Shown here: positions 1 through 64,000 of the stretch, piece after piece
Position numbering within the stretch: position 1 is the stretch's first letter
Layout: each line of letters begins with the position of its first letter
NCBI GenBank assembly: GCA_021824625.1
Contig: JAKAKE010000181.1
Coordinates: 5,209 to 69,208, forward strand
DNA from: Bacteroidota bacterium
Lineage (GTDB): Bacteria > Bacteroidota > Ignavibacteria > Kapaibacteriales > UBA2268
Length of the DNA stretch: 64,000 nucleotides
Direction of reading: 5' to 3'
Program-made: the position numbers and the translations under genes
The notes under the pieces: generated by a model
Database searches by the model: none
Seen by the model: only the letters and a program-made list of their open reading frames with translations
Told to the model about the DNA's origin: nothing

Positions 1-169
1 TCTCCCTTTTAAATGATACTAATTATCTAAATGAAAAAGAATATAATAGCTTAGATAGAGATAATACTGAAGTAATAAAAATTCTTATATCTACTATAAA
101 AACATCAAAGAAAAATCTTAAAAAAATAATTATTTACTATTCGTTATTCACTATTCACTAAAAAAAAAT

Positions 170-406
170 ATGGCGGAACCCTTATCACCTCAGAAATCAC
201 CTTATGGTATTGAGTTAGAACCTAAAGATTATTGGTGGTGTGCCTGCGGCAGGTCCCAAAACCAACCCTTTTGTGATAGCTCGCACAAAGGAACAGAGTT
301 CAAACCTGTTAATTTTACAATTGCTGAACAGAAAATGTACTGGCTCTGCGGCTGTAAAAAGACAGGGAATCAACCTTTCTGCGACGGCACTCATAAAAAA
401 TTATAA
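170..406 (+). CDS. CDGSH iron-sulfur domain protein (two CDGSH-type motifs)
   Basis: 78 aa with two copies of C-x-C-x(8-9)-C-D-(S/G)-(S/T)-H (CACGRSQNQPFCDSSH and CGCKKTGNQPFCDGTH), the signature of mitoNEET-like CDGSH [2Fe-2S] proteins. Confidence 0.75.
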   Translation: MAEPLSPQKSPYGIELEPKDYWWCACGRSQNQPFCDSSHKGTEFKPVNFTIAEQKMYWLCGCKKTGNQPFCDGTHKKL

Positions 407-443
407 TATCAAAAACTAAATCGAAAATGATTGAAGTGTATAA

Positions 444-1580
444 CTAAATTTCTGTTGATTTCTCAATTGGTTTTATTGGATAATATAAATTGAAAATTGT
501 TCCTTTTTCTTCGGAAGATGAAAAATCAACTCTCCCACCAAGATACTTTTCAGTCAGAAGCTTTACACTATATGTTCCAATTCCTCTACCCCTACCCTTT
601 GTTGAGAAAGAACGCTGGAAGAGTTGAAGCTGTACATCCTTCGTCATTACAGATTTATTTTTTACCCAAAAGCGGGCTTCATCATTATCAAGATAACATC
701 CAATTGTTACTTCTCCGTCGGGATATTCAGCTTCAATTGCATTTTTCATTAAATTTGTAATTACTCTTCTTAGAAGAACTTTGTCCGAAAATATAATAAA
801 GTCTTCCATGTCATCAGCGATTTTTATTTCGACATTTTCTACAAAATCATAAAATTCCACAAGACTTACAACCTCACAGATAATTTCTTTTGAACATATA
901 TATTTATTATCAAGAATTAGTGAATAATTTTCAGCCGCAATTAACTGTTTTTGAGCATTTATTTCTTCTAATAGCCTTGTTGCAGAAGTTTTAATTAATT
1001 TTCTGTATTTTGATAATTCATCAGGAAGGTCAATTTCAAGTATATCCATTATAGATTTAATACCTAAAGCAATATTAACTAAGTCATGAAAAAATGTCCT
1101 CTCAAGGACCTCTTTTCTTTTTTCGTTTGAAATATCAACGATAGAAAACATAACAAAATTCCTGCTATCAATTTCGATTGGGGTGGTATATACCCTAAAG
1201 TCAAAAGCAATCCCTGTCCCTTCCTGAATTATCCTGCATTCCTGAACATCTTTTACACCTCCGGTGGATGATATAATTGCTTTGTATGCTCCGCACTCAT
1301 TGCAGAATTCAGCGGTCCCGCAACCAAGCAAATTTTCTTTTGAATGTATGCAATTAAGAACTTCACCTGGCCTTTTCCCATAAACAGTATCAATTATTTC
1401 AGCATCGATTAGTCTTAATAAATTATTATTAGAATATATTATCTGCCTATACTCATTCAATATCAGTACAACATCAGGAACTTTATCTAAAAGGTAAGTT
1501 GTTCTATTATTGTCTAAGAAGAAGTTCTTCTGCTCATTAATTGTTTCATTGCTTGCTCTTTGATGTGATATTTCAATCAT
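444..1580 (-). CDS. cytoplasmic sensor histidine kinase with Cys-rich PAS-like sensor domain
   Basis: H-box FFHDLVNIALGI; C-terminal HATPase_c motifs (NLMKNAIEA, GRGRGIGTYSVK); N-terminal PAS-like region contains CIHSKENLLGCGTAEFCNECGAYKA; no TM segments seen. Confidence 0.8.
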   Translation of the reverse strand: MIEISHQRASNETINEQKNFFLDNNRTTYLLDKVPDVVLILNEYRQIIYSNNNLLRLIDAEIIDTVYGKRPGEVLNCIHSKENLLGCGTAEFCNECGAYKAIISSTGGVKDVQECRIIQEGTGIAFDFRVYTTPIEIDSRNFVMFSIVDISNEKRKEVLERTFFHDLVNIALGIKSIMDILEIDLPDELSKYRKLIKTSATRLLEEINAQKQLIAAENYSLILDNKYICSKEIICEVVSLVEFYDFVENVEIKIADDMEDFIIFSDKVLLRRVITNLMKNAIEAEYPDGEVTIGCYLDNDEARFWVKNKSVMTKDVQLQLFQRSFSTKGRGRGIGTYSVKLLTEKYLGGRVDFSSSEEKGTIFNLYYPIKPIEKSTEI

Positions 1581-1844
1581 GTTTTTTTATTATTTTCATA
1601 ATTGTTTTGAAATTAAAAGAAATTAATCCCCATTACAAAAATTAAAATATTTTATTTTAGTAAAACTAAATAATTGCATTCATTTTAAAATTATCTTATT
1701 TTTTAAAAACATAATTTACACAGAACTTAAAAACAATGTATTTAATTTTGAATAAATTGATAAATTAATTTGTTAAGATTCTGACTAAAATACAATTATT
1801 TATATATATTTTCTAAAATTTAATTTAAGGAAGGTTCGGTTTAT

Positions 1845-4325
1845 ATGAGATTAAATTCGATTAAATCTTTTTTACCTAAAGCAGTTGTGTCCATACTCCT
1901 GTTTTTAATGGCTTCGCCTATGTTTGCAAGTGAAGCAGAATTAAAAATTCCCGTTTTACTACCGCATCAATTCAACCTGTTATTAATAGGAATTGCTGTC
2001 TGCGTTCTTGGTATGATTTTCGGGATGTACGAGTTTTTTCATTTAAAAAAGCTCAAAGCTCATAATTCCATGCTTGACGTTGCTGAGCTTATTTTCCAGA
2101 CAGCAAAAACTTACCTTTTACAGCAAGGTAAATTTCTTATTCTTCTGTTTGCTCTTGTGGGTACTGCCATTGCAGTCTATTTCGGCGTTCTGAGTAAGAA
2201 CGAAGCAGGCCATACCATGGGATTCGGAGGTGTGCTTTTAATTCTTGGCTGGTCTGTTGTAGGTATCATGGGTTCTTATGCTGTAGCATGGTTCGGTATA
2301 AGGGTTAATACACTCGCAAACAGCAGAATGGCATTTGCTTCACTCGAGAAAAAACCTCTGAAGCTTTTAAACATACCGCTTCAGGCAGGTATGAGCATCG
2401 GTGTTCTTTTGATATGCGTTGAACTTATTATGATGCTTATCATTTTACTGTTTATCCCAAGGGAATTTGCCGGAGCTTGTTTCATCGGTTTTGCAATCGG
2501 TGAATCACTCGGTGCAAGTGCTCTTCGTATCGCAGGTGGTATTTTCACTAAGATAGCAGACATAGGCTCCGACCTGATGAAAATCGTTTTCAATCTCAAG
2601 GAAGATGACCCGAGCAACCCGGGTGTTATCGCTGACTGCGTCGGCGACAATGCCGGTGACAGCGTTGGCCCGACTGCAGACGGCTTTGAAACTTATGGTG
2701 TAACCGGTGTTGCACTCATCAGCTTCATTGTCCTGGCAGTGCTCCCGCAATACCAGGCTGAACTCATTACATGGATTTTCATAATGCGTATTGCAATGAT
2801 TCTCACTTCTCTCGTTGCATTCTACATTAATAAATTCATCAGCAAAATCAGGTATGGAGGAAAGGATGAACTCGATTTTGAAGTTCCGTTGACCATGCTT
2901 GTTTGGATTACTTCTATCCTTTCAATCATAATTACATTCATAATCAGCTACTGGCAATTATTCGGTTTGAAAGACCCGGCAGGTAATGCCACAAACCTGT
3001 GGCTGGTTCTTGCTGTAATCATAAGCTGTGGTACGCTTGGTGCAGCACTGATTCCCGAGTTCACAAAAATATTCACAAGTACGAAATCGAGACATACAAA
3101 GGAAGTTGTCGTAGCATCCCGTGAAGGTGGTGCCTCACTTACAATTCTTTCAGGACTTGTATCCGGCAACTTCTCTGCTTTCTGGCTTGGCATGGTTTTC
3201 TTCGCATTGATGTTCATTGCATACCAGGCAAGCACACACGGATTGAATCAATTCATGACTTATGAATCAATATTTGCTTTCGGTTTAGTTGCTTTCGGTT
3301 TTCTCGGCATGGGACCCGTTACGATTGCCGTTGACAGTTATGGGCCTGTAACCGATAATGCTCAGTCCATATATGAATTATCAATGATTGAAGGCATAGC
3401 CGGAATAGATAAAGAAATCGAGAAAGATTTTGGTTTTAAACCGAATTTTGATAAGGCAAAAGATTATCTCGAGGCAAATGATGGAGCCGGAAATACATTC
3501 AAAGCCACCTCGAAGCCTGTACTCATCGGCACTGCCGTTGTAGGTGCAACCACAATGATTTTCTCTCTCATACTTGTTCTAAAGAAAGTCATTCTTCCTC
3601 CGGGTGTCGAGCCTACTGCTATTTTGAATATTTTGAATCCATATACGATTCTTGGTTTCATCTGTGGCGGTGCTGTTATTTACTGGTTCACAGGTGCATC
3701 CATGCAGGCTGTTTCAACAGGTGCTTACAAGGCTGTCGAGTTTATTAAACAGCATATCAAACTTGATTCAAAATCTTCAGTTGAAAATTCTAAAGAAGTT
3801 GTCAAGATTTGCACTCAATACGCACAGAAAGGAATGTTCAACATATTCGTAGCAATCTTCTCATTTGCACTTGCTTTTGCGTGTTTCTCAACATCACTCA
3901 AACCCACTGACCCTGCAAATTTACATTCGGCAATGCCTGCGGCATTCTTCATCAGCTACCTGATTTCAATCGCAATATTCGGTTTGTTCCAGGCAGTGTT
4001 CATGGCTAATGCAGGCGGCTGTTGGGACAATGCAAAGAAGATTGTCGAGATTGACCTGAAGGAAAAAGGGACTGAACTCCACGCCGCTACGGTTATCGGC
4101 GACACAGTAGGAGACCCGTTCAAAGACACTTCATCGGTTGCATTGAACCCAATCATCAAGTTCACGACACTATTCGGATTGCTCGCAATGGAAATAGCAA
4201 TCGTTCCCGAATTTGTCAGTACAGCTCCCTATGTAGGCGGATTTTTCTTCGCATTAGCTTTGGTCTTTGTCTATAGGTCATTCTTCTCTATGAGAATACC
4301 ACCGAAGCCTGTAGGAGCAAAGTAG
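1845..4325 (+). CDS. hppA: membrane-bound proton-translocating pyrophosphatase (H+-PPase), probably K+-independent type
   Basis: 826 aa polytopic protein with the hallmark motifs GGIFTKIADIGSDLMKIVF, DDPSNPGVIADCVGDNAGDSVGPTADGFETYG and DTVGDPFKDTSSVALNPIIKF; the GNTFKAT motif has Lys at the K+-dependence position. Confidence 0.9.
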   Translation: MRLNSIKSFLPKAVVSILLFLMASPMFASEAELKIPVLLPHQFNLLLIGIAVCVLGMIFGMYEFFHLKKLKAHNSMLDVAELIFQTAKTYLLQQGKFLILLFALVGTAIAVYFGVLSKNEAGHTMGFGGVLLILGWSVVGIMGSYAVAWFGIRVNTLANSRMAFASLEKKPLKLLNIPLQAGMSIGVLLICVELIMMLIILLFIPREFAGACFIGFAIGESLGASALRIAGGIFTKIADIGSDLMKIVFNLKEDDPSNPGVIADCVGDNAGDSVGPTADGFETYGVTGVALISFIVLAVLPQYQAELITWIFIMRIAMILTSLVAFYINKFISKIRYGGKDELDFEVPLTMLVWITSILSIIITFIISYWQLFGLKDPAGNATNLWLVLAVIISCGTLGAALIPEFTKIFTSTKSRHTKEVVVASREGGASLTILSGLVSGNFSAFWLGMVFFALMFIAYQASTHGLNQFMTYESIFAFGLVAFGFLGMGPVTIAVDSYGPVTDNAQSIYELSMIEGIAGIDKEIEKDFGFKPNFDKAKDYLEANDGAGNTFKATSKPVLIGTAVVGATTMIFSLILVLKKVILPPGVEPTAILNILNPYTILGFICGGAVIYWFTGASMQAVSTGAYKAVEFIKQHIKLDSKSSVENSKEVVKICTQYAQKGMFNIFVAIFSFALAFACFSTSLKPTDPANLHSAMPAAFFISYLISIAIFGLFQAVFMANAGGCWDNAKKIVEIDLKEKGTELHAATVIGDTVGDPFKDTSSVALNPIIKFTTLFGLLAMEIAIVPEFVSTAPYVGGFFFALALVFVYRSFFSMRIPPKPVGAK

Positions 4326-4350
4326 AAAAGTATAATTTGATTTATAAAAA

Positions 4351-4381
4351 GCCACATCCAATTCGGGTGTGGTTTTTTTTA
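4351..4381 (+). terminator. rho-independent terminator of hppA
   Basis: GC-rich hairpin gccacatcc-aatt-cgggtgtggt followed by T8 run directly after the hppA stop. Confidence 0.7.
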
Positions 4382-4398
4382 ATTCTGAATTCTGAATT
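4381..4398. repeat. 18-mer aattctgaattctgaatt (dispersed motif, copy 1)
   Basis: Exact reverse-complement copy at 7208-7225; partial copies at 9679-9690 and 31795-31812, all immediately after stop codons/terminators. Confidence 0.6.
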
Positions 4399-4403
4399 GC
4401 GGT

Positions 4404-4427
4404 TGTCATTCCAGCGAAAGCAGGAAT
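4404..4427. repeat. hairpin motif tgtcattccagcgaaagcaggaat (stem attcc/ggaat)
   Basis: Variant copy catttcagcgaaagcaggaat at 4781-4800; related tgtcatgctgagcttgtcgaagcatcc at 4583-4609. Confidence 0.55.
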
Positions 4428-4537
4428 CAAACATTTAATAGCACACAGATTTTACTGATACAACTGATTTACACTGTTCAGTGATTATCAGTCTCATCCG
4501 TGTCATCAGTGTTCCATTACTCATGGATTATCCCTTC

Positions 4538-4587
4538 TTCTCAAATCCCAAATCGTTAATCCTTGTTCGTAAATCCTAATTGTCATG
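4538..4587. repeat. 50-bp direct repeat unit, copy 1 (ttctcaaatcccaaatcgttaatccttgttcgtaaatcctaattgtcat)
   Basis: Identical 50-mer recurs at 4734-4783; its reverse complement carries AGGATT/GGGATT motifs at roughly one-helical-turn spacing. Confidence 0.8.
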
Positions 4588-4733
4588 CTGAGCTTGTCGA
4601 AGCATCCATATCCTCAAACCAACATCAATTATTATTAAATATAACCTTGAATAACTCCGTAGGAGTTAAACGTTTGTAACAATGACAATACCCGATAAGA
4701 AACACAACTCCGTAGGAGTTGAACCTTCGAGAC

Positions 4734-4783
4734 TTCTCAAATCCCAAATCGTTAATCCTTGTTCGTAAATCCTAATTGTCATT
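4734..4783. repeat. 50-bp direct repeat unit, copy 2
   Basis: Exact duplicate of 4538-4587. Followed by the hairpin motif ttcagcgaaagcaggaat. The palindrome aactccgtaggagtt occurs twice (4652-4666, 4708-4722) between the copies. Confidence 0.8.
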
Positions 4784-4991
4784 TCAGCGAAAGCAGGAAT
4801 TTATAGCCAAAACCCACATCAAGTTAATCTCCCTTCCTTGGGGAAGAGTTTAGGGTAGGTGTAAAAAAATTCCTGCAATCCCTTAATCCACTTAATTCTA
4901 TTTCAGACAACTTGCGTCACTGGGTAAGAATAACCCCATGCTTCAGCATAGTTTGTACCTGTTTTAATATAATGAGATTTTAAAAATATAC

Positions 4992-6134
4992 TTGATTATT
5001 ATAACAACTTTCACTAATTTAAGGAGATTATTATCAATCAATCCGGTTACTTATATGAACTACTTTGATTATATTTTGCTTGCTCTTGTTTCAGTTTTTT
5101 TCATTATCCTTATCATGAATTTATCTGTTAAGGTATTCCCTCTTAAAAATAAAAAATCAAATGTTATTATTTCAATTATATTAATTCTAATTTCAGGAAT
5201 TCTCCTGTTATTAAATCCTCGAACTGGCGAACAAACGGATTTAACCGAAAAATATAAAACATTCCGGGCAAATATAAATACGAAGAAGACTAAAAGAAAT
5301 GAACCTGTTGAAAAGGCAATAAGAATTGTTTGCGATTATTATAAATATAAAGATATTACCGTAGTTGATAGTAATATCGTTTGGCTGGATTTATCTTCTT
5401 CAGCTACCGATAATGAATTTTATATTTCTTATTTTTATGATGACACGAATTATATTGATGTATTCACAACGAAAAATGGCGGAATCAGGAATTTATTTCA
5501 TGAACAGGATGAAGTAATTGATAAAAGATTAATGGCTAATCACTTTAAAATTGATAATCAAGCCTATTTTTTATATTCAGTTTCATCCGGAAATGCAGGA
5601 AACATGTCTTTTTATATTTACAAATATAATGGATTAAATAAATTGAAACAGGTTTTTCATTCCTATGATGAATTTTTCAATGGGAGATTTTGGATATCGA
5701 ACGATACAGTGTTTATTCATGGTAATAATCAGATTTTCATTATAATTCAAAAAAATAATATATTCAAATTGATTAATTATATTGAAAAAATTGTACTCGA
5801 CGGTAAAAAAGAACACCTGCTATCATACAAATTTGAGAATAATAAATTTGTAATAAAATTTGATAACAGGATTATAGTATTTACAAAAGGTAATGAGCCG
5901 GAGAGTTTTAATGCCCTGGACACAATTCCTTTTTCGTATGATAATATATTGGTTATAGATGATATTTTTCCGGGTAGAAAAAACAGTATGATTAGAACAT
6001 TGTATTCAAATGGTGATTGGGATTTATCCGGAAAGTATTACAGTAAATTCAAACCGTTAAAAAAAGGATTAGCAATAATAAATGTTGATGTTGATTATGG
6101 AGATTATTATTATGTACCATTTTTCATCAGATAG
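4992..6134 (+). CDS. hypothetical membrane-anchored protein (very AT-rich; start uncertain, possibly Met at ~5054)
   Basis: Long ORF with N-terminal hydrophobic segment (ILLALVSVFFIILIM); no recognisable motifs; composition much more AT-rich than the flanking hppA. Confidence 0.4.
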   Translation: MIIITTFTNLRRLLSINPVTYMNYFDYILLALVSVFFIILIMNLSVKVFPLKNKKSNVIISIILILISGILLLLNPRTGEQTDLTEKYKTFRANINTKKTKRNEPVEKAIRIVCDYYKYKDITVVDSNIVWLDLSSSATDNEFYISYFYDDTNYIDVFTTKNGGIRNLFHEQDEVIDKRLMANHFKIDNQAYFLYSVSSGNAGNMSFYIYKYNGLNKLKQVFHSYDEFFNGRFWISNDTVFIHGNNQIFIIIQKNNIFKLINYIEKIVLDGKKEHLLSYKFENNKFVIKFDNRIIVFTKGNEPESFNALDTIPFSYDNILVIDDIFPGRKNSMIRTLYSNGDWDLSGKYYSKFKPLKKGLAIINVDVDYGDYYYVPFFIR

Positions 6135-6342
6135 TAATTCTGTTTTTATAATAAAAAAATTATTAATTTGAGAATTCTAAATTCCTTCGTGTCCTTCGTG
6201 TCTATCTCTGTGCCCTTAGTCGTAAAAAAATTTTATTTCTCAATTTTCAATTATTTTAAAATCCTTTTAAAACAGTTTTCTTGACATATCATCCCTCCTG
6301 TATTAGTTTCCCTCCATTAGTTTTTACATCAAAGGAAATACA

Positions 6343-7104
6343 ATGAAAAAAAAGAGAATAATTTCTAAGAAAAAAATTATAAAGAAAAAACAATTCCAAA
6401 TGGCTTGGCAGCCTCAACCCGGAGAATCTTTAAAAGAATACTTTGCTTTCGAACGCTATCTCCTACTCGGTCCCGGTCGTTCCATTGTCGAAACTGCCCG
6501 TACTTACAGGCTTTGTCGCAATACTATTTCAAAATATGCATCCAGGTGGCATTGGGAACAGCGTGCCTTGCTTTATGATAGCACTCAATATAGATTTAAT
6601 TCCGAAACCATGTTAAAAGAAGCTGAATCTGCCCGTAATCTTCTACGCTCTACAAGGTCTGCTCTCGCCGCAAATGCTGGTAATGTTTTGAACCAGCTTT
6701 CTTCTGTCTTGAAAGATTTTCCTGCTTCCTGTGAAAATCCTCAGGTCACAAAAAGAGTTCGTTTCCTTTTTAACGTTTCCCGCACTATCGAAAAACTTAT
6801 TTCTCTAACTCGTGTACCTTATGAAGAACAATCGTTCATAATCAAATCCATTCCCGAAAATATTCCGCAGCCAAACCAAACAAATGAAAATTCTGCTACT
6901 CAGGAAATAAAACAATCTCCAGTAATTGAGAATAAAGAGGAAAGTAAGCCTGATGAAAATAATAAAGTTCCGCAGGAAATTGAGCAGGAAAAGTTCGTTC
7001 CTGCATCTAATTCTTACTTCTTACAACGTAAGTCAATTGTTAGTAAACTCGATAACTTAAGGGACAAACTTGAGCAGAAAAAAAATGACATCAAACTTGC
7101 TTAA
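6343..7104 (+). CDS. hypothetical protein with N-terminal HTH-like segment and low-complexity K/E/Q-rich tail
   Basis: SIVETARTYRLCRNTISKYASRW resembles transposase/resolvase/terminase-small-subunit type helix-turn-helix; Lys-rich N-terminus; no enzymatic motifs. Confidence 0.4.
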   Translation: MKKKRIISKKKIIKKKQFQMAWQPQPGESLKEYFAFERYLLLGPGRSIVETARTYRLCRNTISKYASRWHWEQRALLYDSTQYRFNSETMLKEAESARNLLRSTRSALAANAGNVLNQLSSVLKDFPASCENPQVTKRVRFLFNVSRTIEKLISLTRVPYEEQSFIIKSIPENIPQPNQTNENSATQEIKQSPVIENKEESKPDENNKVPQEIEQEKFVPASNSYFLQRKSIVSKLDNLRDKLEQKKNDIKLA

Positions 7105-7207
7105 AATGCCCATTTCTGCCCAATTTTGGCTCAATATAACCATCAATTATTTGTTCTTTGAAATCCTTTACGCCCTCTTTGTCCTTTGAGTCATTTGAGA
7201 ATAAAAT

Positions 7208-7262
7208 AATTCAGAATTCAGAATTTAATTATCAATTTTCAATTATCAATTTTCAATTATTT
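7208..7262. repeat. 18-mer aattcagaattcagaatt (reverse-complement copy of 4381-4398) followed by ~2.5 tandem copies of aattatcaattttc
   Basis: Direct reading of sequence between two convergent genes. Confidence 0.7.
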
Positions 7263-7814
7263 TTTCCATTTAATATTACATCCTATGCTCGGCTTCTGTT
7301 CTTGGCTTACAGGTTTTCCCGCGAGAATGTTATCGAGGGCTGAACGAATATCCGAACCTGTTACTTCCATTCCATTGCCCGGTCTTGAGTCGTCGAATTG
7401 CCCTCGATAAACGAGTTTCATGTCTTTGTCGAATATATAGAAATCGGGTGTACATGCGGCTTTGTAAGCTTTGGCAATTTCCTGTGTCTCATCAAAAAGA
7501 TAGGGGAATTTATAGCCGAGTTCTTCAGCAGTCAGTTCCATATTTTCAGGAGAATCCTCGGGATAATTTTCGACATCATTCGAACTGATGCCTATAAATG
7601 AAATGCCTTTTATCAAATAATCATTTGATAATAAGACTAATTCAGAATTTATGTGCTTGACATAAGGGCAATGATTGCAGATAAACATAATAACAGTTGC
7701 AATATCCGATTTCAATTCTTCTAATGAAAGTGTATTTCCCGAAACAGTGTCGAACGAAATGAAATCTGGAGCTAATGTCCCAAGCGGGAGCATATTAGAT
7801 GGTGTTTCTGACAT
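7257..7814 (-). CDS. thioredoxin-fold redoxin (AhpC/TSA-like thiol-disulfide oxidoreductase family)
   Basis: 185 aa; N-terminal LAPDF...GN.L.L, CxxC-like active-site CNHCPY, overall thioredoxin-fold pattern. Confidence 0.55.
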   Translation of the reverse strand: MSETPSNMLPLGTLAPDFISFDTVSGNTLSLEELKSDIATVIMFICNHCPYVKHINSELVLLSNDYLIKGISFIGISSNDVENYPEDSPENMELTAEELGYKFPYLFDETQEIAKAYKAACTPDFYIFDKDMKLVYRGQFDDSRPGNGMEVTGSDIRSALDNILAGKPVSQEQKPSIGCNIKWKK

Positions 7815-7901
7815 AATTTTCCTAATTCATTATTTAAATAAAACAAATAAAATCATTAATCGTGGTTTACCAAAATTTTATTTAAACAACCAAGAAAATA
7901 A

Positions 7902-9674
7902 TTGAGCAAACAAGAAGATATAGAATACAAAGCAATTGACCTGAAAATCCTGAAAAGGCTTCTGGTCTATCTCAAGCCATATAAGAAGTGGGTTGCAGTT
8001 TCTGTTGTTATAACTATCATTTCATCTGCACTTGCACCTGTACTGCCTTACCTGACAAAAATCGCAGTTGATAAGTACATTGAACCCAGGAATTGGAATG
8101 GTTTGGTTGGAATAATATTTATAATTGGTGTTCTTCTTCTTGTTAATGCTTTTCTCAGGTTTGTACTGACATACCTCATGCAATGGCTCGGACAGAAGGT
8201 TCTCTTTGATGTCCGGATGTCAGTATTCAAGCATATTCAATCGCTGAGCATGAGATTTTATGATACTAATCCTGTCGGCAGGCTCGTTACACGCGTAACG
8301 AATGATGTGGAAGGATTGAACGAACTTTTCTCACAGGGTGTTGTGATGATTGCCGCCGATATTATGCTTATTTTCTGGATTATCGGATTTATGTTCTACA
8401 CTAATTGGGAACTTAGCCTTCTGACTTTATCAGTCATACCGCTCCTGTTATTTTCAACCGTTATTTTCAGGAAAAGAGTGAGAGTGTTGTTCCATGACAT
8501 CAGGCTCAGAGTGGCTGAGATGAATACTTTTCTTAATGAGTTTATATCAGGTATAAACACTGTGAAAGTATTTATCCAGGAAGAAAATCAGAATAAAAAG
8601 TTTGACAGTATCAATTCTCAGCACAAAGAACTTTGGGTAAGAACTGTATTTTACTATGCCATTTTCTTTCCTACTGTAGAAATGCTCAGTGCAATTGCTC
8701 TGGGAATTGTTCTGTGGTATTCGGCAGGAAATATCCTTTCGGGAGTAATGACAGTCGGTATTTTGATTGCTTTCACACAATATGCGGAAATGTTTTTCAG
8801 GCCCATAAGAGACCTGACCGAAAAGTTCACAACCTTACAAAGTGCGATGGCATCAGCAGAACGAATACTCAGTATCCTCGATACGAAAGATATAGCAGAT
8901 GATAAGCCGGATGCGAAAGATATGCCGGGATTTCATAAGGCAATTGAATTTAAAAATGTATCTTTCAGCTACGATTCGGCAAAATGGGTTTTGAAGGATG
9001 TTTCATTTACAGTGAATAAAAGTGAGACTGTCGCAATTGTCGGTGCAACAGGAGCAGGGAAGACCTCAATCATAAATTTGCTTTGTAGGTTCTACGATTA
9101 CAATGAAGGTGAGATTCTTATTGATGGGACTGATATTCGCAGTTTAAATCAGAATTCTTTAAGAGAACATTTTGCACTTGTGATGCAGGATGTATATTTA
9201 TTTTCAAGAACTCTTGCCGAAAATATTTCACTTGGCAAGGAACAAGTAAGTGATAAAGATATACGAAAAGCCGCTATATCTCTCGGTGCTGATTATTTTA
9301 TCGAAAGGCTTTCATCAGGATACGAAACTGAAATGATTGACAGAGGCTCAGCACTGTCGGCAGGGCAAAGGCAGTTAATTGCATTTTGCAGGGCTTATGC
9401 AATGAATCCTGAAATTTTAATTTTGGATGAAGCAACATCAAACATTGATTCCGAAACTGAGAGAATAATAGAAAATTCTCTCGAAAAACTTTTGGAAAAT
9501 CGGACATCAATAATTATTGCACACCGACTGTCAACAATCCGCAGGGCTGATAAAATTATAGTACTGCATAAAGGAACAATCAGGGAAATCGGGACACACA
9601 AAGAATTGTTAGCGTTGAACGGCATCTATGCCAGACTATATCAGTTGCAGTTCAAAGAGCAAATAGCGGTGTAA
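7902..9674 (+). CDS. ABC transporter ATP-binding/permease fusion (MsbA/lipid exporter-like); TTG start
   Basis: Six predicted TM helices followed by NBD with Walker A GATGAGKTS, signature LSAGQRQLIAFCRA, Walker B ILILDEATSNID and H-loop IIIAHRLST. Confidence 0.9.
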   Translation: MSKQEDIEYKAIDLKILKRLLVYLKPYKKWVAVSVVITIISSALAPVLPYLTKIAVDKYIEPRNWNGLVGIIFIIGVLLLVNAFLRFVLTYLMQWLGQKVLFDVRMSVFKHIQSLSMRFYDTNPVGRLVTRVTNDVEGLNELFSQGVVMIAADIMLIFWIIGFMFYTNWELSLLTLSVIPLLLFSTVIFRKRVRVLFHDIRLRVAEMNTFLNEFISGINTVKVFIQEENQNKKFDSINSQHKELWVRTVFYYAIFFPTVEMLSAIALGIVLWYSAGNILSGVMTVGILIAFTQYAEMFFRPIRDLTEKFTTLQSAMASAERILSILDTKDIADDKPDAKDMPGFHKAIEFKNVSFSYDSAKWVLKDVSFTVNKSETVAIVGATGAGKTSIINLLCRFYDYNEGEILIDGTDIRSLNQNSLREHFALVMQDVYLFSRTLAENISLGKEQVSDKDIRKAAISLGADYFIERLSSGYETEMIDRGSALSAGQRQLIAFCRAYAMNPEILILDEATSNIDSETERIIENSLEKLLENRTSIIIAHRLSTIRRADKIIVLHKGTIREIGTHKELLALNGIYARLYQLQFKEQIAV

Positions 9675-9713
9675 ATTAATTCTGAATTTATTAATAAAAA
9701 ATTGCGAATAATA

Positions 9714-11894
9714 TTAAAGCATCCCTGCTCTTTTTCTGAGGAACCATTCAATACCAAAGCATATGATTGAAATAATTAATAATAGCGGGAGATTCCACAG
9801 TGCTGATTCATTGCGGATTGTCACGCTTTTCGGTTTGAAGTTATTTAATTTTTCCAAATCATTTAAAAAGGATTTAGTTTCATCAGGCAGATAAAATTTT
9901 CCGCCTGTCCTTTCTGATATTGTACGAAGCAGAGAAGAGTTCATTCTCAAATCCTGAAATTCGAGTGCAATTTGTCCGACATTGAATCTTCCTTTATCTG
10001 AACCAAGCTTTCGTCCGTTTTGTTCTGCTGTGCCGGTAAAGAAGTAATCACTCTCGGGTAAACCTTCGAGCTTGCCTGTGTATCTTCCGTTTCCTATGGA
10101 AGTCAAAGTCAAATCACTTTCCTGATTTCCTCCACTTATTTTTACTTGTACATTTGCATTTTCGATTGGAGTATATGCGGCATCATAGATTTGCCCGATG
10201 AACTCGACTGTTTCATTAATGGTATATAGCTTTTTTGTTGTCCTGATAATCACCTGTTTATTGTCATAAGGAGTTGAAAGCCATTTCCTGCTGTTCTCCA
10301 TCAGAATGTTGAACAAGTCTGGAGTTTCGGTTCTTCCTTTTGATGCTTCCGAAGCATAGCCAAGCAGTTTCCATCTGAATAATCCGTAGCCAAGAAATGC
10401 AATTGATTTTTTATTACCGAATGAACGGGTGAGTATGAGAGGTTCTTTTAATGGGGCATTATTCACTTTCAAACCTGATACGATTTCGCTTTCAGGTTTG
10501 ACCTTGACAAATGTTTCTGTTCGAAAAACAGGTGGAAGTTGATTCCACAAATCAATGTCTGTATCTTTTCCGGTAACTCTGAGTAAGGGATTCGAAGCAT
10601 ATTCAGGTTTTACATCAGGCACTGCAAGAAACTCCTGTGGCTTCGATGAAATAGTCGTGAATGGAAGATAATCTTCAATTGTTTTTAATTTATTATAATC
10701 TAAATATTGCGATGCTATGAATAAAAGTGGTTTCCCTCTTTCAAGTTCCTTCTTGATTATTTGCATTACATTCGCAGGTGTCTCGGTAATCGGAAATCCT
10801 ATAAGGACGAGCATTTCTGCGTCTTTCAGGTCAGCTTCGGAAGGCTGCTTGTCATAAAATTCAGAGCCTTTCTTTTGGATGAATGAAATTAATTCAACAC
10901 CTTTTTCGGATAGGAATGAATTTTTTACAAATGAATAATCAGGATTAATTGAACCGGCAAAAATTGCAATTTTTCTTTTATTCTTTAAAACATTTACAAA
11001 CTCATTTGCAGAATTGTTTTTTGTTGTTATTTCATTATTTAGTGTACTGACAACGGTTGTAAGTTTTCTTATTCCTTCCTGTTTCGGAGAATATTCGAAA
11101 ACAGCGGTGAATGATTTTTTGTCAGGATGAACGGTAAATTTTTGTTCTCCGATGGTAGCATCATTATCAAGAAGTTTAAGAGTTAATTCACCTTCATTAT
11201 ATCCGTTTACTTTAACATTCACATTGACAGGGACAGGATTATTGATATAAATATTTTCATTTGTAATGATTGATTGAATTGAGACATCATGCGGTTCGGT
11301 TGAATCTCCGATTCCGATTGTGAAAATTGGTTTTCCGAGAAACTCTGCATCATAAATCGGATTATTACCTGTATTGAAAGCACCGTCAGTTATTAATAAG
11401 ACTGCCTGAATATTTTCTTTCTCAGCATTGGAAGAAACCCATTTCAATGCTTTGGAAATATCTGTCATTTGCCCTTTGAAATTCATTTCCTTAAATGTAA
11501 ATTCATCAGGTGAATAAATATCACTGCTGAAAATTGTTGTTTTTAATTTATCTTTATTTAAAGAAAGAAAATTTGAATTGTCAATCGCCTTAAGAAAACT
11601 AATTTTCCTATCTCCCAAAGCATCCCATTGGCTTACTGAAAGTGAATTATCGAGGAGTACCGCCAGTTTCGGTGCATCCTGAGTTCCCCTGATAATAGTA
11701 AGTATTGGTTCAAATAAAATAAATAATAGAAGAGAGAGTGCAATAGACCTTAATGTAATCAATACTATTTTTCTTGCTGAACTGATTTGGGGAACTGTCG
11801 TACGATAAGAAAATATCGAAAAAGCGACAGCAATTATTATCAATAAAGCAGTGAGCCACCAAGAACCGGATATTCCTAAATAATATGAATTCAT
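9714..11894 (-). CDS. VWA-domain membrane protein with N-terminal double-TM anchor (TIGR02226-like) and C-terminal TM
   Basis: Two N-terminal TM helices then MIDAS motif AVLLDNSLSVS and VLLITDGAFN; C-terminal hydrophobic helix LLLIISIICFGIEWF; resembles BatA-type aerotolerance-family architecture. Confidence 0.6.
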   Translation of the reverse strand: MNSYYLGISGSWWLTALLIIIAVAFSIFSYRTTVPQISSARKIVLITLRSIALSLLLFILFEPILTIIRGTQDAPKLAVLLDNSLSVSQWDALGDRKISFLKAIDNSNFLSLNKDKLKTTIFSSDIYSPDEFTFKEMNFKGQMTDISKALKWVSSNAEKENIQAVLLITDGAFNTGNNPIYDAEFLGKPIFTIGIGDSTEPHDVSIQSIITNENIYINNPVPVNVNVKVNGYNEGELTLKLLDNDATIGEQKFTVHPDKKSFTAVFEYSPKQEGIRKLTTVVSTLNNEITTKNNSANEFVNVLKNKRKIAIFAGSINPDYSFVKNSFLSEKGVELISFIQKKGSEFYDKQPSEADLKDAEMLVLIGFPITETPANVMQIIKKELERGKPLLFIASQYLDYNKLKTIEDYLPFTTISSKPQEFLAVPDVKPEYASNPLLRVTGKDTDIDLWNQLPPVFRTETFVKVKPESEIVSGLKVNNAPLKEPLILTRSFGNKKSIAFLGYGLFRWKLLGYASEASKGRTETPDLFNILMENSRKWLSTPYDNKQVIIRTTKKLYTINETVEFIGQIYDAAYTPIENANVQVKISGGNQESDLTLTSIGNGRYTGKLEGLPESDYFFTGTAEQNGRKLGSDKGRFNVGQIALEFQDLRMNSSLLRTISERTGGKFYLPDETKSFLNDLEKLNNFKPKSVTIRNESALWNLPLLLIISIICFGIEWFLRKRAGML

Positions 11895-11903
11895 TAAATT
11901 TTA

Positions 11904-12623
11904 TTATCTCATTGGTACTTCAATTATAAGCAATTCTGCTTTCCCGACAGCTTTGATTTTTAATTCGGAAATATCATAAATCGAGATTGAATCACGCTTT
12001 TCCAATGTTTCTCCAGATGATTCAATCTTACCTTTTGTTAACATTATAAAAACACCGTTTTCAGGATTATTTAATTTATATTCTAATTCAAGGTTGTCAT
12101 CTAAATCTGCTATACTAATGTAAGCGTCCTGATTTATCCATAAAGTATCATCAGATTTTTCTGGAGAAACAAGTAACTGAAATTTATTTTTTCTTAGTGA
12201 AGTATCGAACAATTTTTGGTCATAACTTGGCTTAATATCTTTTTCCTTAGGGAAAATCCAAATCTGGTAAAGGATTGCCGGTTCTTTTTCCGAGTTGTTA
12301 AATTCCGAATGCCAAATGCCGGTTCCTGCAGACATAATCTGCACCTCTCCGGGTTTAATTGTCTGAGTGTGTTCTTCACTGTCGGTATGCCTTAATTCAC
12401 CTGAAAGAGGTATTGTGATAATTTCCATATTATCATGTGGATGCAAACCGAAACCTGAAGCAGGAGCGATAGTATCATCATTCAGGACTCTTAGCTTTCC
12501 GAAGTGAATTCTTTTATCATCGAAATACCCGGAAAAGCTGAATGAGTGGTAAGTTTTGAGCCACCCGTAATCGAAAAAACCTCTTGTATCATTTCTATAT
12601 ATTTCTTTTTTCATTGATTTCAT
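11904..12623 (-). CDS. pirin family protein (cupin; quercetin 2,3-dioxygenase-like)
   Basis: GFGLHPHDNMEIITIPLSGEL (pirin N-terminal metal-binding His cluster) and ...GTGIWHSEFN; length 239 aa typical. Confidence 0.85.
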   Translation of the reverse strand: MKSMKKEIYRNDTRGFFDYGWLKTYHSFSFSGYFDDKRIHFGKLRVLNDDTIAPASGFGLHPHDNMEIITIPLSGELRHTDSEEHTQTIKPGEVQIMSAGTGIWHSEFNNSEKEPAILYQIWIFPKEKDIKPSYDQKLFDTSLRKNKFQLLVSPEKSDDTLWINQDAYISIADLDDNLELEYKLNNPENGVFIMLTKGKIESSGETLEKRDSISIYDISELKIKAVGKAELLIIEVPMR

Positions 12624-12752
12624 TTTAAAGTGTTTATAAATCTGAACGAATAACGATTAAGCAGATTAAAGATTTTTATTTGGGCTGATGATAGGCTGGG
12701 TATATTGGGATTTTACCAAGTGAAATAAATTGGTTATTTTTGTATAATATTT

Positions 12753-12826
12753 CGGGGTGTAGCTCAGCCCGGTAGAGTACTACGTTCGGGACGTAGGAGC
12801 CGGAGGTTCAAATCCTCTCACCCCGA
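12753..12826 (+). tRNA. tRNA-Pro (anticodon CGG)
   Basis: Manual fold: acceptor CGGGGTG/CACCCCG, D-arm GCTC..GAGT, anticodon stem CTACG/CGTAG with loop TTCGGGA (anticodon CGG), T-arm GGAGG-TTCAAAT-CCTCT, discriminator A; no encoded CCA. Confidence 0.85.
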
Positions 12827-12890
12827 CATATCTTTCAGCTAACTTAAATGGTTATTTCCTTGCACAACCTTTACTCAACAATTTGTTGTT

Positions 12891-13373
12891 TTATATTGAT
12901 TTTCGGTTATTGTATTCGGTTTTAAATGCTTCGATAGCTTCATCCAGAGGCTTTTTTAAAATTTCAGAAAATTTCTGTGCCTCACGGACATTATTCTGAT
13001 AACGAATCGCCCTGTCAAGTGTGAAAATTATTTGCTCTTTTTTAAAAGGTTTTGTTATATAATCGTAAACACCTTGCGAAAGTGCTTCCATAGCGGTTTC
13101 AAGCGAGCCGAATGCCGTGATGATAATTACCTGCTCAAATCGCTTATTGTCTTTGACATACTTTAATATATCGAGTCCGTCCATACCCGGCATTTTGAGG
13201 TCGGTAATTATTATATCATACTCATTTTGTTCGAGCAGATTCGGTACTTCGAGTGAATTATTAGTAACAGTAATTTGATAAGGAGTTTTTTCCCGAATAA
13301 TTCTTTCAAGAAGTCGGAGTAAATCCGGTTCGTCGTCTATTGCAAGGATGTTTTGTTTCATTTTATTCACCAT
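12891..13373 (-). CDS. single-domain response regulator (CheY-like receiver with short C-terminal extension)
   Basis: ILAIDDEPDLL...DIIITDLKMPGMDGLDIL...IIITAF receiver motifs with phospho-accepting Asp; no DNA-binding output domain; 8-bp gap to upstream HK. Confidence 0.85.
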   Translation of the reverse strand: MVNKMKQNILAIDDEPDLLRLLERIIREKTPYQITVTNNSLEVPNLLEQNEYDIIITDLKMPGMDGLDILKYVKDNKRFEQVIIITAFGSLETAMEALSQGVYDYITKPFKKEQIIFTLDRAIRYQNNVREAQKFSEILKKPLDEAIEAFKTEYNNRKSI

Positions 13374-13381
13374 TATAATAG

Positions 13382-15538
13382 TTATTCATTTTCTATTTTT
13401 GGTATTGTAATTATAAAAGTTGTACCTGTCTGATTACCGGGATAATCTTCATCAGAAAAGCTTCTAAAATTAATTTTTCCACCGAATTTTGCAATTATTC
13501 CATAGCACAAAGATAAACCCAAACCAGTGCCTTCTCCAACTTTTTTTGTAGTAAAGAAGGGGTCGAAGATTTTCTGTTTTATTCTGTTTGGTATTCCTTC
13601 GCCGGTATCAGATATTTCAACAATAACATTTTGTCCTTCTTCAAATGCATTGATGACGATTGTTCCTCCACCTTCTTTTTTCATAGCTGAAACAGAATTA
13701 TTAATCAGATTGAAAATTACTTGCTGGAATTCACGCGAGTCTCCCCTGATTTTTGGTAGATTTTCCGGAATATTTATATTCAAACTAATTTTTGATGTAA
13801 ATAGAGTATTTTTTACTATTGTACCAACCGTTTCAATGCATGCTTTCGCATCAGTATTATCTTCCAGTCCTTCTGTAATTCGTGCGAAACCTAAAAGATT
13901 CTCGACAATCTTTTTAGCATGATTCACATTCGACTCGATAGTTTTCAGGTCTTTGTAGGTCTGTGAATCGGGTGGAAAGTTATCTACAAGCAAGTCCGTA
14001 AAGCCAAGTATAACTGCAAGAGGATTATTTATTTCATGTGCGACACCTGCCGCAAGCGTGCCAATTGAAGCAAGTTTTTCGGTGTTGTACATCATATTTT
14101 CAAGCTCTCTTTTCTTGGTTTCGTCTCTTACAATAATCGAATAGCCGAGAATTTCACTCTTTAGAGAACTGATAAGTGTTTTGGAGATATTAACCATTAC
14201 TTTTTTGCCGGACTTAGTTACTCTTTCGGCAATGTAATTAGAAATATAACCATTTTTTATTACCAATTCATTAATTTGGTCAAGTTCCTCATCTGCGTCA
14301 ATTTCGGAAGGTATTAATCTGCGGAAAGAATGTCCAATCATTTCATCTGAAGTAAATTCAAAAATCTTTTCAGCACCTTTATTCCATACACGTACTAAAT
14401 TATCTTTACCGGTGAAAATGATAGCATCGAGGGAGTTTTCTAATATGCTTGAAATTATTTCCTGCTGTTCTGTTACACGTTCCTTTAAACCTTCAGATAT
14501 TTTTCTTTGGTAAGCCGCAAAGAAAAAAGCAAACAGGATCATACCGGCTGCAATAAATAATTCTGCTCCGAGATGTCTCATGTATGCTTTATCTATAGCC
14601 TCTGCGACTTCACTTATTGGAGCGACTACGGCAATAGACCAAACCCTGCCTTTGAGTGCAGTATTTTTTATTGGTGTAAAGGCAATAAGTTTAATAATTT
14701 TCCCTTTCATATTCCTATGCCACCAGCTTTCGTAAATTCCTGTGCCTTCCTCTCCTTTCATCATCTTATCCTTCATAATGATATTAATCTGGCTGAAGTT
14801 TACATAAGGCTTTTTTCCACGACGTGCCTCGAAAATATTTCTTCCAATAAATCCACTTTCAGGATGATATAAAGCTGTTGCATTTTCATCAATAACCCAA
14901 GCATAACCTGTTTTACCTGACCTGACATTTCCAATTATCTTCCTGAACAATTGTGATAATTCAAGTCTTGTAAACAGCATTCCCGTAAGCCTTCCATTTG
15001 TTCTTAATGGTATTGTGATATCACTGATAATAAAAATTTTTCCGGTGGAGTCTTGATGGACTGAGAGTGGTGAAAAGGTCATTCTCTCACTATGATTATT
15101 TATATCATCAATTTTAATTTTTGACAAATCAAGGTTAGGAAAGCTGCCATGATTGTAATATTCAACAAGCTTACCTTGTGAATTCAATAATCCAATGTCA
15201 ATTATTCCCATATCTGCGTTTTGTTTTAGAACGCTCACCATAGCCTCCTTGCGGATTTTTCCTTCGGTATCTTCGGCAAACCATTTTAGGCTTTTCAGTT
15301 GTATCTCAAGATTGTTCAGAAACAGCTCGAACTGTGCTGATGACTGCCTTGCAAGAATAAGCTGCTGCTGGTTGAAGTCGTCGTTTATTTGTTTTTTGAT
15401 TGCTTCGGAATCGAGATAAATAAGATAAATTGCTATCCCAAAAATAATGAAGAATAAAATTGAAATCAGAAACGGCGTAAATTTTTTTCTGAAAAAAAAG
15501 TTACTTATTCTGTCAACAATCATTAGGAAATTTTTCAT
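13382..15538 (-). CDS. membrane sensor histidine kinase (periplasmic Cache-like domain, PAS, HisKA, HATPase_c)
   Basis: Two TM helices flanking a ~280-aa extracytoplasmic domain, PAS (LENSLDAIIFTG...), H-box AHEINNPLAVILGFTDLL, N/G boxes (FNLINNSVSAM; GTGLGLSL). Confidence 0.85.
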   Translation of the reverse strand: MKNFLMIVDRISNFFFRKKFTPFLISILFFIIFGIAIYLIYLDSEAIKKQINDDFNQQQLILARQSSAQFELFLNNLEIQLKSLKWFAEDTEGKIRKEAMVSVLKQNADMGIIDIGLLNSQGKLVEYYNHGSFPNLDLSKIKIDDINNHSERMTFSPLSVHQDSTGKIFIISDITIPLRTNGRLTGMLFTRLELSQLFRKIIGNVRSGKTGYAWVIDENATALYHPESGFIGRNIFEARRGKKPYVNFSQINIIMKDKMMKGEEGTGIYESWWHRNMKGKIIKLIAFTPIKNTALKGRVWSIAVVAPISEVAEAIDKAYMRHLGAELFIAAGMILFAFFFAAYQRKISEGLKERVTEQQEIISSILENSLDAIIFTGKDNLVRVWNKGAEKIFEFTSDEMIGHSFRRLIPSEIDADEELDQINELVIKNGYISNYIAERVTKSGKKVMVNISKTLISSLKSEILGYSIIVRDETKKRELENMMYNTEKLASIGTLAAGVAHEINNPLAVILGFTDLLVDNFPPDSQTYKDLKTIESNVNHAKKIVENLLGFARITEGLEDNTDAKACIETVGTIVKNTLFTSKISLNINIPENLPKIRGDSREFQQVIFNLINNSVSAMKKEGGGTIVINAFEEGQNVIVEISDTGEGIPNRIKQKIFDPFFTTKKVGEGTGLGLSLCYGIIAKFGGKINFRSFSDEDYPGNQTGTTFIITIPKIENE

Positions 15539-15545
15539 TTTACGC

Positions 15546-18119
15546 CTATGTCATTTTAATTTTTTCAAGTATGTCTTTTTTATAAGATTCCATTTCATAA
15601 TCATCGCTCAGTGCCATGTCAAGCTGCTTTGTCAGCATCGTGAGCTGTCCAAGGGCAAACAACCTGTTTTGCAAAATATCTTTTTGAAGATATGAAATTT
15701 CCGATTCAAAGGCATCGCCTTTACTACTACATTCAAAACCAAGTTTACTCAGAATTGATTCAAGCAGCTTAATTCTCCTCAGTCTTCTTTCAAAAGTTGC
15801 TCCACCTTCTTTGAACCTAAGTCTTATAAAATTTTTATTTGGTATTTCGGTACACATCGCCTCAATTGTCGAGAAGTGATAACCCATCCTTAATGACAGT
15901 ACCATATATTCTTTTGAACAAATCACATAACTTTTCTCAGCGAATCCCGATTTTTTTTGGGTTGTCAAATCAGTTGCCATCACTGTCATAAAGCTTTTCA
16001 TGTCCGGTGCAGCAGGTGGCAATGTCCACCCAATATTTTCAATACCCTCCCAAAATGATTCGAATGGTACGGAGTTAATATTTTCAAATGCGATATTTCT
16101 TTTTTTATTGGTCAGATATGATTCATCAATCGAAATAATATCCACAGGTAATGGGATATCACTTTTCAAATGGTAAGGGATAGTTTCACCTTTAAAGTTT
16201 TTAGCACTTGAAAACATTTCTTCGATTGCTTTTTGATGAGCAAACCTTAGAATATCGTGAACCGTTTTACAATTCTCAATAATGAAATCCGGGGAGCGTG
16301 AATCAGTCAGATTGATTGGTGCAATTTTACCGGATATTTTTTCAAGAATATTAAATGAAGTAATATCATATTCAAAGTCGTTATCGGGTTTTAATGCGTC
16401 TGCTAATTCAGGGATTGAATCTTTATAAATTATGCAATTTGCTGCATCAACTGTTACGATAGTTCCATTTACAAGTTTTTCGATTTCATTAAAACCAACA
16501 ATTGTCGGAATTCTGTATTCACGAGCTATTGTTATCAGGTGGCTTGCAACACCACCCACTTTTGTTATTAAAGCAGAGGCACGGCTTAATGCCGTTATTA
16601 AGCCCGGGAACGGATACTCGGCAACAATGACTGCAGATTCAGGTACTGACTCGAGGTCATTTGTGTTTTTAACATGGTGAACAGTACCAATACCTGCTCC
16701 GGGAGAGGCTGTAGTGCCGGATTTTGTGATGAAATTAAAGTTTGATGTATCAATTGATTCTTTTAATAATTTCTTTTTTATAACATTTAATGGACGTGTT
16801 TGTAAAATGTATTGATTATTGTTTTCATCAATTGCCCATTCAATATCCTGAGGGCAACCGTAATGCTCCTCGATTTTAATCGCCAATTCTGCTAATTTTC
16901 TGATTTCTTCATTATTGGCAGATAAATCATTTCTATTGGATTCTGGTATTTCCTGAATGGAAACATCTCCATCTTTATTCAAAATTAACTTCTTTTCCTT
17001 GTAAGCAGGTATATCTCCAACTATTTCATAGTTCGATTTGGATACAATAAACTGGTCGGGAGTTATTGTGCCATCTACAAGAAGTTTCCCAATGCCAAAT
17101 ATAGAATTTATCAATAAATTATTATCATCAGGATTGACTGGGTTGGATGTGTAAATCACACCACTTGAACGAGCATTTACCATTGATACACAACCGATAC
17201 TCATAGCTAAATCCGATTCGGCAAGTTCATGACTAAGGTAATAATAAATTGCTTTAGGACTGAATTTACTTGCAATCACTTTCAGATATGCTCCAATCAG
17301 GTTTTCCTTTTTGACACCAAGGCAAGTTGAGTACTGCCCTGCAAAACTTAACTTTGAGTCTTCACCGATAGCACTTGAACGAACCGAGACAAGATTTTGA
17401 ATTGGAGATGCACCGACTTCGCTCAGCGTAACAGATTCCATTAAATTGTCATGAGAATTTAAAATAGTTTGGGATAAGTCCTCCGGAATTTCTGAATTTA
17501 ATATCAAGGAAGAAATATCATTACTGATTTTTTCAAGCCCGCTATAATTTTTAATATCTACATTTTTCAGAATATTAGTGATTTTATTTTGCAGGTCATT
17601 CGAATCGAGAAAATATTTGTATGCCCAGGCCGACACAGCGAATCCGTCAGGAACAGGTATATTCAGTATATTTCTTAATTCACCGAGTTGTGCATTTTTA
17701 CTTCCAACACTTGACGACTTATTTTTATCTAACTGTGAAAATGGGATTGTGAACTCATCCTTGGGAATTACTGACTTTTCAGATAACTCATTGAGAATTT
17801 CTTTTTGAATATTTTTAAATTTCTCTCCCAGACTTTCATATTCTTTTCCACCAAGTTCAATAAGATGAGCAATAAGGCTTTCAAGAATTTTATTAAGATT
17901 TTCAATTGAATTGTTTATATAGTTTATATCATATATAAATTCACCGGTTGTCTTTTCTTCAATATCACTAATGATTTTTAATGCCTGGTTATTGGATTCG
18001 AGAACGGACATGAAAGCATCGAATTTTTCAATAAGAACAAAAGGCTGATTAGAAACAGCTTTTTCATTTTTTGTTTTATTAAAAATATTATGAAAAATAT
18101 TCATAACAATTAAAACCAA
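15546..18119 (-). CDS. PEP-synthase-like phosphotransferase, paralog A (PPDK_N nucleotide-binding domain + mobile phospho-His domain + non-canonical C-terminal domain)
   Basis: VRSSAIGEDSKLSFAGQYSTCLGV (PPDK_N/PEP synthase N-domain motif), DIEWAIDENN, phosphohistidine swivel motif GGVASHLITIAREYRIPTIVG; ~300-aa C-terminus lacks recognisable PEP/pyruvate TIM-barrel motifs; 7-bp gap to downstream HK. Confidence 0.75.
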   Translation of the reverse strand: MVLIVMNIFHNIFNKTKNEKAVSNQPFVLIEKFDAFMSVLESNNQALKIISDIEEKTTGEFIYDINYINNSIENLNKILESLIAHLIELGGKEYESLGEKFKNIQKEILNELSEKSVIPKDEFTIPFSQLDKNKSSSVGSKNAQLGELRNILNIPVPDGFAVSAWAYKYFLDSNDLQNKITNILKNVDIKNYSGLEKISNDISSLILNSEIPEDLSQTILNSHDNLMESVTLSEVGASPIQNLVSVRSSAIGEDSKLSFAGQYSTCLGVKKENLIGAYLKVIASKFSPKAIYYYLSHELAESDLAMSIGCVSMVNARSSGVIYTSNPVNPDDNNLLINSIFGIGKLLVDGTITPDQFIVSKSNYEIVGDIPAYKEKKLILNKDGDVSIQEIPESNRNDLSANNEEIRKLAELAIKIEEHYGCPQDIEWAIDENNNQYILQTRPLNVIKKKLLKESIDTSNFNFITKSGTTASPGAGIGTVHHVKNTNDLESVPESAVIVAEYPFPGLITALSRASALITKVGGVASHLITIAREYRIPTIVGFNEIEKLVNGTIVTVDAANCIIYKDSIPELADALKPDNDFEYDITSFNILEKISGKIAPINLTDSRSPDFIIENCKTVHDILRFAHQKAIEEMFSSAKNFKGETIPYHLKSDIPLPVDIISIDESYLTNKKRNIAFENINSVPFESFWEGIENIGWTLPPAAPDMKSFMTVMATDLTTQKKSGFAEKSYVICSKEYMVLSLRMGYHFSTIEAMCTEIPNKNFIRLRFKEGGATFERRLRRIKLLESILSKLGFECSSKGDAFESEISYLQKDILQNRLFALGQLTMLTKQLDMALSDDYEMESYKKDILEKIKMT

Positions 18120-18341
18120 TTATAAAATACAATACTAAAATAACAATTATTTGTTGAGTGTAATCCAATAGTAAGTTGTATTTATAATAAAATATATTAA
18201 TTAAGTCTATAAAGTTTGATTTCATAATTGCTTAGTAATGCAACACATAAATTACATTTGGACTTTTAAACTTTAATAAACAGAAATCATTAGTTAATTT
18301 TTTTTCAATTAAAATGCTTTTTTACTAAAAGAAGGTGTTGA

Positions 18342-18623
18342 ATGTTTAAAAAATTAATTAGCCGTTGCCTTCTGTTATTATGCTTCTTAGCCGCAAATAC
18401 CGGTAATTTGTTTGCCGAAGGCAAACCTGCAACCGAACTGAACAAAACTGTGAAAGTCGAAGGGTTAACCGGATTGAATCTTTTTTTGGCACAAACTTAC
18501 AATAGCAACAGATTGCTTTTTGCAGTCATCTCGACTGGAGTGATTGTGATTCTTGGTGTAATTGTTACATACATTGTAAGCCTGTTCATCAAGCCCGCAG
18601 GGCATACACATAAAGAAGAATAA
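18342..18623 (+). CDS. small secreted/membrane protein (signal peptide + C-terminal TM)
   Basis: N-terminal signal-like LLLLCFLAANTGNLFA and C-terminal helix AVISTGVIVILGVIVTYIVSLFI; 23 bp upstream of the TauE gene. Confidence 0.35.
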   Translation: MFKKLISRCLLLLCFLAANTGNLFAEGKPATELNKTVKVEGLTGLNLFLAQTYNSNRLLFAVISTGVIVILGVIVTYIVSLFIKPAGHTHKEE

Positions 18624-18646
18624 AAAAAATAAATAACGGAGAAAAC

Positions 18647-19750
18647 ATGGATATTTTTAACATTTATCTTCCAATTGCCGAAATTCAATTCAATGTAATT
18701 TTGCTGTTTGTATTAGGATTTTGTGTTGGGGTATTAGGTGGTTTTTTTGGAGTTGGTGGGGGGTGGATTGTTACTCCAACTTTAAATATATTTGGATTTC
18801 CGATGGATTTTGCTATCGGAACTGATATTACATATATTTTTGGGACATCTATTGTATCGACGAAAATTCACAGCGGACTTGGAAATATTGACTGGAAGCT
18901 GGGAATATTTTCAATTGTCAGTTCTGTAATTGGAGTAGAAGTCGGTGCCCAACTAATAATGTATCTTGGAAAAACTTATGGCATTGAAGGCTTAGATTCT
19001 ATTGTCCGATGGAGTTTTATTACACTTCTGATATTTTTGGGTGGTTTTATGCTTTATGACTATTTCGTAGTACAGAAAAGATTGTCCGAAGAAGAAAGAA
19101 AAGCGGATGACCCCATGCAAACACACATATCCAAGATTCAAAAAAAGAAAAAAGTGGCTCTTCCGATTCGATTACAAAATATAAGGTTATTCCCAATGGT
19201 TTCATTCAAAACTTCGGGAATAAAATCTGTTTCGTTCTGGATTGTATTTGTTATTTTCTTTGTAGCCGGAGTATTACAGGGATTTCTCGGTGTCGGCGGA
19301 GGTTTTATCAAGATGCCGGCAATGATTTATCTATTGGGAGTACCTACGGTGATTGCCGTTGGAACTGACTTATTCAATGTGTTAATAACCTCCATCTATG
19401 GCGGTTTCACTTATGCCATTAAAGGCAGAGTGGAACTCATTGCTGCTGTAATCATGTTTTTTGGTGGTGCATTCGGTGCGATATTTGGTTCTACTGCAAC
19501 AAAATATGTAAGAGGATATGGTATTAGGTTATTATTTGCTATTATGATTATAGTTGCAGGAGGTTCTGTTGTTATTAAACAACTTGAAAAGCCACTGCAC
19601 ATGCCTATTTTAAATGATATTTCAGGTTATCTTGTTGTTGGTGCCGCAATACTGATGACATCTATAGTATTATGGAAATTAGTTGTAAGTTATTATCAAT
19701 TAAAAAAATCAGAAATGGGATTTGACCCTGATTCAATTGGTAAACACTAA
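18647..19750 (+). CDS. TauE/SafE (DUF81) family anion permease
   Basis: Duplicated 4-TM halves each with the Gly-rich motif (VGVLGGFFGVGGGWIVTP and LQGFLGVGGGFIKMPAMIYL) characteristic of sulfite/sulfoacetate exporter TauE/SafE family. Confidence 0.75.
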   Translation: MDIFNIYLPIAEIQFNVILLFVLGFCVGVLGGFFGVGGGWIVTPTLNIFGFPMDFAIGTDITYIFGTSIVSTKIHSGLGNIDWKLGIFSIVSSVIGVEVGAQLIMYLGKTYGIEGLDSIVRWSFITLLIFLGGFMLYDYFVVQKRLSEEERKADDPMQTHISKIQKKKKVALPIRLQNIRLFPMVSFKTSGIKSVSFWIVFVIFFVAGVLQGFLGVGGGFIKMPAMIYLLGVPTVIAVGTDLFNVLITSIYGGFTYAIKGRVELIAAVIMFFGGAFGAIFGSTATKYVRGYGIRLLFAIMIIVAGGSVVIKQLEKPLHMPILNDISGYLVVGAAILMTSIVLWKLVVSYYQLKKSEMGFDPDSIGKH

Positions 19751-19830
19751 GTTGAGTGTTGAATGTTGAATGTTGAGTGCTGAATTGACAATTGCAAATA
19801 TCATTTGGTGAAACAACAATAAAAATAATA

Positions 19831-19866
19831 AAGCCGCCTCAAGATAGGGTGGCTTTTTTCTTTTTG
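19831..19866 (+). terminator. rho-independent terminator after TauE gene
   Basis: Hairpin aagccgcc-tcaagatag-ggtggctt followed by ttttttcttttt. Confidence 0.65.
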
Positions 19867-19898
19867 ATTGATAAGTACGTTTATGTTATTTTGGTTTT

Positions 19899-22550
19899 AT
19901 GTTTAAATTTCTAAAAATATTGTTTACACCCAGGAGTAAGAGTAAACTTACTTTCAAAAAGAAGTTTCTGCACTTCCAGGGATTACTTGCCTCAAACGAC
20001 GAGGCTCATAGAAATATGAGTGAAATGGCTGAGATGCTCACTTCCGGTAAAATCTTTTCAAAAGCTTATGCAAATAAAATTTATAGAAATCTAATTGCCT
20101 CTGCTTATGATATAGCAAGGCATCTTGTTATTTTGAGCAGTGGTAAATACCAGCAATTAATTTCAAGGACTGAGGAATTAGAAGAAAAATGCAAACAAAT
20201 TCTATCACCGAGAATTCTGTGCCCCGAAGGTTGGGACTGTCCTGATTATAATTGCCAGGTTTGTGATAAGGTTAAAAAGATTGATGAGAATATTCCCTAC
20301 TATTACCCATTAAATCAAGTTGATGATGTTCTGTCTCTCGAAATTGGGACAAAGATGAGCCATCTCGGCGAGATAAGCAAAAAGCTGCAAATTCCCATAC
20401 CGGATGGATTCTGTCTTACTGTGCGATTGTTTGAAGACATCATGATAGACAGCGATTTGCGCGAAAGAAAAGACGAAATATTTCATGATATTGATTTTGA
20501 TGACATTAAACAAGTAAAAAAGGCTTGCCAGGAAGCACAGGAATTATTTATATCAACTCCGATTCCTGAGCATATTAAAAAGATTATTCTCGATGCTTAT
20601 AATGAATTTTTCGGATTAAATAATAACGTCCTGGTTTCGGTACGTTCCAGTGCCATTGGAGAAGATAGTGCAAATTATTCATTCGCAGGACTTCACTTAT
20701 CGGCTTTAAATGTTAGCAGAGAAAACCTTGTTGATGCCGTTTATGAAGTGTTGATATCGAAGTATTCTCCTCAATCAGTCGTTTACAGGTATATTTCGGG
20801 TTTAAGGGACGAAGATATGCCAATGAGTGTCGGATGCCTGAAAATGGTCAATGCTAATGCCGCTGGTGTTATTTTTACAACCGATCCGATTCACCAGAAA
20901 GATGTTCTAATAATCAATGCTGTCAAAGGACTTGGTACAGTAGCTGTATCCGGCAGAGTCTCTCCGCAGGTATTCATACTTGACAAAAATAATAATTTCA
21001 ACTTAATCGGCTTTTCTCCGGGAATGCAGGACTACAAAGAAAGCCCAAAGTCCACTGATGGTTTGGAAAAAGTTAAATTAGATGATAAGTCGGTAATTCC
21101 CTGCCTGAACGAAATTCAGTTGAAGGAGCTGGCTGATTATGCCACATTGATTGAACAACATTATGGCTCCCCTCAGGATATTGAATGGGTAATTGATGAA
21201 AATAACAAAATTTTGATTTTGCAGGCAAGACAGCTACAATCAAAAAGGAGAAAAGATGATATTATCATAGATAAAGGAAAATTAACCCATCTGGACAAAA
21301 CCTACAAAATATTGCTTAATCATGGGGATTGTGCTAGCACAGGTATAGCCACAGGCAAGGTTTTTAGTGTGAACAATATTAAGGATATTAATGACTTTCC
21401 CAAAGGAAGTATAGTTGTTTCCAAAAAGAATCTACCTGAATTTACAAGTCTCATACACAAAGCTTCGGGATTTATTACTGATGTCGGAAGCACAACCGGA
21501 CATCTTTCAATCATTGCAAGGGAGCAGAATATACCGGTTATCACCAATACAATCAATGGGACCGAGATACTGAAAAATGGTATGGTAATAACTTTGTTTG
21601 CCGATGCAAGCAAGGTTTATGAGGGGAAAGTTGATGAGCTTATTGAAGTATCCGATAAAATCAAAGAAAGCGATAATCTGTTTTTAAAAAGCCCTCTCTA
21701 CAGGCTCTGGCACGGGGTTTCTAAATTTGTTTTCAAATTGAATCTTACAAATCCAAATTCTGCAAAATTTTCTCCGGAATATTGTTTGACTTATCATGAT
21801 ATAATCAGGTTCGCTCACGAAGTTTCCATGAAGGAGATGTTTGCATTTTATGAAACTGCAAGAGTGGATAGCGGCAAAACATACAAGTTGAAATTTGAAG
21901 TTCCGTTGAATATATATGTAATTGACTTAGGTGGCGGCATTAAATCCGATTTAACAGCTAATTCAATTTGTGTTGATGAGATAAAATCCAAACCTTTCCT
22001 GTCTTTGATTAAAGGTATGACAACACAGGGTATTGAATGGGGAGGGCCACTGTCAATTGATGCAAAAGGGTTTTTAAATATCATGATGACAAACCTATCT
22101 GACCCTCACAAAGCTGAAAGAGACATAGGCTCCAGAAGCTATGCACTGATATCTGACAATTATTTGAATTTCTTTTCACGCCTGGGCTATCATTTTTCTC
22201 GTCTTGACGCTCTGGCAAGTAATGAAGTCAATAATAACTATATTAATTTTCATTTTCGCGGGGGAGCAGCAGACCAGGTCAGAAAAGAACGGAGAGCAAA
22301 AGCTATCACCAGAATATTAGAATCTCTACATTTCACTGTGATTCACAGAGGAGATACAGTTATAAGTAATATCAGAAAAATACATGTGGAAGATATTCAC
22401 ACAATGTTGGAAGTTATTGGGCGGCTTATGGGTGCTGTCAGAAATACCGATGTAACAATGCTGACTGACAATCATGTTGATGTATTTGTTAATGCATTTC
22501 TCAACGGAGACCCGGCGCCTGTAAAAAGATTTTATACTTTGGAAAATTGA
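19899..22550 (+). CDS. PEP-synthase-like phosphotransferase, paralog B
   Basis: VRSSAIGEDSANYSFAGLHLSALNV, DIEWVIDENN, GSTTGHLSIIAREQNIPVITN; N-terminal Cys cluster CPEGWDCPDYNCQVCDK; C-terminal domain shares motifs with paralog A (HDI.RFAH..KEMF; Y.LIS..Y.N...R.GYHFS; F.FRGG). Confidence 0.75.
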   Translation: MFKFLKILFTPRSKSKLTFKKKFLHFQGLLASNDEAHRNMSEMAEMLTSGKIFSKAYANKIYRNLIASAYDIARHLVILSSGKYQQLISRTEELEEKCKQILSPRILCPEGWDCPDYNCQVCDKVKKIDENIPYYYPLNQVDDVLSLEIGTKMSHLGEISKKLQIPIPDGFCLTVRLFEDIMIDSDLRERKDEIFHDIDFDDIKQVKKACQEAQELFISTPIPEHIKKIILDAYNEFFGLNNNVLVSVRSSAIGEDSANYSFAGLHLSALNVSRENLVDAVYEVLISKYSPQSVVYRYISGLRDEDMPMSVGCLKMVNANAAGVIFTTDPIHQKDVLIINAVKGLGTVAVSGRVSPQVFILDKNNNFNLIGFSPGMQDYKESPKSTDGLEKVKLDDKSVIPCLNEIQLKELADYATLIEQHYGSPQDIEWVIDENNKILILQARQLQSKRRKDDIIIDKGKLTHLDKTYKILLNHGDCASTGIATGKVFSVNNIKDINDFPKGSIVVSKKNLPEFTSLIHKASGFITDVGSTTGHLSIIAREQNIPVITNTINGTEILKNGMVITLFADASKVYEGKVDELIEVSDKIKESDNLFLKSPLYRLWHGVSKFVFKLNLTNPNSAKFSPEYCLTYHDIIRFAHEVSMKEMFAFYETARVDSGKTYKLKFEVPLNIYVIDLGGGIKSDLTANSICVDEIKSKPFLSLIKGMTTQGIEWGGPLSIDAKGFLNIMMTNLSDPHKAERDIGSRSYALISDNYLNFFSRLGYHFSRLDALASNEVNNNYINFHFRGGAADQVRKERRAKAITRILESLHFTVIHRGDTVISNIRKIHVEDIHTMLEVIGRLMGAVRNTDVTMLTDNHVDVFVNAFLNGDPAPVKRFYTLEN

Positions 22551-22752
22551 ATAATTTATGAATTGCTGTGAGCTGGCTAAATCTTTTATTATTACTTGTT
22601 GATTAGAGTTATTGGCAGTATGATTTCTTATTATCAAAAAGCCTGAAATTTAAAATTCTTTTAATATTATATTATACCCTTTAATTTTACTTTTTTTCAA
22701 TTTCTTTTATTCGTAAATTTCAATTGATTTTTAGTATCTACTTATTTTAATT

Positions 22753-23751
22753 ATGTCAGGTAAAAGTTTCAAAGCACTCGTTGTTGATGAAGTTCGGGAA
22801 AATGTTTTTCAAAGAAGAATTATTGAAAGAAATGTAGATGAACTTCCGCCGGGGGAGGTGCTTATCAGGGTGGAATATTCTGCTTTGAATTATAAGGATG
22901 CTCTCTCTGCAAAAGGCCATAAAGGCATAACAAGAAAGTATCCACATACTCCAGGAGTTGATGCATCGGGTGTGGTTGAAGCAAGTACGTCCGATCTATT
23001 TCTTGTTGGTGAAAAAGTTTTTGTAACAGGTTATGACCTTGGGATGAATACATCGGGAGGTTTTGGTCAATATATCAGGGTTCCTGCTGGATGGGTTATT
23101 AAGATTCCCCCCGATTTTTCATTAAGAGAAATTATGATTTATGGTACTGCAGGGTTTACTTCCGGGATAGCTATATACGAAATGCAGAGGAATGAAATTA
23201 CTCCCGATAAAGGAAAAATTCTGGTAACGGGTGCTGCTGGAGGAGTTGGCTGTCTTGCAACAGCAATGCTTACTAAAGCAGGTTATTATGTTGTAGCCTC
23301 TACCGGAAAACTCCAAAAAAAAGATTTCCTTATGAATTTAGGAGCTAAGGAAGTAATAAGCAGGGAAGATTTGATTGATACAAGCGGCAAGCCTTTGCTT
23401 CCAAAGAAATGGGCTGGAGCAATTGAAAATGTTGGGGGAAATACATTATCAACAGTAATAAAATCCATCGGGAATAGGGGGGTTGTTACAAGTATAGGTT
23501 TAGTTCAATCGGATAAGCTCGAGACAACTGTTTATCCTTTCATTTTGAGAGGTGTGAGACTTATTGGAGTTGACTCTGCCGAAAGCCCGATGGACTACAG
23601 ATTGAAAATTTGGAATAAGATTTTTACTGAGTGGAGGCTGGATGAACCAGAACAATTAGTAAAGGAATGTTCCTTAATTGAATTGGATAAAGAAATTGAG
23701 TTAATTTTGAAAGGCGGGCAAACGGGTAGAGTAGTAGTAAATATGAAGTGA
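22753..23751 (+). CDS. YhdH/AcuI-family NADPH-dependent oxidoreductase (MDR superfamily, acrylyl-CoA reductase-like)
   Basis: FKALVVDE...YSALNYKDALSAKGHKGITRKYPHTPGVDASGVV and Rossmann GAAGGVG; ~330 aa, typical YhdH/YhfP. Confidence 0.8.
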   Translation: MSGKSFKALVVDEVRENVFQRRIIERNVDELPPGEVLIRVEYSALNYKDALSAKGHKGITRKYPHTPGVDASGVVEASTSDLFLVGEKVFVTGYDLGMNTSGGFGQYIRVPAGWVIKIPPDFSLREIMIYGTAGFTSGIAIYEMQRNEITPDKGKILVTGAAGGVGCLATAMLTKAGYYVVASTGKLQKKDFLMNLGAKEVISREDLIDTSGKPLLPKKWAGAIENVGGNTLSTVIKSIGNRGVVTSIGLVQSDKLETTVYPFILRGVRLIGVDSAESPMDYRLKIWNKIFTEWRLDEPEQLVKECSLIELDKEIELILKGGQTGRVVVNMK

Positions 23752-23831
23752 TAGTATTGATTTGAAAATATAGAATGCAAAATGTAAAATGTACTTAATT
23801 TATTAATTTTTAAAAACAGAGGAGAAAAATT

Positions 23832-24386
23832 ATGAAAACTGCATTGTTCTTTTCTGTAGTTCTAACCTTTCTTTTTTTGTTAACTGATATTTTACAATGT
23901 CAAGAGAAAGGAGTAACTAAAATAAGTATTAAAATAACAAGCACAGCATTTATCGAAGGGGGTTTATTACCTAAAATCTATACTTGTGAAGGGAAAAATA
24001 TATCTCCACCCCTTGCCTGGAGTAATTTGCCTGAAGGAACAAAAAGCATAGCTCTCATCAATGATGACCCTGATGCTCCGATGGGAACATGGGTACACTG
24101 GGTTATTTATAATATACCTCCAACTGAAACAGGATTAAAGGAAGAAATTCCATCAGAAAATATTTTACCAAACGGAGCCAAGCAGGGTATTACAGATTTC
24201 AGAAGAGTGGGGTATGGGGGACCCTGCCCTCCCAGCGGCACACACAGGTATTTTTTCAAGCTCTATGCTCTTGATAAAATTCTTGAATTGGAACCGGGAG
24301 TCAGCAAAGGACAACTCCTGACAGCAATGGAAGGTCACATCTTGGGAACTGGGCAGTTGGTAGGAAAATACAAAAAGGCACTTTAG
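23832..24386 (+). CDS. YbhB/YbcL (PEBP/Raf-kinase-inhibitor-like) family protein with signal peptide
   Basis: GKNISPPLAWSNLPEGTKSIALINDDPDAPMGTWVHWVIYNIPP and GPCPPSGTHRYFFKLYALD are the PEBP signature motifs; AGGAG SD 7 nt upstream. Confidence 0.85.
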   Translation: MKTALFFSVVLTFLFLLTDILQCQEKGVTKISIKITSTAFIEGGLLPKIYTCEGKNISPPLAWSNLPEGTKSIALINDDPDAPMGTWVHWVIYNIPPTETGLKEEIPSENILPNGAKQGITDFRRVGYGGPCPPSGTHRYFFKLYALDKILELEPGVSKGQLLTAMEGHILGTGQLVGKYKKAL

Positions 24387-24390
24387 GATT

Positions 24391-24425
24391 TGTAGGATTC
24401 GAGGATTGCAGGATTACAATCATAT
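24391..24425. repeat. solo AGGATT-array repeat (ttAGGATTtgtAGGATTcgAGGATTgcAGGATT)
   Basis: Four AGGATT motifs at 8-9 bp spacing immediately after the PEBP stop; same motif family as the GxxExxY-cassette inverted repeats. Confidence 0.7.
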
Positions 24426-24535
24426 TGAATTGTTAGAATTAGACTATTGGGTCTGCATATATACTAAAATATGATTAAAATTTTATAATTTTATATAATT
24501 AAATAGAAATCATTTAATAAAACATAAAGGGTATT

Positions 24536-24880
24536 ATGATAGAAGCACCAAAAAATCCTGCTGGTATCGTTGTTCGATGGCTTGCAAGGGCATTAAGTGT
24601 ACTGATAATTCTTATTTTCGCCATGTTTGCTTTAGGCGAAGGTTTTGGAGTGGGTCCTGTAGAAACAAACGAAATAATATTATTTATTATATTATTACTT
24701 TCATTAGCCGGTATTGTTTATTCATTCTTCAATGAGAAATTAGGAGGCTTGGGAACATTAGCCTTTGGTATAATTTTTTTAATTGTTGACCGGCATTTCA
24801 ACTTTTATTACTTGTTTATTCCTTTTACAGGTATTTTGTTTTTGGTTTCCTGGCTGTTGTCAAAAGAAAAGAAGAATTAA
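24536..24880 (+). CDS. small hypothetical membrane protein (3 TM)
   Basis: Hydrophobic helices; N-terminal RWLARALSVLIILIF resembles the next ORF (RWFARMPAIILSLFSVIL), suggesting a tandem paralog pair. Confidence 0.35.
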   Translation: MIEAPKNPAGIVVRWLARALSVLIILIFAMFALGEGFGVGPVETNEIILFIILLLSLAGIVYSFFNEKLGGLGTLAFGIIFLIVDRHFNFYYLFIPFTGILFLVSWLLSKEKKN

Positions 24881-24924
24881 GCTATTTTTCAATAAAAAAT
24901 GATACAGGGCAGGACAATCCTGAT

Positions 24925-25146
24925 TTGCAAATAATGAGATGGTTTGCCAGAATGCCGGCAATAATATTATCTCTTTTTTCTGTGATATTGATGAGCAGTT
25001 TTGTTGACCATTTATCACAAACAAAAGATAGCGATGGTTACTTGCTCATAATAATTACATTAATTTTGTTAGTGATTTGTTTTTCGATGTCTTTTTTTCA
25101 ATCAGAAATTGGGCAGTTCTTTGAGTTTTTTTTTCAATCATTATAA
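24925..25146 (+). CDS. small hypothetical membrane protein (2 TM), paralog of preceding ORF
   Basis: See above. Confidence 0.3.
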   Translation: MQIMRWFARMPAIILSLFSVILMSSFVDHLSQTKDSDGYLLIIITLILLVICFSMSFFQSEIGQFFEFFFQSL

Positions 25147-25489
25147 TTGTTTTTAACAATCCTTTTTGGATTTTAATTATCTATCATGCAATCAGTATTC
25201 TTATTCTTGTTGTATGGGTATTTTCACAAGAAAATAATTGGCATAATGAATTCGCATTAGACTAAGTAATAGAAAATTAAAATTATATTGAGTCTGATTG
25301 TAAATTATACATTATGTAAGTCTGAGCTTAGTCGAAGACTGATTAGAACAAGGTTGTCATACTTTGACTCCGCTCATTATGACAGATTTTCAATTAGACC
25401 TTATATAAAATAAATATATTTAATAAATTAAACGGCATCCATTCCGTCTATAATTTATATATTTTTAATTTTTCAGAAAGGACAAAGTT

Positions 25490-25594
25490 ATGGGAAAAGA
25501 TAAGAATGTAAAAAAGGAAGCAAAAAAGAAACCTGCAAAATCATTAATAGAAAAAAGAAAAGAAAAAAAGGAAAAAAAACTAAATAAAAAATAA
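25490..25594 (+). CDS. possible micro-ORF encoding 34-aa Lys-rich peptide (MGKDKNVKKEAKKKPAKSLIEKRKEKKEKKLNKK)
   Basis: Intact ATG...TAA ORF in an otherwise ORF-free 1.2-kb gap, preceded by purine-rich gaaaggacaaagtt; could equally be chance in A-rich DNA. Confidence 0.2.
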   Translation: MGKDKNVKKEAKKKPAKSLIEKRKEKKEKKLNKK

Positions 25595-26384
25595 GTCATT
25601 CTTAATATTTATAGATGTGTTAAATTTTATATTTGAGATGAGCTTAGTTTGTATTAGTTTCTGATATTGAACTTCTTGACCAATACAATGTTTACCATTG
25701 AGTAAGCATGAGTCGTTTCAGAAGAGGATAAAGGTTCTAAAACATTTACTCTAATAAGTTATACAAAATTATTATTTGTTTTTGTCTGCTTATTAGGGTC
25801 CAAGTTAATTCAATACTATTAACTGAAGTTTACTTTAAGTCATTGATTTTAGATAAACTTCTATCTCAGTAAGGAGTTGCTTAAGTAAGTCAATTATAGA
25901 CTATAAAATGATGATGATTTCACGATATCTGCTATAACACCTTCAATTCCATCCATTTTTGCTATAACCTCTTAATTGTTGAATAGTATTGGTAAATTGC
26001 AATAAAAAATTTTTTTTTTCCTGATTTCGTTTTTTAATAAATTTATAAAGGGATTTTGTTTTGTTTCTTTTGTTATTTTTAAAACATAAGAAGCAACAAA
26101 ATCACGGAATTCTGGAATCATATACAAAGTTGCTTGAATTATTCTGATTTCTAATGATGCCGTTCTGAATGAAGTGAAGATTGACAAAAGGTAAAATCGG
26201 TATTTTTGGAACAATCCAGTATAACGGATGGTTTATAATTATTCTTTTTCTTGATGTTTGATTTTTTTAATTCTATGCATAATGGAGAAAATGAATTGAT
26301 TATTGAAAATTAATTCAGAATCATGATTTTTAAGTCAGTAATGCATTTTGAAAATTATTAATATATTATAAATCGGGGTAAAGT

Positions 26385-29300
26385 ATGAAGAAGATATTTG
26401 TTTTCGTGGGTTGCATTTTAACTGCTATTATTTTTATTAGCTGTGGTTTAAGAAATGCAGTCGAGGTAGTTAGTTTCAATCCTTCAGGAAGCGTCGGAAC
26501 TTTAACAACATTCACAATTGAATTTTCAAAAGAACTTGCACCTGTTGATACGCAGGATAAATGGCTAACAGAGGAGTTTGTTAAGTTTGAACCAAAAATT
26601 CCCGGAAAATTCAAATGGACTTCTGCCAGCACACTTATTTTTTCACCCGATGTTCAACTCGAGCCAATACAAGAGTACTCAGCTGAAATTACCAAAAAGG
26701 TATTATTCGATAAAGACCTGAGTCTGGATGCTGAAACTATTGAATTTAAGACTCATGATTTTGATATAACAAAAGTTGATTTGTTCTGGACACACATACC
26801 TAATCAATACTACAAAGTGAGTGTACAGGCTAATCTTCATTTTAACTACCCTGTGAATCCGGATATGCTGAAACAGAATTTGCTCGTCGAGCATGACGGG
26901 AAACCGGTTACTAATTATCAAATTGTAACCAAGGAAAAATCGGATTTAATTGCAGTGAATTTCGGTGAAATTCAGCAGACTGATAAAGAACAGGTGTTCA
27001 AAATAACTGTGAAAAAAGGATTAATGAGTGTATTCGGTAAAAGTGGACTTTATGATGACAGAACTTTCAGTAATAAACTTGAACCAATTACTAAACTTGC
27101 AATAACAGGTGTAGCTTCTGGATTTGATGGGGCTACCGGGTGGATAGAAGTTTCTACGACACAGATGGTGGATGAAAAAAGATTGAAAGAATATGTTAAA
27201 ACGGAACCCTGGAAAGATTTATCATTCTTTGTGAGTGACAATTCATTCAGAATTGAAGCAAATCTTGAGAATGTGCAGGATGTAATGCTGAAAATCAGGA
27301 AAGGTTTGCCCGGGCTTTATGGCGGTGAATTGGAATTTGACTTTGAACAACAGGTTTCATTTGTAAATCTTGAACCTTCAATTAATTTTGCCGATAAAAA
27401 GGGAAAATACCTGATGCTTGGCGGCAATAAAAATTTGCAGGTGAATTTTGTTAATATTGATGAAGCTGATATTGAAGTTTCACAAGTATTTAAAAATAAT
27501 CTGCTATGGTTCCTCAATCAGAATTCTTATGATTATTATGATTACGAAGAAGATTATGGTTATAACTCAGATATATGGACCGGAGATTATGGAAAGACTT
27601 TATATGAAGAAAAAATTAATTTATTAAATAACAAAAACTGGCTTGAAAAAAAATATATCAATCTGAATAGAATTACCGGTCAAAAGTACAAAGGAATTTA
27701 TGTTGTTAATGTCAGGTCTTCTCAGGACAGGTGGATAGCAGACGCAAAAATGATTGCTATAACCGACCTTGGTATTATTTCTAAAAAATCCGGCAATGAA
27801 ATAATAGTTTTTGTAAACTCAATTGCAAAAGCCGAACCAGTCGAGGGAGTTGAGATTAGTGTTATTTCATCAAACAACCAAACACTACTGAATGGAAAAA
27901 CCGATAAAGAAGGAACAATAAGATTTACAGATGTCAGAAAAAAAATTGAAGGATTCACTCCAAGATTGATTGTTGCGGAGACTGCAAATGATTTCAATTA
28001 TATTGACCTGAAGGAAACATTCATCGAAACTTCAAGATTTGATGTCGGAGGTGTATTTGAATTTCTCGAGGATGTGAATACATTTATCTACAGCGATAGA
28101 AATATTTATCGTCCCGGTGAAAATGTTTTCCTATCGGCAATTGTAAGAAATGATAAAATGGAAGTTTTGAAAGATATTCCTGTGTTTTTGAAAATCATTA
28201 CTCCCACCGGTAAAACATTTACAGAAATGAAAAAACTGTTGAACGATGAGGGAAGTTTTGAAGCATCGTTCAGAACACCTGAATATGTACAAACAGGTGA
28301 ATACAGGGCAGAGGTTTATACCGGCTCGAATCAATTAATTGGAACATACAAATTCAGCGTCGAGGATTTTGTTCCCGATAAAATAAGGCTGATGCTAAAA
28401 TCCGATAAGGATTTTGCGTTCCCGGGAGACCAAATAGGAGTTAGTATTGATGCTGAATTTTTATTTGGAGCAAAAGCATCTGGTCTGAAATATGAATCTC
28501 ATATTAATCTCCGTCACAGGCCCTTTGTCAGCAAGAGATTTTCTGAATATGATTTTAATAATTCATCAAGAACTAATCCAATATATGAAGAAGTAAATAT
28601 GGATGGATTTTTGGATGGAAATGGAAAAGGAAGAGTTGATTATGTTGTGCCGCATGATATTAAGGGTAGCGGAATTGTAACCTGCTATACTTATGTTAAT
28701 GTATTCGACCTGACGGGTAGAACAGTAAATAGAGCGGCAACTACCGACATTTACCCGAAGGATTATTTTATTGGATTCAAGTCTTCGGGATATTATTTCG
28801 GAACAAATGACAGATTGAATTTTAAGACTGCCGCTGTTGACCACAGCGATAAACCCATTAAAGGATTTAATGCGGCAGTAAAGCTTGTCCGCTTTGATTG
28901 GCAGACTATCCTCAAGAAAGATAATAACGACAGGTATTTTTATGCTTCCGAAGAAAAAGAAATTGTTGAATGGCAGAAGAATATGAGTTTAAACGGTGGG
29001 ACTAAGGACATATCTTTCACTGTGTCTAAATCCGGAAGATATGAATTACGAATATCGAAAGAAGGTGAGGATGAATATCAAAAGAAATCATTCTATGCTT
29101 ATGGATGGGTTAACACAACAGCATCATCATTTCAGGTTGATAAGGAAGGAAGAGTTGATATTGTTTTCGATAAATCTCAATATGAACCCGGCAATAAAGC
29201 AAAAATTCTATTTAATTGCCCGTTTGCAGGGAAGCTGCTTGTCAGTTTCGAAAGAAATGGTGTTTATGATTATCAATATATTGAAATGGAGAGCAAATCC

Positions 29301-31793
29301 GTCGAGATTACTGTTCCAGTAAAAAATGTGTTTATGCCTAATGTGTATGTATCGGCAACTTTGTTTAAAAAACATACAGTTAATAACAGCACACCGTTTT
29401 TAGTAGGCCATGGCTATGCATCAATGAAAGTTGAAAAAAATTCAAATAAATTACAGGTGAAAATATTTGCACCTGAAAAAATAAAGCCTAATACAAGCCA
29501 AACTATAACTGTGAAAACAGCTCCCGAAAGAAATATCTTTGTTACACTTGCCGCAGTTGATGAGGGTATCTTGCAAGTAAAGAATTTCAAGACGCCAGAC
29601 CCTTATGGATATATGTACGCTAAGCGTGGATTGAAAGTTGAAAGCTATGATTTGTATAAATTGTTACTTCCTGAAATTGTCGGCAACTCTTCATCAGGCG
29701 GTGGTGATGAAGAAATGTTTGCTGAGATGCTGAAGAAAAGAACAAATCCGATAACAACCAAGAGGTTCAAGTTGTTTGCATTCTGGAGTGGAATTGTAAA
29801 AACCAATGGAAGAGGTGAAGTTAAGATACCAATAAATTTCCCGCAGTTTAACGGTGAAGTCAGATTGATGGCTGTTGCTTATACAGAAGCGAGATTCGGC
29901 TCAGCAGAAAAACCGATGAAAGTAGCTGATGACCTAATCATCGAACCTGAAATACCAAGATTCCTCGCACAGGATGATTCTCTTGTCATGCCAGTTACAT
30001 TGATAAATACTACTTCATCGAAGGGCAAGACAAATGTTAATATTAAAGTAGATGGTCCTATGAAAATTCTATCACGAACATCGCAATATGCTGAGATCGA
30101 GCCAAATGCAACAAGGCAGGTGGTATTTGTTCTGAAATCTTACTCTTCGGTAGGTAATGCAAAAATTACTATTGAAACATCCGGGATGGCTAAAGTTAAG
30201 GAAGAAATTGATATTGCAGTACGTCCAGTTTCTCCTTATTTAACTTACACAGGTGCGGGAACAATAAAAGGTGGTGCTTCTCAGAATTTCAATATACCCG
30301 GTGGATTCTTGTACGGAACACAACATTCAACCTTAACGATTAGTAAATTTCCTGCTATCAAATTTGCTAAACAATTAAAATATCTTGTAAGCTATCCATA
30401 CGGATGTATTGAACAAACTGTATCGAAACTGTTTCCTCAGATATATTTTGCGGAGCTGTCACAACTTGTTGCTCCGGAATTTTATAAGACATATAATCCG
30501 GTATATTATGTGAAAGAAGGAATAAGAAAAGTAGAATCAATGCAGTTATATGACGGTTCCATGGCATACTGGCAGGGAGGAACTTATCCAAGCTGGTGGG
30601 GGAGTGTCTATGCGGCTCATTTCCTCCTCGAAGCAAGAAAAGCCGGATTTGAAGTGAAAGAGGATGTACTGAAAAATCTTTTGTACTATTTATCAAAGAA
30701 AGCAAGAGAAAGAAGCACTTATGAATATTACAGGTACGATGGAAACAGGACTACCATTACAAAGATTGCCAATAAAGAAATACTTTACTCTTTATATGTT
30801 CTTGCTCTTGCGGGAAAGGGTGATATATCCACAATGAATTATTATAAATCAAGGCTTAATCTTGTTTCTGCCGATTCTAAATACTTATTGGCCGGTGCTT
30901 ATGCTATGATGGGAAAATGGAGCAGTTACAACGAATTAATTCCAAAAAATTATCAACCGGAAATTACTTACAGAGAAACAGGAGGATGTTTCGATTCGGA
31001 AATCAGGGCTAATGCTCTGATGCTTGAAATCCTGCTCGAGGTTGAAACGAACAATGTTCAGATACCTTACATAGTGAAATATCTCGTTCAAAAAATTGAT
31101 AATGTATATTCAACTCAGGAAAATGCATTTGTATTCATGGCTTTGGGCAAAGCGGCTTACTCAAAGGCAAAGAATAATGTCAAGGTTGAAGTCTTTGTCG
31201 GCAAAAAGAATATAGGAAATTATTCAGGTAAGGATTTGAATTTGACCGATGATGTTATGAACGGAGCAAATGTATATCTAAAGGGAACAGGCAATGGCGA
31301 TGTATTTTATTTCTGGTCCACAGAAGGTATTAGAGTTAATGAAAGTGTCAAAGAAGAAGATATGTTTATGAGAGTGAGAAGAACATATTATGATTACAGG
31401 ACAAAAGCTGAAATAACGAATAATCAGTTTTATCAGGGACAATTGGTAATAGGTAAAATTTCATTGACCGGATTAGAAAGGTCAGCCGAAAATATTGTCA
31501 TCACTGATATGCTGCCTTCAGGTTTTGAAATTGAAAACCCGAGATTGAATGTATCATCTGATCTGACATGGCAAATCAAAAATCCGATTAATGTTGAATA
31601 CATGGATGTTCGAGATGATAGATTATTATTGTTTACTAAACTTTGGACAGGAGCAACAAAAGAATTTACATATTTAATAAGAGTTGTCAATCAGGGTAAA
31701 TTCAGGAAGCCGGTTATTGGTGCTGAGGCTATGTATAATCCTGAATATCATTCTTACAATGGTGCCGGGATAATATCTGTCGTTAGAAAATGA
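26385..31793 (+). CDS. alpha-2-macroglobulin family lipoprotein (bacterial A2M)
   Basis: 1802 aa; lipoprotein-like signal (LTAIIFISCG); thioester motif region YPYGCIEQTVS (CxEQ as in E. coli YfhM CLEQ); size/architecture typical; PBP1C gene downstream. Confidence 0.85.
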   Translation: MKKIFVFVGCILTAIIFISCGLRNAVEVVSFNPSGSVGTLTTFTIEFSKELAPVDTQDKWLTEEFVKFEPKIPGKFKWTSASTLIFSPDVQLEPIQEYSAEITKKVLFDKDLSLDAETIEFKTHDFDITKVDLFWTHIPNQYYKVSVQANLHFNYPVNPDMLKQNLLVEHDGKPVTNYQIVTKEKSDLIAVNFGEIQQTDKEQVFKITVKKGLMSVFGKSGLYDDRTFSNKLEPITKLAITGVASGFDGATGWIEVSTTQMVDEKRLKEYVKTEPWKDLSFFVSDNSFRIEANLENVQDVMLKIRKGLPGLYGGELEFDFEQQVSFVNLEPSINFADKKGKYLMLGGNKNLQVNFVNIDEADIEVSQVFKNNLLWFLNQNSYDYYDYEEDYGYNSDIWTGDYGKTLYEEKINLLNNKNWLEKKYINLNRITGQKYKGIYVVNVRSSQDRWIADAKMIAITDLGIISKKSGNEIIVFVNSIAKAEPVEGVEISVISSNNQTLLNGKTDKEGTIRFTDVRKKIEGFTPRLIVAETANDFNYIDLKETFIETSRFDVGGVFEFLEDVNTFIYSDRNIYRPGENVFLSAIVRNDKMEVLKDIPVFLKIITPTGKTFTEMKKLLNDEGSFEASFRTPEYVQTGEYRAEVYTGSNQLIGTYKFSVEDFVPDKIRLMLKSDKDFAFPGDQIGVSIDAEFLFGAKASGLKYESHINLRHRPFVSKRFSEYDFNNSSRTNPIYEEVNMDGFLDGNGKGRVDYVVPHDIKGSGIVTCYTYVNVFDLTGRTVNRAATTDIYPKDYFIGFKSSGYYFGTNDRLNFKTAAVDHSDKPIKGFNAAVKLVRFDWQTILKKDNNDRYFYASEEKEIVEWQKNMSLNGGTKDISFTVSKSGRYELRISKEGEDEYQKKSFYAYGWVNTTASSFQVDKEGRVDIVFDKSQYEPGNKAKILFNCPFAGKLLVSFERNGVYDYQYIEMESKSVEITVPVKNVFMPNVYVSATLFKKHTVNNSTPFLVGHGYASMKVEKNSNKLQVKIFAPEKIKPNTSQTITVKTAPERNIFVTLAAVDEGILQVKNFKTPDPYGYMYAKRGLKVESYDLYKLLLPEIVGNSSSGGGDEEMFAEMLKKRTNPITTKRFKLFAFWSGIVKTNGRGEVKIPINFPQFNGEVRLMAVAYTEARFGSAEKPMKVADDLIIEPEIPRFLAQDDSLVMPVTLINTTSSKGKTNVNIKVDGPMKILSRTSQYAEIEPNATRQVVFVLKSYSSVGNAKITIETSGMAKVKEEIDIAVRPVSPYLTYTGAGTIKGGASQNFNIPGGFLYGTQHSTLTISKFPAIKFAKQLKYLVSYPYGCIEQTVSKLFPQIYFAELSQLVAPEFYKTYNPVYYVKEGIRKVESMQLYDGSMAYWQGGTYPSWWGSVYAAHFLLEARKAGFEVKEDVLKNLLYYLSKKARERSTYEYYRYDGNRTTITKIANKEILYSLYVLALAGKGDISTMNYYKSRLNLVSADSKYLLAGAYAMMGKWSSYNELIPKNYQPEITYRETGGCFDSEIRANALMLEILLEVETNNVQIPYIVKYLVQKIDNVYSTQENAFVFMALGKAAYSKAKNNVKVEVFVGKKNIGNYSGKDLNLTDDVMNGANVYLKGTGNGDVFYFWSTEGIRVNESVKEEDMFMRVRRTYYDYRTKAEITNNQFYQGQLVIGKISLTGLERSAENIVITDMLPSGFEIENPRLNVSSDLTWQIKNPINVEYMDVRDDRLLLFTKLWTGATKEFTYLIRVVNQGKFRKPVIGAEAMYNPEYHSYNGAGIISVVRK

Positions 31794-31850
31794 TGAATTC
31801 TGAATTTTGAATGTAAATAACAATTTAACATTGAAAAATGTGAGGATTTT

Positions 31851-32315
31851 ATGTCTGAAATTAAGCCGAACAAAAGTCGAAAAATTATTCGGATTGTGAT
31901 TTATTCACTGATTTTTGTTTTTGTTTTAATCCAGTTCATTCCGGTTAACAGGACAAACCCACCTGTGAAAAGCGAGCCAAAATGGGATTCAGATAAGACA
32001 AAGCAATATGCAATCAGAGCTTGTTATGACTGTCACAGCAGCAAAACAAAATGGCCTCTTTATTCACACATTGCTCCATTATCATGGCTCATAATAAGTC
32101 ATGTTGAAGAAGGTCGGGAGGAATTGAATTTTTCGGAATTTAAATTAGGAGACGGAAAAGAAGCCGCTGAAGTTGTTGAGCATGACATCATGCCACTTAA
32201 CAGTTATGTAATTCTTCATCCCGATGCCAAACTTACTTATAAAGAGAAGGTAGAGTTTGTCAAAGGGCTTGTTGCTACATTTGGCAGGAAGGTAAAGAAG
32301 GGTGATGAGGATTAA
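31851..32315 (+). CDS. heme-binding domain protein (Haem_bd/PF14376-like) with CxxCH motif and N-terminal TM anchor
   Basis: AIRACYDCHSSKTKWPLYSHIAP contains c-type heme motif CYDCH; N-terminal hydrophobic helix; last four codons lie inside the tandem-duplicated repeat. Confidence 0.55.
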   Translation: MSEIKPNKSRKIIRIVIYSLIFVFVLIQFIPVNRTNPPVKSEPKWDSDKTKQYAIRACYDCHSSKTKWPLYSHIAPLSWLIISHVEEGREELNFSEFKLGDGKEAAEVVEHDIMPLNSYVILHPDAKLTYKEKVEFVKGLVATFGRKVKKGDED

Positions 32316-32489
32316 AGCAACTGTCTTTATTAGGATTTGTAGGATTAAAGGATGATAGGATATCTATGAAATATGAGGAATTGACACATAAAATAGGATG
32401 AGGATTAAAGCAACTGTCTTTATTAGGATTTGTAGGATTAAAGGATGATAGGATTTGAATGAAATATGAGGAATTGACTCATAAGATTA
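32304..32489 (+). repeat. 93-bp tandem duplication (2 copies) spanning left inverted repeat and first 10-11 codons of the GxxExxY gene
   Basis: Copy 1 32304-32396 carries a truncated start (atgaaatatgaggaattgacacataaaatagga TGA = MKYEELTHKIG*); copy 2 32397-32489 carries the real start at 32459; copies differ at a few positions. Confidence 0.85.
32415..32439. repeat. left terminal inverted repeat tgtctttattaggatttgtaggatt (also present in duplicated copy at 32322-32346)
   Basis: Perfect 25/25 reverse-complement match to 33016-33040; similarity extends ~15 bp further with mismatches. Confidence 0.85.
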
Positions 32490-32872
32490 TCGGATGTGCA
32501 ATGAAAGTTCATTCTTCTCTTGGTAATGGATTTCAGGAAGTTATATATCAGAGAGCTTTAGCATTAGAATTTGAAAAACAAGAACTGAGTTACATGAGAG
32601 AAATGGAGATGCCGATTTATTATGATGATACTAATATTGGTACTCGTAGAGTTGATTTTTTCGTTGAAGATTTGATAATGGTTGAACTTAAAGCTGTAAT
32701 AAAATTAGATGACATGCATTTAAATCAAGCAATGAATTATTGTCAGGCATATAATCTTCCAATCGGTCTTCTGATTAATTTCGGAAGCAATAGCCTTGAG
32801 TTCAAAAGAGTATATAACGTTAATCATCCTTTGAATAAAGATTACAAAAAAAATAAACCAAAATTAGTCTGA
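32459..32872 (+). CDS. GxxExxY family protein (PD-(D/E)XK nuclease-fold)
   Basis: N-terminal MKYEELT.KIIGCAM.VH..LG.GF.E.VY motif (GNGFQEVIYQRAL = GxxExxY) and conserved D/E-x-K core (RVDFFVEDLIMVELK). Confidence 0.8.
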   Translation: MKYEELTHKIIGCAMKVHSSLGNGFQEVIYQRALALEFEKQELSYMREMEMPIYYDDTNIGTRRVDFFVEDLIMVELKAVIKLDDMHLNQAMNYCQAYNLPIGLLINFGSNSLEFKRVYNVNHPLNKDYKKNKPKLV

Positions 32873-33015
32873 ATTAGGATTTGTTGGATTATTGGATGAT
32901 AGGATAAAATAAAAATGAGAAAAAATCAACATCATATTAAATTGATATGATAATTTATTAAAGATAATTTATTTGGTAAATGTATTATGAATTATAAATA
33001 ATCCTATAATCGTAA

Positions 33016-33040
33016 AATCCTACAAATCCTAATAAAGACA
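33016..33040. repeat. right terminal inverted repeat aatcctacaaatcctaataaagaca
   Basis: Reverse complement equals left IR; lies 5 bp upstream of the pbpC GTG start. The related AGGATT array at 32873-32907 lies between the GxxExxY stop and this IR. Confidence 0.85.
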
Positions 33041-33045
33041 ATGGT

Positions 33046-35358
33046 GTGATTTTGATTTATAAAAAATACTCAAAGGAAATCAAACCTGCTTTGTTCAGCA
33101 CGGCAGGTTTGTTATTTATTTTCATTTTAATCGAAATAATTTTTCCTCTGCCGAAATTAAAACCTTTTTCAAAAGTAATTATGGCTTCCGATGGAACTGT
33201 ATTGTCAGCTTATCTTACGAGGGATGATAAATGGAGGTTGCGTTGCAGCCTTGATGAAGTTTCTTCTGACCTGACAAAAGCAATTATCGAGAAAGAAGAC
33301 AAATGGTTTTACTGGCATCCGGGCATCAATCCTGTTTCTATTGTGAGAGCTTTTACAACCAATATAATTAGAGGTAAAAGGGTGTCAGGGGCTTCGACAA
33401 TTACAATGCAGCTTGCCAGAATGTTTACTCCTTCAAATAGAACTTACTTTAATAAAATAATCGAAATATTCAGAGCTTTTCAAATCGAATTGCACTATTC
33501 AAAGAAAACAATTTTGGAGATGTATCTTAATTCTCTTCCTTACGGAGGGAATATTGAAGGTGTAAAATCTGCTTCATATATTTATTTCAATCGTCCTCCT
33601 GGAAAATTGAGTCTTGCTCAATCAATTTTGCTGACAGTAATTCCAAATGACCCGAATTTATACAGAATTGACAAATCAGTTTCATTTGCAAAATCAAAAA
33701 GGAATTATTGGATTAGACAATTTATGAGGGATAATGTTTTTCCTGTAAATTCATTGCATGACGCTTTATATGAGCCGATTGAAACTGCTCGATATAATAT
33801 ACCTTCTACTGCTCCTCATTTTTGTTATTACATAATGTCAAATTTCAATGGCGATAATATTCAAACTACATTAGAACTTGACAAACAGAAAAAAGCCGAA
33901 TCAATATTGTTGAATTATGTTGAAAGAAACAAACCGAAAGGAATATCCAACGGTGCTGTAATTATAATTGATAATAATAATTCTAATGTAGTTGCCTATT
34001 GCGGTTCCTCGGATTTCTACAATCAATCGGCATCAGGCCAGGTAAATGGAATCAGGGCTGTCAGGTCGCCCGGTTCAACACTCAAAGCGGGTTTGTATGC
34101 TTATGCATTTGACCTTGGAATATTAACACCAAAAATGAAATTGCTCGATGTTCCGACAGATTTCAGCGGATATGAACCTGAAAATTATTCGGAAAAATTC
34201 CATGGTGAAGTTACGGCAGAATTTGCTTTGATGAATTCATTGAATGTTCCTGCTGTAAGGCTTCTCGAAAAAGTAGGATTAAGCCAATTTTTATTATTAC
34301 TCGAAAAAGCCGGATTCAGAGATATTATTAAACAAAAAGAAAAACTTGGTTTGTCATTGATTCTTGGCGGATGCGGTGTCAGGATGGAACAACTTGCCGC
34401 TATGTATTCTGCTTATGCAAGGGAAGGCAAACTCTATCCTTTGAATTATATTAATAGAGAAGATAAAAGAAATTATGTACAAATTTTCTCACCGGGTGCT
34501 GTTTATATTGTTTCTCAAATATTATCAAACATCAAAAGGCCTGATTTCCCAAATGAACTTCTAAACAGAACCCGACTGCCCAAAATTGCATGGAAAACCG
34601 GGACATCTTATGGAAAGAAAGATGCATGGGCAGTTGGTTATAATCCCGATTATACAATTGCTGTGTGGATGGGTAATTTCGATGGCAAAGGTTCGCCGCA
34701 TTTATCCGGTTCGGAAATGGCTGTTCCTCTATTGTTTGATTTATTCAATGCTATTGATTACAATCCAAAAAAGAAATGGTTTAAGATGCCATCAGATGTT
34801 GGATATAGAGAAGTTTGTGTGGAAACCGGAAATATTCCATCAAAAAATTGCGGGCAAATAACATCTGATTATTACTTAAAAAATATTTCAACAAATGATA
34901 TATGTAGTTTGTATAAGGAATTTTATGTCAGCATTGATGAATCAGTACAATACTGTACCGAATGTCTTCCTGACGGAGGATATAAGAAAATCATGTATCC
35001 CGTTTATGACCCTGAGATTGTTTTGTGGAATTCATTAAATAATATTGTGTATAAAAAAATACCGCCTCATAATCCGGATTGCCAGGCAAAATTTTCAACC
35101 AAAGGGCCGAAAATAATTTCGCCCTCAGATAATTTTGAATATTTTATCGAAGATAAATCAGAACAGCAGATACTACTTCAAGCCGCAGGGGGAGAGGATG
35201 TACAAGTATTATACTGGTATATAAATGACAAATTCTTTGTAAAATCCAGACCTGAAGAAAAGCAATTCTTCATAGCAGAAAAAGGAAAAACTAAAATTAC
35301 ATGTCTTGACGATAAGGGAAGAAGCAGTACTGTTTTTATTGATGTAAAGATTTATTAA
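33046..35358 (+). CDS. pbpC: penicillin-binding protein 1C (bifunctional GT51 transglycosylase/transpeptidase); GTG start
   Basis: GT51 motifs (RAFTTNIIRGKRVSGASTITMQLARMF; ...EIFRAFQIELHYSKKTILEMYLN), transpeptidase SxxK (RSPGSTLK), SxN (MNSLN) and KTG (WKTGTSYG); C-terminal PbpC-specific domain; classic partner of bacterial A2M. Confidence 0.85.
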   Translation: MILIYKKYSKEIKPALFSTAGLLFIFILIEIIFPLPKLKPFSKVIMASDGTVLSAYLTRDDKWRLRCSLDEVSSDLTKAIIEKEDKWFYWHPGINPVSIVRAFTTNIIRGKRVSGASTITMQLARMFTPSNRTYFNKIIEIFRAFQIELHYSKKTILEMYLNSLPYGGNIEGVKSASYIYFNRPPGKLSLAQSILLTVIPNDPNLYRIDKSVSFAKSKRNYWIRQFMRDNVFPVNSLHDALYEPIETARYNIPSTAPHFCYYIMSNFNGDNIQTTLELDKQKKAESILLNYVERNKPKGISNGAVIIIDNNNSNVVAYCGSSDFYNQSASGQVNGIRAVRSPGSTLKAGLYAYAFDLGILTPKMKLLDVPTDFSGYEPENYSEKFHGEVTAEFALMNSLNVPAVRLLEKVGLSQFLLLLEKAGFRDIIKQKEKLGLSLILGGCGVRMEQLAAMYSAYAREGKLYPLNYINREDKRNYVQIFSPGAVYIVSQILSNIKRPDFPNELLNRTRLPKIAWKTGTSYGKKDAWAVGYNPDYTIAVWMGNFDGKGSPHLSGSEMAVPLLFDLFNAIDYNPKKKWFKMPSDVGYREVCVETGNIPSKNCGQITSDYYLKNISTNDICSLYKEFYVSIDESVQYCTECLPDGGYKKIMYPVYDPEIVLWNSLNNIVYKKIPPHNPDCQAKFSTKGPKIISPSDNFEYFIEDKSEQQILLQAAGGEDVQVLYWYINDKFFVKSRPEEKQFFIAEKGKTKITCLDDKGRSSTVFIDVKIY

Positions 35359-35360
35359 TT

Positions 35361-35714
35361 TTATTTTGATTCAAAATTTAATGCCAGCCATATAGTAGGC
35401 TCATTCTTATTAACTTCCTTAACTTTATGTTTCAGGTGTGAAGGTATAAATAAATAATCTCCCGGTAATAATTTTATTAATTCATCATTCTCGAATTGAA
35501 GTGCAGCAGAACCTTTCAATAGAATTACCCATTCATCCTTATTTTGGTCATACCATTTATCACCGGGAATTGAATTAGGATATGATATTATCCTTTCTAA
35601 TTTCAGATTTTCATTTTTGAGCAAATCTTCAAAGATTTCCTTATTCGATTCTGTTATGTTAGTCGAAGCATCTTTTGATTTTATATCTTCAAATATATTT
35701 TTTTTTACCAACAT
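35361..35714 (-). CDS. cupin domain protein
   Basis: 117 aa; pattern W..L.G.A......L..GD...IP....H conserved in cupin_2 barrels. Confidence 0.5.
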   Translation of the reverse strand: MLVKKNIFEDIKSKDASTNITESNKEIFEDLLKNENLKLERIISYPNSIPGDKWYDQNKDEWVILLKGSAALQFENDELIKLLPGDYLFIPSHLKHKVKEVNKNEPTIWLALNFESK

Positions 35715-35720
35715 CTTATT

Positions 35721-36758
35721 CTAAAAAAGTGAATCCGGTGTATTATGAATTTCATCAAATCCGAGGTGCTTATATGCCAATGGAGTTGCCACTCTGCCTT
35801 TGGGTGTTCGCTGTATGAATCCCTGTTGAATGAGGAAAGGTTCATAAACTTCTTCTATTGTTCCAGCTTCCTCAGAAATTGCCGCCGATATTGTATTCAA
35901 TCCCACAGGGCCTCCGCCAAATTTTTCGATGATTGTAATCAAAATTCTCTTATCCATTTCATCCAAACCGTACCCGTCAATATCGAGTGCTTCAATTGCT
36001 ATCTTTGCAATTTCAGTATTTATTTTACCATCGCCTTTGACTTGTGCAAAATCTCTTGTTCTGCGTAAAAGGCGGTTTGCTATTCTTGGAGTGCCTCGTG
36101 AACGGGAAGCGATTTCATAAGCACCTTTTTCATCTATCGGAACATTTAATATTTGGGCAGAACGTTTAACGACATGAATTAAATCTTCAGTCGGATAATA
36201 ATCGAGCCTGTTGAAGACTCCGAACCTCGACCTGAGTGGTGCAGTTAATAATCCTGCACGTGTAGTGGCTCCAATTAGAGTGAATTTTGGCAATGTCAGC
36301 TGAATCGTTTTTGCAGATGGGCCCGAATCAATCATAATATCAATCCTATACTCTTCCATTGCTGAGTATAGATATTCCTCAATAACAGAGGAGAGTCTGT
36401 GTATTTCATCAATAAACAAAACATCACCCTCCTGAAGATTAGTCAATATACCCGCAAGGTCACCTGGTTTTTCAAGAACTGGGCCCGAAGTTATTTTTAT
36501 ATTAGCATCCATTTCTTTCGATATAATATAACTGAGAGTTGTCTTGCCGAGCCCGGGGGGCCCTGTCAGAAGAATATGGTCGAGTGGCTCATGTCTTTGC
36601 TGTGCCGCTTTGATAAATACTTTAAGATTATCAACAATTTTTCTTTGCCCGGTAAATTCGCTGAAAGTCTTGGGCCTGAGAGTTTTTTCAATCTCGTCGT
36701 CAGGCATGAATTCAGGGTTAGTCAGAGATATAGTATATGTATCGGTTTCTTTTTCCAT
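35721..36758 (-). CDS. ruvB: Holliday junction branch migration helicase RuvB
   Basis: Walker [21 protein letters not shown], Walker [11 protein letters not shown], sensor and winged-helix regions; 345 aa. Confidence 0.92.
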
Positions 36759-36773
36759 ACTGCAATTTAAGTA

Positions 36774-37802
36774 TTAATTCTGTTTTATATTCTGAATATT
36801 GTCAATCTTTTTTCTGTTGGCATCATTTGAGAGTTTAACAGGGCATGATGTTTTACCGTCGTGTACGCAATCCCCGGGGCATGGAGTAACATACAGTCGT
36901 GGAATTGCAGTGGGATATTTTTTTACAAGTGAATTATGAATATCCTTTTCTAATTGGTAAGCTTCTTCGAGTGTGAAGTCCCAGGGCATGATTACATCAA
37001 TTTCTATGAAAATGTCTTTGCCGGACTGTCTTGTATGTACTTTTTTAAATTCACAAAAACGGTTGATGTTTTCTGCAATTACAGAAATAATATCAAACTG
37101 AATGTTTTCAGGCAAAGTATGGTCGAGCAGTTGATTGATTGCCCCCCTGCCATGAGTAATCTGCACTTTGAGCGAATATGATAATAATAAAACTGCTGTT
37201 AATGAATCAATATATTTACCGAAAATTTTATAATGGAAGTAGCTGACTACAGCACCTAAAGCCAGGTTTACTAATACACCCATTTCAATGAGACTGTCTG
37301 TTTTCCATATCTCAGCATCATATTCGAGTAGAGGCATTTGGAATTTTTTAGAGGATTTTCTTAAAAATGCCCCAGTTCTTCTCAAAATCATAAAACTTGC
37401 CAGAGAATAAATAATTAATATGGTATAGTTCTTAACCGGCACAGGACTGCCAAAGTCTTTCACTGCTTCAATTATTGTATAAATTAATAGCAATGTCAAC
37501 AGGGTAGAACCGGCAAGTATCGCCATACTTTCGTATTTGCCGTAACCATAATTGAAAACGTAATCAGGGGCTCTAATACTTTGTTTGATTGCAGAAAGAA
37601 ACAGAAGTGAAGTTAATATTTCGGTTGCGGCGATTAATCCGTTTGCCGTTACCGAAAGCGAGTTTTCCAGGATTCCGAAGAAAATCCCACCGGCTGCCAG
37701 CATACTACAGATAATTAATGAAATCCTCGATGGAAAAACTGCCGAAGACTTATCAAAATATTTCTTCATTCTTGTTGATAAATTGTCCCTGTAAACATCC
37801 AT
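36774..37802 (-). CDS. cation diffusion facilitator (CDF) family metal efflux transporter with Cys-rich C-terminal tail
   Basis: Six TM helices, YGYGKYESMA motif region, cytoplasmic C-terminal domain; tail TPCPGDCVHDGKTSCPVK; 16-bp gap to ruvB (operon). Confidence 0.6.
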   Translation of the reverse strand: MDVYRDNLSTRMKKYFDKSSAVFPSRISLIICSMLAAGGIFFGILENSLSVTANGLIAATEILTSLLFLSAIKQSIRAPDYVFNYGYGKYESMAILAGSTLLTLLLIYTIIEAVKDFGSPVPVKNYTILIIYSLASFMILRRTGAFLRKSSKKFQMPLLEYDAEIWKTDSLIEMGVLVNLALGAVVSYFHYKIFGKYIDSLTAVLLLSYSLKVQITHGRGAINQLLDHTLPENIQFDIISVIAENINRFCEFKKVHTRQSGKDIFIEIDVIMPWDFTLEEAYQLEKDIHNSLVKKYPTAIPRLYVTPCPGDCVHDGKTSCPVKLSNDANRKKIDNIQNIKQN

Positions 37803-38365
37803 AATTTATTTTCTATGTTTGGATTTGAGTCAATATTAAATTTAACAAAATTATGAATATCAGATTTTTTATTGAAGGTAAATATCATATAAAATTTAAT
37901 ATTTAGGCTAAGTAATTGAAATATAAGAGCAAACAGCAAATGGAACGTTTTTTGATAAAAATAATTTAAAAAAAAGTGAAATTTTTCTGAGACCTTTTTG
38001 GGTTTCATGTGTCATTACAGTAAGGATAATTGTGTAAAATTAAAAAACATATATAACAATTGGGGGTGGAAAGTCTGAAAAACATTGATAGCACTGATTT
38101 TTGGGGAATTTGCCGTTTAATTATTTTTTGGAAGGAGGCAGTTGGCAATATTTTACAAACGCTTTTTTAAATTGTTGTACAGTAATTCTTAATAAAAAAT
38201 TTTATATTATATTTTAAAGTTAGAATATTTTAATTATTTTTGTTAATTGATTAATTTCACTTTATTATATAATGATGTTAAAAAAATAACAGGTTGCTTA
38301 GAAATAAATAAGAATAAAAAATAGTGTTTTCTATAATTTAAGTTTAATTATTTTAGGAGGTATGT

Positions 38366-41300
38366 ATGATATTCAAACTACTCAAGCGATTTGCCTTGAT
38401 TTTACTGATGGCTTTTGCTCTAACGCAAACGTCATCGGCACAATTGCTGACCGACTTTATTTTTAGCTATTCTTATCCGGCATACGCTCCCGTCAGCGGG
38501 GGAGATGTGCTTTACCAAACGAACAGTGGCTATTGGTCGGGACAGTATCTTAGAAGTACAAACATCGGTTTCCCGTTTGTTTTCGACGGAGTAACTTATA
38601 CCCAAATGAATGTTTCGGATGCGGACTGGATCTCTTTCAGGCCTCCGTACAGTTATAATGGCCTATGGCAGACTCCATGGGATATAAACAGCATGAATGA
38701 CAGAAATCCCGCAATTTACTCTTATGGAGGATACAATTGCTTTGTTACTATGGATTCCTGGAACTTGTGTAATCCTGTTGGTGCAATGATTGTAGTTGTA
38801 TCCGGCAATTCACCCTATCGTGTTTGTACGGTTCAATGGACTAATGTTATGTTCAGATATGCTTGGTGGTATAACTGGCCCCCAACTGAGTGCTGGAACA
38901 TTCAAATCAAGCTATATGAAACAACAAATAAAGTTGAAATTCATTATGGCCCAAAGCAGTGGGGTAGTTACTTTTTTACTTCCTGCGTAGGTTTAGCAGG
39001 TCAAATTGGCTCAAACAGATATCAAAATGTTGACCCTAATTCGGGTGCAGGTACATTTTCTACACAGACAAACAATCCCGGAAGGTTCTTTAATACCTTG
39101 GCTGAATTCAATATGTTAACTGCCAACCTGAAATTCCAGTTTGCAAGGCCCGAAATTTCAAACGTTTATCCTGCAAATAATACAGGCTATCCGCGTAATG
39201 TCGTAATTCCTGCTCTGAATAATTTCGGTGTGAAGATTTCAAGGCCATCCGGAATGACTCATTATGTTCAATATGAAGTTACAGGGCCTAAGGAATCGAA
39301 TCCTTCCCAAATTGTTTACACTGCTTGGGATGCAGGCAGTCAGCCAAATATATATTTACCCAGCACAGTTCATACAGACCCGGGTGGAAATCCTGATTAC
39401 TTCTTTGTGAATGCTACAGGACCTATGGCTCAGAGTCCAGGTGTGAACGGCGACTTCTTTACTGGAGTTACCGCAGGTACTTTCAAAGCCACGGGCAGGA
39501 TGTATGAGCCTCCTCCGAGCAATTTGCTGCTTTCAACAAAACAATCTGAATTCAGTATTATTTATGATAATGATTTAGCTGTTATGAATATTATTACTCC
39601 TTTGAAGAAGGAAGAACAGCTATATCCTATTCAGGAAATACCATTGTCAATCAGGATTCAGAACAGGGGTATAAATGATATTATCGAAATGGCTGTTTCT
39701 GTTCAGATTTTCGACCACAACATGGTTAAAATATTCGAAATTATCGACAAACCTTATTCATTTACTACACCACTTCATTCGCTTGAATATAAAGTATTGG
39801 GAGATGTTGGCATATTCCCGGGAAGTGAAGCAGGTGATTACTACATAAGGGTAACGGTTAATTTAGTGGGCCCAACAGACCAGTTGCTTTCAAATAACGT
39901 TCTGCCGAGAACCGGTGATGAATGGAAGTTCAACCTTGCTCACGAAGTCGAACTCGAAGCCACTACGATTATTATGCCTTCGAACTATGACTTCTACTCA
40001 CCTCCAAACACCAGGCAATTGTATGTCAACAAACCATACAGGCCCGAAGGTTTGGTAACAAACTATGGAGTCAGCGATGTTATAGCCGGTGCAACAATGG
40101 ATATTTTTGACAGTCAAAATAATAGTGTTTATCATGACTCTGTCGAAATTTCGAATGCTCCGTCAGGTAAGTATAACACAACGATTGTACCTTTTGATGT
40201 TGACTGGATTCCCTTGGTGGCAGGTACATACAGGGTTGAATTTACTGTTTATCATAGGAACGACCCCGTCACCACAAATAACAAGAAAACCGATTATGTA
40301 ACGGTTATTGATGGTATGTGCGGTACATATACGATTGGAGCAGGCGGCAACTTCTCGACATTTGATGCGGCTGTGAATGCATTATTCGACAGAGGTGTCA
40401 GCTGCCCTGTTACATTCTATCTCACAGACACTTACTATACCGTAGGTGATAACTCAGCGCCAATTCCGGCTATTGATTTGAGTTCTAAAATTACCGGTTC
40501 CAGCGAGATTAATACTATTACATTCAAGCCATCGCCCATGAAATCTAATGAGCGAGGCGGTATTAATTCGGGTGTTACCGTTGAATTAAGGTCAGCAATG
40601 GGTGTGGGAGTTTTAATCGGACAAAATCATGTGCCGACAAGCACGAATGCTGCCGTGAATATGGTTCCTGCGAACTATAAGAAAATGTACAGTAATTCAA
40701 ACGGCTATATCAGTTTTGATGGCGGTTCAAATAAGAGCATCAGGTTTGTTGTTAACATGATGTTCCCGTTCCAATCGGCATTCTACCTCAGGCAGGGAAC
40801 TAACCATACATCAATTAAAAACTGTATATTCGAAAATGCTTCGCCCGTCAATTCCGGAAGATGCGAATTGCCAAGAACCTTGACTAACTATAAGTACGAA
40901 GAAGATTTCAACAATCTTGACAACAGGGCTTATTCAGCGGCAATTGTTATGAGAAGCAGGCCCTATTATGACTTTAACGGTGCAAATACATTTAACTTAG
41001 ATACATTGCCATGCGTTAACAATAAAATCATGAATAATGAAATAAGCGGTTATGGCATTGGCGTTGTTTCTCTCGGTGCTGGCATTCTTTGGGAATCCGG
41101 ACCGGCAAAGCACAGGAAATACTACAATGAAAACAATGAGATTTCAAACAATCTTATTTACAATGTTTCACGTGCAGGCATATTTGTTGGTTTTGAAATT
41201 AATTCAAAGATAACACATAACAGAATATACAATGTTCTTGGAACATGCAGCGATAATGCCGCAGGTATTATTGCCGGAGGTGATGACCCGCAGTCATTAT

Positions 41301-44257
41301 TATCCAATGCTTATGGATATAACAACATTAACTTGATAATCGGAGAAAACGAAATCAGCAATGTTGTTGGCACCACCAATGCCTCGTATAATTATCCACA
41401 GGTATATGGTATCAAGGTTCAGCAGAGCAGGGGTTCATATCCTCATCCTACGCTGAATAATGTTTACTTCCCGGACGTTGATGAGCATATGCTTATCAGA
41501 AACAACGTGGTTTGGGATTTAAAAGCAAGCAATGACAAAACAAGCAGGTATGGTATCAGGCTGTTCACAGAACGTATGCCTTTAGCCAATTTGCCGGTTT
41601 GGGATAACGGCTATTTCACCTTTACAGGCAGAGCTCAAGCCGAAACAACTGACCCGGTGTATTTCTCCCGCGGAGATATGATTTACAATAATACTGTCAT
41701 TATAGGCGACGATGCAGTAAGTTCACGCGGTGCAGTAATGGGTATTGCTTCTCAGCATGTCAAAAATGCTAAGATTTACAACAATGCTGTTGCAGTTCTC
41801 GATAATCTGCTCGATGCATCTTGCCCGGCTTCTGCCGCATTGTTCTATGAAGGTATTAAACCGGATTTACTTGATAATGTTTATTTATCTGACAAGAATG
41901 CTATCTGGGTACCTGCTTCTTCAGGTTCAAATGCATTCGGTTTCATCGAAACCAAAAATAGCGGTGTTGTAATTGACAATACTCCTGATGATTTAAGGCT
42001 CGATGCATACAAAACACTTAGGCAATGGTACTTCTGGGTAGGCCAGGATGTCAGTTCCGTATTTGAGAATTGGTTACCTGACTATAACTATCCTGTTTTG
42101 TTACCGAATGGTAATTTACGGATTAAATCCCCGGTTCCCGTTGGTTCGGTTTTGAACAATCGCGGTAACAGATTACCTGTTGAAGTTCCGATTGACATAG
42201 ACCAGGTAGGAAGAACATCAGGCCAGTTATATGATATTGGAGCAGATGAGTTTGACGGTACACTATGGTTAAGCGACATCGAACTTCTTATGATTTCTGC
42301 ACCCGGTGCATACAAGACAAACATTCCGCCTCTTGCAGGCTTTGGAGATGCAGAACATATTATGGGCGAGTCTCCAATTGATGTAAAAGTCAAGCTTCGC
42401 AATAATGGCAATAACCATCAATCAGGTGTTGATGTTAATTTAAAAATATATATTGAATCAAGTTCAGGCTTGTGGTTTGAAACACCAACCTATCTTGTAA
42501 TTGATACTACAATTAAGGTTAACATGCTTTCCGGAGTTACCCAGGAATTTTCATTTGGGTTAGCTAACGGCAGCGGTACGGAATTTAAACCTCAAACATA
42601 TTCCGAGCTTCCGACTTATCTGTATTATAACAGATTTGCCTCTATGCTTGGAAATATTACACCAAGATATAAGATTAAGATTCATGTTGGTGCTGACCAA
42701 AAGAATAACAATAACGACAAAGAAGTCGTTACAAGATTCTATTTGAAACAGTCCCATACATTGAATATGATTGTATCGGGCGAGAACAGCTACCATGATT
42801 TGTGGCTCGAAGATAATTTAGGCATCACAAGAATAGCTTCTGATGTTAACCCGTCTGCAACATTCACTGCCGAAGAGGTTGCCGGTTCGATGAACTATCA
42901 GTATCTGACCGGGGAATCCTCGGGAGTGACCGGGCAAACAGGACTTACCGGCATTGGCTGGTTTACAAATGTTTACCGTGATGACCCAACGACAAATACC
43001 TGGAAGATTGATGTTCTTGACCGCAGCGGTTGGGAACCCAAGACAGTTAATTACACGATGTACAGGCATTTGTTCTGGTCAGACGGCCTCGATAAACCTG
43101 TGGCAAGATATGAGAGAAAGAGTCTTGTTGACTTCTTGACAAAGCCCGTTTCTCATGATGCTAAGCAGAACTTGTTTATCGCAAGCCAGGAAATGGTACG
43201 TGAGTTAACGGGATATGGATTAGTTCCTCCTGCTAATGACCCAGCCAATCCAATAGATCCTGAATTTGTGTACACTTATTTAAGAGCACAAACTAATCTT
43301 GCACCTTGGAATGCTCCTGAATATATCTTATTTGACTATGTGAATACCATCCCTCCCATTTATGGAGTAAGAGGCATTAATGTTGGCAGAGACCTGGTTG
43401 AATTCATAACCAGTACTCATGGTATCTCCTTGTCATACTCTCAGGACCAAGACCCGATGCCCGGTGTGCTTTCATTATTCCCAAGCGGAGAAGGTTTAGC
43501 AAGAACTGCTTATCAATATTCATATAATGACCCTGCGCCGCCTCCGATGGCAATATATAACCGCGCGCCGTTCGGGGTTGGAACAACTACACTTGACAGA
43601 AATGTCATTGTATTGTGTGCTGACTGGAGACATTTTGGAAATACCGAAAGAGTTCTCCGTTCAATGCTTGACTTTGCAGAGAAGAACGGCGGAGCTATTA
43701 TTCCGGTTGAACTTCTGAGCTTCGACGCTCAGGCGAGAGCTAAGAATGTTGACGTTACATGGACAACTGCCAGTGAATATAGAACAGACAGGTTCGAAAT
43801 TGAAAGAGCTAACCTGACAGAAACCGGCAAGAGCCTGTTTAGCAGGATTGCCGACATTAAGGCTGCCGGTAACAGCTCTGAAGTTAAGAACTATGGATTT
43901 GTTGATTCAGATGTAGAATTTGGAAGTTCATACGTTTATCGTTTGAGAATGGTTGACCTTGACGGTAAGTCAGAGTTCAGTGGAGAAAAAATTGTTGAAA
44001 TAGCAGAGGATGGTATATGGCTCGGAGAAGCAATGCCAAATCCAGCTATCAATGAGGTTGTCTTCCAATATACAGGCAAACCGTCGAATCTTGAACTCGT
44101 TCTCTTTGATGTAAACGGTAAGAGTGTTGCACCAAAATTTGAATTGAGAACAAATGAGATTAAACTTGACCTTAATTTACTCACCAGCGGCAACTATACT
44201 TTAGTTGCTAAATCTGGTGATATGGTTATTAAGAGGCAGTTTACAGTAGTGAAATAA
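38366..44257 (+). CDS. giant secreted beta-helix/CARDB-like repeat protein with T9SS C-terminal sorting domain (T9SS cargo)
   Basis: 1963 aa; signal peptide (LLMAFALTQTSSA); parallel beta-helix-type repeats (NNEISGYGIGVVSLGAG; NNLIYNVSRAGIFVGFEINSKITHNRIYNV); C-terminal ~80 aa matches type-A Por/T9SS CTD (AMPNPAINEVVFQY...LVLFDVNGKSV...SGNYTLV); AGGAGG SD. Confidence 0.8.
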   Translation: MIFKLLKRFALILLMAFALTQTSSAQLLTDFIFSYSYPAYAPVSGGDVLYQTNSGYWSGQYLRSTNIGFPFVFDGVTYTQMNVSDADWISFRPPYSYNGLWQTPWDINSMNDRNPAIYSYGGYNCFVTMDSWNLCNPVGAMIVVVSGNSPYRVCTVQWTNVMFRYAWWYNWPPTECWNIQIKLYETTNKVEIHYGPKQWGSYFFTSCVGLAGQIGSNRYQNVDPNSGAGTFSTQTNNPGRFFNTLAEFNMLTANLKFQFARPEISNVYPANNTGYPRNVVIPALNNFGVKISRPSGMTHYVQYEVTGPKESNPSQIVYTAWDAGSQPNIYLPSTVHTDPGGNPDYFFVNATGPMAQSPGVNGDFFTGVTAGTFKATGRMYEPPPSNLLLSTKQSEFSIIYDNDLAVMNIITPLKKEEQLYPIQEIPLSIRIQNRGINDIIEMAVSVQIFDHNMVKIFEIIDKPYSFTTPLHSLEYKVLGDVGIFPGSEAGDYYIRVTVNLVGPTDQLLSNNVLPRTGDEWKFNLAHEVELEATTIIMPSNYDFYSPPNTRQLYVNKPYRPEGLVTNYGVSDVIAGATMDIFDSQNNSVYHDSVEISNAPSGKYNTTIVPFDVDWIPLVAGTYRVEFTVYHRNDPVTTNNKKTDYVTVIDGMCGTYTIGAGGNFSTFDAAVNALFDRGVSCPVTFYLTDTYYTVGDNSAPIPAIDLSSKITGSSEINTITFKPSPMKSNERGGINSGVTVELRSAMGVGVLIGQNHVPTSTNAAVNMVPANYKKMYSNSNGYISFDGGSNKSIRFVVNMMFPFQSAFYLRQGTNHTSIKNCIFENASPVNSGRCELPRTLTNYKYEEDFNNLDNRAYSAAIVMRSRPYYDFNGANTFNLDTLPCVNNKIMNNEISGYGIGVVSLGAGILWESGPAKHRKYYNENNEISNNLIYNVSRAGIFVGFEINSKITHNRIYNVLGTCSDNAAGIIAGGDDPQSLLSNAYGYNNINLIIGENEISNVVGTTNASYNYPQVYGIKVQQSRGSYPHPTLNNVYFPDVDEHMLIRNNVVWDLKASNDKTSRYGIRLFTERMPLANLPVWDNGYFTFTGRAQAETTDPVYFSRGDMIYNNTVIIGDDAVSSRGAVMGIASQHVKNAKIYNNAVAVLDNLLDASCPASAALFYEGIKPDLLDNVYLSDKNAIWVPASSGSNAFGFIETKNSGVVIDNTPDDLRLDAYKTLRQWYFWVGQDVSSVFENWLPDYNYPVLLPNGNLRIKSPVPVGSVLNNRGNRLPVEVPIDIDQVGRTSGQLYDIGADEFDGTLWLSDIELLMISAPGAYKTNIPPLAGFGDAEHIMGESPIDVKVKLRNNGNNHQSGVDVNLKIYIESSSGLWFETPTYLVIDTTIKVNMLSGVTQEFSFGLANGSGTEFKPQTYSELPTYLYYNRFASMLGNITPRYKIKIHVGADQKNNNNDKEVVTRFYLKQSHTLNMIVSGENSYHDLWLEDNLGITRIASDVNPSATFTAEEVAGSMNYQYLTGESSGVTGQTGLTGIGWFTNVYRDDPTTNTWKIDVLDRSGWEPKTVNYTMYRHLFWSDGLDKPVARYERKSLVDFLTKPVSHDAKQNLFIASQEMVRELTGYGLVPPANDPANPIDPEFVYTYLRAQTNLAPWNAPEYILFDYVNTIPPIYGVRGINVGRDLVEFITSTHGISLSYSQDQDPMPGVLSLFPSGEGLARTAYQYSYNDPAPPPMAIYNRAPFGVGTTTLDRNVIVLCADWRHFGNTERVLRSMLDFAEKNGGAIIPVELLSFDAQARAKNVDVTWTTASEYRTDRFEIERANLTETGKSLFSRIADIKAAGNSSEVKNYGFVDSDVEFGSSYVYRLRMVDLDGKSEFSGEKIVEIAEDGIWLGEAMPNPAINEVVFQYTGKPSNLELVLFDVNGKSVAPKFELRTNEIKLDLNLLTSGNYTLVAKSGDMVIKRQFTVVK

Positions 44258-44281
44258 AGCTTTTAGGCTTTAAACATATTA

Positions 44282-44320
44282 CAGCCCGTCAGGTAAAAAT
44301 CTGACGGGCTGTTTTTTTTT
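44282..44320 (+). terminator. rho-independent terminator
   Basis: Perfect 11-bp stem cagcccgtcag/ctgacgggctg, loop gtaaaaat, followed by T9. Confidence 0.85.
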
Positions 44321-44418
44321 GGTTTTTTTGTTGGTAAATTTTCAGGATTAATAAATTCAATACAATTCTAAACAACCGCCAAATTGAAGTTTGCTGCTAT
44401 TTCGGAAAAAAAATTGTT

Positions 44419-44859
44419 TTAGTCAATTGTTATTACTCTTTCGTTCTCATTATTTTTTTTAAATTTGATATTGACTGAATATGAATCGGGAGGAAGGATG
44501 CCAAAAGCTTTGTCTGCCCATTCGACGAGTTTAATTGAATCACTTGAAAATATTATTTCATCGAAACCAATCTCTATAAGTTCATTTGATTTTTTTATCC
44601 TGTACAGGTCAATATGCAGTATTGGGATTTCATTATTTTCCAACACACCTGCATATTGATTCATTATTGTGAACGTAGGGCTGTTAACAAGTTCATCAAC
44701 TTTAAAATAACTGCAGATTCCTTTTATAAATTCGGTTTTACCGGCACCTAAGTCACCGAATAAAGCGACAACATTTCCGGGTTTTAATTCTGCCGCAAAT
44801 CGAATACCCAAATCAAAAGTTTCCTGCTGACTCTTTGTCGTAAATTTTCCAAGTTTCAT
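44419..44859 (-). CDS. tsaE: tRNA threonylcarbamoyladenosine biosynthesis ATPase TsaE
   Basis: P-loop ALFGDLGAGKTEFIKGI and overall YjeE/TsaE pattern, 146 aa. Confidence 0.85.
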   Translation of the reverse strand: MKLGKFTTKSQQETFDLGIRFAAELKPGNVVALFGDLGAGKTEFIKGICSYFKVDELVNSPTFTIMNQYAGVLENNEIPILHIDLYRIKKSNELIEIGFDEIIFSSDSIKLVEWADKAFGILPPDSYSVNIKFKKNNENERVITID

Positions 44860-44899
44860 AACCCAAATTAAAAACTTTTGGTATGATTTCTATAAAAAA

Positions 44900-46471
44900 T
44901 TATTTTTTTCTTAGGGTTATTACTGGAATAATCATTTCCTCCATAGATATGCCTCCATGCTGGAAACTGTCTTTATACCTTTGCAGATAGTGGTGATAAT
45001 CAGTCGGATAGACAAAATAGTAATCTTCTTTTGCTATTATATTATTGACGGTTATGCCTGAATTAGGTAGTTTATAATTAATTGGATTTCTAATTTGCAT
45101 TGCATGTCGTTGTTCGGCTTTTACATTTTTTCCAAATTTATACCTAAGGCAGGTTGAAGTATCTTTATCGCCAAGTACTTTTACACCCCGCATACACCTG
45201 ATCGAACCATGGTCGGTTGTAATTACAATATTTACATCCAAACCGGCTAATAATTTTAACATACCAAAAAAGCTGGAATGTTGGAACCATGATTTGGTTA
45301 ATGACCTATAAGCTGCCTCATCAGGTGCTATTTCCTTTAGTATGGCAAAGTCTGACCTTGAATGGGCAATCATATCAACAGAGTTAATTACAATAGCAGT
45401 AAGATGGCTTTTGGCATAATTGAGAATGTTGCCCTCTATTTTCTTTCCAAAATCGGTATCATGGATTTTGATATAATTAATTTGGTTATCCAATTTTATT
45501 TTTTTTCTTTTCAATTGCTCTTCGAGTAACTCTTTTTCATACGCATTTGCCTTATGGTCTTCCGAATTAGTTTCACCAACCCACCACTGAGGATAGTGCT
45601 TTTGAATGTCAGAGGGCATCAAACCTGCGAAAATGGCATTTCTTGCATACGGGGTTGCTGTTGGAATAATTGAATTAAAATAATCCTTTTGAAAAGTGTA
45701 ATATGGCTTTAATAGCTCTTCCATTACTAACCACTGGTCAAGTCTCATGCAATCAATAATAAAAAATACAGTGGGTTTTGAATTCTTTAATTGTGGAAAT
45801 AAATATTTCTCGACAATATCGGGTGATAAATCAGGGATGTTATCACTATATGTTTTGTTAACCCAGTCATAATAATTATCTTCTACGAATTTTGAAAAAG
45901 CAGAATTAGCTTCACGCCACTGGTCCTTCAGAGTCTGCTCAAAACCAAGTTCCGGGCTGTTATCCAGTTCCATTGACCATGAAACGAGTTTTATATATAT
46001 ATCCAGCCAATCGTTCCAATTGAGGTTATCGAAAAACCTTGTATTTAATTGATGAAATCCAATCAAATAATCATGGGAAAGTTTCTCGGACCGGATTTTA
46101 TGCGATTCAAGATGCTTTTTAATTGCGGCGAGGATTTGTGCAGGATTAACAGGTTTCGTAAGATAATCGTCAATCTTTTTCCCTATGGCTTCTTCCATTA
46201 CGCTTTCAGCTTCATTTTTAGTTACCATAACGATTGGGGTGTAGGGATTTGTTTCTTTGAGTATTGGCAAAGTATCAAGCCCGCTCATTCCAATCATTGA
46301 CTCGTCAAGGAAGATTAGGTCGTATCGTTTTTGTTTAACAAGTTCGACCGCATCTTCGCCGTTAGTTACCTGGTCAACAGAATACCCGCGCTGTTCGATT
46401 AGAATAATGTGTGGTTTCAATAAATCTATCTCATCGTCTATCCAAAGAATTTTTCCTTTAGAATTTTCCAT
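44900..46471 (-). CDS. porX: PorX-like response regulator (receiver domain + PglZ/alkaline-phosphatase-superfamily domain)
   Basis: N-terminal REC (ILWIDDEIDLL...DLIFLDESMIGMSGLDTL...PIVMVTK) followed by ~380-aa PglZ-type domain (IIDCMRLDQW; ITTDHGS; HGGISMEE); size 523 aa matches PorX of T9SS-bearing bacteria. Confidence 0.7.
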   Translation of the reverse strand: MENSKGKILWIDDEIDLLKPHIILIEQRGYSVDQVTNGEDAVELVKQKRYDLIFLDESMIGMSGLDTLPILKETNPYTPIVMVTKNEAESVMEEAIGKKIDDYLTKPVNPAQILAAIKKHLESHKIRSEKLSHDYLIGFHQLNTRFFDNLNWNDWLDIYIKLVSWSMELDNSPELGFEQTLKDQWREANSAFSKFVEDNYYDWVNKTYSDNIPDLSPDIVEKYLFPQLKNSKPTVFFIIDCMRLDQWLVMEELLKPYYTFQKDYFNSIIPTATPYARNAIFAGLMPSDIQKHYPQWWVGETNSEDHKANAYEKELLEEQLKRKKIKLDNQINYIKIHDTDFGKKIEGNILNYAKSHLTAIVINSVDMIAHSRSDFAILKEIAPDEAAYRSLTKSWFQHSSFFGMLKLLAGLDVNIVITTDHGSIRCMRGVKVLGDKDTSTCLRYKFGKNVKAEQRHAMQIRNPINYKLPNSGITVNNIIAKEDYYFVYPTDYHHYLQRYKDSFQHGGISMEEMIIPVITLRKK

Positions 46472-46689
46472 AAAATATCCCTATACGTTTATTTTAAAAT
46501 GACAAATTATATAAAAAAGTATAGATGAAGGTATAATCAGACCACGCATTATTAATAAAAATTTTAAGTGTAGAAGGAGTTTGAAACAAAATATTGTTTT
46601 TAATGCCTTTCCAATACAATTTTTCTTTTAAAATTTAGTTTAATACCTTACTTTTACTGATTATAATTAACAATATTAATAAATTTGAT

Positions 46690-47997
46690 ATGAACCTTCA
46701 AAAACTCACTTTGAAATCTCAGGAGGCTGTTCAGGCCGCCGGAGAGATTGCCGTTAGTTACAACAACCAGGCAATTGAGGAGTCTCACTTATTTGCTGCG
46801 ATGATTCAGGATGAGGGAGGTATTATTCCTGAAATATTAATGAAGCTTGGTACTAACATGGCTTATTTAAAGGTAAAGGTATTTGAGGAACTTGAAAAAC
46901 TTCCTAAAGTGAGTGGAAATACTAATCAATTTTTATCTCCATCATTAATGAAAATCCTTGATGAAGCCGAGAAGGAATCAAAAACCCTTAAAGATGAGTA
47001 TATAAGTACAGAACACATTCTTATTGCATTGTCAACGGTTAAATCACGTATTTCGCAATTGTTGAAAGACAATGGCGTTAACAAAGAAAATATATACAAA
47101 ATACTGCATGAAATAAGAGGTAGTCAAAGAGTAACAGACCAAAACCCGGAAGACAAATACCAGGCATTGAAACGTTATGGAAGACTTTTGAATGAAGAGG
47201 CAGAGCAAGGTAAGCTTGACCCTGTAATTGGAAGGGAAGATGAAATCAGGCGTGTTCTGCAGGTGCTTTCAAGAAGGACAAAGAACAATCCTATTTTGAT
47301 AGGTGAACCTGGTGTCGGTAAGACTGCAATAGTCGATGGAATTGCCCACAGGATTGTTACAGGGGATGTCCCTGATACATTAAAAACAAAGCAGGTTGTT
47401 ACGCTCGACCTTGGGGCATTAGTTGCAGGAACAAGCTTCAGAGGGCAGTTTGAGGAACGTTTAAAGGCTGTAATCAAAGAAGTAACCGATTCAGCAGGGC
47501 AGATAATCTTATTCATTGATGAAATTCATACACTGATTGGTGCCGGAGCCGCCACGGGAAGCATGGATGCGGCAAATATATTGAAGCCGGCTCTTTCACG
47601 GGGGGATTTACGCTGTATCGGTGCCACTACCATTGATGAATATCAGAAGTATATTGAAAAAGATGCCGCACTCGAAAGGCGTTTTCAAAAGGTTATGGTG
47701 GAAGAACCTACAATTGATGACACTATTTCAATTCTAAGAGGACTGAAAGAAAGATATGAAGTTCATCACGGTGTCAGGATTACAGACCCTGCTATTGTGG
47801 CTGCATCAGAACTGTCAACACGATACATTACAGATAGGTTTTTACCGGATAAGGCTATTGACCTGATTGACGAAGCCGCAAGTAAGCTAAGGATGGAGAT
47901 TGATTCCATGCCCGCCGAATTGGATTCGATTGAGAGGAAAATCCGTCAGCTTGAAATTGAAAAACAGGCTCTTCTGAGGGAAATCGGTAATAAATGA
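46690..47997 (+). pseudogene. clpB: truncated clpB (N-domain + NBD1 + start of M-domain only; 435 aa vs ~860 aa)
   Basis: Clp N repeats, Walker [15 protein letters not shown], Walker [11 protein letters not shown], sensor-1/Arg finger region, M-domain coiled coil [22 protein letters not shown] then stop (REIGNK*); no NBD2 anywhere in window; abrupt drop in GC downstream. Confidence 0.65.
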
Positions 47998-48073
47998 ATA
48001 ATGAAAACTAAAATATGAGTGTTGAAATTATTATATTTGTTTGTTGTTAAAATTTATTATTCAAGGGTTTTAT

Positions 48074-48298
48074 ATGATAACACTCACTAAAATTGATAAT
48101 AGTCTTGTTACAGTTAATGCAGATGAAATAGAAATTGTTGAAACATTCCATGACACCACTGTCAGCCTCAAAAGTGGGAAGAAACTTATTGTACAGGAAT
48201 CTGCCGATGATATAATTGCAAAGGTCATATTTTACCGTCAGCTGTGTTTTTCAAATTATTTTAATGAACCCGATATAAAATCTACGGACAGTCTTTGA
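48074..48298 (+). CDS. FlbD-like small protein (PF06289 family)
   Basis: MITLTKIDNSLVTVNADEIEIVETFHDTTVSLKSGKKLIVQESADDIIAKVIFYRQ aligns well to the FlbD pattern MI.LT.LNG....LNA..IE.IE..PDTVI.L.NGKK..V.ES..EV...V; start chosen at internal Met of the annotated ORF. Confidence 0.6.
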   Translation: MITLTKIDNSLVTVNADEIEIVETFHDTTVSLKSGKKLIVQESADDIIAKVIFYRQLCFSNYFNEPDIKSTDSL

Positions 48299-48301
48299 AA
48301 A

Positions 48302-50239
48302 ATGCCGTTTCATCCTGAAAAATTGTTGTCGTCAAAACGAACAAAATTGTTCAGGATAATTTTAATTATCATACAAATTATTTCTTTTTATTATTTGGAT
48401 GCGCAAGACTCCACGATTAAAAGTGAATTACCGCCTATTAAAAATTTAATAACGGTTTCAACAGTAAAACTAACAAATACACTTCTTTTTAATGGGGATG
48501 CATTACTTGATTTCGATATATTCGGCGGAAATTTAAAAATTGTTCAACGATATAAAGGTACTACTATAAAATATTACAGAGACACTACAAAAATAGATTC
48601 TACAATAAAAGATACTGTAAAATATGACACAACCTACCCAAGAATAAATTACTTGAATATAACTGATATTGAAATTTTTAAAATGAATTATTCACATCCA
48701 ATTGATGATTTTCTTAGTATAGTAGCAGAAAACAATTGGATTTATGGTTCATATAATAATCTGAGCAGGTTGAATGGTACAGCCGGTTTACGATTTAATA
48801 CATCTGCAAAATCCTTTTTGGAATTCAAAGGGGGTTTGGAGAAGAACAACCAAATAGGAGTTAATTATTTAGGTCCGATTATTAATCTTGAAGGCAGGTT
48901 ATTTGATTTATTGTTAGAAGATTATCACATCAATTCATCATTTAATTCTGAATATATAAAACTAAAGAATAATAGAAAAAATGCAGACATTGATTTTGGT
49001 TTATTCATTGATAAAAAATTTGACGAGTATGACAGGATTCATTTTAATGTAAATTATTTAATGATGTTCAGAGACCAATTATCCTTTCTTAGATTGGAAT
49101 CAATTACATCTACCCCTATTGAATCATGGTTTGACAGTAAGATTGCATCAAATCTTAATTTTAATTTTGGGTTGTTTGAGAATTTTTTTGGTAATATAGA
49201 TTTTTCAGTCCAAAACAATTGGAAAAACAGGTACTTTCAGGATTATATCCCAAATTATAACATTACAGGTATTAATAAAAAACGAGAAACTTTTGGAATA
49301 TCTTTTTTGGGTGAAATTAAATACCAGACATCAAAATTTAAACAAATCATTGGGTTATTATTCAGTTCCGGAAATGATGAGAATAAGATTAGTAAAAATT
49401 ACAATATCAACGATGTTGGATTTAATTATCTTAAAGAAATCGAAAAATTGTTTGATTACAGCGAAAATACAACTCGATTATATTTATTAACTGAATGGGA
49501 ACCAACGTTTAAGGATAAAATAAATATTGAAACTTCTGTATCTCTTAATCAGAGGGATACACCAAGTGAACAGGATAATACCGATGGGGATTTGTTTTCT
49601 TCTTTGATTAACTTTAATTATTTACATAAGTTTAATAATTCATTGTTCCTTAACCTATTTGCTGACATGGATTTTTATCATCAGGTATATATTAAATCTA
49701 AAATGAGTAATGATAATAAATGGAGAAAATATATAAGTCTTAAATCCAAAATATCCTGGTTTACTTCTTATTTCACAATGAATCCGGAACTGGAAATTTT
49801 TGCCAATTATGAGGATTATGATTTTGTTGATAGTTTATCAATATCGAATAACAGAAGTTCAAGGCAATTAAGTTACAGGGATTCTATAACAATTTTTCTT
49901 GGAAAAGTATTAAGTTTGCAATCATACATTAATATCAGGTATAATGAAAAAGGAATAATATTTTGGGAAAATTTTTCTGTTTTACCTACAAGTATTGATT
50001 TTGAGAAATTCTTTAAAATCATGCTGTCAGGTAAATTTAGCGACAATTACTTTGCCGCTGTTGGGCTTAGATATTATAGTTTTGCATTACTTTCGATTGC
50101 ACCTGAGATTGATATAAAATTATTTTTATTAGGTCAATCTTATATTTCTTTACAAGGTTGGTATGATTTTCAAAATATTAGTAAACCGGACTTTAGACAA
50201 ATTGCGAATTTCTTTTTGACGACAAAAATTGTATTATGA
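48302..50239 (+). CDS. secreted hypothetical protein, beta-rich (possible outer-membrane beta-barrel)
   Basis: Signal peptide (KLFRIILIIIQIISFYYLDA|QD); 645 aa rich in alternating aromatic/polar residues (Y/F/N/S); ~27% GC; 3-nt gap from FlbD-like gene and 4-nt overlap with next gene. Confidence 0.35.
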   Translation: MPFHPEKLLSSKRTKLFRIILIIIQIISFYYLDAQDSTIKSELPPIKNLITVSTVKLTNTLLFNGDALLDFDIFGGNLKIVQRYKGTTIKYYRDTTKIDSTIKDTVKYDTTYPRINYLNITDIEIFKMNYSHPIDDFLSIVAENNWIYGSYNNLSRLNGTAGLRFNTSAKSFLEFKGGLEKNNQIGVNYLGPIINLEGRLFDLLLEDYHINSSFNSEYIKLKNNRKNADIDFGLFIDKKFDEYDRIHFNVNYLMMFRDQLSFLRLESITSTPIESWFDSKIASNLNFNFGLFENFFGNIDFSVQNNWKNRYFQDYIPNYNITGINKKRETFGISFLGEIKYQTSKFKQIIGLLFSSGNDENKISKNYNINDVGFNYLKEIEKLFDYSENTTRLYLLTEWEPTFKDKINIETSVSLNQRDTPSEQDNTDGDLFSSLINFNYLHKFNNSLFLNLFADMDFYHQVYIKSKMSNDNKWRKYISLKSKISWFTSYFTMNPELEIFANYEDYDFVDSLSISNNRSSRQLSYRDSITIFLGKVLSLQSYINIRYNEKGIIFWENFSVLPTSIDFEKFFKIMLSGKFSDNYFAAVGLRYYSFALLSIAPEIDIKLFLLGQSYISLQGWYDFQNISKPDFRQIANFFLTTKIVL

Positions 50240-50667
50240 ATGATAAATCGAATAGCAGCGATATTTCTTTTACACAAGAATTGACAAGCGAAAGAAAATC
50301 CCTTAAGCTCGTAGAACCTATGCTGAAGGAGATAAAACAAAAATTTTGTATAAGTAATGAACTGTATTGTAATCTTGTAATCACCGTTACAGAAGCCATC
50401 AATAATGCAATTATACATGGCAATAAATTTGACATCAACAAGCATGTATATGTTAAAGTTGATTGTAACAATAAGGCTTTGACAGTGTCAGTTAAAGACC
50501 AGGGTAATGGTTTTGATTTGGATAATTTGGAAAATCCCTTGTCGCCTGAAAATTTACTTAAGGAAAGCGGAAGAGGTATATTTATCATTAAAAAAATTGC
50601 CGATGATGTTAAATTTAATTTTTCTGATGGCACAGAAATAATACTTAATTTCAATTTGAATAATTAA
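50236..50667 (+). CDS. RsbW/SpoIIAB-like anti-sigma regulatory factor (HATPase_c_2 serine protein kinase)
   Basis: 143 aa; N-box-like VTEAINNAIIHGN, G-boxes DQGNGFD and ESGRGIFIIKKIAD, matching small GHKL serine kinases of partner-switching modules. Confidence 0.7.
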   Translation: MNDKSNSSDISFTQELTSERKSLKLVEPMLKEIKQKFCISNELYCNLVITVTEAINNAIIHGNKFDINKHVYVKVDCNNKALTVSVKDQGNGFDLDNLENPLSPENLLKESGRGIFIIKKIADDVKFNFSDGTEIILNFNLNN

Positions 50668-50810
50668 TCAGTATTTTTTTTATTTTATTGTTTGTTACTT
50701 TTATCGCTAATGATTTAACTTTATCTTTGCGGTATTGGGACTGAAATTTACAGTAACCACTTTTTAAAAATAAATGTTAAATTCATAATTCATAATTCGT
50801 AATTAATTTT

Positions 50811-53036
50811 ATGTCGCCTAATCGTTTTATCGAACAGGAAAAAATCAGAAAAAGTTTTTTTCTTCCGCTTGGAATACCTGAATCAAAGCGTATCTTTTTC
50901 GTTAATGGAATTTTTGGTGTTGGTAAAAGCCGGTTTGTCAGAAATTTCATTAATGAAGTTCTTGAAAAGAAAGTCATTGATGCACTTTGTTTTTTTGACG
51001 GCGATTATCGTATAACTAATTTATATGAGCTTGTCAATACACTTGCCATTAATTTCAAATCTTCCGATGAAATAAACCAACCTTATTTGTTTTCCGAATG
51101 TGATTATAATAAAACCAGATATATTGAACTACTAACATTACTAAAGGAGAAAGATGAGTCATTGTCTGAAGTTATTAAATCAAAAGCATCTTTGTTATCG
51201 GAAACAGATTATCTAATCAATGATTTAAAATCTTCTAATCTTATAATTGATGAACAACTACTCGAGAAATATCTCGACAAAAAAGGCGACAGGCGCCTTC
51301 TGACAGATGTTACCAGAGTATCTGCCGAAGCATTCATAGTTGACCTGATGAATAAATATTTTCCTTATGAAAATGTCGGGGATGACTTCGAAAGATTCTA
51401 TTCTGATGCCGAGCCAAAAAAAATATTAATTGCTTATGATAATATTGAAAATCTTGACTACACGCTGAACAAGTGGCTCACAGGCACTATGCTCGACTAT
51501 TGCTGCGACAAGAAATTTTCCGATTTCGTTTCTTATAATATTTCATATATCAGGGAAGACACTAAAATATCCAAATACCTCGATTTCAGATTTATTATTT
51601 CATCCAGAGAAGAATATTTCAACAAAAAAGAATTTGGCTATAATTGGGGCAAGTATGAATTATACATTGGTTCGCTTGAGCTGGAGCCGTTATTCGAACA
51701 TGATTTGCAGGACTTCTTTGATGACTTGAAAGTTGCAATTACTCAGCCTTACAGTGAAATAATTAAATTGACAAAAAGTTTACCCTTACTTTTAATGACA
51801 TACCTCGAATATATTGACAGCTCAGGTGAGGTACAAATCCAACTACCGGTTATTGAATCTGCAGTGTCATCTATTATGAAGGGACTAACTCAGCAGCAAA
51901 GGGATTGGCTCATCTGTGCATCTTTTCTCGATGATTTTGATGAAAAGGGATTGAGATGTTTCAATGAAATCGGCTCTGATTATAAACTTGCTTATTCTTT
52001 TTTGATAAATAAAAATTCAATAACTGATAGCCATGATAATACAAGCAAAATAAATATTAAACCCCTGATAAAAGGATTTATCCTGGATTACACGAAAACT
52101 GTTCAACCTGATTATTATGAATACTATAAAGATAGAGGTGGTGTTTACGAAAAGACAAAAGATGTTCTTGATAAAGTTAGTACCGATGATTTGAATGTTA
52201 TTAGAAGTTTCGCATATTTTAAATCTTTTGATACTGAGTCTGCTCTCGAAGATACTTTTCAATCGGATATACATCTCGCTAAAGAATTTTTATTAAATAA
52301 TCCTGACTATTTTATCAGGAACAAAACCACATTCACACTAAAGTCGAATTTTACTCAAAAGCTCGACGAGTACAACGTAGTGGTGGATGGAAATAAATAT
52401 GAATTGAAGAAACAATTGATTAGAGATTCATGGATACGACTTTCTGAAAATTTAAGTAAAAAACAATCGGAATTTAGCGCTGAGCTTGAGAATATGAAAA
52501 CCGAATCTGCCGAATTGGAGAAAGTAGTAAAAACCCTGCGCCAGGAATACGATAAAGACCAGGCAGATTTCTTTGAAACAGAAAACTCGCTGATTGAATT
52601 GAGACGTGAAACTTTAATTTTTGCAAAAAAAAATAATATTTCTGCAGGGATTATTTGTCTGATAATTACAGTAGTATTAGGATTAGCAACTAATTTCTTC
52701 CCCGAAATATTTAAAGACCTCGACAGCGGGAACAAAGAATTGTATAACATTCTATATATATCTTCATATAGCTTTTCTATATTATTTGGTATTCTGACAA
52801 TCGTATATTTTATAAAAGAAATAAATATTTTGACAAGAAAAGAAGAATACCAAGAATTGAAAGAAGAAATATCATTAGCAGAGGAAGAGAACAATCAGCG
52901 TCAGACAAGGATGAGAGCCAATAAAGAAATTAGGTCGGATTCCGAAACAAAACTTTCTGAAATGATTGTAAGAAAAAAACTCCTCGAAAGTGAAATTGAA
53001 ACCATAATAATGAAACTCGAAGAACCGTTTATATAA
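50811..53036 (+). CDS. large P-loop NTPase with C-terminal coiled-coil / two-TM hairpin (uncharacterised)
   Basis: Walker A FVNGIFGVGKSRFV near N-terminus (KAP/STAND-like GxxGxGKS), candidate Walker B KILIAYDNIEN; ~300-aa helical middle region; C-terminal coiled coil interrupted by two hydrophobic helices (ISAGIICLIITVVLGLATNFF; ILYISSYSFSILFGILTIVYFI); ~30% GC. Confidence 0.5.
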   Translation: MSPNRFIEQEKIRKSFFLPLGIPESKRIFFVNGIFGVGKSRFVRNFINEVLEKKVIDALCFFDGDYRITNLYELVNTLAINFKSSDEINQPYLFSECDYNKTRYIELLTLLKEKDESLSEVIKSKASLLSETDYLINDLKSSNLIIDEQLLEKYLDKKGDRRLLTDVTRVSAEAFIVDLMNKYFPYENVGDDFERFYSDAEPKKILIAYDNIENLDYTLNKWLTGTMLDYCCDKKFSDFVSYNISYIREDTKISKYLDFRFIISSREEYFNKKEFGYNWGKYELYIGSLELEPLFEHDLQDFFDDLKVAITQPYSEIIKLTKSLPLLLMTYLEYIDSSGEVQIQLPVIESAVSSIMKGLTQQQRDWLICASFLDDFDEKGLRCFNEIGSDYKLAYSFLINKNSITDSHDNTSKINIKPLIKGFILDYTKTVQPDYYEYYKDRGGVYEKTKDVLDKVSTDDLNVIRSFAYFKSFDTESALEDTFQSDIHLAKEFLLNNPDYFIRNKTTFTLKSNFTQKLDEYNVVVDGNKYELKKQLIRDSWIRLSENLSKKQSEFSAELENMKTESAELEKVVKTLRQEYDKDQADFFETENSLIELRRETLIFAKKNNISAGIICLIITVVLGLATNFFPEIFKDLDSGNKELYNILYISSYSFSILFGILTIVYFIKEINILTRKEEYQELKEEISLAEEENNQRQTRMRANKEIRSDSETKLSEMIVRKKLLESEIETIIMKLEEPFI

Positions 53037-53684
53037 TTATGGATACAACCTCGTTATTATCCATTTACCATTTTCATTTTTATTATATTGAATCCTGTCA
53101 TGCAGACGGCTTTCCCTTCCCTGCCAGAATTCAAACACGTCAGGAATGAGCCTGTAACCGCCCCAGTTGGGCGGCAGTGGTACATTCACAGGGTACTTTG
53201 CCATGTATTTTGCAACCTTTCTAATTAATTTGAACCTGCTCGATAGCGGTGAACTCTGTTCAGATGCATAAGTACCCAACTTGCTTGTGTAAGGCCTGGT
53301 CTGAAAGTATTTGTCGGAATCTTCTTTCGATATTTTTTCTAACCTGCCTTCGATTCTAACCTGTCTTTCCAATTTATCCCAAAAGAAAAGAATTGCAGCA
53401 TAAGGGTTCTTTTCGATTTCCTTTCCTTTTCTGCTGTCATAATTTGTATAGAATATAAAACCATTTTCATCAAATTGTTTCAGTAATAAAACTCGGGAAG
53501 AAGGTTTGCCGTCCTTTGTAGAAGTAGATAGGACAAAGGCAGTTGGCTCGAGCATATCTGCTGAAAGCATATCTTCGAACCACGATTTGAATTGTTCAAA
53601 AGGATTTTCATTAGCAGTTTTTTCGCTGAAACTGCCTTTCGTGTAGTCCCTTCGTAAATCTGCAAGGCTGTTAAATATATCCAT
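53037..53684 (-). CDS. pdxH: pyridoxamine 5'-phosphate oxidase
   Basis: FMN-binding split-barrel motifs, C-terminal ...FWQGRESRLHDRIQY...W.I.RLYP signature of PdxH; 215 aa. Confidence 0.88.
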   Translation of the reverse strand: MDIFNSLADLRRDYTKGSFSEKTANENPFEQFKSWFEDMLSADMLEPTAFVLSTSTKDGKPSSRVLLLKQFDENGFIFYTNYDSRKGKEIEKNPYAAILFFWDKLERQVRIEGRLEKISKEDSDKYFQTRPYTSKLGTYASEQSSPLSSRFKLIRKVAKYMAKYPVNVPLPPNWGGYRLIPDVFEFWQGRESRLHDRIQYNKNENGKWIITRLYP

Positions 53685-53710
53685 ACTTGTTTAAAATAAT
53701 AACTCATTTT

Positions 53711-53734
53711 AACCCCAGACTTAAGTCTGGGGTT
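53711..53734. terminator. perfect palindrome aaccccagactt/aagtctggggtt (hairpin without U-tract) between two minus-strand genes
   Basis: 12-bp perfect inverted repeat located between the stop of the CAP-domain gene and the start of pdxH; no adjacent T-run so may be a terminator or an RNA stability element. Confidence 0.35.
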
Positions 53735-53747
53735 ATTATAAGTGAAA

Positions 53748-55583
53748 TTATCTTACTAAGGTCATCTTACTTGTTTCAATTCCTTCCGAACTAAACATTT
53801 TATAATAATATGTTCCCGTAGATACTGTGTTCCCGTCAAATTCAACCATGTAATTACCCGAATCTAATCTGGAATTAACAAGTGTGCTGATTTCAGTACC
53901 AAGTGAATTATACACTTTCAGGACAACCATTCCTGAGTTTTGTACATTGAAAACAATATTTGTTTTTCCTGTGAATGGATTCGGATAGTTAGTTAACTTG
54001 GTTGAATAAGAACCCGGAAGAATTTCTATGACCGAAGTAATACTGTCAAGAGTCCTGAATCTTCTCTTACCTGACCATACACTTTCACCAATCACGTTTA
54101 CAGCTTTGACTCGCCAGAAATAATTCCTGTCATGATATAATTTTCCTGCCGGGACAGTATAAGATGTGTCGGTTATCCCGCTTACGTCAATAATGGTTGG
54201 TGTAAAATTATTTTCGATAGCCACTTGTACCTTATAAGAATCTGCATATAAAGATTTATTCCAGATTAATATCGGGGTTAATGATAAACTATCCTGGGCT
54301 ATTTCAGGGAATAACTGGTTAGGTGAATCAGGTTCTACACCTCCTGTTGTAAAACTCCATACAGGTGACCAGCCGCTTTCTCCGCCTTCGTTACTTGCAG
54401 AAACCTTCCAGTAATATTTTGTGTTTGGTTCAAGTCCTGCAAGACTGTAGTGATAGTCTGTTACTGCATTATCATCAACGGAAGGTGATGTAAAATTTGA
54501 GTTTTTTGATACAATAACTCTGTATGTATAAGCCCTTTGTGCGGGATTCCACTGCAATTGAGGGCTTGTGCTTACATCAGTTGCCGCATCAGGAGGCATA
54601 AATAGTACCGGATTATCAGGTGCAGCCATTCCTTTGTTATTCAAATTAAACCAATATGTATAATTTTTTAATGTTCCATTTACATTAACATTTTTTATAG
54701 TTACAGTATAGGTTTTACGGTCTTGTAATCCAGATGCCTTCCAGGAGAGACAGTTCATAACTCCTCCCCAACCCTGATCATCATCAAGTGTCTTTGTATT
54801 TATCTGAACAATTTGCTGATTATCATCTTTCATCTCTATTGTTGCATTTGCATAATTGACATTAACATTATTTCCCCAATTAACTTTATCATAGAATACA
54901 GAAAAAGATAGAAACCAGCTTCTATCAAATAATTCGATAGGATAATCCTGATAAGGAACAGCAACAAAATCATTTGTCCAGTCAGACATGTCTTGTTCTA
55001 GGTATCCTCCCCATTTAAAACTCATTGCCGTATAGTAGGTATATTGTGATGGAACTTTAGGTTGTCCATCACATCTTCCAAACGAAAATGCTTTCAAAAA
55101 TGGATTAATTATAGCTCTTCTATGGCCCAATGAAACGACATTATTATCAATCATCCAGTCATAAATACTTTCAAGTGTTTGAGGAATATAATTCAAAGTT
55201 GAGTACATATTTCCATGTAGATTACTGGATGCAGCTCCAGCAGCACCAACGGGTGTATAGCATTGCCAAGATGAATTAGGCTGATGGTCGAGTTTTGCAT
55301 TTGCAACCATCATTAAAGAAGCCGCCTGTGATTCTGCATCCCCGTTATAATCATAAGTAACTTGTTTTAGGCCATGAATGCTTCTGATTTGATTTACGTA
55401 GTCCAATACTGCCTTCTTTTCTGAAGCTTTTAACACTCCTGGAAAACATGAAGCTGTATTAGGAGGACTGTCGTAATATATATTCCAATCCTGTGAATAC
55501 ATCATGTTTGCATGAAAATTTGCAGTTACAATGATAGTAATAATAAAAATTGTTTTAACAAAAAAGTAGAAATTTTTCTTCAT
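53748..55583 (-). CDS. secreted CAP/SCP/PR-1-domain protein with Fn3-like repeats and T9SS C-terminal sorting domain
   Basis: Signal peptide; CAP core (...MDNNVVSLGHRRAIINPFLKAFSFG); repeated ~90-aa Ig/Fn3-like modules (WNPAQRAYTYRV...YYWKV); C-terminal T9SS CTD (YPNPFTGKTNIVFNV...VLKVYNSLG). Confidence 0.7.
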   Translation of the reverse strand: MKKNFYFFVKTIFIITIIVTANFHANMMYSQDWNIYYDSPPNTASCFPGVLKASEKKAVLDYVNQIRSIHGLKQVTYDYNGDAESQAASLMMVANAKLDHQPNSSWQCYTPVGAAGAASSNLHGNMYSTLNYIPQTLESIYDWMIDNNVVSLGHRRAIINPFLKAFSFGRCDGQPKVPSQYTYYTAMSFKWGGYLEQDMSDWTNDFVAVPYQDYPIELFDRSWFLSFSVFYDKVNWGNNVNVNYANATIEMKDDNQQIVQINTKTLDDDQGWGGVMNCLSWKASGLQDRKTYTVTIKNVNVNGTLKNYTYWFNLNNKGMAAPDNPVLFMPPDAATDVSTSPQLQWNPAQRAYTYRVIVSKNSNFTSPSVDDNAVTDYHYSLAGLEPNTKYYWKVSASNEGGESGWSPVWSFTTGGVEPDSPNQLFPEIAQDSLSLTPILIWNKSLYADSYKVQVAIENNFTPTIIDVSGITDTSYTVPAGKLYHDRNYFWRVKAVNVIGESVWSGKRRFRTLDSITSVIEILPGSYSTKLTNYPNPFTGKTNIVFNVQNSGMVVLKVYNSLGTEISTLVNSRLDSGNYMVEFDGNTVSTGTYYYKMFSSEGIETSKMTLVR

Positions 55584-55823
55584 TTTAACACCAAAATATA
55601 TTCAATAAAATTTATTTCTATATTCTTAAATGATAGAGTAAAACACTCATCATTTATTGTTTGCAATTTAAAAAAAAGTTTGGGATTATAAGGAAAAATT
55701 TAGAATGATAAAGGATAAATAAAAAATGAAAAGCCACTATTTTCAAATAGTGGAGTTAATAGTAGCTTCGTTTGTTGGGATTTATCCCTTTTGCATGATA
55801 GGGGACAAAAGTCGAATTTATTA

Positions 55824-55858
55824 GGAAAAATAGTCCCTATTTAACAAAATAGGGGCTA
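55824..55858 (-). terminator. probable terminator of gcvH (minus strand)
   Basis: Hairpin gtccctattt-aacaaa-ataggggc; on the minus strand it is followed by tattttt. Confidence 0.45.
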
Positions 55859-55877
55859 TTCATTCTTAAAAACTATT

Positions 55878-56270
55878 TTAATGTCCTGTTAAATCCTTGT
55901 AAGCTTTAACATCCAGAAGGCCATCAAGCTCAGAAGGATTTGCTAACTCAATCTCAATGATCCATCCTTCACCGTAAGGATCGCTGTTAACCACTTCAGG
56001 GTGGTCGTTAAGGCTTCTGTTAACATCAATAATTTTGCCGCTAACCGGGGCAAGCATATCGGCAACAGTTTTCACAGCTTCGATAGTGCCGAATGATTCA
56101 CCGGCTTTGACATAAGCAATATCTTCGGCTATGTCAATGTAAACGACATCGCCGAGTTCGCCTTGTGCATGGTCTGTTATTCCGACCGTGCCTTTTTTAC
56201 CTTCAACTTTGAGCCATTCATGGTCTTTAGTGTACTTTAGATTTTCGGGAAAATTCATAAAAAACTCCAA
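55878..56270 (-). CDS. gcvH: glycine cleavage system H protein
   Basis: Lipoyl-lysine motif GESFGTIEAVKTVADMLAPVSG, C-terminal PYGEGW, 130 aa. Confidence 0.9.
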   Translation of the reverse strand: MEFFMNFPENLKYTKDHEWLKVEGKKGTVGITDHAQGELGDVVYIDIAEDIAYVKAGESFGTIEAVKTVADMLAPVSGKIIDVNRSLNDHPEVVNSDPYGEGWIIEIELANPSELDGLLDVKAYKDLTGH

Positions 56271-56277
56271 TATTATT

Positions 56278-57621
56278 CTACAATGTTTTCCAATCTATTC
56301 TTTCAAGATATTTTGTATCAATGTTTCCTGCAATGAAATCAGGATTCTGCATCATTTTCAGATGAAAAGGTATTGTTGTCTTGATACCTTCAATTACAAA
56401 TTCCTCAAGGGCAAGCTGCATTTTTGCTATGGCTCCGTCCCTCGTTGGTGCGAATGTAATAAGTTTTGCGACAAGTGAATCATAATAGGGAGGTATTGTA
56501 TAACCGGTGTAAATATGAGAATCCACCCGTACACCGTGTCCTCCCGGGAAGTGCAGGCTCTCGATTGTTCCGGGATTAGGCCTGAAATCATTATACGGGT
56601 CTTCGGCATTAATCCTGCACTCGATGGCGTGCATCTTTGGTTCATGAGCTTCAATTGTTAATTTTTCACCTGAGGCTATTTTTATTTGTTCTTTAATTAA
56701 ATCAATATCTAAAGATTCTTCTGTTACAGGATGCTCGACTTGTATTCTCGTGTTCATTTCCATAAAATAGAAATTCCTGTCATTATCAACGAGGAACTCT
56801 ATTGTACCAGGGCCATAATAATCAACAGCCAAAGCACCCCTGACAGCGGCTGTGCCCATGGCTCTTCTCAGTTCGGTTGTCATAATTGGTGATGGTGCTT
56901 CTTCTATTAGTTTCTGGTGCCTTCTCTGAATCGAACACTCTCTTTCGTTCAAATGAATAATATTTCCATGCTTATCTCCGAGAATCTGTATTTCTATATG
57001 TCTGGAGCCTGTAACAAGTTTTTCGATATATAAATCGGGATTATTGAAAGCAGACTCAGCTTCGTATCTTGTCATGCTGAACGCTTTTTCCAACTCTGTA
57101 TCGTCGTTGACAAGCCTCATTCCTTTACCGCCACCTCCGGCTACTGCCTTAAGCAATATCGGATAACTGATTTCTTTTGCTATTTTTTTTGCTTCCTTTT
57201 CAGAATTTACAACACCATCGCTTCCCGGAACAACAGGCACTCCGGCGTTACGCATGGTTTCCTTTGCTACAGATTTGTTTCCCATTCTTCTTATAGAATC
57301 TGCGGAAGGGCCTATGAAAGTAATTCCGCAGGCATTGCATATATCCACAAAAGAATCATTTTCTGCCAAAAATCCGTATCCCGGGTGAATAGCATCGGCA
57401 TTGGTTATTTGTGCTGCTGCAATGATTGAAGGGATGTTCAGATAGCTTTCTTTTCCAGCAGGTGGCCCAACGCAAACGACTTCATCTGCAAACCTGACAT
57501 GCAAAGAAGTTTTGTCGGCTGTTGAATATATAGCAACAGTAGGAATTTTCAGTTCTTTGCAGGCTCTGATTATTCTAAGTGCTATTTCTCCTCTGTTTGC
57601 AATCAGGATTTTTTTTATCAT
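56278..57621 (-). CDS. accC: acetyl-CoA carboxylase biotin carboxylase subunit
   Basis: [23 protein letters not shown]-grasp motifs ([12 protein letters not shown]; [14 protein letters not shown]), 447 aa. Confidence 0.93.
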
Positions 57622-57648
57622 ATCGAAAAGCTCAATTTCAATTTAATA

Positions 57649-58173
57649 TTAATCTGGTTTTATTATAAACAAAGGCTGATTGAATTCCACAGCTTGTGCA
57701 TTTTCCAAAAGAATTTTTACAATTGTACCTGATGTGTCACATTCAATTTCGTTCATCAGTTTCATTGCTTCTATTATGCACAGTGTAGTACCTGCTGTAA
57801 CATGAGAGCCAATCTCGACATAAGGGTCTAAGTCAGGTGAGGGAGACCTGTAAAAAGTTCCGACAATTGGTGAATAAACCGTATGAAGTAAGATTTTGCT
57901 ATCTTCATCAGTGGTCTCTTGTTCTTTGGATATTGATTTTGAATCTTTTCCTTTTTCAATATTTGGGGAATTTGATTGTTTAGACGCATTATCATGCGAC
58001 TCCGCTATATTATTAGACGGGATGAAGTTCTGTGCCGGAAGTATTATTGGCTGGTTCTTATTTTCCCTGTTTTTCGCCAGCTTGATTTTAATACCTTCTT
58101 CTTCAATCGCAATCTCTGCCATATTACTGTCATTAAAAATTTTGATGACTTTTTTGAGGTAGTTTAAATCCAT
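57649..58173 (-). CDS. accB: acetyl-CoA carboxylase biotin carboxyl carrier protein
   Basis: Biotinyl-lysine motif [12 protein letters not shown] in C-terminal lipoyl-like domain; Pro/Ser-rich linker; upstream of accC. Confidence 0.9.
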
Positions 58174-58227
58174 AATTCCTCATAATATTAGTGAATGAAG
58201 AGCAAAAAGCTTTTTCAAATTTAATTA

Positions 58228-58791
58228 TTATTCCTTAACACGTTCTATGTATGCACCGGTTTTAGAATCAACTCTTATCATATCGCCTTCGTTGATAAAC
58301 AAGGGAACATTTACTGTCGCACCCGTTTCAAGAGTTGCAGTCTTAAGTACATTTGTAGCCGTATCACCTTTGACACCAGGTTCAGTATGAGCTATGACTA
58401 AGTTAACATGCGGGGGCAAATCAACTGCAATCACAATATTATCATAAAAGGCAAGCTGTGCTTCCTGGTTTTCTTTTAAAAAATTGATTGAAACACCTAA
58501 CTTTTCCGGCTCGACGGGAATTTGTTCGAAAGTGTCATTATCCATAAAATGCAAATTTATTCCGTCATTATAGAGGTATTGATAATTTTTTCTTTCGACG
58601 CGTGCAAATTCTATTGATTCACCTGAACGGAAGCGGTTTTCAGAGAGTTTTCCTGATTTCATATTTCTCATTTTGACCTGGTAAAATGCCCTCAGGTTGC
58701 CGGGTGTTCTGTGTTCCGATTCCAAAACTGTGTGTAAATCCCCGTTATATATTATGACCACTCCCGGCCTTAAATCTGCTGTTGTACCCAT
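58228..58791 (-). CDS. efp: translation elongation factor P
   Basis: N-terminal KPGKG-like region (MRNMKSGKLSENRF), three OB-domain layout, 187 aa. Confidence 0.9.
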   Translation of the reverse strand: MGTTADLRPGVVIIYNGDLHTVLESEHRTPGNLRAFYQVKMRNMKSGKLSENRFRSGESIEFARVERKNYQYLYNDGINLHFMDNDTFEQIPVEPEKLGVSINFLKENQEAQLAFYDNIVIAVDLPPHVNLVIAHTEPGVKGDTATNVLKTATLETGATVNVPLFINEGDMIRVDSKTGAYIERVKE

Positions 58792-58828
58792 ATATTAAAA
58801 GTTATTTCTAAAACAATTCATTAAAATG

Positions 58829-58899
58829 AGGTGCCTGTCGGAATCGAACCAACGTAGGAGGTTTTGCAGACCTCTGCCTAACCACTCGGCCAAGGCACC
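58829..58899 (-). tRNA. tRNA-Cys (anticodon GCA)
   Basis: Reverse complement folds as acceptor GGTGCCT/AGGCACC, D-arm, anticodon stem GAGGT/ACCTC with loop CTGCAAA (anticodon GCA), T-arm GTTGG-TTCGATT-CCGAC, discriminator U as typical for tRNA-Cys. Confidence 0.85.
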
Positions 58900-59093
58900 T
58901 TTTAATAGGATTACAAAATTAGGAATAATATAAGGAAAAATCAAATGAATTTTAACATTGACTATTTCGCTGAACTTATTAGAATATAATAAAATACTGT
59001 TATTCTCATAAGAAAACACCCCAAATTTTGACAAAAAATTCTTAATTTACCTTCTTGTATTTACCAATTTTTATAAAAAAACAGGTTAGGTTA

Positions 59094-60467
59094 ATGAAAA
59101 CAGTAATTGAGCCATTTAAAATTAAGTCAGTCGAGCCGATTGCATTAACTACTCGTGAACAAAGAGAAAAACTCATTAAAAATGCTTTTTATAATACATT
59201 CTATCTGAAATCTGAAGAAATAACCATTGATTTACTTACTGATAGCGGAACAACTGCAATGAGTGCCAGGCAGTGGGGCAAAATTATGGAAGGTGACGAA
59301 TCTTATGCAGGTTCAAAGAGTTATTATAAGTTCGAGAATGTCGTTAAGGATTTTACCAATTTCAAACATATTATACCGACTCACCAGGGTAGGGCTGCAG
59401 AACGCATTCTGTTTTCAGTTCTTGGAGGAAAAGGTAAATATATTCCAAACAATACACATTTCGACACTACAAGGGGAAATATTGAGTTTGCCGGTGCAAA
59501 TGCAGTTGATTTACCGGGTGAAGATGGAACAAATCCTGAAAAAATTGGCGATTTTAAAGGCAACTTAAATATTCAGGCTCTTGAAAATTTAATCAAAAAA
59601 GTTGGTAAAGAGAATATACCGATTTGCATGCTGACTGTTACAAATAACAGCGGGGGAGGGCAACCTGTATCAATGCAAAATATTCGTGAAACAAAAAATG
59701 TCCTAAAAAAATATGGTATCCCACTATATCTTGATTGTTGCCGCTTTGCAGAAAATGCATACTTTATTAAAATGCGCGAAAAAGGATATAATAATAAATC
59801 CATAAAAGAAATAGCCAGGGAAATGTTCTCTTATGCCGATGGATGCACAATGAGTGCTAAAAAAGACGGTCTTTCAAATACTGGCGGATTTATTGGTACT
59901 AATGACGATGAAATAGCAGGTAAAGCCAAAACCCTTTTAATTATTACCGAGGGATTTATTACTTATGGCGGTTTAGCAAGACGAGACCTTGAAGCACTTG
60001 CAGTTGGATTTGAAGAAGTGTTTGATGAAAATTATCTTAAATACAGAATTGAGCAGGTGAAATATTTCGGTGATAAATTAATAGAATCAGGTGTGCCTAT
60101 ACTTGTTCCAACAGGTGGCCACGCTGTTTATCTCGATGCAAAACGATTTGCTTCTCATATTAAACCTGAATTTTTCCCCGGTCAGAGTATTACTTGTGAA
60201 ATATTCAAAGTTGGTGGTATCCGTGCAGTAGAAATCGGCTCTGTCATGTTCGGAAAAAAGGATGCAAAAGGAAAACATATTGCACCTCCTATGGAATTAG
60301 TTAGGTGTGCAGTTCCACGAAGAGTATATACTAACAGCCACATTGATTATACTGTAGAAGCTATTGCAGAAGTTTATAAAAACAGGAAGAAACTCAGAGG
60401 AATGAAATTGGTTTGGGAGCCGACATTCCTAAGGCATTTTACTGCAAAATTCGATTATATTAAGTAA
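59094..60467 (+). CDS. beta-eliminating lyase of the tryptophanase/tyrosine phenol-lyase family (motifs closer to tyrosine phenol-lyase)
   Basis: PLP-Lys motif [25 protein letters not shown] (near-identical to TPL [25 protein letters not shown]), [16 protein letters not shown], C-terminal [13 protein letters not shown]; start taken at [12 protein letters not shown] (internal Met of annotated ORF). Confidence 0.8.
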   Translation: [457 protein letters not shown]

Positions 60468-60577
60468 GAAGATTGTAAGATAAATTATTAAATCTTCTGT
60501 TTATTGTATTAATGAAAGTTTTTTTCTTGCGTCTTAGTTTTACAATTATTGAAATAATAAATTAAGTATTTTTAAAC

Positions 60578-63121
60578 ATGACATCTAGTGAAATAAGACA
60601 ATCATTTTTAGATTTTTTTAAATCGAAAGAACATCGAATCGTTCAGAGTGCTTCTGTCATTCCGCACGGAGACCCGACCTTACTTTTTACGAATGCAGGT
60701 ATGAATCAATTCAAAGATGTTTTTCTCGGCTCGGGAAAACGCGATTATTCAAGAGCTGCTGATACCCAAAAGTGCATTCGTGTAAGCGGTAAGCACAACG
60801 ACCTTGAAGAAGTTGGCTTCGATACTTATCATCACACATTCTTTGAAATGCTTGGCAACTGGAGCTTCGGTGATTACTATAAATCAGAAGCAATTGGATG
60901 GGCTTGGGAACTTCTCACAGAAGTCTGGAAACTCGATAAGAACAGGCTTTATGCCACTGTTTACAGAATTGATGATGAAGCTTTTGAAATTTGGAAAAAA
61001 TACCTACCTGAATCAAAAATACTGAGATTTGACGAAAAAGATAATTTTTGGGAAATGGGCGAGACTGGCCCCTGCGGTCCTTGCAGTGAAATTCATTATG
61101 ACCGGACACCTGATTTGTCGGGAGTAAATCTTGTAAATGCAGGAACACCTGACGTAATCGAAATCTGGAATCTTGTATTTATTCAATACAATCGCAAGCA
61201 AGGCGGTACACTCGAAGATTTGAGTGCCAAACATGTTGACACCGGAATGGGATTCGAGCGTATCTGTGCTGTTATTCAAGGAAAGTCATCCAATTATGAT
61301 ACTGATGTTTTCATGCCATTGATTAATGAAATTGAAACATTATCCGGAAGGCAATATTCGACTGAATTAAAAAATTCTGATGGTGTTGCCATGAGAGTTA
61401 TAGCCGACCATATCAGGACACTCGCATTTGCTATAGCTGATGGTGCTTTGCCGGGCAACGAAGGCAGGGGATATGTCTTACGCCGCATATTGAGAAGAGC
61501 GTCGAGATTTTCTAAAAATATCGGTTTCAAGGATGCTGTTTTGTATAAACTCGTTCCGGTATTAGTTAATATTATGAAGGATGTTTTTCCTGAATTAAAA
61601 AGTCATCAAAACATTATTGGAAGAGTAATAAAAGCCGAAGAAGAAAGTTTCCTCCAAACACTCGAACGAGGGCTTGAAATATTTGAAGATATTAAAAATA
61701 TACTTATTCAAACTAATAATAATCAAATTTCAGGTGCAGATGCTTTTCAATTATACGATACATTCGGTTTTCCGATTGACCTTACAGAGCTTCTCGCAAG
61801 AGAAAATAATATGTCTATTGATAAAGCGGGTTTCGATGCAAAATTAGAAGAGCAGAGAGAACGTTCCAGGAATGCCAGGAAATCTATAATACAGGATGTT
61901 GATATTCCGGATATCAAGGAATCATCTGTTTTTACCGGCTATGAAGAATTATCAACAGAAGCTAAGGTTTTGTACGTTAATGGCAATCAGATTGTATTTG
62001 ATAAAACACCATTTTATTCAGAAAGCGGTGGACAGATATCCGATACAGGCACTATTACTCTTGGCGGACAGGAGTATAATGTTATTGATGTCCGTAAGTA
62101 TGGGAATGCAATCGTTCATATTTGTGATACAGAAGTCGAACCTCTGATTGGTGAAATTGCTTTAGCCGAAGTTGATGTTGACAGGAGAAGAAATATAATG
62201 AGAAATCATTCTGCTACACATCTTCTTCATGAGGCACTGCGTCAAGTTCTGGGGGAACATGTTAAACAGGCAGGTTCACTCGTTGCACCTGATTACCTAC
62301 GCTTTGACATCAACCATTTTGAGAAAATCAATGATGATGACTTGAAAAAGATAGAATCAATTGTTAATGAAAAGATTTTCCGGAATATTGATGTGAGAAC
62401 TGATATACTTCCTATTGAAGAAGCAAAGAAAAATCCGCGAACAAAAATGTTCTTCGGTGATAAGTACGGAGATATAGTTCGTGTAGTCAAAATGGATGAA
62501 AGTTTTTCACAAGAGTTTTGCGGCGGTACGCACGTTAAGAATACAAGTGAAATAGGATTCTTTAAGATAATTTCAGAATCGTCTATAGCTGCCGGAGTAA
62601 GGCGAATAGAGGCGATTACGGGGAAATCATTAGAAGAATACATCAATAATACACAAGATAAAATTTCATTAAAGCAATCTGAAATTGAACAGCTTCAAGC
62701 TAAGATTAAATTACTTGAGAAGGAAATTGCGAAGAATAAAATCGGAGATATACGTTCACAAATGCAGAATTGGATTAACAATGCTAATGAAATAAATAAT
62801 ATCAGGATTGTATCTCAGCAGATTGAAACAGAAGATATTGAACAACTAAGACAAATCGGTGAAAATCTCAGGGATGAATTTGGCAATCATGGAATCGGAT
62901 TACTTGCCACAATTATAAATGATAAAGTGCAATTGGTTTGTGTTGTAACCGATGATTTGATGAAAAAATATCCGGCCGGAAAAATTGTGGGCGAAGCTGC
63001 TAAACTAATTGGCGGTGCCGGAGGCGGGAGACCACATCTTGCTACAGCAGGAGGAAAAGATATTTCAAAGTTGTCGGATTTATTGAATAATTTTCATTCT
63101 CTCATTGAGAAGATGATTTGA
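60578..63121 (+). CDS. alaS: alanine--tRNA ligase
   Basis: N-terminal class II motifs (FLDFFKSKEHRIVQSASVIPHGDPTLLFTNAGMNQFKDVFLG; FFEMLGNWSFGDYYK), editing-domain HxxxH (HSATHLLHEAL), C-terminal DHHA1 (GGAGGGRPHLATAGG); 847 aa. Confidence 0.95.
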   Translation: MTSSEIRQSFLDFFKSKEHRIVQSASVIPHGDPTLLFTNAGMNQFKDVFLGSGKRDYSRAADTQKCIRVSGKHNDLEEVGFDTYHHTFFEMLGNWSFGDYYKSEAIGWAWELLTEVWKLDKNRLYATVYRIDDEAFEIWKKYLPESKILRFDEKDNFWEMGETGPCGPCSEIHYDRTPDLSGVNLVNAGTPDVIEIWNLVFIQYNRKQGGTLEDLSAKHVDTGMGFERICAVIQGKSSNYDTDVFMPLINEIETLSGRQYSTELKNSDGVAMRVIADHIRTLAFAIADGALPGNEGRGYVLRRILRRASRFSKNIGFKDAVLYKLVPVLVNIMKDVFPELKSHQNIIGRVIKAEEESFLQTLERGLEIFEDIKNILIQTNNNQISGADAFQLYDTFGFPIDLTELLARENNMSIDKAGFDAKLEEQRERSRNARKSIIQDVDIPDIKESSVFTGYEELSTEAKVLYVNGNQIVFDKTPFYSESGGQISDTGTITLGGQEYNVIDVRKYGNAIVHICDTEVEPLIGEIALAEVDVDRRRNIMRNHSATHLLHEALRQVLGEHVKQAGSLVAPDYLRFDINHFEKINDDDLKKIESIVNEKIFRNIDVRTDILPIEEAKKNPRTKMFFGDKYGDIVRVVKMDESFSQEFCGGTHVKNTSEIGFFKIISESSIAAGVRRIEAITGKSLEEYINNTQDKISLKQSEIEQLQAKIKLLEKEIAKNKIGDIRSQMQNWINNANEINNIRIVSQQIETEDIEQLRQIGENLRDEFGNHGIGLLATIINDKVQLVCVVTDDLMKKYPAGKIVGEAAKLIGGAGGGRPHLATAGGKDISKLSDLLNNFHSLIEKMI

Positions 63122-63164
63122 CACTTTCGGAAGTTACTCCCGTTAAAAAAAATATTTATTTTAC

Positions 63165-63206
63165 ACATAACTCATTATAAATTAATGAGTTATTTTTTTT
63201 TTTTTT
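63165..63206 (+). terminator. rho-independent terminator of alaS
   Basis: Stem acataactcatta/taatgagttat with loop taaat, followed by T13. Confidence 0.8.
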
Positions 63207-63495
63207 CTATCTTTTTGAAAAAAAATAAATTTGCTTTTTAAATATTTGTTTATTAAATTTGGTTTGTGTTCCTTAAATATAATAATCGTATGGATAATAT
63301 CCATATTAATATAAATAACCGAGAAACTTGAGCCCTTCTGGTTTTTCAGGTTCATATCTAAAATAAATTAACATAAATAGCAAAGGGATTTTTGTTAATA
63401 ACAGAAAGGATACATTTAAAAATTACTATTCGAAATAACTAACCGAATAACAATCATGGAGGATTATGCAGGAAAATAATTCAATTGATTAATTA

Positions 63496-63518
63496 TTATG
63501 CAAATGTTATTTGCATAA
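63496..63518. promoter_or_regulatory. perfect 10-bp inverted repeat ttatgcaaat-gtt-atttgcataa (candidate operator)
   Basis: Read directly; lies ~160 bp upstream of the next ORF start, in a 550-bp intergenic region. Confidence 0.3.
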
Positions 63519-63535
63519 AAGAGGCATAATACAAA

Positions 63536-63620
63536 GAGCCAGCTGGATTGCTCTCAACTGGCTCCCAGCTATTGAGCTGTAATCCACATAATTGAGCTTT
63601 GCAACCTTTGTTTATGTGGA
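63536..63620 (+). promoter_or_regulatory. two consecutive stem-loops in putative 5' leader (gagccagctgg...caactggctc; tccacataa...ttatgtgga)
   Basis: 9-10-bp stems with 8-nt and 20-nt loops located 55-140 nt upstream of ATG at 63676. Confidence 0.3.
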
Positions 63621-63675
63621 CACGAGAGCAAAAATAAGGAATTATTTTGTTCAAAAATAAAGAAAGGGATCAGAA

Positions 63676-64000
63676 ATGAAAAAAATATTTAACATTTTAT
63701 TCATGCTAATACTAGTGTGTCTTTTGCAAATAACGGTTTTTGCGGATGAATTTCCAACTGACCCACCACCCTGTCCTGGGGAAGGATGTGATCCAGATGA
63801 GTGGGTAATGAAGGATATTTCTTATTCAAATTTCATTGAGTGTGAAGGTTGTACAATTGTTGTATGGGTTAAAATAAATCGTCAATGTAATGAAATGTAC
63901 TTACAGTATTATCAGATTGCTTCTATAGAGTGTGTAGAATGTCTAAACGATGCTTCCTGGACTTGGGAGGATATAAATAGACTAATTAACATTAGATTGT
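63676..64000 (+). CDS. secreted Cys-rich hypothetical protein (partial; runs off window end)
   Basis: Signal peptide MKKIFNILFMLILVCLLQITVFA then PPCPGEGCDPDEW...CEGC...CNE...CVEC; no stop before window end. Confidence 0.5.
   Translation, partial: MKKIFNILFMLILVCLLQITVFADEFPTDPPPCPGEGCDPDEWVMKDISYSNFIECEGCTIVVWVKINRQCNEMYLQYYQIASIECVECLNDASWTWEDINRLINIRL

Follow-up and report, generated by a model that had tools for sequence, protein, structure and literature searches.

Sequence comparison places the two PEP-synthase-like proteins encoded here, paralogs A and B, in the PEP-utilising dikinase superfamily, as the A-type and B-type members of a large branch that is uncharacterised. Structural modelling indicates that a new alpha/beta domain of ~280 aa stands in place of the PEP/pyruvate TIM barrel; together with an N-terminal helical bundle it forms what we call the N+C module. 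Because the barrel has been swapped for a new domain, and because the family in many anaerobic bacteria adjoins sulfate/sulfite-type transporters and a small signalling protein, the task of these proteins is probably to control sulfur-anion transport, not to make PEP. We put at about even the chance that A and B are cytoplasmic ATP-driven regulatory phosphotransfer proteins for sulfur-oxyanion transporters, most likely those for sulfate or sulfite. No paper on the A/B family was found in the literature.

Layout of the locus

In the window, the 64,000-nucleotide stretch of DNA analysed here, all six open reading frames of the region 12891-22550 were found where the first-pass annotation had placed them. 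A response regulator, a histidine kinase and paralog A lie on the minus strand, with A closest to a small membrane protein gene, a TauE gene and paralog B on the plus strand. The paralogs had been described as a divergent pair: A is indeed divergent, but B is co-directional with the small gene and TauE. Paralog A (15546-18119, minus strand) spans 857 aa from a TTG, but its probable start is the ATG at 18104, which makes it 852 aa long; P0046, a recorded protein identical to A, is annotated with that length. Next in the operon, after a gap of 7 nt, is a membrane sensor histidine kinase (13382-15538, minus strand; 718 aa) with a periplasmic dCache_1 domain (residues 51-304), PAS, HisKA and HATPase_c in Pfam. 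A further 8 nt separate it from a stand-alone response-regulator receiver (12891-13373, minus strand; 160 aa; Response_reg at residues 9-116, E 1e-27) with a ~40-aa C-terminal helical tail and Asp58 as the predicted phospho-acceptor. Both gaps, calculated from the coordinates, agree with those first reported.

The small-TauE unit on the plus strand begins with a bitopic, DVU0150-like membrane protein (18342-18623; 93 aa). It is followed by an anion permease of the TauE/SafE (TSUP) family (18647-19750; 367 aa), which scored 150.3 bits against PF01925 (gathering cut-off 32.6, E 9e-44). A terminator-like hairpin at 19830-19856 (plus strand; 10 pairs, then a T run), a pattern match from a consensus scan, sets TauE apart from paralog B (19899-22550, plus strand; 883 aa). 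No CBS or transporter gene lies 3' of the receiver in the A-kinase-receiver operon; the sole transporter at the locus is in the divergent DVU0150-like/TauE pair, with B after it. CBS, DASS, SulP, sat and apr genes were all absent from the whole window.

A tRNA-Pro(cgg) gene at 12753-12827 had been noted as a possible island insertion site. Its adjacency is incidental: those syntenic relatives that were checked have no tRNA-Pro there (L008, L010 and L088; L009 has only tRNA-Val and tRNA-Leu), and GC content is uniform. As in the first reading, no integrase was found at the locus, nor any island signal.

Domains of paralogs A and B

Aligned end to end, A and B share 31% identity (E 8e-127), and the alignment takes in the C-terminal domain. 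Pfam identified an ATP-grasp nucleotide-binding domain (PPDK_N, PF01326) in both, at residues 136-456 of A (16752-17714, minus strand; E 1e-86) and 148-454 of B (E 7.5e-79). The swivel phosphohistidine domain (PEP-utilizers, PF00391) follows at residues 493-561 of A (16437-16643, minus strand) and 500-566 of B. PF02896 (PEP-utilizers_C) was absent from both in the same search, as the first-pass annotation had anticipated. The motifs reported as common to the two proteins are present: VRSSAIGEDS (A 246-255, B 248-257), HDI.RFAH (A 621-628, B 633-640), GYHFS (A 746-750, B 763-767) and GGA (A 772-774, B 788-790). The catalytic histidine is His527 in A (codon 16539-16541) and His535 in B (codon 21501-21503); like the ATP-grasp motifs, it does not vary among 61 sequences, B's included. 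GGVASH of A aligns with GGRTSH of the PEP synthase 8a8e. The swivel motif had been given as GG..GH for both paralogs; the domain is there in each, but the residues up to the catalytic His in B read GSTTGH.

Sequence matches in the PDB (PEP synthases 8a8e, 9dae and 2ols) were confined to residues ~115-591 of A. Foldseek matched the A ATP-grasp domain to PpsA, Rph and PPDK. The remainder is different. In a full-length AF2 model of A with a pLDDT of 82.9, helices at residues 19-56, 65-90 and 92-112 of A form an N-terminal three-helix bundle (aa ~19-112; 17784-18065, minus strand). The novel C-terminal domain covers aa ~582-857 of A (15549-16376, minus strand) and ~590-883 of B. Isolated N- and C-terminal regions of A and B had no Pfam match even at E<=10, and a PDB profile search with the novel domain matched only the tail of the His domain. 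Precomputed matches from a newer Pfam gave only PF01326 and PF00391 on A- and B-type genes. The C-domain is predicted to be a non-TIM alpha/beta sandwich with an antiparallel sheet and no TIM-barrel neighbour, in keeping with the original claim that it lacks the PEP/pyruvate barrel. Its invariant residues in A are H621, D622, R625, H628, H748, N763, G772, R782, D802 and D834, to which C617 can be added. On conservation, the set H621, D622, H628, H748, R782 and C617 looks more like an active site or a metal or ligand site than a docking surface.

In five proteins (P0026, P0187, P0194, P0223 and P0273) the N-terminal bundle is fused straight to the C-domain. These N+C-only proteins, which had no match in the newer Pfam, are genuine natural versions without both catalytic domains; at L005 such a gene is divergent from a full-length gene and receiver. 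An apparent fusion of the C-domain to a receiver (P0042) is a single case, and the gene is already disrupted on the contig concerned.

B carries a Cys4 motif, CPEGWDCPDYNCQVC (aa 108-122; 20220-20264, plus strand), between the N-terminal bundle and the ATP-grasp domain. It had been described as a Zn-ribbon-like C-x4-C-x4-C-x2-C insert; the four cysteines exist, but their spacing is C-x5-C-x4-C-x2-C. Each of the cysteines is conserved in 109-111 of the 112 B-type sequences, and the motif is missing from A-type proteins. It is a candidate Zn or Fe-S site.

The first reading also called this architecture the reverse of rifampin phosphotransferase, which is loose: the order is that of PpsA, ATP-grasp then swivel His domain, except that an unrelated alpha/beta domain occupies the place of the TIM barrel and the N-terminal bundle is added. 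Rph (5hv1, 5fbs) and PRK06241-type enzymes resemble A and B in reusing the ATP-grasp and swivel-His domains for a non-pyruvate acceptor. However, Rph has its substrate domain between the ATP-grasp domain and a C-terminal His domain, whereas A and B have theirs in the middle, followed by the novel domain at the C-terminus, and the acceptor domains have no similarity.

Gene neighbourhood across phyla

The A/B family comprises about 1500 clusters at 50% identity from many anaerobic phyla, with carriers among Ignavibacteria-like bacteria, Zixibacteria, Acidobacteriota, Planctomycetota, Desulfobacterota and other lineages; B has 705 homologues at E<=1e-50. Proteins identical to A and B (P0046 and P0311; 100% identity over 99% of each query) are recorded from a 'Bacteroidetes bacterium' MAG. 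These records, with the thousands of homologues, indicate that both genes are real.

Synteny was examined at 56 genome loci from many phyla with enough sequence downstream of A, and at 51 loci for TauE upstream. The usual A-type order is A, dCache histidine kinase, stand-alone receiver, CBS protein and then usually a DASS or SulP transporter. The proposed two-component link is strong: a receiver was found downstream at 49/56 loci and an orthologous kinase at 44/56, along with a CBS protein at 46/56 and DASS at 29/56. At five loci without DASS, a SulP transporter follows the CBS gene; four of the five have a STAS match, and the ORF at L083 is a 301-aa piece with Sulfate_transp only. Some loci have A, receiver, CBS and DASS genes without the kinase, and others have A, CBS and transporter alone. 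At five of the 56, both kinase and receiver are missing downstream of A, and the receiver therefore cannot be its sole partner. At L091 a receiver domain and a DASS transporter form one fused protein.

The window's kinase has HisKA and HATPase_c, and its receiver has the acidic pocket, Thr and Lys of a two-component partner. Across A-type receivers, D13, D58, T86 and K108 are kept in 63/63 and D14 in 62/63. The window's receiver is 62% identical to its Zixibacteria orthologue, compared with ~47% for A across phyla. As it has no DNA-binding domain, it cannot act as a plain transcriptional regulator.

The suggested association with TauE was borne out. Upstream of the focal gene, TauE occurs within 7 kb at 13/51 loci in many phyla, and TauE and a DVU0150-like gene adjoin B-type genes in 9/10 B-type contexts, often next to sat-aprBA and siroheme genes. 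At L089, L090, L093 and L094, siroheme genes, three TauE genes, DVU0150, a kinase, a receiver and a B-type gene adjoin sat-aprBA, with an H+-pyrophosphatase inside the sat-aprBA cluster of L093. At L001, which like these four has sat-aprBA and siroheme genes near TauE, sat-aprBA and TauE/DVU0150 are upstream of A. This genomic context supports sulfite, sulfonate or sulfate as the putative cargo of TauE. Up to four paralogues were seen per locus (L036, L088), and where there are several, each adjoins its own transporter (DASS, SulP or TSUP).

Two published systems resemble parts of these loci. In Desulfobacteraceae, clusters encoding a dCache kinase and CBS protein with DASS or SulP were put forward as regulators of sulfate uptake (PMC11887813), and the same trio lies downstream of the A-type gene in the window's relatives. 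Those clusters have WalR-type DNA-binding regulators and no dikinase-like gene is mentioned; A-type loci instead have a stand-alone receiver and the PpsA-like gene first in the operon. The window itself shares the dCache sensor histidine kinase with them and lacks CBS, DASS and SulP. The DVU0150-DVU0146 operon of Desulfovibrio vulgaris is induced during sulfate-free syntrophic growth (PMC4641369, PMC4265775). It is a membrane-protein operon headed by a small DVU0150-family protein, as the small-TauE unit is headed by a DVU0150-like one, although the window's protein matches NCBIfam NF040783 (DVU0150_fam) weakly (28.4 bits, E 1.6e-6, cut-off 70). That protein is 59% identical to its L088 orthologue, which has a precomputed match to PF28216 (DVU0150). 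The D. vulgaris operon is under sigma-54 activator control, with no PpsA-like gene reported there.

Possible roles in sulfur-anion transport

The first-pass annotation suggested kinases acting on a small molecule, possibly the anion carried by TauE. Four observations point instead to a regulatory role in sulfate/sulfur-oxyanion transport: paralogues each with their own transporter, versions free of the catalytic domains, the CBS protein at most loci and the receiver-DASS fusion. In such a role, the ATP-grasp domain would phosphorylate His527 in A and His535 in B, and the His domain would swing over to the N+C module. A partner bound to this module would then receive the phosphoryl group, Asp58 of the receiver being the most plausible acceptor; alternatively, the group may be discharged under the control of a ligand that reports sulfur or energy status inside the cell. 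Through its dCache domain the membrane kinase would sense the external anion, and the receiver, together with the CBS protein at loci that have one, would tune transporter activity through protein contact. That the substrate is sulfate is inferred from the families of the transporters and from neighbouring genes. DASS, SulP and TSUP each count as a candidate family of sulfate transporters (PMC5840216), and DASS also transports dicarboxylates. The context of A and B, transporters and signalling genes, also differs from the central metabolism in which PpsA works.

The proposed functional analogy is with Enzyme I of the PTS and EI-Ntr (PtsP), in which a swivel-type phosphohistidine domain passes its phosphoryl group to a protein partner; EI-Ntr/NPr/EIIA-Ntr control transporters and kinases through protein contact. 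The His domains of A and B match EI weakly. EI is charged by PEP through its TIM barrel, whereas A and B would be charged by ATP through the ATP-grasp domain; no HPr-like partner is present, and transfer to a receiver Asp is putative. To our knowledge, phosphoryl acceptors of characterised superfamily enzymes other than PTS Enzyme I are small molecules, glucans or water, and we are not aware of any swivel His domain that phosphorylates a receiver Asp.

A dikinase acting on a small molecule is unlikely but deserves serious weight. Here the C-domain would be a catalytic acceptor site, His~P would phosphorylate the anion carried by TauE, DASS or SulP, a derivative or another metabolite, and the two-component system would regulate only expression or activity. 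The superfamily offers precedent, since the top matches of A and B are PpsA, PPDK and rifampin phosphotransferase (the prodigiosin ligases PigC/RedH match more weakly), and the invariant His, Asp, Arg and Cys of the C-domain, the loci with A, CBS and transporter alone and the close tie to transporter genes all fit. However, no conserved neighbour would consume a phosphorylated product, and we know of no phosphorylated sulfate or sulfite metabolites beyond APS/PAPS. Paralogues beside different transporter families at one locus, N+C-only proteins without kinase machinery and a receiver that is not a plain transcriptional regulator also argue against it.

A sharper version of the regulatory reading, to which we lend rather doubtful, tentative credence, makes A and B a new phosphodonor class for response regulators. 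An ATP-grasp/swivel-His transmitter with the N+C module as sensor of intracellular sulfur or energy status would phosphorylate the stand-alone receiver in parallel with the dCache kinase; the receiver would gate sulfate/sulfite transporters post-translationally, and the B-type Cys4 may add a metal or redox input.

It is improbable that the proteins sense or recycle adenylate/pyrophosphate status in connection with sulfate activation. By the half-reaction ATP + Pi or H2O <-> His~P + AMP + PPi or Pi, they would read or use AMP and PPi from ATP sulfurylase and APS reductase, with the N+C module coupling this to transport. The sat-aprBA genes beside B-type and A-type genes, the H+-pyrophosphatase of L093 and the frequent CBS protein, a typical adenosyl-ligand sensor, are consistent with this. 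The proposal is purely inferential, however; it leaves the novel C-domain unexplained, and many carriers have no sat or apr nearby, the Ignavibacteria-like loci and the window included.

An Rph-like xenobiotic or antibiotic kinase on a tRNA-Pro-linked island is effectively refuted by domain order and synteny: the tRNA gene adjoins the block and Rph models and structures match the ATP-grasp domain weakly (NF041857, A 194 bits and B 174 bits, with coverage of that domain only), but the cut-off is 999, island signals and a conserved tRNA-Pro are lacking, and the context is sulfur-related and conserved across phyla. The database name 'pyruvate, water dikinase' implies an ordinary gluconeogenic PEP synthase or pyruvate phosphate dikinase, for which virtually no chance is left: N-terminal likeness to PpsA is strong (NF005057, A 346 and B 306 bits; TIGR01418, A 335 and B 291 bits), but these scores fall far under the equivalog cut-offs of 598 and 740, and the missing PEP/pyruvate domain, replaced by a predicted non-TIM sandwich, refutes it. 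PPDK identity was rejected likewise, with TIGR01828 at 63 bits for A and 50 for B (cut-off 843, His-domain region only) and no TIM-barrel C-domain.

Protein-level control of sulfate uptake and sulfite export is poorly understood in anaerobes, including sulfate reducers, and the A/B family is a concrete, widespread candidate regulator. Its defined catalytic His, partner receiver and neighbours from three transporter families make the question directly testable. The common mis-annotation as 'pyruvate, water dikinase' or 'PEP synthase', corrected here, can distort metabolic reconstructions of uncultured anaerobes, and the N-terminal bundle and C-domain define two previously unmodelled protein regions. 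If phosphotransfer to the receiver proves true, it would widen the range of ways in which response regulators are charged.

Gene organization of the locus

Six ORFs occupy window positions 12891-22550. On the minus strand, paralog A (15546..18119, 857 aa), one of two PpsA-like paralogs in the locus, lies upstream of a sensor histidine kinase (13382..15538, 718 aa; dCache_1, PAS, HisKA and HATPase_c in Pfam) and a stand-alone receiver (12891..13373, 160 aa; Response_reg only in Pfam). The three genes are separated by gaps of 7 and 8 nt, and tRNA-Pro(cgg) lies 63 nt past the receiver; the tight spacing and the adjoining tRNA-Pro reported in the first-pass annotation were both confirmed. A 222-nt spacer parts A from a divergent plus-strand set consisting of a small membrane protein (18342..18623, 93 aa), a TauE/SafE permease (18647..19750) and paralog B (19899..22550, 883 aa). 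A database protein of 852 aa from a 'Bacteroidetes bacterium' MAG was 100% identical to A over 99% of the query, which makes the ATG at 18104 the most likely start codon of A. The closest relatives were Ignavibacteria-like MAGs.

The 148-nt spacer between TauE and B contains a strong terminator-like hairpin (19830-19856, plus strand; 10 pairs followed by a T run), suggesting that B may be transcribed separately or via read-through. A scan for sigma-70 promoters did not outperform shuffled sequence, with 36 sites found and 42.5 expected. Rfam analysis of positions 12500-23000 detected the tRNA alone and no riboswitch. A tRNA-linked island was rejected: there was no integrase, GC content was uniform, and the tRNA-Pro gene was missing from the syntenic relatives checked.

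Elsewhere in the window, a membrane H+-translocating pyrophosphatase gene (1845-4322, plus strand) is found some 8.5 kb away from the locus; a gene of this type is also part of the sat-apr cluster of locus L093 (see below). A 726-aa ORF (9714-11894, minus strand) matched no Pfam family; its sole match, weak and partial, was to a Leptospira-type BatA VWA model (23 bits). Two giant ORFs encode 1802 aa (26385-31793, plus strand) and 1963 aa (38366-44254, plus strand).

Domain architecture and conservation of the PpsA-like family

A and B shared 31% identity over their whole length (E 8e-127). As predicted in the first-pass annotation, Pfam identified PPDK_N and the PEP-utilizers mobile domain in both proteins and no further domain, PEP-utilizers_C being absent; newer precomputed Pfam results on related genes likewise listed PF01326 and PF00391 only. 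The motifs cited in that annotation occur in A and B, with two corrections. The Cys motif in B exists with the spacing C-x5-C-x4-C-x2-C rather than C-x4-C-x4-C-x2-C, and the His motif of B reads GSTTGH, not GG..GH.

NCBIfam PpsA equivalog models aligned with the N-terminal ~470 positions only, scoring 346 bits for A and 306 bits for B against a cut-off of 598. Solved PEP synthases aligned with residues 115-591 of A, placing its GGVASH opposite the catalytic GGRTSH, and sequence likeness to solved structures ended at residue ~591. Even at E<=10, the isolated C-terminal ~290 and N-terminal ~135 residues had no Pfam match, and they gave no meaningful NCBIfam match. When the C-domain alignment was used in a profile search of PDB sequences, the match was confined to the final ~50 residues of the His domain. 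A model of full-length A (pLDDT 82.9) contained a three-helix bundle at residues 19-112, and Foldseek searches with this model returned PpsA, rifampin phosphotransferase and PPDK. We conclude that A and B are not PEP synthases and reject the ordinary PEP synthase reading. An Rph-like resistance enzyme was also considered and rejected.

With sequences clustered at 50% identity, a C-domain profile matched 1500 clusters at a threshold of E<=1e-3, and at E<=1e-30 it still matched 751; the majority of family members are 840-890 aa long. Carriers included Ignavibacteria-like, Zixibacteria, Acidobacteriota, Planctomycetota, Desulfobacterota, Omnitrophota, Elusimicrobia and Poribacteria MAGs. In 61 full-length sequences, B included, the catalytic His527 and the ATP-grasp motifs were invariant, as were the C-domain residues H621, D622, R625 and H628 (HDIxRFAH), H748 (GYH), N763, G772, R782, D802 and D834; C617 and R778/R779/R781 were almost invariant. 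The B-type subfamily, comprising proteins that resemble B, gave 705 matches at E<=1e-50 and has the Cys4 motif as its hallmark; each of the four cysteines was conserved in 109-111 of 112 sequences. In P0284 (1061 aa), ~200 aa are appended at the C-terminus and weakly match the lectin-like Glyco_hydro_59_C.

Several distinct clusters contained genuine proteins of 387-426 aa (P0021/P0026, P0187, P0194, P0223, P0273) that consist of the N-terminal bundle followed immediately by the C-domain, with neither ATP-grasp nor His domain. Bundle and C-domain therefore form an autonomous N+C module. An apparent fusion of C-domain and receiver (P0042, locus L092) was rejected as a Rosetta stone: the Pps gene is already interrupted upstream on this 2-kb metagenome contig, and a frameshift or an assembly error probably produced the fusion. 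A CBS-domain gene follows at this locus, as at others.

Conserved gene neighbourhoods

We fetched 80 genome loci via the C-domain and labelled their ORFs by phmmer, querying with the window proteins and with CBS and DASS from a Zixibacteria locus. Downstream genes were counted in the 56 loci whose sequence extends 5.5 kb or more 3' of the focal A-type gene, that is, a gene whose product resembles A. A cognate receiver was present in 49/56, a ~175-aa CBS protein in 46/56, a kinase in 44/56 and a DASS transporter (Na_sulph_symp) in 29/56, most commonly in the order A, kinase, receiver, CBS, DASS. Where DASS was absent after the CBS gene, five loci encoded SulP instead, four of them with a STAS match; the SulP ORF in L083 is a fragment of 301 aa that matches Sulfate_transp alone. 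Some loci without a kinase read A, receiver, CBS, DASS, and others without kinase or receiver read A, CBS, DASS. Contexts annotated with Pfam agreed with those labelled by phmmer. Within 7 kb upstream, TauE occurred in 13/51 loci, upholding the co-occurrence proposed in the first-pass annotation, and a second PpsA-like paralogue occurred in 11/51. Three or four PpsA-like genes stand in a row in L088 (10731-13379) and L036 (14349-20867); in L088 a sigma-54 response regulator is immediately downstream of the paralogues.

The A-type receiver was more conserved than A itself, with 62% identity between the window and a Zixibacteria genome. Residues D13, D58, T86 and K108 were present in 63/63 receivers and D14 in 62/63; six of these receivers come from loci with no kinase alongside.

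The layout of the window was repeated in L008-L011 and L088. In the window and its closest relatives, the operon of A, kinase and receiver lacks the CBS-transporter pair, and no CBS, DASS, sat or apr gene was found across the 64-kb window. The sole transporter tied to the system in the window is the DVU0150-like/TauE pair. Its small protein matched the NCBIfam DVU0150 family weakly (28 bits, cut-off 70) and was 59% identical to an orthologue bearing a PF28216 match; the link of the locus to the D. vulgaris DVU0149 operon is weak.

Four loci (L089, L090, L093, L094) share the order siroheme genes, three TauE genes, DVU0150, HAMP kinase, receiver and B-type gene, and adjoin a cluster of sat, aprB, aprA, Ogr_Delta (a small zinc-finger protein), CxxCxxCC and QmoC-like (Fe-S/membrane) proteins. 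This conserved sat-apr cluster lies downstream of the B-type gene in these loci and also occurs in L001 (4847-9676). Classic qmoAB was absent from the stretch seen of the sat-apr clusters; an H+-pyrophosphatase is inside that of L093. A Cytidylate_kin2-family (P-loop kinase-like) gene sits beside TauE in L001 (679-1494) and, with a BON domain, straight after the B-type gene in L090 (10655-11482).

In L091 the order is CBS, a 596-aa receiver::DASS fusion (3797-5587; N-terminal Response_reg 5-114, Na_sulph_symp 146-587), receiver, dCache kinase and B-type gene. The B-type gene anchoring this locus (P0339) was found on 23 contigs. In L005 a full-length gene (891 aa) and a 131-aa receiver are divergent from an N+C-only gene (L005/L006, 10001-11281), with no kinase nearby.

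A putative regulatory role at sulfur-anion transporters

DASS, SulP and TSUP/TauE are three unrelated families that accompany the PpsA-like genes, and each has known or candidate sulfate/sulfur-oxyanion carriers (PMC5840216). This shared trait suggests a link of the system to sulfur oxyanions, and the recurrent sat-aprBA and siroheme adjacency agrees with it. A role in adjusting sulfate uptake has been proposed for Desulfobacteraceae clusters of DASS, CBS and dCache kinase (PMC11887813); its authors mention no dikinase-like gene. The literature library searched contained no description of the PpsA-like family, and the names given to A- and B-like proteins in public databases are generic or wrong. 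PEP-utilising dikinases whose acceptor module has been exchanged are already known as a type; the N+C module, its stand-alone form and the transporter/receiver context are not described.

Five observations speak for a regulatory rather than a metabolic role. A locus can hold several paralogues, each next to its own transporter; N+C proteins without catalytic domains exist; the receiver lacks an output domain and shows unusual conservation; a CBS protein is usual; and in one lineage a receiver is fused onto a transporter. A metabolic small-molecule dikinase is a less probable but plausible alternative: the superfamily as a rule phosphorylates small molecules, and the invariant C-domain residues resemble an active site. 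Sensing or recycling of AMP and PPi from sulfate activation is a possibility of lower probability.

As a whole, the observed domain content, conservation and synteny are best explained by ATP-driven His phosphotransfer via the N+C module, with kinase and receiver/CBS acting on the transporter, an explanation that we give about an even chance of being right. We infer that the ATP-grasp domain would drive autophosphorylation of the swivel His, and that the N+C module would then be the site where a partner, most plausibly the Asp of the receiver, takes up the phosphoryl group; discharge of the group under ligand control would be the alternative. In the regulatory reading, the dCache kinase would supply an external signal, and the receiver/CBS pair would act on the transporter.

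Follow-up and report, generated by a model that had tools for sequence, protein, structure and literature searches.

In the 64-kb window, by which we mean the whole 64,000-nucleotide stretch of DNA analyzed here, a gene for a GxxExxY protein lies within a unit bounded by terminal inverted repeats (TIRs). On balance, we favor the interpretation that this unit is a PD-(D/E)XK nuclease cassette which is bounded by TIRs, has been mobile over evolutionary time, and has gene-less derivatives, and that it represents one resident member of a large family; the mechanism is the conjectural part of this interpretation. The family is widespread in Bacteroidota/Ignavibacteria-type bacteria, also occurs in related phyla, and is apparently undescribed. 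An earlier sequence-only reading of the same DNA had already proposed that the gene is packaged between TIRs, and this was borne out by the perfect 25-nt outer arms found at the ends of the insert.

The order of genes at the locus is alpha-2-macroglobulin gene, Haem_bd gene, cassette and pbpC (Table 1). The GC content of the cassette is 27.7%, compared with 35% for the flanks. No terminator was found at the cassette, and promoter-like sites occurred there only at chance level; the cassette presumably lacks its own promoter and would be expressed via read-through of the host operon. The final AGGAT of the left terminal repeat R2 lies 6 nt upstream of the ATG of the GxxExxY gene and may be its ribosome-binding site. 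On the downstream side, the N-terminus of pbpC can be aligned to its relatives from YKKYSKEIKPAL on. One further repeat, a headless fragment elsewhere in the window, has no GxxExxY gene close by.

Table 1. Features of the cassette locus and of the related fragment in the window (positions are those of the window)
Feature	Position	Strand	Remarks
Headless repeat fragment	24383..24416	+	Four AGGATT units; nhmmer 30.7 bits; begins at the TAG stop of a PEBP/YbhB gene
Haem_bd domain gene (upstream host gene)	31851..32315	+	Pfam PF14376, E 2e-33; stop 6 nt before left repeat
93-bp duplication, upstream copy	32304..32396	+	18 nt of host flank, R1 and 11-codon ORF stub; strain-polymorphic
R1, left-type repeat	32320..32361	+	Head TGTCTTTAT and four (N)AGGAT(T) units; nhmmer R profile 40.8 bits; exact 25-mer 32322-32346
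Stub ORF, MKYEELTHKIG then stop	32366..32401	+	ATG to TGA; ancestral-type 5' end, as in the L075 orthologue
R2, left terminal repeat	32413..32456	+	Directly 5' of the intact ORF; nhmmer 41.4 bits; exact 25-mer 32415-32439
GxxExxY / PDDEXK_3 gene, 137 aa	32459..32872	+	PF13366 and TIGR04256; TGA inside the R3 head
R3, diverged left-type repeat	32866..32905	+	Consensus head GTCTGAAT; nhmmer 18.3 bits; overlaps ORF stop
AT-rich spacer (loop) from R3 to R4	32906..32999	+	Poorly conserved relative to L075
R4, right terminal repeat	33000..33042	-	Right-type inner part TTACGATTATAGGAT; nhmmer 30.8 bits
pbpC (PBP1C; downstream host gene)	33046..35358	+	TIGR02073, E 8.8e-212; GTG 5 nt after R4

The 25-mer TGTCTTTATTAGGATTTGTAGGATT occurs exactly three times in the 64-kb window, twice on the forward strand (32322-32346 and 32415-32439) and once on the reverse strand (33016-33040), whereas 100 shuffles gave an expectation of 0 exact matches. 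The perfect 25/25 inverted match between the second and third of these, on which the earlier reading was built, was reproduced exactly, and its coordinates for the end of the right repeat, 5 bp before the pbpC GTG, agree with ours. The weaker similarity that it noted for about 15 bp further inward is also real: the arms reach 41 nt at 90% complementarity (32415-32455 against 33000-33040). It missed, however, the fragment at 24383-24416 and a fourth copy at the locus itself. This copy, R3 (32866-32905), lies in direct orientation and pairs locally with R4, a layout also found in L021, L028, L049, L056, and L075. Compared with L075, which is from another species, the R3-R4 region is 73.8% identical, with indels within the loop. 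Over its outer 25 nt, R4 is perfectly complementary to both R1 and R2, and all three share an unusual TTTAT head variant. Both outer arms carry this derived head and have two derived substitutions in common, so that the 25-bp stem stays perfect; the two outer arms have evolved in concert here. The pairing of these arms, suggested earlier as something to be checked by RNA folding, is indeed present in the predicted fold of the 751-nt region (z -4.8), and a local R3-R4 hairpin of -47.1 kcal/mol (z -6.5) is predicted as well. Rfam at its gathering threshold returned only two tRNAs for the whole window and nothing relevant to the cassette, and a search of 32200-33150 at a permissive E-value gave no relevant match.

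The 137-aa ORF matches PF13366 (PDDEXK_3) with an E-value of 1.7e-38 and 132 bits (cut-off 22) over model positions 2-117 of 117, and TIGR04256 (GxxExxY) with 7.4e-40 and 136 bits (cut-off 35). The motif residues G24-F-Q-E27-V-I-Y30, D66, and E76-L-K78, including the catalytic residues E27, D66, E76, and K78, show no variation among 48 homologues. Identity is at least 78% among the best 120 clusters, with 57 invariant columns. The GxxExxY/PDDEXK_3 family as a whole is very large, the protein search having scored at least 8000 candidates, every one of them with E <= 1e-5. An AlphaFold2 model built with 48 close homologues shows an alpha-alpha-beta-beta-beta-alpha-beta order that is compatible with PD-(D/E)XK though unreliable, its mean pLDDT being 55; because the model is poor, the fold assignment rests on the HMM matches. 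Neither sequence nor profile searches found relatives in the PDB, no family of the PADLOC defense models matched at E <= 0.01, and PHROGs gave a single weak match. In a full-text literature search for a biochemical activity or function of GxxExxY proteins, only mentions in annotations were found.

The repeat of the cassette termini, R, has the consensus AATTGTCTGAAT followed by four (N)AGGATT units of about 8-9 nt. It was found in many metagenome-assembled genomes (MAGs) of Bacteroidota, Ignavibacteria, KSB1, and Poribacteria, where it stands alone, in hairpin pairs, in tandem arrays, or at the ends of close GxxExxY genes. A pattern of 21 specified bases recovered 79 sites in 63 loci from diverse MAGs, and the head TGTCTGAAT, which lies outside the searched pattern, is kept in 70-85% of those sites. 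Several repeat loci can occur in one MAG (six in JAERMQ01, five in CAYOBX01, and three in MHAY01), and gene-less copies are dispersed in the same genomes as the cassettes, adjoining unrelated genes. Viral contigs were scanned with the repeat 16-mer TGTCTGAATTAGGATT, which doubled as a control for chance and specificity: 57 of the 58 matches failed to extend, and only L191 extended into the repeat. As those 57 are chance matches, the scan indicates that phages are not carriers. Eight records came from the plasmid collection, none of them mobilizable. CRISPR-like arrays were considered for the tandem forms and rejected, since the "spacers" between the repeats recur as well, in units of 42, 81, and 97 bp.

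The link between repeat and gene was found from both directions. Among the 63 repeat loci, a GxxExxY gene (60-88% identical) adjoins the repeat in 18 and is the sole recurrent neighbor. When 80 GxxExxY loci were picked by protein alone, independently of the repeats, heads were present on both sides in 57 of them and clear TIR pairs in at least 43. The typical cassette consists of a gene of about 135 aa and asymmetric TIRs of about 40 nt, each with the head (T)TGTCTGAAT and four (N)AGGATT units spaced 8-9 nt apart; the inner parts differ between the left and the right end, and the gene usually runs into the right end with its last codons. The two arms of a pair resemble each other (27.0/40) more than arms drawn across loci do (21.8/40; reached in 0 of 2000 permutations), and the TIR subtype tracks the protein clade (79.6% versus 73.5% identity; 0/2000 permutations). 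Distant family members have different TIRs with the same geometry, as in Bacteroides finegoldii, where a 30-nt pair of 90% complementarity fits between two genes, leaving 2 nt to the radA stop on one side and 5 nt to the following start on the other. A GxxExxY gene bounded by TIRs, regarded as unusual when this locus was first read, is the norm for its clade and extends to distant members. The cassettes lie mostly in the sense of their neighbors (63 of 69 upstream and 47 of 59 downstream genes are co-oriented), with a median gap of -1 nt from the upstream stop to the repeat head and a modal gap of 1-2 nt from the repeat to the next start. The unit of TIRs and ORF recurs in dozens of unrelated gene contexts: the neighbors belong to 84 Pfam families, and about 30% of them are type I restriction-modification (R-M) parts, the operons of such systems being a frequent site of the cassettes.

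A comparison of the a2m/Haem_bd-pbpC junction among relatives, as had been recommended, revealed presence and absence of the cassette. The orthologous junction is empty in L084 and L079 and occupied in L075 and L082, the copy in L082 being a pseudogene. When empty and occupied sites were aligned, the edges of the insert came to lie no more than a few nt from the TGTCT...AGACA ends. The first repeat had been thought to supply the last four codons and the stop of the heme-binding gene; these are instead host sequence, since the Haem_bd C-terminus, ...GDED before the stop in the window, ends in ...KKDED in the empty-site relatives. The proposal that insertion probably remodeled both a gene terminus and the pbpC translation-initiation region consequently fails for the end of the heme-binding gene. 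On the other side, the right arm does make up the region directly upstream of the pbpC start, where it now probably forms the translation-initiation region. Target-site duplications, another suggested check, were not seen: the flanks are AGCAAC / ATGGT in the window and AGCAAC / GTGGT in L075, without a direct repeat. The GxxExxY genes of the window and L075 differ with a dN/dS of 0.06 and a dS of 1.34, compared with 0.73-0.82 for the flanks, and the divergence of the orthologous cassettes is similar to or greater than that of their flanks. The low dN/dS indicates strong purifying selection on the gene, which could equally mean that the gene is host-beneficial. Judged by these values (dS about 1.3), the resident gene appears to be old, vertically inherited, and selectively maintained, and losses alone would suffice to explain why only some relatives carry the cassette.

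The 93-bp tandem duplication (32304-32396 / 32397-32489) and its stub ORF at 32366-32401, both recognized at the outset, were confirmed. The duplicated unit begins inside host sequence; its two copies agree throughout the first 58 nt and differ at 7 positions, all of them within the last 35 nt. Since five independent assemblies (L001, L003, L004, L010, and L013) carry the duplication and two that are elsewhere 99.8-99.9% identical (L002/L009 and L015) lack it, it is a strain polymorphism and not an assembly stutter. Logan contigs end within the repeat. A recent origin of the duplication in situ from a single-copy form was rejected, as the stub is of the ancestral type, like L075, and strains with a single copy have retained the derived one. 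Both facts fit a deletion in which the two copies recombined along their 58 identical nt, and strain-level length variation is predicted to arise via recombination between repeat copies.

The claim that the cassette is a mobile or recombination-prone module was upheld over evolutionary time by the empty sites, the many contexts, and the dispersed gene-less copies, but not for recent activity. No near-identical cassettes in different contexts were found among 118 genes, and the pairs above 90% nucleotide identity share at least the downstream flank, and thus the same locus, or show no clear difference in context; recent movement is therefore not demonstrated. The only ORF of the cassette belongs to PF13366 and to no recognized transposase family, and neither a transposase nor an integrase is among the 25 most frequent of the 59 Pfam families in the other large ORFs of the window. 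We suggest that the nuclease may recognize the sub-repeat arrays, or their hairpin, at the cassette ends, and that breaks initiated by it, when repaired through the repeats, would lead to spread, loss, and rearrangement. Homing-like copying into gene-less repeat pairs or junctions may contribute, as may recombination between repeat copies, and a classical transposase would not be involved. The idea of a nuclease acting on its own repeats is based on the repeat-bounded units, the precision of placement between stop and start, the co-variation of the ends with the protein, and the gene-less repeats across phyla. A bolder claim, which we advance only tentatively and with considerable doubt, is that GxxExxY cassettes constitute an unrecognized class of autonomous mobile elements, whose sole protein, a PD-(D/E)XK nuclease of about 135 aa, would recognize the sub-repeat arrays of the asymmetric ends; the element would be copied by host repair into stop-start junctions of operons or into its own gene-less pairs. 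Such a class might be the source of cross-phylum REP/MITE-like repeats and possibly of rRNA-intervening-type ORF stem-loops.

It might also be proposed that the protein is a domesticated or host-beneficial accessory nuclease, acting for example in defense or nucleic-acid processing, and that the repeats are regulatory or recombination sites, as for a domesticated RAYT with its REP sequences, and not selfish ends. This would fit the low dN/dS over a long stay at one locus, the extreme conservation of the protein, the share of type I R-M components among the neighbors, the lack of any sign of recent bursts among the 118 genes, and the essential absence of the cassette from phage contigs and mobilizable plasmids. 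However, the PADLOC models gave no match, the contexts are very diverse, being an a2m/pbpC operon here, and gene-less repeats are scattered beside unrelated genes. Moreover, the L082 pseudogene at the orthologous site and the empty sites in close relatives indicate that the gene is dispensable. We consider a host-beneficial role of this kind unlikely.

An explanation at the RNA level, in which the stem in the operon transcript loops out the ORF, in the manner of a 23S rRNA intervening sequence, and joins stop and start, or serves as an RNase III processing or stabilizing site that sets pbpC expression, with mobility being secondary, appears less likely still. The predicted pairing of the outer arms and of R3 with R4, the position of the arms against stop and start codons, the sense orientation within operons, and the two derived substitutions that keep the 25-bp stem perfect are all in its favor. 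Nevertheless, in the 43 TIR pairs the sense strand is not enriched in mismatches that would allow G.U pairing (51 versus 67 on the antisense strand), most mismatches of any kind are transversions, the inner halves of the arms are systematically different and not complementary, Rfam has no match, and solo or same-orientation tandem copies are unable to form such stems. That the arrangement arose by chance similarity or faulty assembly has practically no probability, even though all sources are metagenome-assembled and Logan contigs break in the repeat. This explanation is effectively refuted by the count of the exact 25-mer, by the independent assemblies in which the duplicated (five) and single-copy (two) forms were recovered, by the 7 positions at which the duplicate copies differ, and by the architecture common to L075.

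If the interpretation as a mobile nuclease cassette holds, the element is predicted to shape pbpC translation initiation and the mRNA structure of the a2m operon at this locus. More generally, the findings account for a class of intergenic repeats that breaks metagenome assemblies and can fuse or separate neighboring genes, and they provide the GxxExxY family with a concrete, testable hypothesis, namely that the nuclease acts on the terminal repeats of its own cassette.

According to these features, the cassette can be compared with several known systems. The classical ORF of 23S rRNA intervening sequences belongs to the four-helix-bundle family PF05635, and these sequences lie in helix 25 or 45 of the 23S rRNA. 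ORF-carrying intervening sequences (Ralph and McClelland 1993, as cited in PMC3936711) are like the cassette in that inverted repeats surround a small ORF, a long stem could form in the transcript, and the host unit need not be destroyed. However, the cassette lies between protein-coding genes (Haem_bd and pbpC), and its protein belongs to PF13366 and not to PF05635. GxxExxY genes had been linked to 23S rRNA intervening sequences when the window was first read, but 23S rRNA motifs were present in 0 of the 242 loci fetched.

Miniature inverted-repeat elements (MITEs) and their parent IS elements, such as the Correia elements of Neisseria, have TIRs and short, multi-copy, gene-less intergenic derivatives. 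The cassette resembles them in its TIRs at the insert ends, TG...CA-type ends, gene-less copies, and possible long stems in read-through transcripts, as well as in its presence or absence at orthologous sites and multiple dispersed copies. It differs in having no DDE, serine, or tyrosine transposase and no visible target-site duplication, in TIRs that are made up of four direct sub-repeats and differ between the left and the right end, and in its sense insertion at operon junctions. Integron cassettes are also promoter-less ORFs read from outside, and in the present layout the ORF is followed by R3-loop-R4, which together make up an imperfect inverted repeat of about 175 bp. In contrast to integrons, the repeat is on both sides, single cassettes are scattered in core operons without attI-anchored arrays, and no integrase is among the frequent Pfam families of the window mentioned above.

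Homing endonuclease genes, free-standing or intron-borne, include that of the small PD-(D/E)XK enzyme I-Ssp6803I. The cassette likewise encodes only a small nuclease-type protein, is present or absent at conserved sites, and has spread from lineage to lineage, and copying by host repair is proposed for it. Unlike homing endonuclease genes, it is outside any intron or intein, is bounded by TIRs, and is accompanied by gene-less repeats, and cleavage of its empty sites is hypothetical.

REP/REPIN sequences with their RAYT genes (REPtrons) also consist of a small gene flanked by inverted short repeats that are dispersed as singlets, hairpin pairs, and arrays. RAYT genes encode HUH/Y1 (IS200/IS605-like) transposases, are under purifying selection, and are usually stably located, and REP sequences are species-specific. 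The cassette shares with this system the flanking inverted repeats, their dispersal as singlets, pairs, and arrays, and the purifying selection on the gene. However, its protein is a PD-(D/E)XK-type GxxExxY protein, matched in Pfam and NCBIfam by PDDEXK_3 and GxxExxY alone and not by an HUH/Y1 family, and its repeat is conserved across phyla, co-transferred with the gene, and placed in the stop-start junctions of operons.

The GxxExxY gene of the window, together with the repeats that bound it, is an ordinary member of a widespread, apparently undescribed cassette family, and the interest sits in this family, less in the window copy. The perfect 25-bp inverted repeats, the 93-bp duplication of the left end, the stub, the ORF and the flanking genes described by the sequence-only reading are all present in the sequence (table). 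The 25-mer had no match in 100 shuffles, and the inverted repeat reaches 41 nt inward with 90% complementarity. The two 93-bp units are identical over their first 58 nt, all seven differences lying within the last 35 nt. The cassette has a GC content of 27.7%, compared with 35% in its surroundings, and its neighbours are the genes for alpha-2-macroglobulin (a2m), a Haem_bd protein and PBP1C (pbpC). Two features had been overlooked: a diverged fourth copy of the repeat, in direct orientation (R3), which folds with the right arm into a local hairpin (−47.1 kcal/mol, z −6.5), and a headless repeat fragment, near which there is no GxxExxY gene. Upstream of the a2m gene, a stretch of 1.5 kb (24880-26385) is without an ORF of at least 100 aa and includes a Lys-rich 34-codon ORF (~25491-25595), and 24536-24880 resembles a second DUF7670 gene that has been disrupted.

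Features of the cassette and related repeat sequence in the window
Feature	Position	Strand	Remarks
25-mer TGTCTTTATTAGGATTTGTAGGATT, exact	32322-32346	+	sequence match
25-mer TGTCTTTATTAGGATTTGTAGGATT, exact	32415-32439	+	sequence match
25-mer TGTCTTTATTAGGATTTGTAGGATT, exact	33016-33040	-	sequence match
Tandem duplication, 93-bp period	32304-32396 / 32397-32489		left cassette end
Stub ORF MKYEELTHKIG*, 11 codons	32366-32401		upstream duplicate copy; ATG kept
GxxExxY ORF, 137 aa	32459-32872		PF13366 PDDEXK_3, E 1.7e-38; TIGR04256, E 7.4e-40
R3, diverged direct repeat copy	32866-32905		overlaps ORF TGA
Headless R fragment TAGGATTTGTAGGATTCGAGGATTGCAGGATT, four AGGATT units	24383-24416		starts at TAG stop of PEBP/YbhB-family gene 23832-24386

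A pattern scan with TAGGATTTGTAGGATTNNAGGAT over one genome per species placed the repeat, here called R, at 79 sites in 63 loci. Metagenome-assembled genomes (MAGs) with R include members of Saprospiraceae, Chitinophagaceae, Sphingobacteriales, Prevotellaceae, Flavobacteriales, Ignavibacteria/Kapaibacterium, KSB1 and Poribacteria. The consensus, AATTGTCTGAAT-TAGGATT-TG-TAGGATT-nn-AGGATT-a-TAGGATT, consists of a head and four short direct sub-repeats spaced 8-9 nt. The head TGTCTGAAT, whose 12 nt lie upstream of the pattern and were not part of the query, is conserved in 70-85% of the sites. A 16-mer of R, used to control for specificity, matched 58 viral contigs, with only one match extending into R. 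Some copies stand alone or adjoin genes; others form inverted pairs around a short loop or same-orientation tandem arrays whose units measure 42, 81 and 97 bp. Among the fetched loci (L numbers), such arrays were seen in L035 (5985-6280, period 97 bp), L062 (3715-5055, 81 bp), L065 (3020-3230, 42 bp), L049 (4485-4690, 39-88 bp) and L044 (42-200, 48 bp). They were rejected as CRISPR arrays because the inter-repeat segments are themselves repeated. Three contigs of one Saprospiraceae MAG, CAYOBX01 (L020, L048 and L051), carry copies of one ~100-nt repeat-loop-repeat element that agree in the loop GCAGTAGCACGTTTGAAAATCC and in part of their left flank, as though a gene-less derivative had been amplified within this genome. 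In MHAY01, an Ignavibacteria MAG, gene-less R arrays and the GxxExxY cassette have common sequence features (head variant GTCTGTAT in L023 and L075; TTTGAGGAT unit in L023, L062 and L075), suggesting within-genome homogenisation or common descent.

The only recurrent neighbour among the 63 R loci is the GxxExxY gene, which adjoins R in 18 of them and is 60-88% identical to that of the window. In a recurrent layout, one R(+) lies 40-130 nt upstream, another overlaps the stop codon, and R(-) follows after a further 76-130 nt; the window arrangement is exactly this one. In the reverse test, protein similarity alone served to pick the 80 closest metagenomic GxxExxY loci. With a strict profile, R was detected in roughly two thirds of the closest 28, and reading of the flanks revealed diverged ends in nearly all loci, GTCTGAAT... 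before the ATG and ...ATTCAGAC over the last codons. Heads were present on both sides in 57 of the 80 loci, and 43 had a clear terminal inverted repeat (TIR) pair, matching without gaps at 24 or more of 40 positions. Arms of the same cassette agree at 27.0 of 40 positions versus 21.8 for arms of other cassettes, which was reached by none of 2000 permutations. The sub-repeat variants TTAGGATT and CC[A/T]TGATT switch jointly on both arms, and the variant tracks the protein clade (79.6% versus 73.5% identity; 0 of 2000 permutations). In distant family members, the TIRs are unrelated to these but keep their geometry: the Bacteroides finegoldii gene (36% identical) has a 30-nt pair, 90% complementary, of CAGAGGAC units, and the TIR of a Treponema gene is TTGTCACACGGATTCG. 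Since both close loci and distant members have such ends, the TIR-bounded state, which had been called unusual, is the norm for these genes.

Of the neighbouring genes, 63 of 69 upstream and 47 of 59 downstream are co-oriented with the cassette. Among the 43 loci with a clear pair, the repeat head lies at a median of −1 nt from the stop of the upstream gene, with the head's own TGA or TAG often serving as that stop codon, and the right end is most commonly 1-2 nt from the next start codon. In line with this pattern, the window cassette starts 6 nt after the Haem_bd TAA and ends 5 nt before the pbpC GTG. The 128 immediate neighbours included 19 HsdS, 8 HsdR N-termini, 7 N6 methylases, 3 EcoEI_R_C and 3 ResIII; type I restriction-modification parts (HsdS, HsdR, HsdM) made up ~30%, and the remaining neighbours were highly diverse (84 Pfam families). 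Two exact-sequence look-ups also fell within restriction-modification operons, and type III and KilA-N contexts were met as well (neighbours of L085-L164; L165-L184). In L054 (~1490-1605) and L077 (~3200-3320), a gene-less R pair of ~120 nt lies in frame between N6_Mtase and Methylase_S, resulting in a single 857-aa HsdM-HsdS fusion ORF; an ATG, apparently the former start of hsdS, directly follows the right repeat, and a GxxExxY cassette lies just upstream of the same operon. No terminator was predicted in or around the window cassette, and promoter-like sites there were at chance level only, which fits the expression that we infer for it, by read-through from the a2m operon.

The order a2m-Haem_bd-[x]-pbpC-cupin-RuvB is also found in relatives. 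The site is occupied in L075 (Ignavibacteria bacterium RIFOXYC2_FULL_35_21), with the same R-ORF-R-loop-R layout and without the 93-bp duplication, and in L082, with a broken GxxExxY frame; it is empty in L084 and L079, where 15 and 13 nt separate the Haem_bd stop from the pbpC start. By flank identities, the window, L084 and L075 group closely as a trio, and L079 and L082 are more distant; at least two gain or loss events are therefore required. Occupied and empty flanks align to within a few nt of TGTCT...AGACA, and their comparison revealed no target-site duplication. The Haem_bd terminus, which the insertion had been thought to have remodelled, was not rebuilt by the element, because empty-site relatives end in the same ...KKDED*. 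In L082 (4462-5600), GxxExxY is frameshifted and pbpC, split by gene calling into ORFs of 149 and 615 aa, is without a canonical start beside the right repeat, which may reflect decay of both genes or sequencing errors.

The window and L075 copies are about as diverged as their flanking genes, or more (nucleotide identity 82% versus 80-85%; dS 1.34 versus 0.73-0.82), and dN/dS of 0.06 indicates strong purifying selection on GxxExxY. In the window, two derived substitutions (TGAAT to TTTAT) are shared by the outer arms, which have therefore evolved in concert; R3 and L075 retain the consensus-type head. The 93-bp duplication is present in five assemblies and absent in two, a carrier and a non-carrier being 99.84-99.92% identical over 10 kb. 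A recent duplication is disfavoured as its origin, since the stub copy shares its ancestral-type 5' end with L075 and it is the derived copy that single-copy strains keep; the pattern would fit loss of one unit by recombination in the 58-nt identical stretch. The last 99 nt of a MAG contig (L004, 5223-5321) match the pbpC region reversed and are probably a chimeric contig end.

The nuclease-type gene and its asymmetric terminal repeats form a co-inherited unit that has gene-less derivatives, is placed precisely at gene junctions, is present in some relatives and absent from others, and shows rearrangements of the recombination type. E27, D66, E76 and K78 are invariant across 48 homologues, and each end carries four sub-repeats, just as multi-site transposon ends carry arrays; on these grounds, we infer that the protein would act on its own cassette ends and that the breaks would be repaired through the repeats. 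A role of the inverted repeats as an RNA stem is possible, given that the region folds with z of −4.8 and −6.5, but we do not favour it as the main constraint: mismatches compatible with wobble pairing on the sense strand show no enrichment (51 versus 67), left and right ends have systematically different inner parts, and solo and tandem copies cannot pair. A serious rival is a host-beneficial role, for which the strong purifying selection, the frequent location in restriction-modification operons and the lack of recent copies among 118 genes all speak. Presence/absence among relatives and gene-less copies favour the mobile or recombination-prone module proposed by the sequence-only reading, over evolutionary time; overall, the observations of that reading were confirmed and its interpretation was partly supported. 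We regard the element as a repeat-bounded selfish or semi-domesticated nuclease cassette.

A full-text literature search returned no description of GxxExxY function, R repeats or the cassette arrangement; Rfam held no matching family, PDB sequence and profile searches found no solved structure for GxxExxY relatives, and PADLOC defence-system models gave no match. It is rather unlikely that the family is a truly new class of mobile element. An integron cassette was rejected, no integrase family being among the 25 most frequent of 59 families in a Pfam survey that covered the remaining large ORFs of the window. With homing-endonuclease genes, the cassette is similar in coding capacity only. ORF-bearing rRNA intervening sequences have a like topology, but the GxxExxY cassette lies outside rRNA, and a link to 23S intervening sequences was not seen, with 23S motifs in none of the 242 fetched loci. 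Closest in working are REP/RAYT systems and IS/MITE pairs, although the GxxExxY protein differs from the former in being no HUH enzyme and from the latter in being no DDE enzyme.

Follow-up and report, generated by a model that had tools for sequence, protein, structure and literature searches.

An RsbW-like kinase gene coupled to a secreted, probably barrel-forming protein, with a membrane-anchored STAND ATPase as recurrent partner, in Ignavibacteria and Kapaibacteria

Four adjacent genes in a 64,000-nt stretch of Bacteroidota DNA (hereafter the window) form a real gene cluster of Ignavibacteria/Kapaibacteria that has been inherited vertically. Its invariant core is a 645-aa secreted protein together with an RsbW-like kinase; a STAND NTPase, an FlbD-like protein and a half-length ClpB are recurrent, dispensable partners. 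The reading that we favour, at a probability of roughly 35%, is that the genes make up an envelope-linked signalling cassette in which a membrane STAND switch would gate the kinase.

The four open reading frames described in an earlier note on this DNA are present, all on the + strand. They are the gene for a 74-aa FlbD/SwrD-family protein (48074-48298), which is the optional first gene of the module, the gene for a secreted beta-rich protein of 645 aa (48302-50239), the gene for a 143-aa GHKL kinase-like protein of the RsbW/SpoIIAB/RsbT type (50236-50667), and the gene for a 741-aa STAND NTPase (50811-53036), whose stop codon abuts the stop of a convergent pdxH gene. A 435-aa half-ClpB gene lies upstream of the module on the + strand (46690-47997). 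The tight spacing behind the coupling claimed for the first three genes was confirmed, with a 3-nt gap between flbD and the 645-aa gene and a 4-nt overlap between the latter and the kinase gene; across loci, the distance between these last two ranges from -4 to +32 nt. The NTPase gene is preceded by an AT-rich spacer of 143 nt (50668-50810, no strand assigned), a possible internal promoter, which contains a TAnnTTTG match at 50722, a motif not enriched across the window. In orthologous loci this spacer measures 7-188 nt, and the contigs of two other assemblies break within it, L003 beginning 123 nt and L004 33 nt ahead of the NTPase gene. The same arrangement was independently assembled in NCBI, ENA and Logan contigs. 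No terminator-like site was found on the + strand from 46400 to 53036, and clpB and flbD overlap by 4 nt at one locus (L035); the module and half-ClpB are probably co-transcribed as one block. The AT-richness that had been reported was also seen (GC of 0.27-0.33 for the module vs 0.355 for the flanks).

The earlier note had staked its four-gene unit on these genes being found together elsewhere. They do recur together, on one strand, in varied genomic contexts and at protein identities down to 24-30%, but the conserved unit proved to be the 645-aa/kinase pair rather than the four genes. Of 70 non-redundant metagenome loci that could be tested, 67 have the kinase gene directly downstream of a 645-aa homolog, and loci with the pair span GC contents of 0.22-0.61 and include Ca. 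Kapaibacterium thiocyanatum and Ignavibacteria. The NTPase accompanies the pair in 7 of 46 testable loci (absent from 39) and half-ClpB in 6 of 46 (absent from 40), and FlbD, assessed at 60 testable loci with the 645-aa protein as the seed, occurs in 4 (absent from 56). The NTPase was found without other module genes at 7 loci from three clades, and one locus that keeps the synteny of the window lacks it (L040). Since the NTPase can stand alone and is absent from L040 and from most loci with the pair, it is not obligatory for the pair. The five-gene order (half-ClpB, FlbD, 645-aa, kinase, NTPase) recurs in at least 8 lineages and is scattered across the NTPase tree. About 20 NTPase-seeded loci were informative, and 13 of them showed, with differing flanks, this order or the 645-aa/kinase/NTPase trio.

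An alternative that we rate only slightly less probable is that the functional unit is limited to the pair of 645-aa protein and kinase, and that the NTPase, FlbD and half-ClpB are synteny-retained neighbours with unrelated functions. The frequent absence of each partner from loci with the pair fits this alternative, as do the solitary NTPases, the syntenic locus without NTPase, two loci with solitary half-ClpB (L012 and L015) and the spacer ahead of the NTPase gene, with its possible own promoter. Furthermore, the genes conserved as neighbours across the wider family have housekeeping roles (mdh, rpmA, rplU and an RNase J-like gene), so part of the linkage could be plain synteny. Retention by synteny fits less well with a co-directional order that recurs although the flanks vary (pdxH, ADH, rhomboid and Castor/Pollux), even at 24-31% NTPase identity, and with kinase-NTPase gaps down to 7-12 nt. 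FlbD, where present, immediately preceded the 645-aa gene in every case and was never found away from it in these loci, and clpB, the 645-aa gene, the kinase gene and the NTPase gene are consecutive, without FlbD, in three Mb-scale contigs, which also argues against the pair-only alternative.

The assignment of the 143-aa protein as an RsbW-like kinase was supported by a HATPase_c_2 match at E=4e-22. Among solved structures, it matches best to RsbW (6m36, E=1.8e-8) and SpoIIAB, and its orthologs keep the N-box (TEAINNAIIHGN), G1 (DQGNGFD) and G2 (GRG); against the NCBIfam RsbW/SpoIIAB equivalogs it scores 51.6, far below the cutoff of 145. The kinase had been said to lack a STAS partner and a sigma factor, and neither these nor a PP2C phosphatase was found in the 64 kb; none of the three was a conserved neighbour across loci either.

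The 645-aa protein had no match in Pfam or PDB sequences. Its secretion is supported by a signal-like stretch near the N-terminus (residues 14-34; about 48341-48403, + strand), which has an A-Q cleavage context and lacks cysteine. In a family alignment of 68 sequences, 25 period-2 amphipathic segments were counted, compared with 9.3±3.4 in shuffles, and all 68 relatives end in L, F or I, often within ...WNF. On these sequence features, the protein is probably a large outer-membrane beta-barrel; its single-sequence AF2 model (pLDDT 30) was unusable for fold. It has 370 relatives in metagenome contigs and is the fastest-evolving protein of the module (orthologs 27-48% identical).

The 741-aa protein is a STAND (NB-ARC-type) ATPase, as judged by its motifs, its fold and its NB-ARC-TPR relatives. 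The Walker A motif GIFGVGKS reported previously occupies residues 33-40 (50907-50930; this and the following features are on the + strand) within a STAND NOD that covers residues 1-526 (50811-52388) and contains an inserted helical segment (residues 95-183). Walker B (hhhhDNxE) lies at 51423-51449, the sensor-1 strand with R266 at 51579-51608, and the GxP (GLPL-like) motif at 51771-51794, after which come the winged-helix and helical domains. Among 70 family members, GxxGxGK[ST] is kept in 69, the Walker B Asp in 63, R266 in 68 and G-x-P in 61. The AF2 model, on which the NOD assignment of residues 1-526 partly rests, has a pLDDT of 85.9 and a pTM of 0.72, and Foldseek returned MalT (E=2.6e-5), then Avs4 and NRC4. 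Distant relatives exceed the Pfam NB-ARC cutoff and bear TPR arrays; the window NTPase itself falls under every Pfam STAND cutoff. The C-terminal module (52395-53036), delineated by hydropathy and AF2 secondary structure, contains the two hydrophobic helices noticed earlier (residues ~607-634 and 647-675), which are predicted to form a TM hairpin (52629-52835) with a short external loop and are bracketed by long helices at residues 529-604 and 677-737. Essentially all 70 members have the hairpin; polar residues Q584, E591, N592 and R598 are conserved just ahead of the first TM helix, and P631 in the loop. The NTPase with a hairpin anchor proposed in the earlier note stands, whereas the suggested KAP or dynamin likeness does not: the fold is STAND, and no Pfam KAP or dynamin match was obtained.

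The half-ClpB comprises Clp_N, AAA NBD1 and AAA_lid_9 (Pfam) and ends in the first M-domain helix. It matches positions 1-427 of 853 in the TIGR03346 ClpB model (669.7 bits, cutoff 1232), with a stop at about 431, and no NBD2 motifs were found in the window or any fetched locus. Its orthologs are 76-86% identical, share a common end point and measure 435-441 aa across the lineage, and each of the best 120 database matches has a length of 414-475 aa. The gene immediately precedes the module in at least 8 lineages, is found ahead of a 645-aa homolog without FlbD in three loci (L055, L062 and L069), and also occurs without the module. By sequence comparison, it is an intact stand-alone gene of fixed length across the lineage and not a pseudogene. 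The module had been placed in a disrupted housekeeping gene; insertion of the module into clpB was considered and rejected, half length being the normal form of ClpB in this lineage.

The proposal of an accessory, defence-like island did not hold either. GC follows the host in the 11 loci compared, no flanking repeats or integrases were found, a set of 2.9 million viral contigs contained no relatives of the module, and PADLOC gave no significant match, only a P-loop-level match of the NTPase to mad8 (E=3.8e-4). Given this evidence, the cluster is not a mobile defence island; it is chromosomal and non-mobile. The same mad8 value and the kinase's low equivalog score uphold the view that no described system fits. 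Defence systems often use TM effectors, and an Avs-like abortive-infection function, with a STAND protein that senses a phage cue, oligomerises and permeabilises the membrane by its TM hairpins while the kinase and barrel serve as accessory sensor or receptor-decoy, would agree with the fold, the Avs4 and mad8 matches, the patchy presence of the NTPase and the rapid evolution of the barrel protein, as expected of a surface protein. We regard it as improbable, given the lack of mobility just described, housekeeping neighbours in place of defence islands, no PADLOC model match for the other three proteins, an NTPase family of fixed architecture confined to one lineage, and the absence of nuclease, protease, TIR and SIR2 effectors.

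The FlbD-like identity of the 74-aa protein was confirmed (Pfam FlbD PF06289, E=5e-19, 68 bits vs a cutoff of 24.7); its orthologs are 56-90% identical. It retains N15, I19, E23, D27 and T28, and the matching residues build the SwrD hexamer (PMC13232269); the protein is probably a hexameric ring. The main range of the family is Bacillota, Actinomycetota and Spirochaetota, and the phylum of the window lies outside it (PMC13232269). As previously stated, no flagellar genes are near it, and the 64 kb contain no mot, gld or por structural genes. A Response_reg+PglZ (PorX-like) gene is located upstream in divergent orientation (44900-46471), as it is in L006, L008 and L040, and is missing in L009, L010 and L028. 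T9SS cargo genes flank the locus. It is likewise improbable that the cluster tunes a motility or secretion machine through an FlbD/SwrD-like ring acting on a MotA-like stator (flagellar or the T9SS GldL/PorL motor): true FlbD membership, the genetic tie of SwrD to stator output with MotA as top in-silico partner (PMC13232269), the PorX-like gene and the cargo genes are outweighed by the missing structural genes, the loci without a PorX-like neighbour, the lack of FlbD at most loci with the pair, and a SwrD-MotA contact that biochemistry could not confirm (PMC13232269).

The signalling cassette that we favour would be specific to Ignavibacteria and Kapaibacteria. Its core would be the probable outer-membrane barrel protein, whose translation is coupled to that of a cytoplasmic GHKL serine kinase of the RsbW/RsbT type, and in the lineage of the window the core would be extended downstream by the inner-membrane-anchored STAND NTPase and upstream by the SwrD/FlbD-like ring. 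The coiled-coil/TM-hairpin stalk would sense membrane or envelope state, and the STAND protein would switch between an ADP-bound monomer and an ATP-bound oligomer. Switching may sequester or free the small kinase, by analogy with RsbT on the stressosome or RsbV/RsbW partner switching, and the kinase would then act on a target whose gene lies elsewhere. The envelope-side partner or the monitored cargo would be the barrel protein, and FlbD and half-ClpB may tie the cassette to stress or chaperones. With only ~12-20 residues, the hairpin's external loop could not by itself span the distance to an outer-membrane protein.

Among known systems, FecA-FecR-FecI and OMP-triggered RseA/sigma-E resemble the cluster as a works-like analogy only, the likeness being an operon with an outer-membrane barrel, a transducer anchored in the inner membrane and an anti-sigma-type cytoplasmic protein. 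However, no component is homologous to the window's proteins, the cluster lacks a TonB box, a plug, an ECF sigma and a protease, and its transducer has a very short periplasmic loop. Like the kinases of RsbW/RsbV/sigma-B and SpoIIAB/SpoIIAA/sigma-F, the one in the window stands alone as a GHKL HATPase_c_2 protein (~140 aa) whose N, G1 and G2 boxes are intact, and the proposed hold of a large switchable hub on a small kinase recalls the RsbT-stressosome; unlike in those switches, STAS antagonist, PP2C and sigma are lacking from the window and the conserved neighbours, the equivalog scores are one third of the cutoffs, and the partner that stays constant is secreted and barrel-like. The 74-aa protein is a clear SwrD/FlbD (PF06289) member with the hexamer-building residues of its relatives in fla-che operons, but it lies away from motAB and every flagellar gene, and H26 replaces the conserved P26. 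In the half-ClpB, conservation over the N-domain, NBD1 (with its Walker A/B) and the beginning of the M-domain is comparable to that of the true ClpB disaggregase; the protein differs in ending without NBD2, a truncation that is the rule in this lineage. KAP and dynamin-like NTPases also are P-loop proteins with two TM helices and long helices, but the KAP TM helices lie inside the NTPase domain, and those of the window protein ~350 residues past it. With the STAND NB-ARC/AP-ATPases (Apaf-1/CED-4, plant NLRs, MalT, Avs), the NTPase shares Walker A, an hhhhD[ND]x[DE] Walker B, a sensor-1 Arg past the fourth strand, the GxP helical-domain motif, the winged-helix and helical domains, and NB-ARC-TPR proteins as its sequence-detectable relatives. 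It departs from them in having no N-terminal effector or CARD/TIR/HTH, Walker A starting at residue 33, in carrying a ~90-residue helical insertion ahead of Walker B, and in replacing the TPR/WD40/LRR sensor with a coiled-coil/two-TM hairpin/coiled-coil module.

Five co-directional genes lie at positions 46690-53036 of the window, all on the + strand: a gene for the N-terminal half of ClpB (half-ClpB, 435 aa; 46690-47997), followed by genes for an FlbD-family protein of 74 aa (48074-48298; PF06289, E = 5e-19), a protein of 645 aa (48302-50239), an HATPase_c_2 protein of 143 aa (50236-50667; PF13581, E = 4e-22), hereafter the kinase, and a P-loop NTPase of 741 aa with Walker A and STAND motifs (50811-53036). 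The intergenic distances are, in order, 76, 3, -4 and 143 nt. A simple + strand scan of 46690-53036 found no terminator-like site, and promoter scans (sigma-70 and the Bacteroidetes-type TAnnTTTG) stayed at chance level. NCBI, ENA and Logan assemblies each recover the arrangement independently, so that it is no assembly chimera. At species level, the nearest genome is that of "Ignavibacteria bacterium RIFOXYC2_FULL_35_21" (NTPase identity, 81%). The NTPase gene (stop codon ending at 53036) and the convergent pdxH gene (53037-53684, - strand) meet stop to stop with zero bases between, and this junction (53034-53039) has no terminator hairpin, whereas a hairpin is present at the empty site of a related locus, L012. 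In two independent assemblies, the contigs of related loci stop inside the AT-rich spacer (50668-50810 in the window), 123 nt upstream of the NTPase start in L003 (GCA_027401235.1) and 33 nt upstream in L004 (ERZ27237587). This points to either structural differences among strains or a dip in coverage precisely at the kinase-NTPase junction.

The earlier note, made from the sequence alone, had treated the four genes downstream of half-clpB as a candidate undescribed system. Locus searches seeded with the NTPase, one of them with a 9-sequence alignment, yielded 26 genome and contig loci besides the window. The expected co-occurrence was found, the five-gene order recurring in at least eight lineages (the window, L017, L006/L018, L008/L019, L009, L011, L035 and L036). 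In L028, a response-regulator-HD gene precedes the FlbD, 645-aa protein, kinase and NTPase genes; L010, L020, L024 and L032 have the 645-aa protein, kinase and NTPase genes in that order; and the NTPase stands alone at seven loci, in three clades of a crude NJ tree of the NTPase over which the five-gene state is scattered. A second set was seeded with the 645-aa protein. A word-index search with this protein returned only itself, and 370 relatives emerged when metagenome contigs were scanned by pattern, 80 of which were fetched as loci (77 non-redundant). The kinase gene lies directly downstream of the 645-aa gene in 67 of 70 testable loci. The NTPase was found in 7/46 loci, FlbD in 4/60 and an upstream half-ClpB in 6/46, three of the latter directly before the 645-aa gene without FlbD. 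Given this near-constant adjacency of the kinase versus the sparse occurrence of the other three, the invariant unit is the pair of the 645-aa protein and the kinase, rather than the four-gene set; the NTPase, FlbD and half-ClpB join it repeatedly as ordered, co-directional additions. L040 (13491-14578) has the window's exact synteny minus the NTPase, with 8 nt separating the kinase gene from pdxH, and in L039 (13572-17510) IS elements (ISL3 and rve transposases) follow the 645-aa homolog in place of the kinase and NTPase genes. The 645-aa-seeded loci span GC contents of 0.22-0.61 and include one from Ca. Kapaibacterium thiocyanatum and one from an Ignavibacteria MAG. Their other conserved neighbours are housekeeping genes, namely those for malate dehydrogenase, a beta-CASP RNase and ribosomal proteins L21 and L27.

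Upstream of half-clpB and divergent from it are genes for a Response_reg+PglZ protein (a PorX-like type IX secretion regulator; 44900-46471, - strand) and TsaE (44419-44859, - strand); this couple is also present in L006, L008 and L040 and missing from L009. Elsewhere in the window, two divergent paralogous genes (15546-18119, - strand; 19899-22550, + strand), each encoding about 860-880 aa with a PPDK_N and a PEP-utilizer mobile domain, border a TauE/SafE exporter gene.

The module had also been placed in a disrupted housekeeping gene, and this reading does not hold. Half-ClpB scores 669.7 bits against TIGR03346 (cutoff, 1232), covering positions 1-427 of 853, and its Walker A and B motifs are intact in the sequence. 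Its orthologs from five other loci show 76-86% identity, far above the conservation of the module genes, and share a common end point in the first M-domain helix. In a search of 5.8 billion proteins, the best 120 matches measured 414-475 aa without exception (mostly 435-441 aa) and came from Ignavibacteria, Kapaibacteria and "Bacteroidota" MAGs. In addition, half-clpB occurs without the module: in L012-L014 it is followed directly by convergent pdxH with a hairpin terminator between them, which is the empty site of the window's arrangement, and in L015 it is alone. The fixed length of the orthologs and the module-free copies indicate that the truncation is old and lineage-wide and was not caused by the module. 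Half-ClpB is not a two-ring ClpB, which comprises NBD1, NBD2 and a complete M-domain in about 850 aa; NBD2 motifs (GPTGVGKT, RPEFLNR and LDEIEKAH) are absent from the window and all fetched loci, and no NBD2 lies within ±10 kb of half-clpB at any locus. It is either one half of a gene split in the M-domain, with the C-terminal half encoded elsewhere, or a single-ring ClpB. Stand-alone ClpB N-halves of 435-441 aa (N-domain, NBD1 and first M-domain helix) are found throughout Ignavibacteria and Kapaibacteria, with 72-86% identity between lineages (window, L012, L015, L039 and L040), and our literature search found no description of a split ClpB in Ignavibacteria. In L015, from a Ca. Kapaibacterium MAG (GCA_046328995.1), a 93-nt direct repeat (9231-9323 and 11263-11355, 99% identical) that copies the last 30 codons of half-clpB flanks a 2-kb segment with an SBBP/Por_Secre_tail gene on the opposite strand. 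The layout resembles the outcome of an insertion into the 3' end of half-clpB in which the end of the gene was rebuilt; such a duplicate is absent from the window and the other loci.

A defence-like accessory character had been proposed as well, partly from the AT-rich composition. The module is indeed slightly lower in GC than its flanks in 10 of the 11 orthologous loci examined, but its GC follows that of the host (0.29-0.48) and is no sign of foreign origin. A search for att-like sites found no direct or inverted repeats bracketing the module, only short AT-rich chance matches; no integrase or defence gene lies near it, its neighbours are housekeeping genes, and IMG/VR viral contigs contain no NTPase relative. 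The suggested PADLOC check matched none of the other three proteins and gave for the NTPase only mad8, at E = 3.8e-4 and 18 bits, over P-loop residues 26-89. A mobile or defence island is thus rejected.

The 645-aa protein has no match in Pfam, NCBIfam, PADLOC or PDB sequences, and an AF2 model from the single sequence reached a pLDDT of only 30. Its N-terminus is signal-like, with an A-Q cleavage context and no cysteine, and 52 of 63 full-length homologs share the signal-like N-terminus with the A-Q site. In a 68-sequence alignment of the family, 25 period-2 amphipathic segments were counted, whereas shuffled profiles gave 9.3±3.4; all 68 sequences finish in L, F or I, and many homologs terminate in ...WNF or ...WKF. 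These tallies, crude home-made measures, agree with the signal peptide, amphipathic strands and hydrophobic or aromatic C-terminal beta-signal of a barrel, and the protein is probably an outer-membrane beta-barrel, as judged from sequence. The locus is surrounded by genes for very large secreted proteins that bear C-terminal sorting domains of type IX secretion: one of 1963 aa (38366-44257, + strand), a CAP/fn3 protein of 611 aa (53748-55583, - strand) and, as a putative member of this group, a protein of 1802 aa (26385-31793, + strand).

The assignment of the kinase to the RsbW-like GHKL serine kinases was borne out (PF13581, 79 bits; cutoff, 27.4), and the closest solved structures are RsbW (6m36) and SpoIIAB. 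Its N, G1 and G2 ATP-binding boxes are conserved and, at about 140 aa with these boxes intact, it is predicted to be an HATPase_c_2 kinase or anti-sigma protein. It misses the RsbW and SpoIIAB equivalogs, with scores of about one-third of the cutoffs (NF003144, 51.6 vs 145; TIGR01925, 50.6 vs 135). The reported lack of a STAS antagonist and sigma factor was confirmed: STAS, PP2C and cognate sigma genes are absent from the 64-kb window, the orthologous loci and the conserved neighbours of the 80 loci, and a classical partner switch was rejected. The identification of the 74-aa protein as FlbD-like likewise stands (PF06289, 68 bits; cutoff, 24.7), with nothing useful from a PDB profile search by sequence. 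N15, I19, E23 and P26-D27-T28 are the ring-forming residues of hexameric SwrD (2026 preprint, PMC13232269); the FlbD-like protein keeps N15, I19, E23, D27 and T28, and P26 is replaced by H. As had been noted, flagellar genes are lacking; none, mot genes included, was found in the window or any orthologous locus, and a flagellar module was rejected.

The NTPase carries the previously recognized Walker A (GIFGVGKS) at residues 33-40 and a Walker B (ILIAYDNIE) at residues 205-213. Among 70 family members, GxxGxGK[ST] is kept in 69, the Walker B Asp of hhhhD[ND]x[DE] in 63, and the sensor-1 Arg (R266) closing the next core strand (FIISSR), in the manner of the RNBS-B 'TTR' motif, in 68; in helical domain 1, a GxP/GLPL-like motif ([GS]-[ILN]-P) retains P325 in 62 and G-x-P in about 61. 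A two-TM hairpin near residues 580-680 is conserved in virtually all of the 70. A word-index search gave 11 matches, at first suggesting a rare family, and a profile search of 1.84 billion representatives then gave 446 relatives; those with E ≤ 1e-30 form 94 clusters at 50% identity, almost all full-length (700-750 aa). The window NTPase falls short of all Pfam STAND cutoffs, its sole matches being NPHP3_N (18.4 bits; cutoff, 24.8) and AAA_22 (15.6 bits), and PDB profile searches by sequence gave nothing useful. An alignment-based AF2 model (pLDDT 85.9, pTM 0.72) retrieved MalT first by Foldseek (E = 2.6e-5), with Avs4 and NRC4 within the top ten, and its NBD-HD1-WHD fold resembles solved STAND proteins. 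Distant relatives (P0267, P0219, P0273 and P0212) pass the Pfam NB-ARC cutoff, and such relatives carry TPR arrays. Collectively, the motifs, the fold match and these relatives lead to the conclusion that the family is an NB-ARC-type STAND branch in which the repeat sensor is replaced by a helix, a TM hairpin and a helix. In the window protein, residues 529-604 form the first of two long helices and residues 677-737 the second; between them lies the hairpin (about 607-634 and 647-675), whose external loop is short. This coiled-coil/TM hairpin/coiled-coil takes the place of a TPR, WD40 or LRR sensor, and the 32 residues ahead of Walker A hold no effector or adaptor domain. The long helical region and hairpin anchor described in the earlier note are present, but the resemblance to KAP or dynamin-like NTPases is not. 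KAP membership, defined by TM helices within the P-loop domain and a Pfam KAP_NTPase match, was rejected: no KAP match was obtained, and the hairpin lies far beyond the NOD. In the high-GC clade of stand-alone NTPases, an NfeD-type membrane protease gene comes next (L029, 12420-13772; L034, 12280-13632), and in L022 the NTPase gene is followed by an overlapping M28 peptidase gene; both may encode alternative envelope-protein partners.

Taking STAND switches and stressosome-bound RsbT as models, we propose that the STAND protein, sitting in the inner membrane, may sense the membrane or envelope state via its hairpin and stalk, shift its nucleotide and oligomeric state, and thereby hold or release the small GHKL kinase, which would act on a target encoded elsewhere; the putative barrel, co-translated with the kinase, would serve either as the partner on the envelope side or as the cargo being monitored. 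We give this mechanism as a whole a probability of roughly 0.35. Half-clpB lies upstream and overlaps flbD by 4 nt in L035, a hint that the genes may be expressed together during proteotoxic stress. Two findings count against the mechanism: the NTPase is dispensable for the pair, and the external loop of its hairpin is too short to span to the outer membrane. The main rival holds that only the pair is functional and that the NTPase, FlbD and half-ClpB are retained synteny; it is possible, if doubtful. Less likely than this are Avs-like defence, which is improbable given the host-tracking GC, the housekeeping neighbours and the lack of repeats and viral-contig relatives, and, equally far-fetched, regulation of motility or type IX secretion, with no flagellar gene in the 64 kb, the orthologous loci or the conserved neighbours. 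The sensing mechanism can be extended to an envelope-to-cytoplasm machine, in which a hairpin-sensing STAND protein would oligomerise on the envelope or membrane state and directly gate an RsbW/RsbT-type kinase genetically locked to an outer-membrane barrel, with a SwrD-like hexamer and a single-ring half-ClpB hexamer as dedicated cofactors; this extended form is a rather unlikely conjecture.

The cluster itself is solid, well populated and lineage-specific. Its STAND sensor is unusual and its halved ClpB intriguing, the lineage-wide occurrence of the latter calling for an explanation of interest to chaperone specialists. Its pair of a probable outer-membrane barrel and an RsbW-like kinase is widely conserved in Ignavibacteria and Kapaibacteria, with the 370 metagenome relatives, yet unannotated. 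The analysis corrects two misreadings, "disrupted gene" and "defence island", to which automated island finders are also prone. As the earlier note had suspected, the combination is undescribed: the components belong to known superfamilies, whereas their combination and the STAND architecture are absent from Pfam, NCBIfam, PADLOC and the literature searched, where the gene cluster is not described. The sizeable STAND family has an unprecedented membrane-hairpin "sensor" and no effector domain; the cluster widens the repertoire of STAND-switch and GHKL serine kinase wiring and places SwrD/FlbD in a non-flagellar context. If the extended form were true, the cluster would hold the first example of a STAND sensor integral to the membrane and coupled to a partner-switching-type kinase, as well as the first non-flagellar role for SwrD/FlbD and first role for a naturally halved ClpB.
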